From an uncultured archaeon (GTDB lineage Archaea; Aenigmatarchaeota; Aenigmatarchaeia; CG10238-14; SCSR01), in contig CAYJQI010000001.1 of assembly GCA_964372485.1 (NCBI GenBank), forward strand, positions 192,001-256,000: 64,000 bases of DNA, in the 5' to 3' direction. The notes beneath the pieces are model-generated. The model ran no database searches and had not been told where the DNA came from. It saw only the letters and a program-made list of their open reading frames with translations. The translations under genes were made by a program, and so were the position numbers. The stretch's first letter is position 1; the number at the start of each line of letters is the position of its first letter. Positions 1 to 64,000 of the stretch are shown piece after piece.

Positions 1-9155: not shown

Positions 9156-10450
9156 AAGTTATTCTAGCTCTTAGCTCATACAAGAGTACAAAGTATGTTG
9201 CAGGTAGATTATCGAAGGCAAAAGACGTTGTCGGAATAATTTTCGAAAGACCGCGTACAAAAAAAGAAATTATATCTAGATGGATGAAACGTGCAAAAAA
9301 ACGAGGTGTGATAAAATTATTCGATGAAGTTATATTCAGAGTTTTTGATTCTCTTGCACAAAAACAAGATTTGTTGGATTCGGATCCAGATTCTATATAT
9401 CCAGAAAGTATACCGAAATGTTATGTTAAAAGTGTGAATGATGAAGAAGCTGTAAAATTCATGAAAGACCTTAAACCGGATGTTCTAGTTGTGTATGGAA
9501 CCAGTATATTGAAAAAAGATGTCATTGGTATACCTTCAAAAGGTGTTCTGAATATTCATCCAGGGATAACTCCAGAATATCGTGGGCTAGATCCAATATT
9601 TTGGGCGATAAAGAATAAGGAATTTGACAAAATTGGAGTTACAATTCATTTTATTGATGAAGGGATTGATACAGGAAAAATTGTTAAACAATCTACAGTA
9701 AACGTAGAATCTAATGATTCTTATGAATCATTATTTGTCAAAGTTTTGAAAAAAGGTGTTGATCTTATGATTGAATCATTGACATTGATGGAAAATAATC
9801 AGATCTCTACATTCGAAAAATCTGAAGCTGTTAGTAAATTGTATCAACGACCAGGAATTTCAAATTATTTTGGCTTTCGTCGAGGATTGAAGGAAATATC
9901 AAGAGTGATTAAAGATGAAAAATTCAAAATCAGAAAGGTTCTTATTGAACAACGAAATTCGATGAGCGATGAAAAAGTTTTAGAAAAAAGTGCGAAGATC
10001 GTTGAAAATATTAAAAACTCTGATTCATTCAAAAAAGCGAACAAAGTAATGATATATTCTGAAACGGGAAATGAAGTCAAATTAAGTTCACTGCTGAATG
10101 AGAAAAAGGAATTTTATTTACCAAAAATAATCTATGAAAAAATAATGCCTGTTAAATTTGAAGGGTCTGATAAGTTGATGGTGAATAAATTCAACATAAA
10201 AGAACCTGTTGGGAATGAAACTAGCGATCAAATAGAAATATGTCTGGTTCCTGGTGTTGGATTTGATGAAAAAGGAAACAGAATTGGTTATGGTAAAGGG
10301 TTTTATGACAAATTTTTAAGAGAATTTAAAGGTCTAAAGATAGGTGTGTGTTATGATTTCCAATTGGTAAAGGAAATACCATCAAATGATCACGATATAA
10401 AAATGGATTTTGTAATAACAGAGGAAAAGATCTATGAGAACAGACGGTAA
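9152..10450 (+). CDS. Fusion protein: formyltransferase domain (Fmt/sugar N-formyltransferase-like) plus 5-formyltetrahydrofolate cyclo-ligase (MTHFS)
   Basis: N-terminal half has LNIHPGITPEYRGLDPIFWAI..GVTIHFIDEGIDTGKIV (N-x-H and D catalytic positions of formyl_trans_N). C-terminal half has IRKVLIEQR..VMIYSETGNEV..LVPGVGFDEKGNRIGYGKGFYDKFL..DHDIKMDFVITE (MTHFS signature). Confidence 0.8.
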   Translation: MKVILALSSYKSTKYVAGRLSKAKDVVGIIFERPRTKKEIISRWMKRAKKRGVIKLFDEVIFRVFDSLAQKQDLLDSDPDSIYPESIPKCYVKSVNDEEAVKFMKDLKPDVLVVYGTSILKKDVIGIPSKGVLNIHPGITPEYRGLDPIFWAIKNKEFDKIGVTIHFIDEGIDTGKIVKQSTVNVESNDSYESLFVKVLKKGVDLMIESLTLMENNQISTFEKSEAVSKLYQRPGISNYFGFRRGLKEISRVIKDEKFKIRKVLIEQRNSMSDEKVLEKSAKIVENIKNSDSFKKANKVMIYSETGNEVKLSSLLNEKKEFYLPKIIYEKIMPVKFEGSDKLMVNKFNIKEPVGNETSDQIEICLVPGVGFDEKGNRIGYGKGFYDKFLREFKGLKIGVCYDFQLVKEIPSNDHDIKMDFVITEEKIYENRR

Positions 10451-11273
10451 AGAGATTGCATCTGAAGTAAGAGCTCAACTCAAAGAACAACTAGAAAAAA
10501 TAAAGAGCGAGTATAATGAAATACCAAAGTTGTCTACGATTCTAGTCGGAGATGATCCTAGTTCACATGTTTATGTAAAGAGAAAGGAGCAAGCTGCAAA
10601 CGAATTGGGAATAAAATTCGAGAAGCATACTCTAAATGCGAATGTAAGCACTGAAGAAATTCTGGAATTGATTGAAAAATTAAACAATGATGATACTTGT
10701 AATGCGATATTAGTGCAATTGCCACTTCCCAACCAAGATACAGAACGAATATTACAATCCATAGATCCGAAAAAGGATGTTGATTGTCTTCACCCATTCA
10801 ATATAGGAATGCTTTCCAACGAAATGAAAAACCATTTACTACCACCAACCGTTGCAGCGATAATGAAATTCATCGAAGATGAAGAAATAGCTGGTAGAAA
10901 GATCGTAATAATTGGAACGGGGAAATTAGTTGGATTACCATTGAGTATATATTTGATTAACAAAAATGCTACTGTAATTACATGCAATAAACACACCCCG
11001 AATTGGGGAATCTACACAAAAGATGCTGAAATAATTGTTAGTTGTGCGGGTGTACCTAATCTCATACAAGAAAATATGGTTAAGCAAGGCGCAAAAATAA
11101 TTGATGCAGGAATAAACAAAGTTGGTGATAGTGTTGTTGGTGATGTTGATTATGAAAATGTTAGTAAGAAGGCTCTCGTTACTCCAGTTCCTGGCGGAGT
11201 AGGACCTGTAACTGTGGAAATGTTACTAAAAAATACTCTAGATTTGTTTGAAAGGCAGAAAACTGGAAATTAA
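10434..11273 (+). CDS. folD: Bifunctional 5,10-methylene-THF dehydrogenase / 5,10-methenyl-THF cyclohydrolase
   Basis: GKEIA..LSTILVGDDPSSHVYVKRKEQAA..ILVQLPLP..VDCLHPFNIG..PPTVAAIM..VIIGTGKLVG.PL..PVPGGVGPVTVEMLL. Start overlaps the upstream gene by 17 nt. Confidence 0.9.
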   Translation: MRTDGKEIASEVRAQLKEQLEKIKSEYNEIPKLSTILVGDDPSSHVYVKRKEQAANELGIKFEKHTLNANVSTEEILELIEKLNNDDTCNAILVQLPLPNQDTERILQSIDPKKDVDCLHPFNIGMLSNEMKNHLLPPTVAAIMKFIEDEEIAGRKIVIIGTGKLVGLPLSIYLINKNATVITCNKHTPNWGIYTKDAEIIVSCAGVPNLIQENMVKQGAKIIDAGINKVGDSVVGDVDYENVSKKALVTPVPGGVGPVTVEMLLKNTLDLFERQKTGN

Positions 11274-11275
11274 CC

Positions 11276-11452
11276 TTAGAACAATGGATAAATGAAAGGT
11301 GCGACTCCAGATACTTGAGCTACGATTATCAAAGCACCGAAGGCAATAAGTACAACTATCAACGGTATTAACCACCATAACTTTCTCTTAATTAGGAATT
11401 TCATCAAGGCGCCGACTATACCGAACGCACCAAGAATTTTTGAAAATACCAT
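11276..11452 (-). CDS. Small membrane protein of DUF5989/SxtK-like type (below the ORF-track cutoff, found by manual translation)
   Basis: Translates to MVFSKILGAFGIVGALMKFLIKRKLWWLIPLIVVLIAFGALIIVAQVSGVAPFIYPLF (58 aa). The basic patch + TM + C-terminal APFIY.LF pattern matches small proteins I recall accompanying carbamoyltransferases. Family call is from memory, not searched. Confidence 0.5.
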   Translation of the reverse strand: MVFSKILGAFGIVGALMKFLIKRKLWWLIPLIVVLIAFGALIIVAQVSGVAPFIYPLF

Positions 11453-11465
11453 GTTTGGTATTGGA

Positions 11466-12560
11466 TTATTGCTTATTTAAATCTAACAGGCCCTCGGATT
11501 GGAGGAAGTTGTAGATTTCTTCTGCAGCAAATTCATTCCCATCAACGTTAAAGTGCGAGTCTATTCCATAGAATAACTGTGAATTTGAAGATTCTTCTCT
11601 GAAGGATGGGACGAGATTAAGACATATCAAACTGTTTTCAATACAAATCTGATCGATGATGTTTGTGTAATAGTCCATGTCAATTTCATTGAAATCTGGT
11701 ATCTTATCTGAAATGAGATGGCTGTAGACCTGTTCTTTACTAGGCATTATTAGCACCACCATCTGTGCACCGATTGAACTGGATAATTTTTCAATATTGA
11801 GAAGTGATTCTTTTGTTTTGAATATACCATCTTTCGTAGCTGAACTGTTTACTATTTCTTTGTGTGGTAGAAGAGATGGTTGGAAAGTAAGATTGAATTT
11901 TGCATCGTTGTAATTAATTCCATTGGAAATATCTGAATCAAATATTTTGTATTTGTAATAACGAATGAAACTGTATGTTTTTGTATTCCACTGTAACCAA
12001 TTTCTTACTTCTCTGAAATCATCATCAAGCAAATGGTTACCTTCAATGTCATTATAATAAAATTGTACAAGAACTAATTTTGGATTAAGTTTGATTCCGT
12101 AATTTTCAAATTGTTTCTCAGATTGTATAGTAGAATATGCAGAAACTCCCATATTGATGAAATCTTTATCGGATTTAGTTTCTAATTTCTCAACCCATGT
12201 ATTTTGCATATCAACTGCACCAAATGTGAAAGAATCTCCGAGAACTACGGCATAAACAGAGCCATTCACACCATCATCTCTAAAACCAATCTTCTCTAAT
12301 CCTAGATCTACAGTGTTAACATTGAAAATATTTCCGTCCAACAGTTGGACGTTGACATTTATGTTTGGTTTTATTTTCCACAGAGTGATAGGATCGTATC
12401 CCATAAATTGTATTGGGTTGATTCCTTGTGTGTATGTTCCTGTATCCGGAGATACAAGCGAAACTAATCTTAGAAATCCTTCAAGAATTAAAAGTGCGAA
12501 CAACATTACAAAAAACAAACTCAAGATGCTGTAAATTATTTTTTTGTATATGGTTTTCAT
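11466..12560 (-). CDS. Membrane-anchored SGNH/GDSL-like hydrolase or acyltransferase (AlgX/AlgJ-like context)
   Basis: N-terminal TM segment (IIYSILSLFFVMLFALLILEGF). Block-I-like VVLGDSFTFG. DSHFN near the C-terminus (block V D-x-x-H-like). Start overlaps the carbamoyltransferase stop. Confidence 0.6.
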   Translation of the reverse strand: MKTIYKKIIYSILSLFFVMLFALLILEGFLRLVSLVSPDTGTYTQGINPIQFMGYDPITLWKIKPNINVNVQLLDGNIFNVNTVDLGLEKIGFRDDGVNGSVYAVVLGDSFTFGAVDMQNTWVEKLETKSDKDFINMGVSAYSTIQSEKQFENYGIKLNPKLVLVQFYYNDIEGNHLLDDDFREVRNWLQWNTKTYSFIRYYKYKIFDSDISNGINYNDAKFNLTFQPSLLPHKEIVNSSATKDGIFKTKESLLNIEKLSSSIGAQMVVLIMPSKEQVYSHLISDKIPDFNEIDMDYYTNIIDQICIENSLICLNLVPSFREESSNSQLFYGIDSHFNVDGNEFAAEEIYNFLQSEGLLDLNKQ

Positions 12561-14278
12561 TTTATCTCTTTGTCTACTACAAAATTACCGAGAACTAAAG
12601 TATCAAGACCACTGTTACTGAAAGTATTCCATGCATTCTGAGGTGTATTTACAATAGGTTCTCCTCGTAGGTTGAAGCTTGTATTCAAAACTGTATTAAC
12701 ACCTGTCTTTTCTCCAAAGCTTTTTATCAATTCATAATAAAGCGGGCTCTGATCTTTGAAAACTGTTTGTAATCTTGCTGTACCATCGACATGTGTAACT
12801 GCAGGTATAACTGATTTTTTATTTTCCTTCACTGGGACAACATACAACATGAATCTTGGTGGATAGTGATTTTGGGAATCGGATATATCGAAAAATTCTT
12901 CTGCATTTTCAACTGTAACTGCTGGTGCAAATGGTCTGAAAGGTTCACGGAATTTTATTTTGATATTAATTGTATCTTTCATTTCTGCTTTTCTTGGATC
13001 AGCAATTATACTTCTACTTCCTAATGCACGTGGGCCCCATTCGAATCTGCCTTGGAACCATCCAATAACTTTACCATCTTTTATTTTATCTGAAACTGCA
13101 TCAACCAATTCATTATCATTTTGAATGAAATTGTATTTGATATTGTTCTTGTCGAGGAATTCTTTTATTTCATCATTAGTATAACCTTTCCCTAGATATG
13201 CATTATTCATGACATACTTTCTAGGCATATTTAGAATACTGTTATACACATACAATGCAGCTCCTATTGCTGCACCTGAATCTCCTGCAGCTGGTTGAAT
13301 AAAAATCTTTTCGAACGGACCTTCTTTGATAATTTTCCCATTTGCTTTTGAGTTGAGAGCAACTCCACCAGCCATGCATAAATTTTTCATTCCGGTTATT
13401 TTTTTAGCTTGTTGAACAATTTTCATCATTACTTCTTCGGTAACTTGTTGAACACTAGCTGCGATATCGGCATAATGTTGATCTATTGTATCTCTGTCCT
13501 TTGGATTTCGTGGTTTACCGAAAAGTTCCAGGAATTTTTTGCTATAAGTATTCTTTTCCGATCTGTGAAAATCAAAATATTTCATATTCAAGTTGAAACT
13601 ACCATCATCTTTTATATCGATTGTTTTCTTGACCTTGTCAACATAGATTGGTTTACCATATGGTGCCATACCCATAACTTTGTACTCACCTTCCAACACT
13701 TCGAAACCTAGAAATGCGGTATATCCACTATACAAAAGTCCTAGTGAGTTGGGGAATTTTATTTCCTTGAGAATTTTTACTTCATTTCCATTTCCTATAC
13801 CGATTGATGTTGTAGTCCATTCACCGACACCATCCATTGTAATTATTGCAGACTCTTCGAATGGTGAACATAGGAATGCGCTTGAAGCATGAGAGAGATG
13901 ATGTTCACTGAAAAGAATTTTATCATCTGCGATGTTCAATTTGTGTTTGAGCGCGTTCTTTATCCAGAGTTTTACTTTCAACCATGACAACATGGATTCA
14001 CGAAATGGTGCATGTGTTGCTGGAAATCCACTAAGAAGTGTCATCATGACACGTTCAAATTTCAAAAATGGCTTTTCATGGAAAACTACATAATCCACTT
14101 CACTTGGTTTAATATTTCCCTGTTGTAAAACAAAATCTATTGCATTATCTGGAAATCCACTATCGTGTTTTTTCCTGGAAAATCTTTCTTCTTCTGCTGC
14201 CGCAACAACTATACCATCCTTAACCAAAGCTGCAGCTGAATCATGATAGTGACATGATACACCCAAAATGTTTGTCAT
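12557..14278 (-). CDS. NodU/CmcH-family O-carbamoyltransferase
   Basis: ILGVSCHYHDSAAALVKDGIVVAAAEEERFSRKKHDSGFP..HHLSHASSAF..MAGGVALN..PAAGDSGAAIGAA..FEWGPRALGSRSI..LNTSFNLRGEPIV are family hallmark blocks. Confidence 0.9.
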   Translation of the reverse strand: MTNILGVSCHYHDSAAALVKDGIVVAAAEEERFSRKKHDSGFPDNAIDFVLQQGNIKPSEVDYVVFHEKPFLKFERVMMTLLSGFPATHAPFRESMLSWLKVKLWIKNALKHKLNIADDKILFSEHHLSHASSAFLCSPFEESAIITMDGVGEWTTTSIGIGNGNEVKILKEIKFPNSLGLLYSGYTAFLGFEVLEGEYKVMGMAPYGKPIYVDKVKKTIDIKDDGSFNLNMKYFDFHRSEKNTYSKKFLELFGKPRNPKDRDTIDQHYADIAASVQQVTEEVMMKIVQQAKKITGMKNLCMAGGVALNSKANGKIIKEGPFEKIFIQPAAGDSGAAIGAALYVYNSILNMPRKYVMNNAYLGKGYTNDEIKEFLDKNNIKYNFIQNDNELVDAVSDKIKDGKVIGWFQGRFEWGPRALGSRSIIADPRKAEMKDTINIKIKFREPFRPFAPAVTVENAEEFFDISDSQNHYPPRFMLYVVPVKENKKSVIPAVTHVDGTARLQTVFKDQSPLYYELIKSFGEKTGVNTVLNTSFNLRGEPIVNTPQNAWNTFSNSGLDTLVLGNFVVDKEIK

Positions 14279-14523
14279 TGTTCTCGTGCCTCTTCTAGAG
14301 TTTTGATATTTGGTTTTTCTTTATCGTCCCATGTTTCTGGACGTTTCTTTATGCGCAATCTGTCGGAAAAAAGAGTAATTAGAACACCTGGGATCAAGAA
14401 AAGTGTGAAAAATAAGATTTCGAGTATAATTCTACCTTGGAAATTTCCTACAGTCTCGGAGACTCGCCTCCATCTCTTCCATAAACCAGGTTTTTTAGTT
14501 TCAGTTTTATTATTCATATCCAC
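14275..14523 (-). CDS. Small membrane protein translationally coupled to the carbamoyltransferase (SxtJ-like position)
   Basis: 82 aa with one or two hydrophobic segments (GRIILEILFFTLFLIPGVLITLF). Its stop overlaps the carbamoyltransferase start (4-nt overlap). Family not verifiable here. Confidence 0.4.
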   Translation of the reverse strand: MDMNNKTETKKPGLWKRWRRVSETVGNFQGRIILEILFFTLFLIPGVLITLFSDRLRIKKRPETWDDKEKPNIKTLEEAREQ

Positions 14524-14595
14524 ACTATATCTATGTAAACGAAAAGTCTATAAACTTTCTTCTTAGTAGGGATATGGCCATAAATTGTTTATAAA

Positions 14596-15501
14596 ATGCA
14601 TTTTTTAATGAAAGTTATGAAAGAACCACTTGTATCGGTAGTTATTCCTAGCTATAATGGCAAAGAACTCACGGTAAATTTGTTAAAATCTATCAAGAAA
14701 ACAACTTACAAAAATTACGAGGTTGTTGTGGTTGATAATGGATCTAATGATGGGTGTTACGAGTATGTTAAAAAGAACTATCCATATGTGAAAGCTGTAA
14801 AAGTGGAGGTGAATAAGGGAATTGCCAGAGGATTGAATGCTGGAATTGAAAAGAGCAAGGGCGAGTATCTGGTTATGATGAACAATGATATGGTGGTTGA
14901 CCCTGAATGGTTGACTTATTTGGTTGAAGCAGCGAATTCGGACAAGAAGATTGGAATTGTTGGATATGCTTTGCTGGAATTTGGGTTGAAGAAGGACATC
15001 ATACAAAGATTAGGATATTCTGAAACAGGGAAAATATTGTTGAGATTCGAAGCTGTCGGTAAAGGGCAGGAACATAAAAATCAATTTCCTGAAGTTTTAC
15101 CTGTAGATCATACATTCGGGCTAGTGAAACGAGAAGTTATCAAAAAAATTGGGGCATTTGATGAGAAGACTTTCATGTCATGGGACGAAGTTGATTTGTG
15201 TTATAGAGCTAGGAAAATTGGATATACAACTGTTGCTGCAACAAAATCAAAAGTATACCATATGGGAAGCATCACTGTAAAGAAAACTCCTTACTTGAGA
15301 GTATTTCACTATCATAAAAATCGAATAAGATTCATATTGAAACATCTTTCACCGTTTAGAAAGTTAGTAAATCTTCCATTGACGATTGGATATTATATTT
15401 TGGAAAGTGGTATCTCGTTGGTGAAGGGAGATTTTAAGAACAGTATGGCCATATGGAATGCAATTTTCTGGAATATTAGAAATTTGAGAGATTATTTCTA
15501 G
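14596..15501 (+). CDS. Family-2 glycosyltransferase (GT2)
   Basis: VSVVIPSYNGKE..VVVDNGSNDG..GIARGLNAGI..MMNNDMVV..WDEVDLCYR. The true start may be an internal Met (MKVMKE). Confidence 0.85.
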   Translation: MHFLMKVMKEPLVSVVIPSYNGKELTVNLLKSIKKTTYKNYEVVVVDNGSNDGCYEYVKKNYPYVKAVKVEVNKGIARGLNAGIEKSKGEYLVMMNNDMVVDPEWLTYLVEAANSDKKIGIVGYALLEFGLKKDIIQRLGYSETGKILLRFEAVGKGQEHKNQFPEVLPVDHTFGLVKREVIKKIGAFDEKTFMSWDEVDLCYRARKIGYTTVAATKSKVYHMGSITVKKTPYLRVFHYHKNRIRFILKHLSPFRKLVNLPLTIGYYILESGISLVKGDFKNSMAIWNAIFWNIRNLRDYF

Positions 15502-15502
15502 T

Positions 15503-16468
15503 TCACACAGTCCCATTTGATTGTGGAACAACAGATTTTTTAGACATTGGATTAATTCCTGGTATGCAGGGTAAAAGACCGCAAATTTTTATGTATCTAT
15601 CTACAGTTTTCACGTCATCAATCTTAGAAGAATGAATACATAACCAATTTCTTACCTTATTGTAATTCTCAGGCGATTTGATTTGTTTCAACCCCGCACG
15701 CGATATTTCAAAAGCTTCGTATCCTAGATCTTTTATCGTTGAATATAGATCTTTGACTGTGAATCCTGATCTGGCCAAGAATTTTGGATAACACTCCAGT
15801 ACGATAGCAGGTTTGTTTTCCTTCAAATAATTCTTACCGCCTTGTAAAATAGAAAGGTCAGCTCCTTCTGCATCAATGAATATTAGTTTTGCGTTTTTGA
15901 TTGAAAGAGAATCAAGAGTTACACAGTCGACTTCAATTGTTTCGGCTGTTGTTTTCTCATTTTCTGCAAGTATATGCGCCAAACCAGTTGATTCTTTCGG
16001 TAATGGTATGACGAACTTGACTTTTTTTACACTGTCCCCAACGGCATTGTTGGAAATTATGATATTTTTGTATTGTGAATCATCTGCAGTTTTCTTTAAC
16101 GAAACCAAATTCGAAGGAAGAGGTTCAAATGCATAAACTTTACCGGAAGAACCCATTATATCAGAAAATCCAATAGTTTCTGTACCAATGTGAGATCCGA
16201 TTTCAATAATTGTATCTCCTGACCGACATAATGCGATAGATATAGCTAAATTTCTCCATTCATGATAACCATGGATACTGAATCTGTAAGCTTGCGAGTC
16301 ACTAATTCTGTTAGTTAATGAAGATCCTGTCTGTGATTTGGCAGTAAATGTAAAATCATTCTGTCTTGCAACTTTAATTGGATAAATTAAATTTCTCAAA
16401 CTCTGTGAAAGTAGAGGAGGTAAAACTCTGCAGGTATTTTTCGCGATAAGAAATCTTATAGGTCTCAT
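15503..16468 (-). CDS. FkbM-family SAM-dependent methyltransferase
   Basis: GDTIIEIGSHIGTETIGFS..KVYAFEPLPSN..LIFIDAEGADLSILQG, typical of FkbM-family O-methyltransferases in glycan clusters. Confidence 0.7.
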   Translation of the reverse strand: MRPIRFLIAKNTCRVLPPLLSQSLRNLIYPIKVARQNDFTFTAKSQTGSSLTNRISDSQAYRFSIHGYHEWRNLAISIALCRSGDTIIEIGSHIGTETIGFSDIMGSSGKVYAFEPLPSNLVSLKKTADDSQYKNIIISNNAVGDSVKKVKFVIPLPKESTGLAHILAENEKTTAETIEVDCVTLDSLSIKNAKLIFIDAEGADLSILQGGKNYLKENKPAIVLECYPKFLARSGFTVKDLYSTIKDLGYEAFEISRAGLKQIKSPENYNKVRNWLCIHSSKIDDVKTVDRYIKICGLLPCIPGINPMSKKSVVPQSNGTV

Positions 16469-16529
16469 TGATCACACATTTTATGACCTGTTGTTTCAAT
16501 TTTATAAAACTATGTGTATGATTATAATA

Positions 16530-17393
16530 ATGAAAATTCACATTACTGGAGCGAATGGATTTTTAGCACAGCATGTTATTGAGGCTTGCAAGGATCTTGG
16601 TGAAATACAAAAATCGGATATAGACACGATGGATATAGCGGACGCTGAAAGTGTTCTATACAATCTTCAAAAAGATGTTCCAGATGTTGTTGTTAATCTT
16701 GCAGCATTGCAAGGTAGAGCTGTGAGCCGTGAAAGACCAACTGATTTCTTCAAAGTTAACACATGGGGAACGTTGAACTTGCTAGAAGCTTGTAGAAAGT
16801 TGGGAATTAAAAAGTTCGTTTTGATGTCATCTTTGACTGTACATGGTAAAAGTGATGTACCAATTGATGAAAATGCACCAATAACACCATTACATCCATA
16901 TGGCGCAAGTAAAGCTGCAGCAGAAGCTGCTGTACAATCATACTCGAAATCATTCGGAATTGATGCTGCGATTCTAAGACCAAATTTTATTGCAGGAAAG
17001 GTGCCTAAGAATTATACAGAGAGTTTAATTTTCAATTTTATGAAAAATTTGGATGAAAAAGGATTTATCGAACTCGCAGGTGATGGACATTTCCAGCGTG
17101 AATGGATTCATCCGAAAGATATAGCGAACGCAATAAGGCTATGTATAACATCTGATATTAAAGGTGTCGAAACTTTCATACTTTCAGATCCAAAGAATAG
17201 ATTAAGTATGATGGAACTTGCGAAAAAACTATTGAACAAGGCTGGAAAGGGTGAAATAAAAACAAATTCTACAATAGAAGGTTTTAGTTTGATATCAGAT
17301 GCGAAAAAAGCAAGAGAAAAATTAAAATGGCAACCACAAGTAGATATTGATACAATAATCGAGGAGATATGGAATGGATACAAGTCAGGGTAA
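16530..17393 (+). CDS. NAD-dependent sugar epimerase/dehydratase/reductase (extended SDR)
   Basis: MKIHITGANGFLAQHV (Rossmann GxxGxxA) and YGASKAAAE (YxxxK). The ATG at 16530 is preferred over the track start at 16491. Confidence 0.8.
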   Translation: MKIHITGANGFLAQHVIEACKDLGEIQKSDIDTMDIADAESVLYNLQKDVPDVVVNLAALQGRAVSRERPTDFFKVNTWGTLNLLEACRKLGIKKFVLMSSLTVHGKSDVPIDENAPITPLHPYGASKAAAEAAVQSYSKSFGIDAAILRPNFIAGKVPKNYTESLIFNFMKNLDEKGFIELAGDGHFQREWIHPKDIANAIRLCITSDIKGVETFILSDPKNRLSMMELAKKLLNKAGKGEIKTNSTIEGFSLISDAKKAREKLKWQPQVDIDTIIEEIWNGYKSG

Positions 17394-18126
17394 GACGATA
17401 ATAATAACTGGAGTTAGTAGAGGAATTGGGAATCATCTTGCGAAACGATTTTTGAAAGAAGGTTTCAATGTAATTGGGATTAGCAGAAGCGAAGCGGATA
17501 TACAAGATGTGAATTTTCAACATATCAAAATGGATATGAGCAATATTGAAGAGATCAAACAAAACTTTGACAAAATACCTACGGAATCTTTATATGGAGT
17601 CATCAATAATGCCGGAGAACATGGACCATTAGGACCATTTGAGAAAAATGATATTAAAAAATGGGTTGATACGTTCTATGTGAATTTATTTGGAGCGGCT
17701 GCATTAACACAATTGTGTGTGCCAACTCTCAGAAAGAATAAAGGCTTTGTAATATTCCTTTCAGGTGGGGGATCTGGAACTGCGAAACCTAATTTCAGTG
17801 CATATAGTGTAAGCAAGACTGCTGTTGTACGGTTGGCTGAAAATTTGGCGAAAGAATTATCACCAGATGTGTTTGTTTATTGTGTTGCACCTGGACCTAA
17901 CAGAACAAAAATGTTAGAAACGGCTATGAAAGCTGGTGATGAAGTAAGGGAAAGTGATATTGTTGATTTTGATAAACCAGAAAACTTGTGTTTGTTCCTT
18001 GCGAAGAATCGTAATCAAAAATATTCAGGAAAGTTCATTCACGTTGTTGATAAATACGAAAATTGGGGAGATGAAGAACTCTCAGATGAGATGTATAAAT
18101 TAAGAAGGACAAAAGTTGTAAAATAA
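17374..18126 (+). CDS. Classical short-chain dehydrogenase/reductase (SDR)
   Basis: TIIITGVSRGIGNHLAKRF (TGxxxGxG), NNAG, and YSVSKTAV (YxxxK). Overlaps the upstream gene by 20 nt. Confidence 0.8.
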   Translation: MDTSQGKTIIITGVSRGIGNHLAKRFLKEGFNVIGISRSEADIQDVNFQHIKMDMSNIEEIKQNFDKIPTESLYGVINNAGEHGPLGPFEKNDIKKWVDTFYVNLFGAAALTQLCVPTLRKNKGFVIFLSGGGSGTAKPNFSAYSVSKTAVVRLAENLAKELSPDVFVYCVAPGPNRTKMLETAMKAGDEVRESDIVDFDKPENLCLFLAKNRNQKYSGKFIHVVDKYENWGDEELSDEMYKLRRTKVVK

Positions 18127-19143
18127 TTAGTTAGTCCATTTTAATTGTTCGTCCAATTGATTTGTTTCAAGCAAATATTTAATTTGTTTCAATCTTGTGT
18201 ATTTTCTAGAGTCAAATTCTTCATTATTCAACCCGATTTCTTTCAATTGTTTCACAAGTTCTTTCACACTTTCTTCCAGAGTCCATTCTATTTTGAATCC
18301 CAATTCATTTTTTATTTTATCACAGTTCACTCGATAACTTCTGCTGTCCTTATCTTGATTTTGAAATTCAATTTCACATCCGGTATGTTTTTTGATTATT
18401 TCGGCTATATCTTTTATTTGGTAATTTTCTTCAGTCGCACCTACATTGTAGATTTTATTATTAACCAAACTATTTTCAGCTTCGAGACTGGCAATAAATG
18501 CCGAACAGTCATCTTGAACATGAAGTGTTGGTCTCCATGGTGTACCATCCGATTTGACGGTGATCTTTCCTGTTGTCAATGCGAGTCCTGTTAGATTGTT
18601 TACAACCAAATCGAATCTGATTCTAGGTGAAATTCCATTTATCGTAGCACTTCGGAGGAATACCGTTGTAAAATCGTTAGATGCTAATTTGGATATATCC
18701 AATTCGGCCATAATTTTTGATTTGGCATAGGCTGTTATTGGATTAAGTTCTGATGTTTCATCCACGATACCAGTGTTATTTATTCCGTAACTGCTGCATG
18801 ATGAAGCGAGGATGAACTTTTTAACTCCTGTTTCTTTAGCTATCATTGCTAATCGAACTGATTCTGTAAAATTAACATCCATTGTCAATTCTGGTTTAAG
18901 AAAACTAAGCGGGTCATTCGATAACGCGGCAAGATGAAGTATTGCATCGATTGATTTTAGATCCGAATTCGTAACATCTCGGACATCTTTGTTTAAGGTT
19001 TCAACTCCTTCAGGAGGTTCAGTCAAATTACAATCTCGGTAATATCCAGTATCAAGACCTACAACAGAATATCCTTTCTCAATTAATCTCTGAACAAGAA
19101 CAGTACCTATGTACCCTTGACTACCAGTAACTAGAACTTTCAT
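18127..19143 (-). CDS. NAD-dependent nucleotide-sugar epimerase/dehydratase (extended SDR)
   Basis: MKVLVTGSQGYIGTVLVQRL and YAKSKIMAE (YxxxK). 338 aa. Confidence 0.8.
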   Translation of the reverse strand: MKVLVTGSQGYIGTVLVQRLIEKGYSVVGLDTGYYRDCNLTEPPEGVETLNKDVRDVTNSDLKSIDAILHLAALSNDPLSFLKPELTMDVNFTESVRLAMIAKETGVKKFILASSCSSYGINNTGIVDETSELNPITAYAKSKIMAELDISKLASNDFTTVFLRSATINGISPRIRFDLVVNNLTGLALTTGKITVKSDGTPWRPTLHVQDDCSAFIASLEAENSLVNNKIYNVGATEENYQIKDIAEIIKKHTGCEIEFQNQDKDSRSYRVNCDKIKNELGFKIEWTLEESVKELVKQLKEIGLNNEEFDSRKYTRLKQIKYLLETNQLDEQLKWTN

Positions 19144-19205
19144 TGAATCGACTTAACAACAAGTATCTTCAGGTATATTTAAATTTTAATAGCCCGATTG
19201 ATTTT

Positions 19206-19742
19206 ATGAAGTTTAAGGAAACTGAGATACAGGGATGTTTTTTAATAGAACCTGAACCGTTTGCAGATAACAGAGGTATGTTCAGACGACATTTCGATTC
19301 TACTGAATTTGCAGCACACGGGATAGTAACTGATGTGAAGCAAGCTAATGTATCTGAGAATATCCATCCGTTTACTTTACGTGGATTTCATTATCAACTA
19401 CCTCCACATGGAGAAGGTAAAACTCTATCATGCATAAAGGGAAAGATTTACGATATTGTTGTCGATTTGAGACCAGATTCCAAGACATTTATGAAATGGG
19501 TAGCTGTTGAATTGAATGAAACTAATCGAGCAAGTATACATATCCCACCAGGGTGTGCTAATGCGTTCATGACACTCGAAGCGAATTCCATTATCCATTA
19601 TTACTGTTCACAGAATTACAATAAGGAAGCTGAAAGAGGAATTAGATACAATGATCCTGCATTCAAGTTCAGTTGGCCTAGAGAACCTGAAGTAATTTCT
19701 GACAAGGACAAATCCTGGCCTGATTTTGTTGCAAATCAGTGA
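19206..19742 (+). CDS. RmlC-like cupin, nucleotide-sugar 3,5-epimerase
   Basis: GCFLIEPEPFADNRGMFRRHF..RGFHYQLPPHGEGKTLSC..GKIYDIVVDLR..IHIPPGCANAF..YNKEAERGIRYNDP. The ATG at 19206 is preferred over the track start at 19143. Confidence 0.8.
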   Translation: MKFKETEIQGCFLIEPEPFADNRGMFRRHFDSTEFAAHGIVTDVKQANVSENIHPFTLRGFHYQLPPHGEGKTLSCIKGKIYDIVVDLRPDSKTFMKWVAVELNETNRASIHIPPGCANAFMTLEANSIIHYYCSQNYNKEAERGIRYNDPAFKFSWPREPEVISDKDKSWPDFVANQ

Positions 19743-19785
19743 TGGTTTTAAATGTTTAATGACATGACTTAGTTTATCTGGTCAT

Positions 19786-20988
19786 ATGTCTGATGTTAAA
19801 CAAGCTGTAATCTTAGCAGGTGGATTAGGAACTAGGTTACGTCCGATAACAGATACTATTCCAAAGCCGATGGTACCAGTTAATGGAAGACCGTTTCTCG
19901 AATATTTGTTGGAAATGCTAAAGAAAAACGGTATATCCGAAGTTGTTTTATGTTTAGGATACCTTGCGCACAAAATAACAGAACATTTCGGCGATGGATC
20001 TAAGTTTGGAATGAAAATTTCATATTCAATTGGTGCTGTAGAAGATGATACAGGAAAAAGGTTGAAAATGGCAGAACCTTTTTTGAATGAAAGGTTTCTT
20101 TTGATGTATTGTGATAATTATTGGCCGTTAAATTTGAAGAAAATGGTTGAGGTGTTCGATGCAAATCAACAACCTTTCATGATGACTGTCTACACAAACA
20201 AATACGGCATAACAAAAAACAATGTACTTGTGGATGAAAGCAATTTTATTGTAAAATATGACAAGACTCGTCAGGATTCTAATCTAAATGGTGTGGATAT
20301 AGGGTTCATGATAGTCGATAAATCTGTGTTAAATCTCATCGGTGAGGAAAATTCCAATTTTGAAGAAAAGGTATATCCGATTCTAGTTGAAAATCGGAAG
20401 ATGATTGCATTCAAAACCGATCATAGATACTATAGCATAAGTACACCAGAAAAACTCCAAGTGATGGAAGATGTGATGAAACCTAAAAAAACAATAATCT
20501 TGGATAGAGATGGTGTGATAAACAAAAAACCACCAAAGGCAGATTATGTCAAATCTTGGTCAGAGTTTGAATTCCTACCAGAATCAGTAGAAGGATTGAA
20601 ATTACTCAATGACAACGGATTCAAAATTATAATAGCGACAAATCAACCTGGTATTGCAAGAGGGTTGATGAAACATGAGGACCTTATAACAATTCATGAT
20701 AAATTAAAATCTGAATTGGAGAAAAATAGCGTAAGAATTGATGGAATATATGTATGTGAGCATGGATGGGATGATGGTTGTGACTGTAGAAAACCAAATG
20801 CAGGATTATTATTCCAAGCTGCGAATGATTTCAAGTTGGATTTAACGAAAACTTTCTATGTTGGTGACGATGAAAGAGATATGGAAGCTGGAACAAGAGC
20901 GGGATGTAAAACATTTCTAGTTTCCGAAAATGACAGTCTTCTAAAAGTTATTAAATCTTCTATTTTAATTGGTAATGGAGACGGATAG
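19786..20988 (+). CDS. Fusion: sugar-1-phosphate nucleotidyltransferase (HddC-like) plus D,D-heptose 1,7-bisphosphate phosphatase (GmhB-like HAD)
   Basis: N-terminus AVILAGGLGTRLRPITDTIPKPMVPV. C-terminal half ILDRDGVIN (DxDGT-like), ATNQPGIARG, CEHGWDDGCDCRKPNAGL (GmhB Zn/Cys motif) and YVGDDERDMEAG. Confidence 0.8.
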   Translation: MSDVKQAVILAGGLGTRLRPITDTIPKPMVPVNGRPFLEYLLEMLKKNGISEVVLCLGYLAHKITEHFGDGSKFGMKISYSIGAVEDDTGKRLKMAEPFLNERFLLMYCDNYWPLNLKKMVEVFDANQQPFMMTVYTNKYGITKNNVLVDESNFIVKYDKTRQDSNLNGVDIGFMIVDKSVLNLIGEENSNFEEKVYPILVENRKMIAFKTDHRYYSISTPEKLQVMEDVMKPKKTIILDRDGVINKKPPKADYVKSWSEFEFLPESVEGLKLLNDNGFKIIIATNQPGIARGLMKHEDLITIHDKLKSELEKNSVRIDGIYVCEHGWDDGCDCRKPNAGLLFQAANDFKLDLTKTFYVGDDERDMEAGTRAGCKTFLVSENDSLLKVIKSSILIGNGDG

Positions 20989-20990
20989 AT

Positions 20991-21974
20991 TTGATAATAG
21001 CTCGAACACCTTTCAGAATTAGTTTTGTGGGTGGGGGAACGGATATAGCAGAATTTTATAGAAAGGAACCTGGAGCTGTCATAAGTTCTGCGATAAACAA
21101 GTACGTCTATATAACAGTTAATCCAAATCCTGGAATTCACCCATTCAAGTTTAGAGTTGCGTATTCAGTTACAGAAAATGTCAATGAAATAGAAGCAATT
21201 CAACATCCGATTGTAAAAGAAGCATTAAAAATGTTGGATTATAATAAACCAATTGAAATAACAAATGTTGCTGATTTTCCTGCGAGATCTGGTCTTGGAT
21301 CGTCAAGTAGTTTTGCAGTTTGTCTATTGCACGCACTACATGCATTGAAAGGTGAACATGTTACTAGTGAACAGCTTGCACAAGAAGCTCATGATATAGA
21401 AGTGAATCTTTTGAAAAGACCGATCGGAAAACAAGACCATTATGCGTCTGCATATGGTGGACTGAACCACATTCAGTTCATGCCCGATGAAACTGTAAAA
21501 ATAAATCCAGTAATATGTGATAAGAAAGTGAGAGAAAAATTATTTGGAAATCTTATGTTGTTTTACACTGGTATAACAAGAGATGCAAGTTCTGTTTTAC
21601 AAGAACAAGTAAAAAACACTTCTCAAAAATTTGAAGTTTTGAAATCAATGCGAGATATGACAGGTAAAGTGATTGAAATATTACAAGGTGAGAAGGATCT
21701 CAGTGAATTTGGACAGATGTTACATCAAGGATGGGTTGCTAAAAGAGGCCTTGCAAGTACAATAACCAACAATGATATTGACACATATTATGACGCGGCA
21801 ATAAAAGCCGGTGCTGTGGGAGGAAAACTACTCGGTGCGGGTGGAGGTGGATGTCTTTTGTTCTACGTTGAGAAAGAAAATCAAGATAATGTAAGAACGG
21901 CACTGAAAAATTTATTGGAACTGCAGTTTAATTTTGAACCTGAGGGTAGTAAGATCGTTTATCTTAGTGGGTAA
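20991..21974 (+). CDS. hddA: GHMP-family sugar kinase, D-glycero-D-manno-heptose 7-phosphate kinase (HddA-like)
   Basis: IARTPFRISFVGGGTDIAEFY..PARSGLGSSSSFAVCLL (GHMP motif II)..GGKLLGAGGGGCLLFYV. TTG start. Confidence 0.8.
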   Translation: MIIARTPFRISFVGGGTDIAEFYRKEPGAVISSAINKYVYITVNPNPGIHPFKFRVAYSVTENVNEIEAIQHPIVKEALKMLDYNKPIEITNVADFPARSGLGSSSSFAVCLLHALHALKGEHVTSEQLAQEAHDIEVNLLKRPIGKQDHYASAYGGLNHIQFMPDETVKINPVICDKKVREKLFGNLMLFYTGITRDASSVLQEQVKNTSQKFEVLKSMRDMTGKVIEILQGEKDLSEFGQMLHQGWVAKRGLASTITNNDIDTYYDAAIKAGAVGGKLLGAGGGGCLLFYVEKENQDNVRTALKNLLELQFNFEPEGSKIVYLSG

Positions 21975-22021
21975 TAATCGTTTAAAAAGATTAACTACCA
22001 TCAATTAGGTAGAAGATAATT

Positions 22022-22702
22022 ATGAATGAAAATGAGAATGTTTCTCAACCTGAATCGCATGATATACGAGAAGTTGCTAAACAATATTTAGACAATTTGA
22101 AGACTGCGATAGATGCAATATCACTAGATGATATACAAAAAGTAGCAGATGTATTGTTTGACGCTTACAAAAATGGAAAAAAAGTTTTTATATTCGGAAA
22201 TGGGGGAAGTGCAGCTACTGCATCTCACATGGCAGCTGATTTTGGTAAAGGTACATTAAGAAATGTTTACGATACAGGAGAAAAAAGATTCCAAGTTATA
22301 TCTTTGACTGACAATGTTCCTGCGATGACTGCATTTGCGAATGACTTATCATTCGATGAAATGTTTGTACAACAAATTAGAAATTATGTACAGAAAGGTG
22401 ATGTGGTTATTGGCATATCTGGAAGTGGAAATACCCCAAATGTTATAAAAGCAATTCTATATGCAAAGGAAATTGGTGCAACTACGATTGGATTTCTAGG
22501 ATTTACAACAGGTGGAAGTACAAAACAACTTGTTGATTATGACATTACGATAAAATCAAACAATTACGGTGTTGTTGAAGATATTCACATGACATTAGAT
22601 CATCTATTGACAACTTGTCTAGCGTACATGAAAGGTAAGGATGAGTTGAAAGCTGGAAGTGAACAACCAATTGAATGGAAAGAAAGAAGTACAAGAAGGT
22701 AA
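22022..22702 (+). CDS. gmhA: SIS-domain sedoheptulose-7-phosphate isomerase
   Basis: KVFIFGNGGSAATASHMAADF..ALTDN..DVVIGISGSGNTPNVI..IHMTLDHLL. Confidence 0.85.
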   Translation: MNENENVSQPESHDIREVAKQYLDNLKTAIDAISLDDIQKVADVLFDAYKNGKKVFIFGNGGSAATASHMAADFGKGTLRNVYDTGEKRFQVISLTDNVPAMTAFANDLSFDEMFVQQIRNYVQKGDVVIGISGSGNTPNVIKAILYAKEIGATTIGFLGFTTGGSTKQLVDYDITIKSNNYGVVEDIHMTLDHLLTTCLAYMKGKDELKAGSEQPIEWKERSTRR

Positions 22703-22703
22703 A

Positions 22704-23585
22704 TTAAATTCTATTATCGCGCATAAACTTTAGACCATCTTCCACTCCAAGTAACTTGATTCTACTATCACGTTGTGCTTTTTGGTTTGAAAGATTTGCA
22801 TTAGGCCTCTTGGCTGGAAGGTTTAGTTTCTCAGAATTTTTGGATTTGATTAAATTTTTATCAAGATTGAATACATCTGCAGTTTTATTTGCCCATTCAA
22901 CACGATTCATAAAGTCAGATCCAACAACATGATATATTCCTCGTTTATTTTTCGTTATCAGATTTATTATAACATCGGCAGCGTTATCTGCAAGTGTTGG
23001 ATTGTTATACCAATCGTCTATCTCTTCTACTTGTTCGCCTTTTTCCATTTTTTTAATATTTTTTGTGACAGTGTTATCGGCTTGACCTGGAAGTGTCCAA
23101 CCATAGAGTTGATCAACACGTGCAATAAGATATTCCATTCCAGAATTTCTTACTAGATTTTCACAATCTAACTTACTTTGTCCATAATAATTTACTGGAT
23201 GTGGTTCATCCTCCTCTGTAAATATTGGTTTACTTGCATCGAAAACAAATGCGCTGGAAATGTATACAATTAACGGATTGATTGGTTTACATGCGTCCAA
23301 CAAATTCTGTGTACCGATTAAATTAATTCCATCGACAAGTTCTTTATTTGTTTCATAAATATCAGTCCCTTTCTGCGACACGGTATGAATAACTATTTCA
23401 GGATTGGTTTCTTTGATTACTTCAATCACTGCCTGCTTGTTCGTTATATCTAGTGGGTAATCTTTACAACCGTCCAACTTGAGAGAATTTTTATGTGATG
23501 TAAAACTAACTTGATGATCATTTTTTAATTGAAGAGCTAGTTTACTACCTATAAATCCACTACCGCCGATTATCAGAATTCTCAT
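22704..23585 (-). CDS. RmlD-like nucleotide-sugar 4-keto reductase (dTDP-4-dehydrorhamnose reductase family)
   Basis: Start placed at MRILIIGGSGFIGSKLA (nt 23585). Contains YGQSKLDCE (YxxxK). The 67 upstream codons in the track overlap the neighbouring gene and lack similarity to the family. Confidence 0.75.
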   Translation of the reverse strand: MRILIIGGSGFIGSKLALQLKNDHQVSFTSHKNSLKLDGCKDYPLDITNKQAVIEVIKETNPEIVIHTVSQKGTDIYETNKELVDGINLIGTQNLLDACKPINPLIVYISSAFVFDASKPIFTEEDEPHPVNYYGQSKLDCENLVRNSGMEYLIARVDQLYGWTLPGQADNTVTKNIKKMEKGEQVEEIDDWYNNPTLADNAADVIINLITKNKRGIYHVVGSDFMNRVEWANKTADVFNLDKNLIKSKNSEKLNLPAKRPNANLSNQKAQRDSRIKLLGVEDGLKFMRDNRI

Positions 23586-23586
23586 G

Positions 23587-24492
23587 TTACTCTCTAACGC
23601 CGTATTTTTTAGACATGTATTTATTGATTTCAAGCACAGATTCCAAAAGTTTAGGATCTGATTCCATCTTTTTAACAAAATTAACAAATGCTTCCAGATC
23701 TTTTGGTAAACATCTTCCTCCAAAAGCTTTACCATGGACAACTCCATATTTACCGATTCTATTATCTGTGCTAACAACATCTGCAACTAGTTTAGAATCT
23801 ATACCAAATGTCTGACAGATTAGGAAAATTTCATTCCAATATGATATTTTGGTAGCAAGATGAAGGTTATGTGCATATTTTATCATTTCGGCTGTCTTTA
23901 GATCTGTACGGAAAATTGGGATATTGAATTTTTTAAATATTTCTTCCAACATGTCACCAGATTTCTTATCATATTCACCTATAACTGCTTTTTCTTCGAA
24001 GTTTTTGACACCGAATGTATTTTTTTCGTACCATGCTTTTAATTCTGGATCAGTTGTAGTTTTTGGTACTTGAGTTAGAAATTCTGGATTCACACATAAT
24101 CCGAAATCTTTTCCACATTTTTTACCAGATATATTTTCCAACAGAGGTAGTATAAAATTTTCTGTAGTACTTGGCACTATTGTGCTTTTGATAACAATTA
24201 GATGATATTCTGATTTTGTTTTTAGTTCTTCGGCTAACTTTTCAGTTGCTGATTTTATATAACTCAAATCAATTTCGTTATTTTCTGTCGGCGTTGGGAC
24301 ACAAATAAATGAAATGTTCGTGTTCTGTACTGCATGATGTATATCGGATGTCGCCTCCAAACCTTCCTTCGTTAATCTTTCAATAGCATTAGAGTCGATA
24401 TCGTAAAAAATTACTTTCTGACCAGCACTTACTAGACCTTTTCCAATGAATGAACCTACAAAACCGGATCCTATTATACTTATTCCATTCAA
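23587..24492 (-). CDS. UDP-glucose/GDP-mannose 6-dehydrogenase-family protein lacking the C-terminal nucleotide-sugar-binding domain
   Basis: ISIIGSGFVGSFIG (NAD fold) and the catalytic-Cys block AFGGRCLPKDL. The protein stops ~35 aa after this block (301 aa). Confidence 0.7.
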   Translation of the reverse strand: MNGISIIGSGFVGSFIGKGLVSAGQKVIFYDIDSNAIERLTKEGLEATSDIHHAVQNTNISFICVPTPTENNEIDLSYIKSATEKLAEELKTKSEYHLIVIKSTIVPSTTENFILPLLENISGKKCGKDFGLCVNPEFLTQVPKTTTDPELKAWYEKNTFGVKNFEEKAVIGEYDKKSGDMLEEIFKKFNIPIFRTDLKTAEMIKYAHNLHLATKISYWNEIFLICQTFGIDSKLVADVVSTDNRIGKYGVVHGKAFGGRCLPKDLEAFVNFVKKMESDPKLLESVLEINKYMSKKYGVRE

Positions 24493-24552
24493 ACTATCAC
24501 GTACTTAGGATATGTTAATAACATTATTAAATCTTTCCCCTAGGTATTAATT

Positions 24553-25005
24553 ATGAAAATCTGTATGCCGGTTAGTCCTGGTGGACATCTGACACAAGCT
24601 TTAGCTCTTGCGGAAAAGTTAAAGAAAAAAGATACTGAAATATTTTTTGTAACATCAAATTTAGGTAAATTCAGAACATCAGACCTAAAATGGGAGTTCA
24701 AACATGTGATAAATCCGTCTCGTAATTTATTGAAGTTTATCATACTCACCTTCCAAGCATTATCAATTTGTATTAAGAAAAATCCTGATGCAATAATATC
24801 CACAGGTTCAAACATACCAATTCCATTTTTTATCCTGGGAAAATTGTTCGGTAAGAAACTGATTTATATTGAAAGTATCTCAAGAGTATCCAAACCGTCA
24901 TTGTCCGGAAAGATTCTTTACAAAATATCGGATTTGTTTTTTGTTCAATGGAAAGAAATGCAGAAATTTTATCCGAACTCAATATATGCAGGGAGATTGT
25001 TGTAG
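24553..25005 (+). CDS. Alg14-like glycosyltransferase membrane/accessory subunit (PssD/Cps14F type)
   Basis: MKICMPVSPGGHLTQALALAEKL..DAIISTGSNIPIPFFILGKLFGKKLIYIES..SLSGKILY..DLFFVQW. Confidence 0.7.
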   Translation: MKICMPVSPGGHLTQALALAEKLKKKDTEIFFVTSNLGKFRTSDLKWEFKHVINPSRNLLKFIILTFQALSICIKKNPDAIISTGSNIPIPFFILGKLFGKKLIYIESISRVSKPSLSGKILYKISDLFFVQWKEMQKFYPNSIYAGRLL

Positions 25006-25443
25006 ATGATTTTCGTAACTTCTGGTATTGGAGGGTCTGATGAAATAGTCAGGAAAGTAGATGAATTGGCTAGTAAAAGTAATGAAAAATTTGTTGTTGT
25101 TATTGGAAAGGGGGATTATATACCGAAAAATTGTAAATGGTTTAGATATGTTCCATCAATCATTCCTTATGTTAAACAATCGCGAGTAGTAATAGCACAT
25201 GGTGGGGTGGGGACGATATTTGATTGTTTGAACAATGGCGCAAGAATTATTACGGTAGCAAAAGAACATATTGGAGATCATCAAACAGATATAATCGATA
25301 AGCTCAGCAAAGAAAACTATCTGATAAAATGTGAAAATCTGAATGATTTGGAAGATTTGATAAACAGTAATAAAAAATTAAGAAAATATGTTAAACCTGA
25401 ATCCAATATGGCTGAAAAAATTATGAAATTCTTAGAAAGTTAA
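25006..25443 (+). CDS. Alg13-like glycosyltransferase catalytic subunit (GT28 C-terminal domain; PssE/Cps14G type)
   Basis: MIFVTSGIGG..VIAHGGVGTIFDCL..GDHQTDI. Starts at the nucleotide after the Alg14-like stop. Confidence 0.65.
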   Translation: MIFVTSGIGGSDEIVRKVDELASKSNEKFVVVIGKGDYIPKNCKWFRYVPSIIPYVKQSRVVIAHGGVGTIFDCLNNGARIITVAKEHIGDHQTDIIDKLSKENYLIKCENLNDLEDLINSNKKLRKYVKPESNMAEKIMKFLES

Positions 25444-26390
25444 GCCCACCATGATTCATTTTCCATATACCATTGAACTGTCTTCTTAATTCCGTCTTCA
25501 AACGAAGTTTCAGGCTTCCATCCTAGTTCATTCTTTATTTTAGTATCGTCCAATGAATATCGCTGATCATGTCCTAATCTATCTGCAATAAAACTGATTA
25601 AAGATTCTGGTTTGTTCATAACTTGGAGGATGAATTTAGCAAGTTCCAAATTTGTTTTCTCATTTCCGCCTCTTATATTGTAAGCTTCTCCAAGTTTGCC
25701 CTTGTGAAGAACCTTGTCCACAGCTATGCAATTATCCAAGACGTATATCCAATCTCGAACTTGTGCACCATTTCCGTATATTGGAATAGGTTGATTTCTT
25801 AATGCGTTAATAATTATTTTTGGAATGAATTTTTCTGGATTTTGAAGCGGACCGTAATTGTTTGTAGTTCTTGTTATCAATATGGGAAGATTGAACGTCT
25901 CAAAATAACTCTGAGCTAAAAGTTCTTGGGCTGCTTTACATGCAGCATAAGGATTTCGTGGTTTGTAAGGATCGTTTTCTTTGAAAGAACCATTGTTAAT
26001 ACTTCCATAAACTTCATCTGTGGATATTTGGACGAATTTTTCTACATTGAATTTCTTAACAGCTTCTAGTATTTTTCCTACACCGAGTATTTCAGTTAAT
26101 ATGAAAGGTTCAGAATCTATTATGCTTCTGTCAACATGACTTTCTGCAGCAAAGTTTACAATAAAATCAATATCTTTGACGGCATTTTCTACATCTGCTT
26201 TATTACAAATATCACCGTTAATGAATTGTATCTTGTCGAGAACTTCGTTGATGTTTTCTTTCTTCCCCGCGTATGTTAACTTGTCTAGAACTATAACTTC
26301 ATAGTGCGGATATTTCTCAACAATATATTTCGTGAAATTACTTCCTATGAAACCACACCCACCGGTGATTAAAATTCTTTTCGAATCCAT
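25440..26390 (-). CDS. rmlB: dTDP-glucose 4,6-dehydratase
   Basis: ILITGGCGFIGSNF..NFAAESHVDRS..STDEVYG..YAACKAAQE..RTTNNYGP.Q.PEKFIPK..PIYGNGAQVRDWIYV.D. Confidence 0.9.
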   Translation of the reverse strand: MDSKRILITGGCGFIGSNFTKYIVEKYPHYEVIVLDKLTYAGKKENINEVLDKIQFINGDICNKADVENAVKDIDFIVNFAAESHVDRSIIDSEPFILTEILGVGKILEAVKKFNVEKFVQISTDEVYGSINNGSFKENDPYKPRNPYAACKAAQELLAQSYFETFNLPILITRTTNNYGPLQNPEKFIPKIIINALRNQPIPIYGNGAQVRDWIYVLDNCIAVDKVLHKGKLGEAYNIRGGNEKTNLELAKFILQVMNKPESLISFIADRLGHDQRYSLDDTKIKNELGWKPETSFEDGIKKTVQWYMENESWWA

Positions 26391-26932
26391 TAGATCACTA
26401 TGTTGTATGATTTTACTTTTTCTCGTATATTGGGGATATCAGAAGGTGGTGTCCTGTCATAATCTTTTTCATCATATTGTTGTGATGCCAAAGCTAATAC
26501 AATAACTGGATCGTCTGTTAATTGCCAATATGCATGATACACACCGGCTGGAACTAGTATTTGCGCCATCTGAGATTTATCAAGTGTATATTGTGGGTCG
26601 TCAGTATTAGTTTCCATGGATTTCGATCCTAAAACTACAGAGAATATTTTATTGTATGTAGGGGATTCTTTTCTAAGATCTACAAAAACCCATAGAGCTG
26701 TGCCAGATAATGTGTAAAAATTTTCAATGTTCTTATAATGAAGATGACCCGCACGCAAAGTATGCTTTTTTTCTGATGATGATATGTAAATGTTGTTAAT
26801 ACCCGAATTGAAAAATTTGTGAGCAGTTCCTGCAGGAGAAAGTTCTGCCAATAATCCTCTACTATCTGGAACAACCTTGCCTAATTTTATTTTCAACCCT
26901 TCTATTGATGTTTCTACTAGTTCTTCTGACAT
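26390..26932 (-). CDS. Second RmlC-like cupin (nucleotide-sugar epimerase/ketoisomerase family)
   Basis: DSRGLLAEL..RAGHLHYKN..VDLRKESPTY..VPAGVYHAY..YDEKDYDR. Start overlaps the rmlB stop. Confidence 0.6.
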   Translation of the reverse strand: MSEELVETSIEGLKIKLGKVVPDSRGLLAELSPAGTAHKFFNSGINNIYISSSEKKHTLRAGHLHYKNIENFYTLSGTALWVFVDLRKESPTYNKIFSVVLGSKSMETNTDDPQYTLDKSQMAQILVPAGVYHAYWQLTDDPVIVLALASQQYDEKDYDRTPPSDIPNIREKVKSYNIVI

Positions 26933-26950
26933 AATCCTAAAATATGGGTA

Positions 26951-36041: not shown

Positions 36042-38252
36042 ATGAAAGTCGATGAGTTAGTATCACATGGTATACCTCAGAAGTATATCGACAAGATTAA
36101 AGAAGACAAAGTTACTGATCTGTATCCACCGCAAGCCGAGATAATAAAGAAAGGGTTGTTCAAAGAAAGAAATCTTATTCTATCTTTGCCTACTGCAAGC
36201 GGAAAAACATTGATTGCAACAATGGCTATGATTCACAAACTTGTTGAAAATCATCAATTCAAAGTAGTTTATATTGCTCCACTTGTTGCACTTGCGAATG
36301 AAAAGTATCAATATTTTAAAAAATTCTTTGACAAAGATTACAAAGTTGCGATAAGTGTGGGAGATCTAGATTCATCCGATCCACGATTGGTTGATAATGA
36401 TGTTATTTGTGTTACAACTGAAAAACTAGACAGTCTTCTACGTCATAATGTTCCATGGGTTAACAAAATCGGACTTGTAGTTGTCGATGAGATTCATTTA
36501 TTGAATGATCCATCCAGAGGACCAACATTGGAAATACTTATAACAAAATTAATGAAACTTGCACCGCGTGCACAGATACTTGGGTTATCCGCAACAATCA
36601 GTAATGCGGATGAACTTGCAAAATGGTTGAATGCCGCTTTAGTTGTTAGTGATTTTCGTCCAGTAAAACTTTACGAAGGAGTTTATTTCGATTCTAAAAT
36701 TCATTTCGAAGAAAAGGATGGATATGAATTGGATGATAAATCAGAATCTGAAAATTCTATTATTGACAACACACTAGATTTGAATAAACAATCTTTGGTA
36801 TTTACTTCTACAAGAAAAAATGCTGAAAGTTTAGCGGAAAGATTATGTAGAACAGTTAAATTCAAGTTAAAAACGGAAGAAAATTCTCAATTGAAAAAAC
36901 TTTCTAATGAAATAGAAAATGTTTTAGACTATCCCACACAACAATGTAAGAAATTATCAAAATGTATTGAAAATGGTGTTGCATTTCATCATGCGGGATT
37001 ATTGGGAGAACAAAAAAGATTGATTGAAAGCAATTTTAGAAATGGGATTATAAAAACTATAGTTGCAACACCAACACTCGCAATGGGTGTAAATTTACCA
37101 GCTTTCAGAGTTGTTGTTCGAGATTATAAAAGATATTATCAAGGTCAAGGATCTAGTTTTATCCCTATATTAGAATACAAACAGTTCATTGGTAGGGCTG
37201 GACGACCACAATATGATCAATTTGGAGAATCTATTTTGTTAGCTAAATCAGAAAATGATGCGAGAGATTTAATTAAACATTTCATTTACGGCCAACCAGA
37301 AGATATAACATCTAAACTTGCACTAGAACCTGTATTGAGAATGCATACACTTGCTTTGATCGCGAGTGAATTTTGTAATTCGGAAGAAGCTCTTTTTGAA
37401 TTCTTCAGTAGAACATTCTATGCCCATCATTATGGCGATATAGATCTCATACGTGAGAAACTTTACGATATTCTTAATTTACTTGTAGAATGGGGGTTCA
37501 TAACCAATCATAATGGTCGATTAGTGGCTACGAGAATAGGTAAAAGAATTTCAGAAATGTATATCGATCCTCTTACAGCTTATGGATTTTTGTCAGGTTT
37601 GAAAAAACATTCAGAAAAACAATTGACACCATTCAGTTTTTTACAATTAATGTCCAACTCGCTTGAAATGAAACCATTAGTTTCTGTAAGGGCGAATGAG
37701 AAACTTGAGTTTGAAGAATTTATTTTACAACGCAATAGACAAATTCTACAAGAACTTCCTGAAGAATTTGATTTGGAGTTCGATGAATTCCTAGATTCTA
37801 TCAAAACAGCTTTAATGTTTGAAAGATGGATTAGTGAAACAACTGAAGATCAAATACTTGCAAAATTCAACATGGCACCTGGTGAATTGTATAATAAAAT
37901 ATTGTTAATGGATTGGTTGACATATGCTTTACATGAACTTGCATTGTTGAGCGGGTATAAAGTTTTGTTACCTGATATAAGAAAATTGCGAATTAGATTA
38001 AAGTATGGAATTAGTGAGGAGTTGATACCTCTTGTTAAATTGAAAGGTATTGGAAGAGCACGTGCAAGGAAATTATATAAAGCAGGTTTAATTTCATTAG
38101 AAAAATTACGTGAAATACCATTTGAAAAGTTGTCACAAGTTATTGGAACTACAATCGCCAAAGATATTAAGAATCAATTGGGTAGGACAGTAGATGCGTT
38201 ACAGGATAAACAATCTAATCTAAAATCTTCTCAAGACGGCTCTTCCTTATAA
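36042..38252 (+). CDS. hel308: Ski2-like/Hel308 superfamily-2 DNA helicase
   Basis: LYPPQAE..PTASGKT (motif I)..VVDEIHLL (DEIH)..LSATISN..FHHAGL..VATPTLAMGVNLPA..IGRAGRPQYD, plus C-terminal HhH LKGIGRARARKLY. Confidence 0.9.
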   Translation: MKVDELVSHGIPQKYIDKIKEDKVTDLYPPQAEIIKKGLFKERNLILSLPTASGKTLIATMAMIHKLVENHQFKVVYIAPLVALANEKYQYFKKFFDKDYKVAISVGDLDSSDPRLVDNDVICVTTEKLDSLLRHNVPWVNKIGLVVVDEIHLLNDPSRGPTLEILITKLMKLAPRAQILGLSATISNADELAKWLNAALVVSDFRPVKLYEGVYFDSKIHFEEKDGYELDDKSESENSIIDNTLDLNKQSLVFTSTRKNAESLAERLCRTVKFKLKTEENSQLKKLSNEIENVLDYPTQQCKKLSKCIENGVAFHHAGLLGEQKRLIESNFRNGIIKTIVATPTLAMGVNLPAFRVVVRDYKRYYQGQGSSFIPILEYKQFIGRAGRPQYDQFGESILLAKSENDARDLIKHFIYGQPEDITSKLALEPVLRMHTLALIASEFCNSEEALFEFFSRTFYAHHYGDIDLIREKLYDILNLLVEWGFITNHNGRLVATRIGKRISEMYIDPLTAYGFLSGLKKHSEKQLTPFSFLQLMSNSLEMKPLVSVRANEKLEFEEFILQRNRQILQELPEEFDLEFDEFLDSIKTALMFERWISETTEDQILAKFNMAPGELYNKILLMDWLTYALHELALLSGYKVLLPDIRKLRIRLKYGISEELIPLVKLKGIGRARARKLYKAGLISLEKLREIPFEKLSQVIGTTIAKDIKNQLGRTVDALQDKQSNLKSSQDGSSL

Positions 38253-38727
38253 ATTCGTGTATACTTTTGTAGTTTGTGTATGTAAAATAACCAACAAATA
38301 TGCCTATAACTCCACCTACCATGATGTCTTCCCATCTATGCAACCCCAGGAAAATTCTCGATAATGAAACAAGAATAGCCAATGAAATGAATGTAAAATC
38401 AAACTTTCTTTTATTGGAGTAAAGTAATGCTACAGTCATAGCAGCAAATATTATTGCCGCATGTCCACTAGGAAATGAGAAATCATTTAAACAATATTCT
38501 AAACCTAAACAAGGTCGTTGTATCTGGAAGAGATTTTTTGTTATGTTTACTAAACCCCAACTAATGACGATGGCTGGTAATACACCAAAAATAAACCAAT
38601 TGAAATAAAATTTTATTTTCCTGGGAAGTACCATGTTAAAAATTAACGATATAGTGACAGCCCCTATCCAAAAATATATGTCACCAAAAATTGATATCGT
38701 TTTCCAGAAAACTAGCCAACCTTCCAT
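38215..38727 (-). CDS. PAP2-family membrane phosphatase
   Basis: KNLFQIQRP..SFPSGHAA..SRIFLGLHRWEDIMVG (KxxxxxxRP / PSGH / SRxxxxxHxxxD). Confidence 0.8.
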   Translation of the reverse strand: MEGWLVFWKTISIFGDIYFWIGAVTISLIFNMVLPRKIKFYFNWFIFGVLPAIVISWGLVNITKNLFQIQRPCLGLEYCLNDFSFPSGHAAIIFAAMTVALLYSNKRKFDFTFISLAILVSLSRIFLGLHRWEDIMVGGVIGIFVGYFTYTNYKSIHEFIRKSRLEKILD

Positions 38728-38750
38728 AAGAATATTATTTGATATATATT

Positions 38751-39518
38751 TTAATTATGTCTAGGTGAGCCTAGAAAATCAACTAAGGGAAAGTGGTTTT
38801 CTGGAGTGTATAAGTGAAATCCATTTACACCCATTTTAGGCGATTTGTTCGACACGTATATACCAAGATACGGAATTTTGAATTCTCTACAAGCTTTGGT
38901 AAACCCAATATCCTCTTCTGAGTCACCTTTTACAATAACAGTAGTTGGGGTATATTTTCTCAAAACTTCTTTTGTCACGTCCTCTTTATTTTTAATATAT
39001 GTGTACATTTCATCTGTATTCAGAATTTCGGCGAAAGTATTGACAATTTCGGGGATATTTCTAGTTATTCTTGTCTTTATGGCGTGTGGAAGTAATTGAT
39101 AGAATTCAACGACACCCTCAAATAGCATAGATTTAGCATATTCCTTTGTAAATTTTTGGGATAACTCTTCTCTTCGCTTTGGGTCAGATAAGAATTTTTC
39201 TACAAATAAATACCACCTATCTGATTGGGCCAATTTGCCTTTTATCATACCGTGAAAAATAGTTCCTACAAACCATTCAAGATATGCGGGTCCGTATCTA
39301 ATAAAATTTTTAGGATCAAATGCAACAACCTTTGCTGGAGATTTGCAGTCTGAATCGTCAGTATCTCCAATAAACAAGTTTGCTTGTGTTACAAAAGATT
39401 TTATATCCTCTCTTACATTATCTGAATCTAGATCGCCAAAATCTTGCCTAAATAGATCACTGTCTAATTTTAAAAGGCCATCTCTACTTTCATGTACTAC
39501 TTCTAACTTCGAATTCAT
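38751..39518 (-). CDS. Hypothetical protein (weak HAD-like features)
   Basis: FIGDTDDSD near the N-terminal third and VKGDSEEDIG near the C-terminus resemble HAD motifs I and IV. Otherwise no recognisable family. Confidence 0.3.
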   Translation of the reverse strand: MNSKLEVVHESRDGLLKLDSDLFRQDFGDLDSDNVREDIKSFVTQANLFIGDTDDSDCKSPAKVVAFDPKNFIRYGPAYLEWFVGTIFHGMIKGKLAQSDRWYLFVEKFLSDPKRREELSQKFTKEYAKSMLFEGVVEFYQLLPHAIKTRITRNIPEIVNTFAEILNTDEMYTYIKNKEDVTKEVLRKYTPTTVIVKGDSEEDIGFTKACREFKIPYLGIYVSNKSPKMGVNGFHLYTPENHFPLVDFLGSPRHN

Positions 39519-39620
39519 ACTAAGTTGATAAAAAGTAAACTATTAGAATATATCACGGATCACTGGATTGAATGAGAATCATCGTGTGCCTAGTATTCTA
39601 ACCAAGTTAAACTACGACCC

Positions 39621-40367
39621 CTAGACTTTTCTTGCAAACGTTAACCATCCGGTATGCATCAATCCCATAGTCTTAGGTCTTGTAGTTCTCTCAGTTTGCC
39701 ATTCCCTTACTATATTCTCAACAGTTTTAATTTCCGAAAACTTTTCCTTCCTTAAAATTTTTATTATTTTCATTACATGCTCCATTGTTGGTGAATAAAC
39801 CACTATCCATCCACCAACATTCAATGGTTTTTGTGATTTTCTAATAACTTTTTCTGGATTTTGAAGGTCGAGAGTTATCAAATCAACATTTTTCTCATCT
39901 ATGCCTTTGTATATATCCTTATTTTTTAATTTCAGATTTGTCAATCCAGCTAATTTTATATTTTCTTTAGCATTTTCAACAAATCTCCGATCTTTTTCAT
40001 ATGTCACAACTTTACCATCTGATAAATAATGTGCAAGAAATATTGACAGATATCCAGTACCAGTTCCTGCATCTACAACTGAACTATCAGTGGATATACC
40101 GGTATATCCGATTATCATACTTGCATCTTTTGGTAAAATTACTTGTGCAGTTCTTTTCATCTTCGAAAATAAATCCAAAAGAGTAGGTTTAGCAATTACA
40201 AATTCTTTTCCTAAATGAGTTTTGATTTTACTCCCATAAGATTTCCCAATTATTTTTTTCAAATCTATTATTCCACTCTTCACGTTAAATTTTTCTTTAG
40301 AAGATTTTACAATATAAGTTTCATCCTTTCCCAACAATAGCACTGGATCATTTAGTTTTACTTTCAT
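39621..40367 (-). CDS. trmI: tRNA (adenine-N1)-methyltransferase TrmI/Gcd14 family
   Basis: VVDAGTGTGYLSIFLA (SAM motif I) and a Gcd14-type N-terminal beta domain (DPVLLLGKDETYIVK). The ATG at 40367 is preferred. Confidence 0.75.
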   Translation of the reverse strand: MKVKLNDPVLLLGKDETYIVKSSKEKFNVKSGIIDLKKIIGKSYGSKIKTHLGKEFVIAKPTLLDLFSKMKRTAQVILPKDASMIIGYTGISTDSSVVDAGTGTGYLSIFLAHYLSDGKVVTYEKDRRFVENAKENIKLAGLTNLKLKNKDIYKGIDEKNVDLITLDLQNPEKVIRKSQKPLNVGGWIVVYSPTMEHVMKIIKILRKEKFSEIKTVENIVREWQTERTTRPKTMGLMHTGWLTFARKV

Positions 40368-41310
40368 GACCTTTCTCCATTTCAAGTAAAGCTCGTATTC
40401 TTTTAAAAGTTAGGGGATGTGTTCTGAAAAATTCTCCAATTCTTACGAACATATTTCTTTTTTCCCATTCGATAGCTTTTCTTATTTCACTATCAGTAAC
40501 ATCTAAATCGGAATATTCATTTGAAAAATGAGAAATTTCTAAAGTTGATGTTATAGGATCTGCGATGTAAAATGCTCTCAACGGATCTTTAGAACTTTCC
40601 TTCGTGGTTCCCAGTCCATATGTTATTTTTGCCAATGCAGATGCAAGAAGTTTAGGTTTGTATATTCTACCTCCAAAATCATCTGCATAATATTCTCGGA
40701 GTCTTGATAATGCAAGGACAAGAAGATTTGATATAAAGTAAACTAAATACGCACCAATTCCAATCAATATTGCCATGCCAGCATTTTTCCTATCACTATC
40801 TCTTGAATACGTTAAACTAATCGCAAGATAATATGCGATAACAGGAACAACACTCGCCAAAGTCATAACAACCATATCACGGTGTTTTATGTGGCCAAGT
40901 TCATGTGCGATTACAGCTTTCACTTCTTCTTTTGTTAATGTATTTAATAATCCTTGAGTTACGACCAAATTCGCTGAACCTGGAGTTCTACCAAAAACAA
41001 ATGCATTTGGTGTTCCCATTCTTGCTAATGCAATCTTCTTAGGGAAAGGTACTTTGTTCTTTTTAGAAAATTCTTCTACTGCTTCCCAAATCCATGGATA
41101 TTCTTTTCTTTCAAGTGGTCTCATGTTAGTTGTCATCCAAATTATCCACGGTCCAACTAACCATTGAATAAATGTAAGCCCTAAAGCTATGATTAACATT
41201 GTAAGTGTGGAAAAATCCAAATAGAATCCTACTGCAGCAAGTAATCCAAATATTAATCCGAATAACAATATCATCGTCAAACTCATGCCCATTACTAATC
41301 CTAACGCCAT
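40348..41310 (-). CDS. htpX: M48-family membrane zinc protease HtpX
   Basis: HELGHIKHRD (HExxH) and four TM segments. Also MGTPNAFVFG and EYYAD. Confidence 0.85.
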   Translation of the reverse strand: MALGLVMGMSLTMILLFGLIFGLLAAVGFYLDFSTLTMLIIALGLTFIQWLVGPWIIWMTTNMRPLERKEYPWIWEAVEEFSKKNKVPFPKKIALARMGTPNAFVFGRTPGSANLVVTQGLLNTLTKEEVKAVIAHELGHIKHRDMVVMTLASVVPVIAYYLAISLTYSRDSDRKNAGMAILIGIGAYLVYFISNLLVLALSRLREYYADDFGGRIYKPKLLASALAKITYGLGTTKESSKDPLRAFYIADPITSTLEISHFSNEYSDLDVTDSEIRKAIEWEKRNMFVRIGEFFRTHPLTFKRIRALLEMEKGHESKTK

Positions 41311-41332
41311 GTTAACAACTCATTACTCATTT

Positions 41333-42217
41333 TTAAATTTTAATAACTCCTGATATTTTTTCTATCAGATCAGTTGGTAATACACTTTCTCCATATTCTT
41401 TGGCAGCGGTCTCTCCTGCTTTTCCATTAATGAAGGTTGCAGCCCATCCAGCAGTAAATGTATCTATACCTCTAGATAATAATGCACCAGCAATTCCTGT
41501 TAAAGTATCTCCAAATCCACCCTTGCTCATGAAAGGGGTTCCCGTATCGTTCAAAACAAGATCCTTACCATTTGATATTACATCAATGTTCCCTTTCAAT
41601 GCAATTGCTATAGGTGGATATAATGGACAGGTGTTATCTTTACCGCAATTTATTTTGTATGCATTCTTTCTGACGGCATTTATCCTATCTTTGATATTTT
41701 CTGAAACTTGGACTCCAGTTAATTCTAAAAATTCATTTGCGTGCGGTGTCATCAAGATTTTTTTCATCTTTAACTCGTCTCTAATCGCGCTAACTGCTCT
41801 TATACCATCTGCATCTAGCAACATTGGTATTTTTATCTGGTTTACAAGCATGTTGATTGCTTTTCGTGTTTCATCAATCCTCCATAATCCTGGTCCAATT
41901 ACAACTGCAGTAGCTCGCGAGCTTTCAATTAATGTTAAGATTTTACTTACATGACTTTCGTTCAAATAATCTCCTTTAAGGGGTTTTGTTATCAGTTCTG
42001 GTGCATAATTTGCTGCAATGTTCATTGCTCTTTGAGGTCCTGTCAGATATACAAGATCGCATCCTGCACGATATGCAGACATTCCAACAAAAACTGGAGA
42101 TCCTGTATGAATATGACTACCTGAAACCACTACCAGCTTGCCAAACTGGCCTTTATGTGACCATGGTTTTCTCTTCTTGTATATCCCTTTCAGGATAGTT
42201 TTTGACGTGTATCTCAT
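41333..42217 (-). CDS. nnrD: ADP-dependent NAD(P)H-hydrate dehydratase (YjeF C-terminal/carbohydrate-kinase family)
   Basis: SHKGQFGKLVVVSGS..YTGSPVFVGMSAYRAGCDLV..LLDADG..MTPHANEF..GGFGDTLTGIAGALL. Confidence 0.8.
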   Translation of the reverse strand: MRYTSKTILKGIYKKRKPWSHKGQFGKLVVVSGSHIHTGSPVFVGMSAYRAGCDLVYLTGPQRAMNIAANYAPELITKPLKGDYLNESHVSKILTLIESSRATAVVIGPGLWRIDETRKAINMLVNQIKIPMLLDADGIRAVSAIRDELKMKKILMTPHANEFLELTGVQVSENIKDRINAVRKNAYKINCGKDNTCPLYPPIAIALKGNIDVISNGKDLVLNDTGTPFMSKGGFGDTLTGIAGALLSRGIDTFTAGWAATFINGKAGETAAKEYGESVLPTDLIEKISGVIKI

Positions 42218-42251
42218 GATTTAATAAAGGTTATTTCTAAAATTAAACACT

Positions 42252-43283
42252 ATGCAAGCCTATCTAGTGAGAACTCTTATAGGGGTATTCGCCGTAGACG
42301 AGAAGAAACGTATAGTTTCATTCAAACCTTTTGCTCGAGATCCTATTGTTATAGCTGACAAAATGTCTGAGAGTGAACCAAAAGAGTATGCTCAATTAAA
42401 AAGTGAGTTGAAAGATTTTTCGTTTGTTCAGCCTTCTAAGGAAATCGAATCATTTGTAAATCAAAATTTATACAAGTATGCTATCGAATACAAACTAGTA
42501 AAAAATCAAATCGAATTCAACCAATTCCTAACAAAAGTTAATTCTGAATTGGCAAAACAAAAAATAAAACAATCCACCGGCAGAGATAACATCATTATTC
42601 ACGTAAATAATGCTATTGAGGAATTGGACAAGTCAATTAATATTTCCATGGAAAGAATTCGAGAGTGGTATTCGTTACATTTTCCAGAAATGGATAGAAT
42701 GATAGACAATCATGAAAATTATGTTAAACTTATTGAGAAATTTGGCAATAGGAAAAATTTTGATGACAAAGTATTGAATCAATTCAAAGAAAGAAGTTCC
42801 GGAATTGATTTTACAGATGAAGATATTGAATATGTGAAAACATTTGCAGCTAGTATAACTAAAATGTACGAACTACGTGAATCACTTTCAAAATATCTTA
42901 GTAATTTGTTGAGAGAGATTGCACCTAACTTTTCTGCTTTGGCAGGAGATGTTATTGCATCAAAACTTATATCCAAGTCAGGAGGACTGGAAAGATTATC
43001 GAGAATGCCATCATCCACTATACAATTACTAGGATCTGAAAAGGCTCTATTTAGATTTTTAAAATCTCGGGGGCGATCAAAGAGTCCAAAGTTTGGTTTA
43101 ATTTACAATCATCCATTAATTCAAAATTCACCTGCGCATAAACAAGGAAAACTTGCAAGATTGCTTGCATCTAAATTATCAATTGCAGCTAGAATCGATT
43201 ATTTTTCTAAGGAATATAAAGCTGATCAAATGAAAAAGGAATTGGAAACTAAATCAAGAGAAATTCTTTCCGCAAAGGAATAA
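42252..43283 (+). CDS. nop5: C/D box sRNP core protein Nop5 (Nop56/58)
   Basis: REWYSLHFPE..APNFSALAGDVIASKLISKSGGLERLSRMPSSTIQLLGSEKALFR..PKFGLIYNHPLI. Confidence 0.9.
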   Translation: MQAYLVRTLIGVFAVDEKKRIVSFKPFARDPIVIADKMSESEPKEYAQLKSELKDFSFVQPSKEIESFVNQNLYKYAIEYKLVKNQIEFNQFLTKVNSELAKQKIKQSTGRDNIIIHVNNAIEELDKSINISMERIREWYSLHFPEMDRMIDNHENYVKLIEKFGNRKNFDDKVLNQFKERSSGIDFTDEDIEYVKTFAASITKMYELRESLSKYLSNLLREIAPNFSALAGDVIASKLISKSGGLERLSRMPSSTIQLLGSEKALFRFLKSRGRSKSPKFGLIYNHPLIQNSPAHKQGKLARLLASKLSIAARIDYFSKEYKADQMKKELETKSREILSAKE

Positions 43284-43284
43284 T

Positions 43285-43953
43285 ATGCCAATTCAAAAGA
43301 CAAAGTTTGAGGGAGTCTTCAAACTAAATGGAAAATTCTGTACAAAAAATCTAACTCCAGGTCAGAAGGCATATTCTGAGGAACTAGTAAAGGAAAAAAA
43401 TATTGAATATAGAATCTGGGATTTTTGGAGAAGTAAACCTGCAGCTGCATTCAAGAATGGATTGAGACAATTCCCTCTAACAAAAAATATGAACATACTT
43501 TATCTTGGAATAGCGAATGGTACAACTGCATCTCATTTTTCTGATATAATTGAAAAGGAGGGTCTGATATATGGGGTGGAAATAAGCGAAAGACCCTTCA
43601 GAGAGTTATTTCCTATTGCAGAAAAGAGAGGAAATATAGTTCCTATCCTTGCAAATGCACGTAAACCAGAAGATTATGAGAATATTGTTTTAGGAAAAGT
43701 AGATTTAGTATATCAAGATGTTGCAAGTGACGATCAAGTAGAGATTCTAGTTAGAAATTCTAAGAAATTCCTACAAAAAAATGGATTGGCAATGATAGCC
43801 ATCAAGTCACAGTCGATAGATGTCACAAAATCACCACATCAGGTTTATGTAGAGTGCTTGAAGGAATTGGAAAAACATTTCACGATTCTAGACAAGATAG
43901 AATTAGACCCATATGAGAAATTTCATATGTTTGTTGTAATGAAACTACGTTAA
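43285..43953 (+). CDS. flpA: Fibrillarin-like rRNA/tRNA 2'-O-methyltransferase
   Basis: YRIWDFWRSKPAAA..ILYLGIANGTTASHFSDI..IYGVEIS.R..NIVPILANARKPEDY..VDLVYQDVA. Starts 1 nt after nop5. Confidence 0.9.
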   Translation: MPIQKTKFEGVFKLNGKFCTKNLTPGQKAYSEELVKEKNIEYRIWDFWRSKPAAAFKNGLRQFPLTKNMNILYLGIANGTTASHFSDIIEKEGLIYGVEISERPFRELFPIAEKRGNIVPILANARKPEDYENIVLGKVDLVYQDVASDDQVEILVRNSKKFLQKNGLAMIAIKSQSIDVTKSPHQVYVECLKELEKHFTILDKIELDPYEKFHMFVVMKLR

Positions 43954-44020
43954 TAGCCCCTCTTAACTTTCTTTAATTTTGCAGCAATCAGTCTAATCCA
44001 GGTCTTTGTCTTCATTTGTA

Positions 44021-44155
44021 TCACCGGCCCCCAACTTTAGGAATGTGTAGCCATTCGATTGTAGGTCTTTTCGCGTTTGTTAACACAGATCCGCATTCTC
44101 CACACGAGAATTTATCCTCGTTGAACATTAGATCACATTCTGTACACATTCTCAT
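44021..44155 (-). CDS. Mini zinc-ribbon protein, 44 aa (below the ORF-track cutoff)
   Basis: Manual translation gives MRMCTECDLMFNEDKFSCGECGSVLTNAKRPTIEWLHIPKVGGR (CxxC-x10-CxxC). Starts 4 nt after the stop of the upstream mini zinc-ribbon gene. Confidence 0.45.
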   Translation of the reverse strand: MRMCTECDLMFNEDKFSCGECGSVLTNAKRPTIEWLHIPKVGGR

Positions 44156-44159
44156 TTTT

Positions 44160-44297
44160 TCACCTGAAGCAATTTACACACGCCACGTACCCTTTCTTTT
44201 CTATTATGCTCGCTAAAGTTGTCTCGCCGTTGCATGCTGGACACATTACTGCATTTTTTGGGAATTTTTCTATCATAAGCATGGGTTTTATATTCAT
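44160..44297 (-). CDS. Mini zinc-ribbon protein, 45 aa, paralogue of 45000..45158
   Basis: From the internal Met: MNIKPMLMIEKFPKNAVMCPACNGETTLASIIEKKGYVACVNCFR (CxxC-x17-CxxC). The longer track ORF (to 44390) would overlap the divergent lrp start. Confidence 0.5.
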   Translation of the reverse strand: MNIKPMLMIEKFPKNAVMCPACNGETTLASIIEKKGYVACVNCFR

Positions 44298-44359
44298 TTT
44301 TCTCTGAAAAACAGAAAGCAAAGGACATTTAAATATATTCCGCTCTAATAAATGTATAT

Positions 44360-44884
44360 ATGTCGAAAGAAAATCTAAAGTATAATACAATTGTCCATAA
44401 AGGTGACGTAAAATCTAAATCAAACTCTGAACAAACGTCTATCGATGAAATTGATACAAAAATTCTGAAAGTTTTGAACTGGAATGCAAGACTATCTTAT
44501 CGTGAGATTGCACGTCAAACAAAATTATCAACTGGAACAGTGATATCCCGATTGAAAAAGCTACAAAAATCAGGTGTCATAGTTGGGTACTGTGTACAAA
44601 TCGATTCTAAGAAACTTGGATACACCTTAGGTGCAATAATAGAGGTAATTGCCGCAAAAAGTATGTTCCTAGAAGCATCTCGGAAGATCTCGTCTTATCA
44701 CAATGTATCTGGAGTTTATGCAGTTTCAGGTGATATAGATGCAATTGTTATTGCCAAGTTCAAAGATTCTGATCATTTGAACGATTTTCTGAGAGAATTG
44801 AACAAAGATCCTGACGTTATACGAACCGGAACTCATATTGTGCTAAAGGAGATAAAAGAAGAGCCAAGATTTATTTTAGATTAG
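44360..44884 (+). CDS. Lrp/AsnC-family transcriptional regulator
   Basis: IDEIDTKILKVLNWNARLSYREIARQTKLSTGTVISRLKKLQKSGVIVGY (HTH) plus a C-terminal RAM/ACT-like domain (GDIDAIVIAKFKDSDHLNDFL). Confidence 0.85.
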   Translation: MSKENLKYNTIVHKGDVKSKSNSEQTSIDEIDTKILKVLNWNARLSYREIARQTKLSTGTVISRLKKLQKSGVIVGYCVQIDSKKLGYTLGAIIEVIAAKSMFLEASRKISSYHNVSGVYAVSGDIDAIVIAKFKDSDHLNDFLRELNKDPDVIRTGTHIVLKEIKEEPRFILD

Positions 44885-44999
44885 AGATAATTGCGAATTT
44901 TTCAGATAAAATGGAGAAAGAGAGAAGTCGGAGAACTTTTGTTTGATCGGAATCCTCCAAGGGGTTAGTTCTCCAACTTCGGTTGATCGGCCAAAAGGG

Positions 45000-45158
45000 C
45001 TATGAACATTTTACACAGCGTATATTTCCACCTTGCTCGATAATTTCACTAATATTTACTTCTCTAGTGCATGACGGACATTCAAAAGCCACCTTAGGTC
45101 CTGATGGTTCTACCTCGTATGACCTTACTTGCATTGAGGGTAATTTTTTGAATTCCAT
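45000..45158 (-). CDS. Mini zinc-ribbon protein, 52 aa (below the ORF-track cutoff)
   Basis: Manual translation gives MEFKKLPSMQVRSYEVEPSGPKVAFECPSCTREVNISEIIEQGGNIRCVKCS. From the first Cys it aligns position-for-position with 44160..44297 (CP.C..E....IIE..G...CV.C). Confidence 0.5.
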   Translation of the reverse strand: MEFKKLPSMQVRSYEVEPSGPKVAFECPSCTREVNISEIIEQGGNIRCVKCS

Positions 45159-45341
45159 TTTTATCTAATGAGGAATTAGAAAACATCTTTATAAGGAACT
45201 TTTATAATGAAATTTGTAGTATTCATCGTATCTAGTGGGAAACCGTAAAACATTTATATATGTTTTTATAAGAAATTTAATACTATTATAGAAATATTTA
45301 TAATATCTGTAGCTATTTTATAATTATTTTGAAGTGATTGT

Positions 45342-46286
45342 ATGCAAGCAACATTGATAGAGAATAATGGAAAAGGAAGAATTGCTTATGATTCACTTAT
45401 TATTAACGATCCGAAATCATTTTCGACATTGAATAGTAAATTAGCATTAAAAATTGTTAAAACCCTCGCCGAATCACCAGCATCTGCTATAGATATTTCA
45501 AGAAAATTGAAAATACATGAACAAAAAATTTATTATCATATCAGAAGATTGGAGAAGGCAGGAATAATTTATACAATTTCTAGTGAACGAAGGCACGGAA
45601 TGATTGCTAAAATTTACAGCGTCGTTTCACCTGTTATTGTCGCAAAATTACATGATAAAGGTGTTCAGTTTGATGAGGGATTGTCTTTAAATGCATCACA
45701 GGAAACAATCAAATTTTTCGATCCGTTTATTCAGAATGGTTTATTGAATGCAAAGGTAATAATAGGATCTCCAAATCCACATGGTCCTTTTTCAGCAACA
45801 GCAAGACATGATACATCTTTATTTGAATTGGGTGTATTGTTTGGTAAGTTGTTGAGTGAAAGCGATGGATTGAATTTCTGTTTGGACACGACAGTTTCAG
45901 ATAGTGAATTGAAACACAATAATATTATCTTAATAGGTAATTCAAAGGTCAATTCAATTACACATAAAGTTAATCCACATCTACCAATTTATTTTGACGA
46001 AGCTAGGGATTTTCAAATCACATCAAAATTAACTGGTGAATCTTACAACTATGATTATGATGCAGTGATTATAAAAACACACAATCCGTTTAACGAAGAT
46101 AAAAAAATGTTGATTTTGGCAGGAAAACGAAGTGTCGGATTTATGTCGGCATTAATAGCAATCAAAAATCATATGCAAGAAATTTTACAAGGAAATTTAA
46201 AAAATAAAGATTTAATCGCAAGAGTAGTTACCGGTTTGGATAAAAATAGTGATGGAAAAATAGATGCTGTTAAATTTGGTGAATGA
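45342..46286 (+). CDS. ArsR-like wHTH protein with a C-terminal domain of ~220 aa and unknown function
   Basis: LNSKLALKIVKTLAESPASAIDISRKLKIHEQKIYYHIRRLEKAGIIY (wHTH). The C-terminal part (IIGSPNPHGPFSATARHD..) was not recognised. Confidence 0.6.
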   Translation: MQATLIENNGKGRIAYDSLIINDPKSFSTLNSKLALKIVKTLAESPASAIDISRKLKIHEQKIYYHIRRLEKAGIIYTISSERRHGMIAKIYSVVSPVIVAKLHDKGVQFDEGLSLNASQETIKFFDPFIQNGLLNAKVIIGSPNPHGPFSATARHDTSLFELGVLFGKLLSESDGLNFCLDTTVSDSELKHNNIILIGNSKVNSITHKVNPHLPIYFDEARDFQITSKLTGESYNYDYDAVIIKTHNPFNEDKKMLILAGKRSVGFMSALIAIKNHMQEILQGNLKNKDLIARVVTGLDKNSDGKIDAVKFGE

Positions 46287-46287
46287 T

Positions 46288-46446
46288 ATGGCAAATATTA
46301 AAGCAATAGTTTTTGATGCTGACCTAAAATTTAATGGTGCGCTTATGGGTATCACCGAAAGGGATAAATACATTAAATGTGGTGTTTCTCCTAGTGCAGT
46401 GGTACCATCTGGCAGAATTACCCGCACTTTACGAGTGATTAGATGA
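46288..46446 (+). CDS. Micro-ORF (52 aa) translationally coupled on both sides within the PRTase operon
   Basis: MANIKAIVFDADLKFNGALMGITERDKYIKCGVSPSAVVPSGRITRTLRVIR. The ATG lies 2 nt after the upstream stop, and its stop overlaps the PRTase start (ATGA). Confidence 0.4.
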   Translation: MANIKAIVFDADLKFNGALMGITERDKYIKCGVSPSAVVPSGRITRTLRVIR

Positions 46447-46904
46447 CTGAACAAAAAAATGGAATGCAATATGATACAAGAAGAATTGAAACATTCGGTA
46501 GAAAGATAGGACCTTTGGTTAGAGAATACATTGATCATAATGGTAATAAGGGATCTGTTATGGGTATTCCAACAGCAGGTCGACTTTTTGCAGTCGAACT
46601 TTATAAAAATTTATTGGCTCCTAATTCAGATCAACCCTTTATTGATGTTACTTACTGGGAATTGGATAGAACCGATATTCAAGGTAGTTTGAAAAGAAAT
46701 TCCGCACAAGTAAGAGGAAGACACTTAATAGTAGTAGATGATGATATTCATACTAAGGCAACTTATGAGGAAATACAAAATGAGTTAGATAGATTAAAGG
46801 GCTATTATGATATACCTTCTATTAATTGGGCTGTTGAATTCGATGGTCCTGGTATTGCAAAATGGGCATGTAATAGAATGAATAATGGGAAATCTCGTGG
46901 TTGA
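46443..46904 (+). CDS. Type-I phosphoribosyltransferase-fold protein (divergent PRPP loop)
   Basis: VMGIPTAGRLFAVELY..GRHLIVVDDDIHTKATYEEI shows the PRTase acidic-hydrophobic strand followed by a modified D-T-G-x-T loop (HTKAT). 153 aa, similar in size to XGPRT. Confidence 0.6.
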   Translation: MTEQKNGMQYDTRRIETFGRKIGPLVREYIDHNGNKGSVMGIPTAGRLFAVELYKNLLAPNSDQPFIDVTYWELDRTDIQGSLKRNSAQVRGRHLIVVDDDIHTKATYEEIQNELDRLKGYYDIPSINWAVEFDGPGIAKWACNRMNNGKSRG

Positions 46905-47366
46905 ATGAAAGCGTATATAGCCGCACCCTATACAAGCAAATCTTTAATGCCCAATAATTCAAGTGCCGTTCACGGAAAAATAACTGATACATCTTATATG
47001 AATTTTTTAGATATGATAGAGTCTATTGTAAAAGAACGTGGACTTGAAACATTCTTACCACATAGGGATTTGCATAATTGGGGAACTGCTAATGTTAATG
47101 AACAAGAAATTGGTAAAAAGTCTATAGAAGAATTGAAATCCTCTGATGTAATAATTGCTTATCCGGAACAAAGTGTGGGAGTTAACATTGAATTGGGTTG
47201 GGCATCCGCATTCAAGAAGAAAATTTTGATTTTATTGAATGAAAATAGCAGAGTAAGTGTTATGCATTCTGGATTGAACGGTGTTACTGATTCTAAAATA
47301 ATAAAATTCAGAGATATAACCGATCTGAGAACAAAATTGAGAGCGGCTCTTTCTGGCTTTGTATAA
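46905..47366 (+). CDS. Nucleoside 2-deoxyribosyltransferase-like (NDT/DrHyd/Rcl superfamily) protein
   Basis: MKAYIAAPYTS (YxAGP-like N-terminus), SDVIIAYPEQ..GVNIELGWASAFKKKILILL (catalytic-Glu block E-x-G-x-A). The start abuts the PRTase stop (TGAATG). Confidence 0.6.
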   Translation: MKAYIAAPYTSKSLMPNNSSAVHGKITDTSYMNFLDMIESIVKERGLETFLPHRDLHNWGTANVNEQEIGKKSIEELKSSDVIIAYPEQSVGVNIELGWASAFKKKILILLNENSRVSVMHSGLNGVTDSKIIKFRDITDLRTKLRAALSGFV

Positions 47367-47414
47367 GCTTTTAAATCTGGGAAACTATCTTTTCGGAAGC
47401 AGGACCTGTTAATT

Positions 47415-48029
47415 ATGGTGGAAAATACTCCAAGAATTGGAAGGGGTATACGATCTACACACGAAGTCGATATCCAAATAGAAGTCGACCTAGATGTAAT
47501 AGGAGACCCAAAATACGACTTCACAATGGATGGTGGAAATATAGAAGCACCTCATGCCGTCGCTCTATTTAATCATTTTCTAAGTCAAATATCCCGACAT
47601 GGTTTGCAGCATATTAGTGGACATGCGACCTCTAAAGACGGTTTGACACATCACTTATACGAAGATACTGCAATAGCTCTAGGAGAGGCTTACAAAATGG
47701 CAGTAGGTAATAAAAAAGGTATTAGAAGAGTATCTAATGTGGGATGGCCTTTTGAAGGAAATTATGTAGAAGTGGCTGTGGATTTTAGTGCAAGATCTCA
47801 CTCTGATTTCGATAGTGAAATAAAGGATCCGAAATTATTACAAATGGCTAAACATGTTTTACTCTCGCTTTCTAATGGAGGGGGGTTGGATATACGTTCA
47901 AGAACATATGGTTGGGATGATCATCATCAAGTTGAAGGTTTAGGTAAATCATTGGGAAGAGCTATATATGATGCTACAAGAAGATTGGAAGGATATTCTG
48001 CAGTTCCAAGTACAAAGGGAATTTTGTAA
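47415..48029 (+). CDS. hisB: Imidazoleglycerol-phosphate dehydratase family protein (divergent, isolated from other his genes)
   Basis: RSTHEVDIQIEVDLD..LFNHFLSQ..LTHHLYEDTAIALGEA..WDDHHQVEGLGKSLGRA match the IGPD His/Glu metal motifs. Some blocks are atypical (PFEG instead of P-M-D-E). Confidence 0.7.
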   Translation: MVENTPRIGRGIRSTHEVDIQIEVDLDVIGDPKYDFTMDGGNIEAPHAVALFNHFLSQISRHGLQHISGHATSKDGLTHHLYEDTAIALGEAYKMAVGNKKGIRRVSNVGWPFEGNYVEVAVDFSARSHSDFDSEIKDPKLLQMAKHVLLSLSNGGGLDIRSRTYGWDDHHQVEGLGKSLGRAIYDATRRLEGYSAVPSTKGIL

Positions 48030-48088
48030 ATAATAAAATTAAAATAAACATTTCATATCCAAATTATGGTAGTCGTACTACCGTCTTT

Positions 48089-48202
48089 CTATACTGGAAC
48101 TATATATCCCATTATTTTATTTCCATCAATATAGTTAACCCGCACTTTACGCTTTCCTCTATCGATTAATAGAGTTCTACTTAGTGTCGCTACTTCATTC
48201 AT
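48089..48202 (-). CDS. Possible 37-aa micro-ORF with a strong SD, coupled to the upstream zinc-ribbon gene
   Basis: GGAGGG lies 8 nt upstream of the ATG, immediately after the TAA of 48218..48418. Product: MNEVATLSRTLLIDRGKRKVRVNYIDGNKIMGYIVPV. Confidence 0.3.
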   Translation of the reverse strand: MNEVATLSRTLLIDRGKRKVRVNYIDGNKIMGYIVPV

Positions 48203-48217
48203 TTTACATCACCCTCC

Positions 48218-48418
48218 TTATTTTGAAAAGTGTTTAATCAACGCTCTATTGTTATAGTACGTGTTAAATTGTTGTAATCTAGTCTGATGCTGTGGTATCG
48301 CAGTCGTATCAACGAAACTTCCAGAGCATCCTCTGCAAAATATTCTTCTTTCACCAAAACCATCTACAAATTTTACCATTCTGAATGAACTGCATCTTCC
48401 GCATCTCATTTCTGTCAC
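48218..48418 (-). CDS. Small zinc-ribbon protein (66 aa)
   Basis: MTEMRCGRCSSF..x..IFCRGCSGSF (CxxC-x18-CxxC). Confidence 0.5.
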   Translation of the reverse strand: MTEMRCGRCSSFRMVKFVDGFGERRIFCRGCSGSFVDTTAIPQHQTRLQQFNTYYNNRALIKHFSK

Positions 48419-48606
48419 CAGAATAGAATTAGTGAATTGGATATACCCGTCTTTGGTAGGGGTTCATTTCCCACATCTTTAACAAAGAAGGTAATTTAAG
48501 CTTTTTTTAGAACATATAACCCTTCTAGTAAGCTAGAAACCCGTAAAATCTTTTATTTCATCTCTAATTCAATTGAAATAGCTAAAATTGTTAGCTACAA
48601 TTTAGT

Positions 48607-48819
48607 TTAAGGTGGTGTTGGTGTAGGAGGAGTTGGAACAGGAACTATTACAGTTGGTCCTGGTGGTCCAGGTGGACCTTCCTGTCCTTGGGGGCCTGCA
48701 GGTCCTCTTCTGGGTCCTATCCACCCCATATAAAATGCTGCAAAGATAAACAACACAATAACAAGTATCGCAATTATAGCTACAATCGCAGCTGAATTTT
48801 GCCCTTTCCTTCTTTTCAT
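48607..48819 (-). CDS. Small single-pass membrane protein with a short collagen-like (G-X-Y)6 tract and a Pro/Thr tail
   Basis: TM segment AAIVAIIAILVIVLFIFAAFYMGWI, then GPA-GPQ-GQE-GPP-GPP-GPT, then VIVPVPTPPTPTPP. Confidence 0.55.
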   Translation of the reverse strand: MKRRKGQNSAAIVAIIAILVIVLFIFAAFYMGWIGPRRGPAGPQGQEGPPGPPGPTVIVPVPTPPTPTPP

Positions 48820-48968
48820 ATATTCACCTTTGTATAGAACATCCTTAGGTAACTTGACGTTGTAAATAAAGATATAATTACATATGTTGTTAAATTATTC
48901 ACAACAATTTTTATACCAACTAATCGTTAAAAATTGTCTCTATTTTTAGAATAATGTTGTCAAAGGAT

Positions 48969-50078
48969 TCAATTTTCTATATTTTTCAAATTCGTCATAA
49001 ATTTGGTTAAATTCTTGGCTGGAAACCTACCGCCAGCAGCTACAGGGTGCCCTCCTCCCTCGGAATCTGGTATTCCTTTAACAGCCGTTGCAGCAAGTTT
49101 ATTCAAATCTACAATCGATACCTTTCCTCTTCTATAACTAACATCAATAAATTTCCCAGATTTTTGGTATATCACAAGAACTTCTGTTGTTAATTTTTTC
49201 GCCATAACTGTTGCAAGTGGAGATTTCATATTGAATTTCGATTTCACTTCATATATCACAAGTTTCTTAATTTTCTTTTTCTTCTTTTCAAAATCTTTTA
49301 CAAGTTTATTGAATTCTTTTTCTGATTTTCCAAACCATTCCATCAAAGTTTTTGCATTTCCTTTCCCCCTCAGAACATCTTGGTAATTATTTGCCTTCAT
49401 TAAAATATCACGAGCAAAAATAGATCCATTAACCCCCTTTACAACTCTTGCACTGTCAAATATTTTTGATAATTTCCCAAGCAATGAATTATCAAATAAA
49501 AACTCATCAATATTTTCATTATCATCAACGAGTTCTTTATTTTTTGTTTTAATATTTTCAAAAAGATCAACACAATTCTTCAATCCCATGTCCGACAATG
49601 TTCCAACACCAGCAATCCACAGAATATCATCGGACTTTAAAAGTTCACTGTAAATTCTATAACAAAGATATGTTGCAGGAATGTAGATTTGTTCGTCGAA
49701 AACTCTTGGATTAACATACAAAACTTTTACATATCCCTTCGGTACATGATGATCAATTATTATTACTTGAGAAATATTTCGTAATTCTGTTAAAATTTTC
49801 ACACTAATTTCTGATATATCCACAATGACAACATAATCAGGTTTTATTTTTTTTACAGTTTCCATTGCATCTTCTGTCACTGCAGAATTTGATGATGATG
49901 CAATTAATTTTGATTCAATCTTGTGAACATTTTTTACTAATCTGTAAATTATAGCTGCAGAACAAATACTATCATTGTCATGACCGTGAATAATTGCAAC
50001 TTTACCTTTACCCATTCGTTTAAAGAATTCAACAGCCGGTGTGATCGTCTCTTCGATTATACTTTCCATAACCAACAA
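48969..50078 (-). CDS. DHH/DHHA1 phosphoesterase (RecJ/NrnA-like)
   Basis: AIIHGHDNDSICSAA (motif I/II), VVIVDIS, IIIDHHVP (DHH), GGGHPVAAGG (DHHA1). Confidence 0.8.
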   Translation of the reverse strand: MLVMESIIEETITPAVEFFKRMGKGKVAIIHGHDNDSICSAAIIYRLVKNVHKIESKLIASSSNSAVTEDAMETVKKIKPDYVVIVDISEISVKILTELRNISQVIIIDHHVPKGYVKVLYVNPRVFDEQIYIPATYLCYRIYSELLKSDDILWIAGVGTLSDMGLKNCVDLFENIKTKNKELVDDNENIDEFLFDNSLLGKLSKIFDSARVVKGVNGSIFARDILMKANNYQDVLRGKGNAKTLMEWFGKSEKEFNKLVKDFEKKKKKIKKLVIYEVKSKFNMKSPLATVMAKKLTTEVLVIYQKSGKFIDVSYRRGKVSIVDLNKLAATAVKGIPDSEGGGHPVAAGGRFPAKNLTKFMTNLKNIEN

Positions 50079-50167
50079 TGCATTTGAAGATAGAAATATT
50101 TTCTTCGTTAGGTGTTATCGAGAAGGATCGAGTAAACTTTAAATAGTTATTATTGTACTACTAGTAC

Positions 50168-50449
50168 ATGACAACACAATCCAATGCGACACACTTGAAA
50201 CGTGTTGAATTTAAGCATAGAGGTGGCTATTGGGAAATCTATGATGGTTTTTGGAATAGCTGTTTACGGAGCCCAACTAAGGTTGTAGCTGCAAGACTTC
50301 GACAATATGGCTTTCCTAATGTAGCAGAACAGGTTTCTTCTGGCAGATATTCTGAGGGAGCAGAATTTCATGTAGATATTTCATTCGACAAAAGTTTTAA
50401 TCCACGAGAATTAAACTATTTGACTTGGTTGTCAAACACGAAATTCTAA
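50168..50449 (+). CDS. Hypothetical protein
   Basis: 93-aa ORF in a clean intergenic slot. No recognisable motif. Confidence 0.35.
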   Translation: MTTQSNATHLKRVEFKHRGGYWEIYDGFWNSCLRSPTKVVAARLRQYGFPNVAEQVSSGRYSEGAEFHVDISFDKSFNPRELNYLTWLSNTKF

Positions 50450-50460
50450 TTGTATCTTTT

Positions 50461-50871
50461 TCAAGATTTGAAAGGGCTAAAATTCTGCTTTAATAAACTT
50501 TGTATTGGTAAGAACAACGGTTGAGGTAAATTATTCCATTCAAACCATTCCCAACCTTCAGATTTCTCTGGTTCTTTGAGTTGAACTTCACCAGAATCAT
50601 ATTCTGATGTCATATAAATTGTAATGTAATGTTTCCTTTCTTTTTCAAATACGTCATTTGTCAATGCCCCGTATCGTATATTTTTAATTTGAATGCCAGC
50701 TTCTTCAAAAACTTCTCTCCTCGCACATTGTTCAAAGGTTTCACCATATTCTAAATGTCCACCTGGAAATCCCCATGTACCTTCTCCATGTGTGTTTCTT
50801 CTCTTGTAAAGAAGAACTTTATCTTCCTTTCGTACAATTACACCCATTCCAACTTTGGGTCGGTCATTCAT
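50461..50871 (-). CDS. NUDIX hydrolase
   Basis: Nudix box GGHLEYGETFEQCARREVFEEAGI. Confidence 0.9.
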   Translation of the reverse strand: MNDRPKVGMGVIVRKEDKVLLYKRRNTHGEGTWGFPGGHLEYGETFEQCARREVFEEAGIQIKNIRYGALTNDVFEKERKHYITIYMTSEYDSGEVQLKEPEKSEGWEWFEWNNLPQPLFLPIQSLLKQNFSPFKS

Positions 50872-50902
50872 AGTAAACAGATAACTAGAAGATTATTTAT
50901 GC

Positions 50903-51196
50903 TTAACCAAACAAGCTCGACAATCCCGCACTTGCAGCTTCAGCAGCCTTTTCAGTATCTTCTTCTTTCTTTTCTTCCTTCTTTTCAGTTGTTGCGGCAG
51001 CAGCTGGTGCAGCGGCCATAGAAACAGCTTCTTTCAAAGCTTCATCAATATTAACACCCTGTAAAGCAGCAACAAGAGCCTTTATTTTTGCATCATCAAC
51101 ATTAGAACCAGCACTGGATAAAATCTTTTTGACATTGTCTTCATTGACAGGTTGTCCACTTTCATGCAGCATCAAAGCCGCGTATACTTCTTGCAT
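50903..51196 (-). CDS. rpl12: Ribosomal stalk protein P1 (aL12)
   Basis: [52 protein letters not shown] (conserved stalk tail). Confidence 0.9.
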
Positions 51197-51198
51197 TT

Positions 51199-51939
51199 TT
51201 ATCCACTTACTTTCTTTTCTATCGCTTTTCCTCTTTGATAAGCTTTCATTAATAGATATTTAACGTTTTCTTTTGTAGGATAACTTATAGATACAGAAAG
51301 ATTTAAAGCTTGTTGGAACGCTTCTTTCAATTTTTGTGGATATATTTCCACCAATTCCAATGTGTTCTTGTCATATAACATTCCGTCAAAAACTACTGCA
51401 ATATTGAGTTTGATCTCTGCGACTTGGAGTTTTAATTTTCTTAGAACACCAGCAACATCCTTTGATACAGGTTGACCTTTCTTGAGAATAGTTGAAGTCT
51501 TTTTAACAGCAATCTTTCCGCCTTCAACACCAGCAATAATTCCAACTTTTTGCAATTCACTTATCGCAGGTCCAGGTAATAATTCAGTCGGTCCTGGATT
51601 TACAATAACATCCTCATCAACAACATATCCATCCTTTGCATAAGTCTTGAATCTCAATTTGTTGATTTCTTTGTAAAGTGTAAAAGGATCAAGTTCAGTG
51701 AATATTAATCCTGGTTGAGTTGGCATATGCCCTATCAAATCTTTTCCAGTTTCTTTCATTGCAATTTCCACAAGTGATTTCTTACTAATCTTCACCAAAA
51801 TTTTTCCAGCTAGAGATTTTTTAATTAATTGCATTTGTTTCGTCGGCATTTTCATCATGTCAGCTATACAAATCACTTTATACTTTCCGAACAATTCTTT
51901 CAATTCAACTAATTCATTTTGTTTCTTTTCTGTCGGCAT
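51199..51939 (-). CDS. rpl10: Ribosomal stalk protein P0 (uL10), unusually short and without the acidic stalk tail
   Basis: The N-terminal uL10 domain ([25 protein letters not shown]..) is present. The protein ends ..[15 protein letters not shown] at 246 aa with no EE-rich/..LFG tail. Located between L1 and P1 as in the conserved operon. Confidence 0.8.
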
Positions 51940-52556
51940 TATTTCATCTCCACTTTGACAGGTTCACTCATTGTAAGTTTTAACAAAACTTTTCCAATAT
52001 TTTGTCTTCCATTCGGAAGTCTTGTTTCCAAAAATTTCAATATAGCTTCAACATTTTCAGCAACTTTTCTATTATCCATATCTTCTCGCCCAACAAAACA
52101 TTGAATCACAGGCGAATTTTTGACAGAAATTCTTACACTTGTCTTATAATTTTGTACAAGTTTTTTTACATCACCTGATATAAGTTTAGGCATCTTTCCT
52201 CTAGGTGCTAGTAATTGACCTAAAGATTTTCCTATTGTTGGCATCAGAATAGCTTCTGATAAGAAGAAATCAGTATTCCTGGCTAATTTTTTTGCATCTC
52301 TTTTGTTCGCAGCAACTCTTTGTATGTCTGCAGTTGTGAAAACATCACAATCCAATCCTTTCAAATTATCTGAGAAAACAACAATTTTCGCATCCTTCCC
52401 TCGTCCATGCGGTAAAATTACATCTTCCGAGAATTTACTTTCAGCTTTTTTTAAATCAAGACTCTTTAACGCAACTATTAAATCAATACTTTGAGTAAAA
52501 TTTTTCTTTTCCTTCGATTTCAATTCCGACAATGCTTTTTCTATCTGTTCTAACAT
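51939..52556 (-). CDS. rpl1: Ribosomal protein uL1
   Basis: FTQSIDLIVALK..LPHGRGKD.KIVVF..LAPRGKMP. GGAGGG lies 4 nt upstream of the ATG. Confidence 0.9.
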   Translation of the reverse strand: MLEQIEKALSELKSKEKKNFTQSIDLIVALKSLDLKKAESKFSEDVILPHGRGKDAKIVVFSDNLKGLDCDVFTTADIQRVAANKRDAKKLARNTDFFLSEAILMPTIGKSLGQLLAPRGKMPKLISGDVKKLVQNYKTSVRISVKNSPVIQCFVGREDMDNRKVAENVEAILKFLETRLPNGRQNIGKVLLKLTMSEPVKVEMK

Positions 52557-52560
52557 ATAA

Positions 52561-52580
52561 CCCTCCTACCGAAGTAGTCT
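52561..52580 (-). promoter_or_regulatory. SD-adjacent UUCG-tetraloop hairpin in the L1-P0-P1 leader (candidate L1 autoregulatory element)
   Basis: The minus-strand RNA reads GACUACUUCGGUAGGAGGGUUAUAUG. The CUAC/GUAG stem closes a UUCG loop and abuts the GGAGGG SD. Confidence 0.35.
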
Positions 52581-52693
52581 ACGGGACAATCCAAGTACGA
52601 TTTTAATATATTTAAACACATTGGATTTTTCTGTTTTTGTGGGTTTTCTAACTTTTATAAGACTTAAATTCCTATAGAAATAAGACTGATAGA

Positions 52694-53338
52694 ATGGCAG
52701 GTAAGAAAGTAAAGGAAAATGAGAAGCCTAAAGAGAAGGAAGAAGTAAAGGAGAAAAAAGAAGAGAAGAAAAGGCCAGAAGCAAGACGAGATATACCAAC
52801 TTTGATTATTCGTGTTGCTGGTACTGATTTAGATGGAGAAAAATCTGTAATGCGGGCGATTAAAAAAATAAAAGGAATCAGTGTATCAATGAGCAGAGCA
52901 ATTTGCCGTGTTGCAAAAATAAATCCGTCAACAAAACTGGGTTCATTGAACGAAACAGAACTTGCAAATCTTGAAAATGTGATAAAAAATCCAACCAATT
53001 TTAACATTCCAATATTCATGGTGAATAGAAGAAGAGATATGGAAACGGGAAACGATGTTCATTTGACAAGCTCAGATCTCGACATTGCAAAAAGATTTGA
53101 TGTACAAAGATATGTTAATTTGAAAACCTACAAAGGATGGAGACACATGTTAGGTCAGCCTGTTCGAGGACAAGAAACTAAAAGTTCATTTAGAGTAACA
53201 GGTATGGCTGTAGGTGTGATGAAGAAAGCTGCAGTTCCAGCTAAAGCAGGCGCTGCCGCAGCTCCAGCCGCAGGTGCACCAGCTGCTGCTCCCGCTGCAC
53301 CAGCAAAAGAAGCAGGCAAAGCTCCAGCAAAGAAGTGA
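52694..53338 (+). CDS. rps13: Ribosomal protein uS13 with Lys/Glu-rich N-terminal and Ala/Pro-rich C-terminal extensions
   Basis: The core IIRVAGTDLDGEKSVMRAIKKIKGIS..YKGWRHMLGQPVRGQ.TK is flanked by MAGKKVKENEKPKEKEEVKEKKEEKKRPEA and ..AVPAKAGAAAAPAAGAPAAAPAAPAKEAGKAPAKK. Confidence 0.85.
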   Translation: MAGKKVKENEKPKEKEEVKEKKEEKKRPEARRDIPTLIIRVAGTDLDGEKSVMRAIKKIKGISVSMSRAICRVAKINPSTKLGSLNETELANLENVIKNPTNFNIPIFMVNRRRDMETGNDVHLTSSDLDIAKRFDVQRYVNLKTYKGWRHMLGQPVRGQETKSSFRVTGMAVGVMKKAAVPAKAGAAAAPAAGAPAAAPAAPAKEAGKAPAKK

Positions 53339-53342
53339 TTGA

Positions 53343-53843
53343 ATGAAACGACAACGAAAAAAATACGCAACACCATATCGACCATGGGATAAAGAAAGAA
53401 TCGAAGTTGAAAAGAAGTTGATCTCTGATTTTGGATTGAAAAGTAAACGTGAACTTTGGAAAACAGAAGCCTTACTAAGAAAATACAGAAGACTTGCACG
53501 AGAATTAATCGGAAAACAAGACAAGGATAAAGAAAAAGCATTGATAGAAAAGTTATCAAAGCTCGGTGTGCTCACAAAAGATGCATCATTGGATAATGTT
53601 CTTGGACTTTCAATAGAGGATTTCCTTAATAGACGTTTGCAAACAGTGCTTGCAAAGAAAAATCTCGTCAATACAGTTGGACAAGCACGACAATTCATTA
53701 CTCATGGTCATGTTATGATTGAAGATAGAAAAGTTACTTATCCAAGTTACATGGTTCCTCTTGATGATGAGGCAAAATTAGTTGTAAGACTTACTCCAGT
53801 TAAGAAAATATCAGGTGAAGTAAATGGTGGAACAGCAAACTAA
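53343..53843 (+). CDS. rps4: Ribosomal protein uS4
   Basis: [51 protein letters not shown] (S4 RNA-binding domain). Confidence 0.9.
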
Positions 53844-54231
53844 AAAAGAAGAGAAATGGGGAGTTGCGCACATATACAGCACTGCGAATAACACTATAAT
53901 TCATGTTACTGATATTACGGGAAGTGAAACTTTCTCTAGATATTCTGGTGGAATGATGACTGATAAGGATAGAGAACAAGGAATGCCTTTCCCAGCAATG
54001 TTAGCTGCACGAAAAGCCGCTGAGCTAGCTAAAGAAAAGGGATTGACAGGTATACATATCCGTGTTAGAGCCAGAGGAAGTCAATATTCCAAGTCTCCAG
54101 GTATGGGAGCACAACCAGCTATCAGAGCTTTAGCCCGTGCAGGATTAAGAATTGGAACTATAGAAGATACGACCCCGATAACACATGGCGAGTTGCGCAA
54201 GAAAGGCGGAAGATTAGGAAGACGAGTTTAA
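53824..54231 (+). CDS. rps11: Ribosomal protein uS11
   Basis: [34 protein letters not shown]......[30 protein letters not shown]. Confidence 0.9.
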
Positions 54232-54408
54232 GCTCTTTTTTACTTCAAATCGTCTTAATTTACCTTCTTAACGTCAAAACGATATTGATTATCGATTGTT
54301 TGTATCACAACGGTGTTTTGTCCTTCTTTTAATGATCAATCATACTCGCAAAAACCATAATCTTTATATCCCCTATTCTTCTAATTCTTTACAGGGAATT
54401 GTGATTCC

Positions 54409-54618
54409 ATGGGGATATTCAAAGATATAGGTAAGATGGGGCTAGTACTTAGCTTCATTTCGGCCGTTGCATATGAGGTGACAGGAGTAAATTCACTAAA
54501 AGCAATATCCATAGTAATGGGAATATTGTCATTGGTCATTATAACCTCCTATCTTGCGCAAATTAAAGGCATGAGTAAAGCCAGAGATACTTTGATGTAC
54601 CTTAGATTACTAAAATAA
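54409..54618 (+). CDS. Small two-TM membrane protein inserted between rps11 and rpoD
   Basis: 69 aa with hydrophobic segments GLVLSFISAVAYEV and AISIVMGILSLVIITSYLA. Confidence 0.35.
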   Translation: MGIFKDIGKMGLVLSFISAVAYEVTGVNSLKAISIVMGILSLVIITSYLAQIKGMSKARDTLMYLRLLK

Positions 54619-54780
54619 ATTTGTTCTGCATTTTGCACCCTTTTAAAAAGAGGTGAGTATGTGATAGAATGTACGATTTGCGGTGGAAACTTTAATGAAA
54701 CCGATAACACTCAAGTAACTCAACATAAGCATGCTGACGGAGACATAACCTCGCCTAAACAATAGGCATACCTAACGTCA

Positions 54781-54805
54781 GGGTTTGGGGTTTTTTGGTT
54801 TGGGG
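54781..54805 (+). terminator. G/T-rich tract with a T6 run (possible archaeal oligo-T terminator, also G-quadruplex-capable)
   Basis: gggtttggggttttttggtttgggg lies ~60 nt upstream of the rpoD start and downstream of the preceding small ORFs. Confidence 0.3.
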
Positions 54806-54868
54806 TCTCTTTTAGCATAACTTTAAATTAATTGAAAAACCAATTCTACTACTGTTGATTGTGGTTAG

Positions 54869-55627
54869 ATGAAAATAGAGTTAGTTGATCGGTCTGAATC
54901 AGAAGTAAAATTCATTGTCGAAGGAATACAGCCGCCATTTGCAAATGAATTGCGAAGAATAATGGTAGGAGAGATTCCAACAATGGCCATTGAATGGGTA
55001 GATTTTTTAAAGAATGATTCTCCATTGAATGATGAGATTGTTGCTAACCGATTGGGTCAAGTTCCGTTGAAATTTGATGAGAAAGCCTATAACATGACCA
55101 AAGATTGTAAATGCGATGGTAAAGGATGTACTTTATGCCAGGTTAAATTGACTTTGAAGAAGAAAGGACCTGGAATGGTTTATTCGGGGGATTTGAAATC
55201 CAAAGCCAAAGATATTATACCAGTTTTTGACAAGATTCCTGTAACTGAATTATTCAATGATCAGGAAATGGAGTTTGAAGCAATTGCTACTTTGGGATTG
55301 GGTAGAGATCATTCAAAATGGCAAGGGGCAGTTGTTGGATATTCGAGTTTGTTTGAGGCTAAATCTAAATCAGGTGAAGTGAAACTTTGCGCAAATCATC
55401 TCAATCATGTTAAAGATGTTAAAGGAGTTAAGGTGGATCCATCACAATGTGAATTGTGTCAGAATTTGAACAGTAATGGGGATAAATTCACACCACTCGA
55501 TGATAGTTTTCTTTTTGCAGTTGAAAGCGCATCAGGATTGGATGCAGAAGATGTTGTATCTAATTCAGCTGAAATTCTTGAAGAAAAAATAAAAGAGTTT
55601 GACAAGGCAATAAAGAAATTAAAATGA
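54869..55627 (+). CDS. rpoD: DNA-directed RNA polymerase subunit Rpo3 (RpoD)
   Basis: FIVEGIQPPFANELRRIMVGEIPTMAIEWV..NDSPLNDEIVANRLGQVPL. Cys clusters CKCDGKGCTLC and C..x..CELC. Confidence 0.9.
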   Translation: MKIELVDRSESEVKFIVEGIQPPFANELRRIMVGEIPTMAIEWVDFLKNDSPLNDEIVANRLGQVPLKFDEKAYNMTKDCKCDGKGCTLCQVKLTLKKKGPGMVYSGDLKSKAKDIIPVFDKIPVTELFNDQEMEFEAIATLGLGRDHSKWQGAVVGYSSLFEAKSKSGEVKLCANHLNHVKDVKGVKVDPSQCELCQNLNSNGDKFTPLDDSFLFAVESASGLDAEDVVSNSAEILEEKIKEFDKAIKKLK

Positions 55628-55645
55628 ATAATACATAAAATTACT

Positions 55646-55885
55646 ATGCGTCTTCTACTAGAGTATGAAAGAGAGTTTAAAAGAAACGTGCGTTATCTAA
55701 ATCGTGTTTATGACAATGTTTTCAAATTCAACCAACTAATGAATTTCCGAAACGAAAGTGGATTGAGAAACAGATTATCAGATTTTGCATTCTTTCCACT
55801 TGTCTTGTCATATTATACAGTTCTAACTCCTTTAGCGGTAGAAGCCATCCCAGAATCTTTGATAAGAACCATCATTTCCAAATAA
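55646..55885 (+). CDS. Hypothetical protein (may be spurious)
   Basis: 79-aa ORF between rpoD and tRNA-Leu with one hydrophobic stretch. No motif. Confidence 0.25.
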   Translation: MRLLLEYEREFKRNVRYLNRVYDNVFKFNQLMNFRNESGLRNRLSDFAFFPLVLSYYTVLTPLAVEAIPESLIRTIISK

Positions 55886-55916
55886 ATTAAAGCATTCACA
55901 TTCTATAATTACTTAC

Positions 55917-56042
55917 GCAGGGGTCCCATAGCCTGGTCAATTGGGGCGGGCTTAAGTTATCAAACTTAAGATTTGAACAAAAAGATGATATAAGAAATCC
56001 GCTGGCTTAGTGCCTTCGAGAGTTCAAATCTCTCCCCCTGCA
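55917..56042 (+). tRNA. tRNA-Leu(UAA), class II, with a 40-nt intron at the canonical 37/38 position (intron 55957..55996)
   Basis: Acceptor GCAGGGG/CCCCTGC plus discriminator A. Anticodon stem GCGGG/TCCGC. Loop CU-UAA-G|intron|A. Long variable arm TGGCTTAGTGCCTTC. T arm GAGAG-TTCAAAT-CTCTC. Splice motif: helix CTTA/TAAG flanked by 3-nt bulges AGT and AAA plus outer helix TATC/GATA. Confidence 0.85.
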
Positions 56043-56068
56043 TTTATTTTTAATTGTAATATAATATT

Positions 56069-56662
56069 GTGCCAAATTTAGAAGCTGCTCAAGATTACGT
56101 TTTCGAGAGAATGAAAAAGGAATTACCAGCAGATTTATATTATCATGGTATTCATCACACGAAAGATCATGTTTTACCAGCTATCGAAGAATTTTCAAAA
56201 TCGTCTAAAATTGGGGAAGAGGAATTTTTACTCGTTTTCACTGGAGGATTATATCATGATATCGGTTATATAGAACGATATTTTCAAAATGAAACTATTG
56301 GAGCTAGAATTGCTGAGGAGACATTGCCTAAATTTGGTTACCGTCCAGAACAAATAAGAACAATTTTAGGCATTATTCTTGCAACTCAAATTCCTCAAAG
56401 ACCTGCAGGTCTCCTACAACAAATAATGTGTGATGCCGATTTGACATCACTTGGATTATCAAATTTCTTGGAAATAACAGATTCTTTAAGGAGAGAATTT
56501 TTAACATATGGTGTAATAAAACCTATGTCAGACAAAGAATGGTACGAATTCGAACTGAATTTTTTAGAAGGTCATTCTTATTTTACAGATGCTGCTCGAA
56601 GATTGAGAGGAGAAAATAAACAACGCAATATAGAAAATCTAAAGCGTCTTATTGAATCCTAG
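56069..56662 (+). CDS. HD-domain phosphohydrolase
   Basis: YYHGIHHTKDH..GGLYHDIGY (H..HD metal motif). GTG start. Confidence 0.7.
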   Translation: MPNLEAAQDYVFERMKKELPADLYYHGIHHTKDHVLPAIEEFSKSSKIGEEEFLLVFTGGLYHDIGYIERYFQNETIGARIAEETLPKFGYRPEQIRTILGIILATQIPQRPAGLLQQIMCDADLTSLGLSNFLEITDSLRREFLTYGVIKPMSDKEWYEFELNFLEGHSYFTDAARRLRGENKQRNIENLKRLIES

Positions 56663-57015
56663 AATTTCATCAAACTTTCAACAAGCTTTTGTGTTGCTTC
56701 TTGTGAAGTTTCGTCAACAGGCTTGATTATATCTTGAACAAGTCTTTCAATTGTCTTTTTCTTTTCTTCTTCACCGACTGCAACAATTGCTTTCCATGGT
56801 TCTTGAACCATTCCAAGCAATTCATTCATTTTTTGCATTTCTTTCTTTACTTCAATAAGAGCAGTCCATAATTGTGCAGCTTTAACGTCCTCAGCAGAAT
56901 TGTATGCATATCTGTGCTTTTTTGTAGAATTCAAAAGATCCAATAATACGATCTTATCTTCTTCACTTAGATTGCTTTTCCAATCTGCATCCCTTTTGAA
57001 TAAAGCCATAATCAC
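56659..57015 (-). CDS. Hypothetical helical/coiled-coil protein
   Basis: 118-aa ORF whose 3' end overlaps the HD gene's 3' end by 4 nt (convergent). No motif recognised. Confidence 0.4.
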   Translation of the reverse strand: MIMALFKRDADWKSNLSEEDKIVLLDLLNSTKKHRYAYNSAEDVKAAQLWTALIEVKKEMQKMNELLGMVQEPWKAIVAVGEEEKKKTIERLVQDIIKPVDETSQEATQKLVESLMKF

Positions 57016-57088
57016 AGATCGAAAGTAAACTTTAAATCCTTGATGTGGTCATAGAAAGTTTTTAAAACTTTGTGCACAATGTGAATAA

Positions 57089-57754
57089 ATGAAAGACGGC
57101 GATTTTGTCAATTTGGAATTTACAGGACGTGTAAAAGATACAAAAGAGATCTTTGACACGACAAATGAGGAAGTGGCCAAGACTGCAGGAGTGCATGATG
57201 CTAAAGCAGTATACGGTCCAGTACCAATTATAGTTGGTGCCAATCAAACGCTTCCTGGATTAGAAGAAGCTGTAAAAGAAATGAATGTTGGTGAAAAGAA
57301 AACTATCGACATTCCTCCAGAAAAGGCATTTGGTCAAAAAAATTCAGATCTTGTAAAATTAGTTCCCATGTCTTATTTTAAGGAAAGTGACTTGGATCCT
57401 CAACCAGGACGAGTTGTGAACTTGAATGGTGTTCGAGGAAGAATCTTATCAGTCGATGGCGGAAGAGTAAAGTTAGATTTTAATCATCCTCTTGCAGGAA
57501 AAACACTGGAATACGATCTTGAAATAAAAGATGAAATAAAAGAAGTTGATCAAAAAATAAAAGCAACTGTTAGATATTTCACAGGATCAAAAATTGAAGA
57601 TTCGAGTGTTGTAATAAGTGGAAAGGAAGCTTCAATTCAAACAAAACTTGATCTTCCAAAGCAAGCTAAACAATCTATTGCAGATACGATAATGAAATGG
57701 GTTGATGGAATAAGCAAAGTAATTTTCTCTGAAGTGTTCGAAAAGGAAAAATAA
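57089..57754 (+). CDS. FKBP-type peptidyl-prolyl cis-trans isomerase (archaeal long type with insert-in-flap and C-terminal domains)
   Basis: GDFVNLEFTGRVKDTKEIFDTT..PGLEEAVKEMNVGEKKTIDIPPEKAFG..LDFNHPLAGKTLEYDLEI. Confidence 0.85.
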   Translation: MKDGDFVNLEFTGRVKDTKEIFDTTNEEVAKTAGVHDAKAVYGPVPIIVGANQTLPGLEEAVKEMNVGEKKTIDIPPEKAFGQKNSDLVKLVPMSYFKESDLDPQPGRVVNLNGVRGRILSVDGGRVKLDFNHPLAGKTLEYDLEIKDEIKEVDQKIKATVRYFTGSKIEDSSVVISGKEASIQTKLDLPKQAKQSIADTIMKWVDGISKVIFSEVFEKEK

Positions 57755-57793
57755 ACATTTATCTTTACTATCTGTATTAATTATAAGATTTCT

Positions 57794-58891
57794 ATGGGAG
57801 TCAGGCAACTGTCCGAAAGACCGATCAGGATGGATAAAACGAATCCTTACGATGATGAAATTAAAGCGATGCTTGAATCTCGAAGAACCAACATCAAAGT
57901 TGTTGGATGTGGTGGTGCGGGTGGAAATACTATAACAAGATTAATGCAAGTCGGAATTACTGGTGCCGAAACTATTGCTCTTAATACAGATGCCATGGAC
58001 TTGTTGCATACAGAAGCAGACAAGAAGATGGTTATTGGAAAAGAATTAACTCAAGGTCTTGGTGCAGGTGCAAATCCAAGTGTAGGAATGGAATCTGCGA
58101 AAGAAAGCAAGGAAGAAATAAAGAAAATGCTTCAAGGAGCTGATCTGGTTTTTATTACATGTGGTTTAGGTGGTGGGACAGGAACAGGAAGTGCTCCTGT
58201 CGTTGCTGATATCTCAAAGAAGATGGGTGCATTAACAGTTGCAATTGTTACATTGCCATTCGCGATGGAAGGTAGGTCAAGAATGAGTAATGCAAGAGAA
58301 GGTTTGAAGAATCTTGATGGATTGGTTGACACAATAATTGTTATTCCAAATGACAAATTACTTGATATAGTTCCTGATGTTAGCATAACAACAGCTTTCA
58401 AAGTTGCAGACGAAATTCTTGTGAATGCAGTGAAAGGTATAACAGAACTTGTAACAAAACCAGGATTGGTTAATTTAGATTTTGCAGATGTTCGAACTAT
58501 AATGAGAGATGGTGGGGTAGCAATGATTGGAATGGGTGAAAGCAATTCCGAAAATAAAGCATTCGAGTCTGTTGAACGTGCATTAAACAATCCATTACTA
58601 AATGTTGATATTAACGGTGCGAGTGGAGCTTTAATTAATGTTATCGGCGGGCCAGAAATTACAATAAGAGAAGCTCAACAAATAGCAGAGACAATTTCTT
58701 CCAAGCTATCATCTGAAGCTAGAATAATTTGGGGTGTTCAAGTGGACAAATCTCTTGGGGATAGTATACGAACTCTCATAGTTGTTACAGGTGTTAAATC
58801 TTCACAATTATTCAGCCAAGAAAAAGGTGAAAGAACTAGGAAAAAGGACATTGAAAAGATCCTTGGCGTAGACTTTCTTGAAGTAGAATAA
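57794..58891 (+). CDS. ftsZ: Cell-division GTPase FtsZ (canonical)
   Basis: VVGCGGAGGNTI..NTDAMDL..GLGAGANP..ITCGLGGGTGTGSAPVVA..LPFAMEG..IPNDKLL. Confidence 0.95.
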   Translation: MGVRQLSERPIRMDKTNPYDDEIKAMLESRRTNIKVVGCGGAGGNTITRLMQVGITGAETIALNTDAMDLLHTEADKKMVIGKELTQGLGAGANPSVGMESAKESKEEIKKMLQGADLVFITCGLGGGTGTGSAPVVADISKKMGALTVAIVTLPFAMEGRSRMSNAREGLKNLDGLVDTIIVIPNDKLLDIVPDVSITTAFKVADEILVNAVKGITELVTKPGLVNLDFADVRTIMRDGGVAMIGMGESNSENKAFESVERALNNPLLNVDINGASGALINVIGGPEITIREAQQIAETISSKLSSEARIIWGVQVDKSLGDSIRTLIVVTGVKSSQLFSQEKGERTRKKDIEKILGVDFLEVE

Positions 58892-58904
58892 ACTTTAAAT
58901 CTAC

Positions 58905-59093
58905 ATGAAATCTGATGATTTTATGAACATTAAGGAAACTTTGCAAAATTACGTCCGTATTTTGTCTATCGCTAAAAAAGCAGACAAGGCAGAGTATATT
59001 GACACAATTAGAATATGTGCTCTCGGTATTGGAATAGTTGGTGCAATAGGTTTCATGTTCTACCTCATGTCAGCATTAATTGGTGGATTATGA
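58905..59093 (+). CDS. secE: Preprotein translocase subunit SecE (Sec61-gamma)
   Basis: 62 aa with an amphipathic N-terminus and a single C-terminal TM (ICALGIGIVGAIGFMFYLMSALI). Conserved position upstream of spt5. Confidence 0.75.
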   Translation: MKSDDFMNIKETLQNYVRILSIAKKADKAEYIDTIRICALGIGIVGAIGFMFYLMSALIGGL

Positions 59094-59527
59094 TTTACAC
59101 AATCAAAACTGTAGTTGGAAGAGAGAATGTTGTTATTGATGCTATAGTATCAAAATCTCGAGCAGAAAATTTAATGATACAGGCTCTTGTTCATGCAGAA
59201 GAAATCAAAGGATATGTTTTTGTTGAAGGAAACGAAGAAGATGTTGAAAGGGCTGTAAAAGGATTACCTCATTCACGAGGATTAATTAAAAAATCTGTTG
59301 ATGTAAAACAAATAGAACGATTCTTACAACCAAGAAAAGTTGAAGTTGAACTTAACATCGGAGATGTAATTGAAATTATTGGTGGACCATTCAAAGGTGA
59401 GAAAGGAAAGGTTACACGATATGATAAAATAAAAAGAGAATTAACGATGGAACCAACAGAAACTCCAGTACCAATTCCGATAACTGTATCTGTTGAATTC
59501 GTTAAAGTATTGCAGAAGGCGAAGTAA
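59090..59527 (+). CDS. spt5: Transcription elongation factor Spt5 (NusG)
   Basis: The start overlaps the secE stop (ATGA). NGN domain IYTIKTVVGRENVV..GYVFVEG. KOW motif GDVIEIIGGPFKGEKGKV. Confidence 0.85.
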   Translation: MIYTIKTVVGRENVVIDAIVSKSRAENLMIQALVHAEEIKGYVFVEGNEEDVERAVKGLPHSRGLIKKSVDVKQIERFLQPRKVEVELNIGDVIEIIGGPFKGEKGKVTRYDKIKRELTMEPTETPVPIPITVSVEFVKVLQKAK

Positions 59528-59528
59528 T

Positions 59529-59828
59529 ATGGCGAAGAAAGAACCACGAAGTGAAACAGTAAAAATGTTGAAGAAAGAATTGAAGATCGATGTAGCAAAA
59601 ATTACGGACGAAGAAAAGACTGCAGGCAAAACAGTTGTTGCAGATGTTAAGTTTGAACCTATTGTCAAAATTGCGAAGGAAAGAATGGAAAAGATGACTG
59701 TGAAAGATTTGAAAGCTGCTGTAAAAACAGTTCTTGGAACATTGAACAGTATGAATGGAATAATGGTTGAAGGAAAACGACCAAGAGAAATTGCAAAAGA
59801 AATTGACGAAGGTAAAAGAACTATTTAG
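59529..59828 (+). CDS. rpl11: Ribosomal protein uL11, C-terminal (rRNA-binding) domain only; the N-terminal domain is absent
   Basis: MAKKEPRSETVKMLKKELKIDV..GKTVVADVKFEPIVKIAKERMEKM..LKAAVKTVLGTLNSMNGIMVEGKRPREIAKEIDEGK matches only the uL11 linker and CTD. There is no PPVGPALG-type NTD, and the gene starts 1 nt after spt5. Confidence 0.75.
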   Translation: MAKKEPRSETVKMLKKELKIDVAKITDEEKTAGKTVVADVKFEPIVKIAKERMEKMTVKDLKAAVKTVLGTLNSMNGIMVEGKRPREIAKEIDEGKRTI

Positions 59829-60201
59829 TTTTTACTCTATTCTCAACACTTTGACGAACATAACCCATAATAGTTGATATATCCATGTCAGACATAGTTC
59901 TTCGTAATATTTTTCCACCTCTTTTTAAATAACGATCTGTAGTATACAATCCTTCTCGAGTGTGTGTAGGGTTTGTATCATCCAACTCCCATGTTATTTT
60001 ACAACATTCTACAACCGGACCACAATGCATACCTAAAGTTAATTTTAATTTATTTCCTCTTCTTTTAACAGCAAGATAATTGAAGGCTGCTCCATCTCTA
60101 GTTTGAGCTCTATATCCCTCTTGAATTTTCAAGTCGTATAGCTGTTCTAATAAAGGGTTTAGTGCCTGAGGACTTACCTTTCCATTTAACATTCCGATCA
60201 A
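59821..60201 (-). CDS. Hypothetical protein
   Basis: 126-aa ORF filling the gap between rpl11 and tRNA-Ala. Cys/His cluster GMHCGPVVECC. No family recognised. Confidence 0.4.
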   Translation of the reverse strand: MIGMLNGKVSPQALNPLLEQLYDLKIQEGYRAQTRDGAAFNYLAVKRRGNKLKLTLGMHCGPVVECCKITWELDDTNPTHTREGLYTTDRYLKRGGKILRRTMSDMDISTIMGYVRQSVENRVKTK

Positions 60202-60258
60202 CCAAAATTAATTCTATGTCAATATTCTTAAATGCATGTTAAAACTTTCTTTATATAA

Positions 60259-60342
60259 TGGACTGGAGGGGATTTGAACCCCTGACTTCCCACAATCTGG
60301 ATAAAGTGCCATGCGGGCGGTCTACCACTGGCCTACCAGCCC
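60259..60342 (-). tRNA. tRNA-Ala(GGC) with a 12-nt intron at 37/38 (intron 60295..60306)
   Basis: Minus-strand sequence: GGGCTGG..CCAGTCC-A. Acceptor stem carries the G3:U70 Ala identity pair and A73. Anticodon stem CCCGC/GTGGG. Loop AT-GGC-A|CTTTATCCAGAT|T. 5-nt variable loop AAGTC. T arm AGGGG-TTCAAAT-CCCCT. The D stem has one C-A mismatch. Confidence 0.65.
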
Positions 60343-60356
60343 ATAACTAACATATC

Positions 60357-60539
60357 TTATTCTTTCTTATTTACTTTCTTTTTCGTAGGATTAGTCCATT
60401 TTAATTTCTTTTTTTCTCTTCCCATTAGAAAATTTTTTTCGCATTTAGAACGATCAAAATAAAATATCTCACCGTTAGTTCTTATAAACATCTTTCCTGT
60501 TCCTTTAGGAATATTTGAACTGCAAAAAGAGCATTTCAT
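60357..60539 (-). CDS. rpl24e: Ribosomal protein eL24
   Basis: MKCSFCSSNIPKGTGKMFIRTNGEIFYFDRSKCEKNF. Confidence 0.9.
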   Translation of the reverse strand: MKCSFCSSNIPKGTGKMFIRTNGEIFYFDRSKCEKNFLMGREKKKLKWTNPTKKKVNKKE

Positions 60540-60544
60540 TTCAA

Positions 60545-60754
60545 TTACCTTGCTTCCATTCTTCCTGAAGCTTCCATTTCAGTTTCTCTAAGCATCAAAA
60601 CATCTTTGACTTTGACAGGACCAACAACATTTCTAGTTAGAATTTTCCCCCTATCAGGTCCTTCTAACACTCTACATCTTACTTGCATTACTCCTTTAAC
60701 CCCAGTTCTGCCTAACAATTGTAATACTTCCGCAGGAAAAGATTCGCCAGCCAT
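60545..60754 (-). CDS. rps28e: Ribosomal protein eS28
   Basis: [53 protein letters not shown]. Confidence 0.9.
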
Positions 60755-60758
60755 GTCA

Positions 60759-61118
60759 TCACTTTGGCATTAGATTTTCAATACCAGAAACAATTTCCTT
60801 CAATAACTCTTTCCCATCTCCGGCTTCAACAATTGATATTGCCGCAGTTGGAACGTCCAACCCAGCAGCTCTTCCAAGTTCTGATTTACTAGGAACATAA
60901 AGATAAGGAATCTTTTTCTCATCACATAATGCTGGAAGATGCATCACAATTTCTTGAGGTTCAACATCAGTAGCTATTACAACAAGTTTCGATTCACCTT
61001 TTTCTATAGACTTTGTACTTTCATTAGTACCTTTTCGAATCTTTCCTGTGTTTTTTGCAGCTTCTACAGCTTGCAGAGCCTTATCGCTCATTTCTTTCGG
61101 TGTCTCAAATTTCGCCAT
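60759..61118 (-). CDS. rpl7ae: Ribosomal protein eL8/L7Ae (kink-turn binding)
   Basis: [61 protein letters not shown]. Confidence 0.9.
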
Positions 61119-61168
61119 TCATTCACCTCATCCATCTAATTCTATAGTACATGAAATGTTTAAATAGT

Positions 61169-64000: not shown

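Follow-up and report, generated by a model that had tools for sequence, protein, structure and literature searches.

The best described relatives of the proteins studied here are the nucleoside-5'-monophosphate N-glycosidases MilB, BlsM and DNPH1, the PurR/PyrR/GfcR regulators and 6-oxopurine phosphoribosyltransferases (PRTases), and the imidazoleglycerol-phosphate dehydratase (IGPD) HisB (EC 4.2.1.19). In MilB, Glu103 is catalytic, Ser97 and Gly99 contact the phosphate, Asp78 contacts the ribose, and Glu62 reads the cytosine (PMC4081090); GfcR has a PRT domain that is devoid of PRT activity and senses sugar phosphates via the 5'-phosphate loop (PMC10838023). We analyzed a stretch of 64,000 nucleotides, hereafter the window, from the 0.81-Mb genome of an archaeon belonging to the Aenigmatarchaeota (DPANN), with a completeness of 89.7%. 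Five genes on one strand occupy positions 45342-48029 of the window, and they and their associated features are as follows:

45159-45341, + strand: AT-rich intergenic region 5' of the wHTH gene, probable operon promoter from reading the sequence
45342-46286, + strand: wHTH gene, 314 aa
46288-46446, + strand: small ORF, 52 aa, with its ATG 1 nt past the wHTH stop
46420-46433, + strand: left member of a pair of exact direct repeats, ACCCGCACTTTACG (14 nt), 10 nt 5' of the PRT-like start
46443-46904, + strand: PRT-like gene, 153 aa, with an ATGA overlap with the small ORF
46905-47366, + strand: NDT-like gene, 153 aa, with a 0-nt gap to the PRT-like gene
47367-47414, + strand: 48-nt spacer between the NDT-like and IGPD genes, containing CTTTTAAATC, candidate IGPD promoter
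47415-48029, + strand: IGPD gene, 204 aa, 48 nt past the NDT-like gene
48066-48084, + strand: terminator-like hairpin 3' of the IGPD gene, the sole such site in 44800-48500
48138-48151, + strand: right copy of ACCCGCACTTTACG, 109 nt past the IGPD stop

These are real genes, packed like a transcription unit behind a conserved wHTH gene. A preliminary description of this DNA had claimed a tight operon, and this was confirmed, with junctions of 1 nt, an ATGA overlap and 0 nt, followed by the IGPD gene 48 nt downstream. Its five family or fold calls held as well, with the wHTH, PRT fold, NDT superfamily and IGPD recovered by Pfam or structure matches, and the motifs VVDDDIHTKAT, AAPYTS and NIELGWA were all found. 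The region 45159-45341 contains several TTTATA/TATAAT-like stretches and is the probable archaeal promoter of the operon; promoter scans of this region used a bacterial-type consensus, and the genome is archaeal. Similarly, CTTTTAAATC is possibly an archaeal TATA-like box that would give the IGPD gene a separate, putative promoter. Terminator-like sites were as frequent as in shuffled sequences or less so, and the hairpin is weak evidence. The ACCCGCACTTTACG pair encloses the PRT-like, NDT-like and IGPD genes and represents both genome-wide copies (n = 2); a repeat as long as this was found in about 9% of simulated 3.7-kb regions and is not significant alone. In the window and in its relatives, DHH/DHHA1, HD, HIT and Nudix genes and an NDT paralogue lie between a zinc-ribbon gene and the P1 gene.

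The NDT-like protein scored 36.1 bits with Nuc_deoxyrib_tr (PF05014), above the gathering cut-off of 28.8, placing it in this superfamily. Its closest solved structures were BlsM (4.6e-12), MilB (1.1e-9) and DNPH1 (2e-4); the matches to 1f8x, 9gn4 and 4hx9 were far weaker (E 0.19-0.27), and the protein is not a close relative of the classical Lactobacillus-type NDT or PTD by sequence. Like those three enzymes, it belongs to a class of about 150 aa and keeps the catalytic Glu in a G-x-x-x-E-L-G-W-A block, with MilB Glu103 corresponding to Glu96. The phosphate contacts Ser97 and Gly99 correspond to Ser90 and Gly92, the ribose contact Asp78 to Asp81, and Phe22 to Tyr9, the stacking aromatic residue of the N-terminal A-A-P-Y motif being retained. 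With its catalytic, ribose and phosphate residues intact, this protein is predicted to be a MilB/BlsM/DNPH1-type nucleoside-5'-monophosphate N-glycosidase, and since these residues are retained, it would be expected to hydrolyze an NMP to a base and ribose-5-phosphate. However, the identity to these enzymes is about 30%, and the alignment placed His at the position of Glu62, which reads the amino group and N3 of cytosine, and Thr10 at that of Arg23, the reader of the hydroxymethyl group. The protein was not filed as a CMP/hmCMP hydrolase, since the residues for cytosine and hmC recognition (Glu62, and Arg or Lys at position 23) were not found; and because the cytosine-reading residues differ, the freed base is probably not cytosine. 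In contrast to the MilB and BlsM settings, the window has neither a nucleoside-antibiotic cluster nor a ThyA/MilA-type hydroxymethylase neighbor. The subfamily gave about 46 matches among 5.8 billion proteins, every source-named member being from the Aenigmatarchaeota, and the genome scan otherwise retrieved only archaeal MAGs and one weak Chloroflexota match.

The PRT-like protein scored 21.9 bits with Pribosyltran (PF00156), under the gathering cut-off of 26.3, and gave weak NCBIfam matches, the best being the archaeal OPRT-like PRK02277 and GfcR. Its family profile matched the structures of HGPRT and PyrR (3.5e-6). The PRPP loop had been described as altered, and this is indeed the case: it reads VVDDDIHTKAT, against a family consensus of VDDAIxTGxTY, and where type I PRTases have four hydrophobic and two acidic residues followed by x-x-T-G-x-T, the protein has LIVVDDDIHTKAT, with T-K-A-T for T-G-x-T and thus the Gly replaced by Lys. 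The acidic DD pair and both flanking Thr are retained. An N-terminal wHTH is fused to the PRT domain in the relatives P0083, P0091, P0093, P0094 and P0085, as in PurR/GfcR-type regulators; the window protein differs in being a stand-alone PRT domain with no fused HTH, and the small ORF upstream showed no significant wHTH similarity, scoring about 0 bits against the wHTH profile of the fused domains. By analogy with these regulators, we infer a regulatory or non-canonical partner and not a classical salvage PRTase. Grouping with well-characterized salvage enzymes, the outcome that the preliminary description had set against its own proposal, was not seen, and the PRT-like (n = 19, among 1.84 billion representatives) and NDT-like (n = 46) families are very small.

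The small ORF, for which a longer 60-aa form starting at 46264 also appears in the open-reading-frame listing, showed no significant similarity in the Pfam, HAD and wHTH comparisons. A counterpart by position, of 38-75 aa, was found 5' of every A1-type PRT-like gene (L016, L025 and L046), with the common motif G-I-T-x-x-D-K-Y/F, and the ORF is probably a real or remnant gene. The wHTH protein is of the ArsR/SmtB winged-helix type by profile and fold, with HTH_20 (32.7 bits) and HTH_5 (32.5 bits) above their Pfam cut-offs. In its AF2 model (pLDDT 89.5), residues ~25-100 matched PH1932 and CzrA in Foldseek at E 1e-6 to 1e-3 (1uly, 1.2e-6; CzrA, 1.7e-4). The C-terminal domain (alpha/beta, about 200 aa) is conserved; reported earlier as unrecognized, it gave weak BcsB-like Foldseek matches only. 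Homologues (n = 194) are from the Aenigmatarchaeota wherever the source gives a name, and many have precomputed S_layer_C matches. This lineage-wide distribution, a paralogue of 42% identity at C1:15360-16277, and the presence of the gene where the island is missing indicate that its product does not serve as a regulator specific to the island.

The IGPD was matched over its full length by solved IGPDs (3e-21) and by the Pfam IGPD family (PF00475; 95.1 bits, cut-off 27), and it retains every one of the 16 Mn-ligand and substrate-binding residues that were checked, including both HHxxE motifs, the phosphate-binding Arg/Lys/Gln/His and the C-terminal PSTKG loop. It differs from canonical HisB in its best NCBIfam HisB score of 117.6 bits, less than half of the equivalog cut-off of 269, and in lying beside genes for nucleotide enzymes and not his genes. 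Identity outside the genus and clade does not exceed ~36%, and the earlier view of a divergent IGPD was therefore upheld. In the tree, the divergent IGPDs formed a long-branched clade separate from the canonical Aenigmatarchaeota HisB (support 100/98), with intact-site members in two genera, which argues for a retained catalytic function. Its orphan status was likewise corroborated: it is the sole IGPD match in the genome, there is no his operon elsewhere, and whole-genome Pfam searches, positive in all 14 control genomes, found no HisA/F, HisD, HisG or HisI. Nor did a homologue search detect a close homologue of HisC or IMPase, and a place in a histidine biosynthesis pathway was discarded for lack of these enzymes and of HisC in the 89.7%-complete genome. 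Neither a PRPP synthetase (Prs) nor a PRTase above the Pfam cut-off was detected in this genome. The his and prs genes scored as absent could lie in its missing part.

Comparison with relatives showed a constant frame and a changing content. Within the genus, the wHTH gene is syntenic, as is the NDT-like gene in 9 of 10 genomes, with a divergence resembling that of neighboring genes; the stretch that separates and follows these two genes forms a hypervariable slot, home to several partner families, PRT-like or unplaceable. In most relatives, the NDT gene comes after a PRT-fold gene, so that the linkage raised in the preliminary description does recur, and the partner genes of close species are mutually unalignable, Lys-poor and compositionally distinct. 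The slot may further contain a single IGPD, a doubled one or none, a true HisC with an IMPase-family phosphatase, or ArgG/ArgH. An IGPD gene adjoins the NDT gene in 6 of the 10 genus genomes and also on other metagenome contigs, as in L027/L028 and L032, and in three other genus genomes, a true HisC (reaching the TIGR01141 cut-off) takes the IGPD position. The sister islands with a doubled IGPD (L014, L015 and L017) have the same slot, wHTH gene and N-glycosidase orthologue as the window; they differ in having two larger unplaced proteins where the window has the A1-type PRT-like gene and small ORF, and the window IGPD is of single length with a complete canonical site.

We tentatively favor the reading of this locus as a lineage-specific, variable metabolic island of one groundwater Aenigmatarchaeota group, serving neither defense nor a histidine pathway. 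The fast-evolving island looks like scavenging metabolism of a tiny symbiotic archaeon. The NDT-like enzyme would hydrolyze a scavenged nucleoside 5'-monophosphate, and the PRT-fold protein would have a regulatory or non-canonical role, binding ribose-5-phosphate, PRPP or an NMP as its phosphoribosyl or sugar-phosphate ligand. The wHTH gene may provide the promoter and perhaps regulation. The IGPD gene would be an accessory, probably with separate start signals, and its product would still dehydrate either imidazoleglycerol phosphate or a very similar compound, which the cell does not produce and may, e.g., obtain from a host. The exchange of partner genes between species, the neighborhood of nucleotide enzymes, and the wHTH fusions of the PRT-like relatives, parallel to GfcR/PurR, agree with this proposal. 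Against it, the adjacency to the NDT gene and the HisC replacements suggest that the IGPD link is perhaps more than accessory, degenerate IGPD-like genes lie beside Prs-like PRT-fold genes in another family, and the signs of relaxed constraint in the loop Gly and, in some relatives, in the NDT Glu and IGPD ligands could reflect decay.

An unlikely explanation is salvage by base exchange, in which the N-glycosidase frees bases and ribose-5-phosphate, the PRT-like enzyme transfers phosphoribosyl in either direction (the reverse being NMP + PPi -> base + PRPP), a nucleotide auxotroph lacking PRPP synthetase is thereby able to interconvert nucleotides, and the IGPD is unrelated. The nearest folds (HGPRT/PyrR), the retained DD pair and Thr residues, the order of the PRT-fold and NDT genes, and a neighborhood rich in nucleotide hydrolases are in line with it, as is an OPRT-like gene at C1:66024-66584 with a canonical VEDVITSGGS loop, which would need PRPP in a genome with no Prs. 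However, Lys here takes the place of a Gly that the family consensus shares with every classical type I PRTase, the Pfam score is under the cut-off, the relatives carry fusions typical of regulators, and swapping partners for unalignable families would be odd for a housekeeping salvage enzyme. Thus, of the base exchange by a paired PRTase and NDT put forward previously, both folds stood, and the exchange itself was weakened by the loop without Gly, the wHTH-fused relatives and the missing Prs.

Improbable, too, is that the locus is the eroding remnant of a his-related and nucleotide cluster, with the PRT-like protein, small ORF and IGPD having lost any physiological role in this genome. Other Aenigmatarchaeota have canonical his operons that end at hisS, and members of the genus keep different fragments, i.e., hisS-hisD-hisG-like in G005, hisS-hisC-hisG-like in G009, and hisC with IMPase in G001, G006 and G007, while G008 has no island. 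Catalytic residues have been lost in several relatives (IGPD ligands in L016 and L027; the NDT Glu replaced by C in L046 and by D in L021), and the small ORF shrinks across genomes from 75 to 52, 42 and 38 aa. On the other hand, all ORFs of the island are uninterrupted, the window IGPD keeps its 16 residues despite an identity of only 37-59% to clade members with an equally intact site, and a clade separate from HisB and present in two genera implies long retention. Very small genomes normally delete useless genes.

Quite improbable is a single new pathway in which the PRT-fold protein, the NMP N-glycosidase and the IGPD (or HisC and the phosphatase in sister species) share an imidazole or ribose-phosphate metabolite, either in an unconventional route that makes or consumes imidazoleglycerol phosphate or in the synthesis or breakdown of an imidazole nucleotide. 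It would account for the recurrent adjacency of the NDT gene to IGPD or hisC, a hisC-IGPD pair on another contig, an independent IGPD-like/Prs-like/HAD/methyltransferase neighborhood in genus g89, an intact IGPD-like gene beside BtpA in G179, and base-reading residues unlike those of cytosine readers. Nevertheless, no genome had a coherent set of steps, that of the window having the IGPD without aminotransferase, phosphatase or dehydrogenase partners; the IGPD orientation varies (convergent in L027); the island occurs without IGPD in L025 and L046 and without NDT in L048; and the g89 IGPD-like proteins have lost their Mn ligands.

The NDT and PRT folds are known from retron and other defense effectors, and the preliminary description had pointed to a conflict system. 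This was not supported: PADLOC-DB 2.0 returned generic similarity of the wHTH to Csa3/CasR and one marginal match of the NDT-like protein to RdrA (E 0.0029, 14 bits), with nothing for the PRT-like protein, the IGPD or four sister-island partner proteins, and no tRNA gene was found in 38000-54000 of the window. A toxin-antitoxin-like module, in which the N-glycosidase depletes nucleotides or NAD under the restraint of fast-evolving PRT-like partners and wHTH control, would fit the translationally coupled small genes and the conserved enzyme behind hypervariable, non-homologous, Lys-poor partners, but it is very improbable given the lack of a sensor NTPase, cyclase, RT or nuclease, the synteny and neighbor-like divergence of the NDT gene, the metabolic nature of MilB, BlsM and DNPH1 as its nearest characterized relatives, and distant relatives that lie within a pyruvate:ferredoxin oxidoreductase operon.

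If, as is quite improbable, the fast-evolving IGPD clade, the PRT-fold proteins and the NMP N-glycosidase form a single undescribed imidazole/ribose-phosphate pathway, host-dependent Aenigmatarchaeota may convert histidine-pathway or nucleotide intermediates derived from their hosts, with HisC and the IMPase-family phosphatase taking the place of IGPD in sister species.

The locus under study consists of five genes on the same strand, as follows.

45342-46286, + strand: wHTH-X, the winged-helix gene that opens the island and the first of the five ORFs
46288-46446, + strand: small ORF, beginning 1 nt past the wHTH-X stop
46443-46904, + strand: phosphoribosyltransferase (PRT)-like gene, with an ATGA overlap with the small ORF
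46905-47366, + strand: gene of the nucleoside deoxyribosyltransferase (NDT) superfamily, with a 0-nt gap to the PRT-like gene
47415-48029, + strand: imidazoleglycerol-phosphate dehydratase (IGPD, HisB) gene, with a 48-nt gap from the NDT-like gene

These junctions bear out the tight packing of the locus (45342-48029) described in the preliminary description, and profile and structure-database matches agreed with its family assignments for the island proteins. The sole terminator-like hairpin of the locus was found 3' of the IGPD gene, and the 48-nt spacer that precedes this gene holds a TTTTAAAT stretch, suggesting that it may contain a separate promoter for IGPD. The reading that we tentatively favor, with somewhat less than even confidence, is a lineage-specific scavenging island, in which an active NMP N-glycosidase would be accompanied by a PRT-fold partner that binds a phosphoribosyl ligand and by an accessory IGPD that, with its site intact, would act on imidazoleglycerol phosphate (IGP) or a close analogue supplied from outside.

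The NDT-like protein cleared the Pfam cut-off, and its closest structures were BlsM (4.6e-12), MilB (1e-9) and DNPH1 (2e-4), whereas it was not close to classical NDT (0.19). In MilB, Glu103 is the catalytic residue, Ser97 and Gly99 contact the phosphate, Asp78 contacts the ribose, and an aromatic residue provides stacking (PMC4081090). Equivalents of these four residues and the stacking aromatic are retained in the window protein, but Glu62, the cytosine reader of MilB, is replaced by His, and Arg23 by Thr. This N-glycosidase subfamily is very small, at 46 proteins among 5.8 billion, and when genome contigs were scanned, almost all matches fell within the genus, where it was present in nine of the 10 genomes and in the same synteny in eight. 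Remoter NDT-like relatives, with 44% and 28% identity (6001-6447 in loci L029/L030 and 6559-6960 in L024), are contained in or adjoin pyruvate:ferredoxin oxidoreductase operons; in L029, the gene lies between those for the delta and alpha subunits.

The PRT-like protein scored 21.9 bits against Pfam, under the cut-off of 26.3, and only 19 relatives were found among 1.84 billion representative proteins; the family profile matched HGPRT and PyrR structures at ~1e-6. The consensus of the PRPP loop in this family is VDDAIxTGxTY, and three sequences, that of the window protein and those of its two nearest relatives, have another residue in place of the loop Gly (T-K-A-T, T-R-Q-T and T-R-D-T). Several relatives carry an N-terminal wHTH, the architecture of PurR and GfcR, and the PRT domain of the latter is devoid of transferase activity and senses sugar phosphates via its 5'-phosphate loop (PMC10838023). 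No PRTase over the Pfam cut-off and no PRPP synthetase, with either of its domains, was detected anywhere in the window genome. The sole other PRT-like ORF, outside the window at C1:66024-66584 (contig C1), is OPRT-like, with a canonical loop (VEDVITSGGS) and a PF00156 score of only 16 bits, and contains very little Lys (K/(K+R) 0.25). Active base exchange by the island enzymes is an unlikely explanation.

The syntenic genus loci share the order Nop56, fibrillarin, Lrp, Zn-ribbon, wHTH-X, a variable slot, Zn-ribbon, DHH and, further on, P1, P0 and L1, with identities of 50-78% for the flanking genes and 45-75% for the N-glycosidase. The genes between wHTH-X and the N-glycosidase belong to at least four mutually non-aligning families, and the window-type pair of small ORF and PRT-like gene was also found in L016, L025 and L046. 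One partner family gave a weak Pfam PRT match, and another has an LDDWVGYTG motif that is PRT-like by eye in sequence only. With hhalign, A1, the family of the window PRT-like protein, did not match the partner families A4, A5 and A6, and its match to A7 was weak (probability 33%). None of the A4, A5 and A6 profiles had a significant match in the PDB; AF2 modelled A4 poorly (pLDDT 49.5), and the top Foldseek matches of this model were HGPRTs with E ~1e-2. That every partner gene is demonstrably PRT-like is, then, only partly supported. Downstream of the N-glycosidase, a single IGPD gene was found in the window, genomes G005 and G009 and locus L032, and in convergent orientation in L027; a doubled IGPD of 440-449 aa in G002 (L014), G004 (L015) and G003 (L017); hisC, reaching the TIGR01141 cut-off, with an IMPase-family gene in G001, G006 and G007; and neither IGPD nor any other slot gene in L025 and L046. 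On the metagenome contig L048 (4617-9592), the slot behind wHTH-X contains two genes of unplaced family and then argH and argG, which encode argininosuccinate lyase and synthase, with no N-glycosidase on the contig stretch fetched. Catalytic residues are not kept throughout: Cys stands in place of the catalytic Glu of the N-glycosidase in L046, and Asp in L021. In the doubled IGPD, the second metal motif of the C-terminal half is short of several ligands, and the N-terminal half has an HHxxE..K block. We regard decay of the island as rather improbable.

A second variable slot, between DHH/DHHA1 and ribosomal protein P1, contains nucleotide-hydrolase genes (window 50168-50871; L014-L017, L022, L025 and L027): a 93-aa ORF and a Nudix gene in the window, and mostly an NDT paralogue (NITLG) in sister genomes, with HD and HIT genes in the others. 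This second, conserved paralogue, adjoining DHH in most sister genomes, has Thr in place of the catalytic Glu.

As for the opening gene, profile search identified a winged helix of the ArsR type, the AF2 model was confident (pLDDT 89.5), and Foldseek matched the N-terminal part to PH1932 and CzrA. The C-terminal alpha/beta domain of ~200 aa, confidently folded, had no convincing structural relative, BcsB-like matches being weak. All named ones among the 194 homologues are from Aenigmatarchaeota, and many give faint S_layer_C matches; a paralogue adjoins glmS elsewhere in the window genome. Since wHTH-X is also present in G008, which lacks the island and where the Zn-ribbon gene directly abuts it, and since the content of the slot is variable, it is a conserved gene with a hot-spot slot downstream and not a dedicated island regulator. 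Inspection of the sequences suggested that the small ORF might be what is left of a HAD phosphatase or of the wHTH domain that relatives carry as a fusion, and both ideas were dropped for absence of statistical support.

Along its whole length, the window IGPD matched solved IGPDs, and it retains the expected residue at all 16 of the metal and substrate positions compared, with a score that stays under half of the NCBIfam HisB cut-offs. It is the only IGPD in a genome of 0.81 Mb, seven contigs and 89.7% completeness, which related records place among Aenigmatarchaeota (DPANN) from groundwater. Whole-genome Pfam searches, each positive in 14 of 14 control genomes, detected no HisA/F, HisD, HisG or HisI, and no close HisC or IMPase homologue was found; a complete or partial his pathway was rejected on these searches, upholding the earlier view of an orphan IGPD. 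Other Aenigmatarchaeota families have the canonical operon hisG-C-B-F-A/IE-D-hisS, and the remnants in the genus are fragments only: hisS-hisD-hisG-like in G005 (L034, contig C5, 7911-11411), where the HisG-like protein has 327 aa, and, in G009 (L035, C5 4420-11275), a second HisRS-like gene, hisC, a 572-aa fusion of HGTP_anticodon and HisG domains and an unplaced 280-aa protein, with no HisA/F or HisI in either. The strong HisF/HisH pair of G002 sits within a polysaccharide cluster and was therefore rejected as histidine synthesis. In the tree, a branch with 100/98 support separates all canonical IGPDs, including those of Aenigmatarchaeota, from the divergent ones (window, G005, G009, L027, L032 and G179, a genome of another genus); branches are long, so that attraction artefacts are possible. 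The divergent-clade gene of G179 (L049, C9 7139-8705) has an intact active site; a BtpA-family gene (268 bits) lies directly downstream and an Lrp-like regulator upstream. Some IGPD-like proteins have lost ligands, and in genus g89 (L050-L052, another Aenigmatarchaeota family), both the HHxxE metal ligands and the C-terminal STKG loop have disappeared from a conserved 195-aa IGPD-like protein; its gene adjoins those of a SAM methyltransferase, a HAD phosphatase and two or three divergent PRPP-synthetase-like proteins of the PRT fold. Intact IGPD is thus retained across genus-level divergence in genomes with no histidine pathway, and IGPD-like genes tend to adjoin PRT-fold genes, so that there may be a functional link, but a coherent set of pathway steps was found in no genome examined. 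We give little credence to one new imidazole/ribose-phosphate pathway.

A conflict module, a possibility raised in the preliminary description, or a TA-like one is highly improbable: PADLOC returned no known defence system, with generic Csa3/CasR similarity for wHTH-X and, among the enzymes and four sister-island partner proteins, nothing but a marginal match, that of the NDT-like protein to RdrA (E 0.0029). A 14-nt direct repeat with identical copies, ACCCGCACTTTACG, at 46420-46433 and 48138-48151 flanks the PRT-like, NDT-like and IGPD genes, and these are its only two copies in the 812-kb genome. A repeat as long occurred in 9% of simulated 3.7-kb regions, so it is not significant alone, and it has no counterpart in sister loci; with no tRNA gene in 38000-54000, a mobile element was not supported. 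Composition differs between genes of the window locus and its sister loci: K/(K+R) is 0.17-0.49, poor in Lys and rich in Arg, for the PRT-like, small-ORF, IGPD, HisC and IMPase genes, and 0.65-0.93 for wHTH, N-glycosidase and flanking genes. As a possible mark of foreign origin, the Lys content of the PRT-like and IGPD proteins lies only at about the 10th percentile of the window genome; in those sister genomes that have higher GC, GC3 is also lower in the Lys-poor genes.

DPANN archaea live off hosts, and to our knowledge, their processing of scavenged nucleotides and amino-acid precursors has been little explored. We know of only a single function ascribed to IGPD, a target of herbicides. 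Here, a compact block, whose partner genes are exchanged between sister species, keeps an IGPD with a predicted intact site, a MilB-like N-glycosidase and a degenerate PRT-fold protein, despite no detectable his pathway or PRPP synthetase. If the enzymes are inactive, the block would give a clear picture of how a pathway erodes when a genome is reduced; if they are active, they would represent either a scavenging route or a physiological role of IGPD outside histidine synthesis, new in either case.
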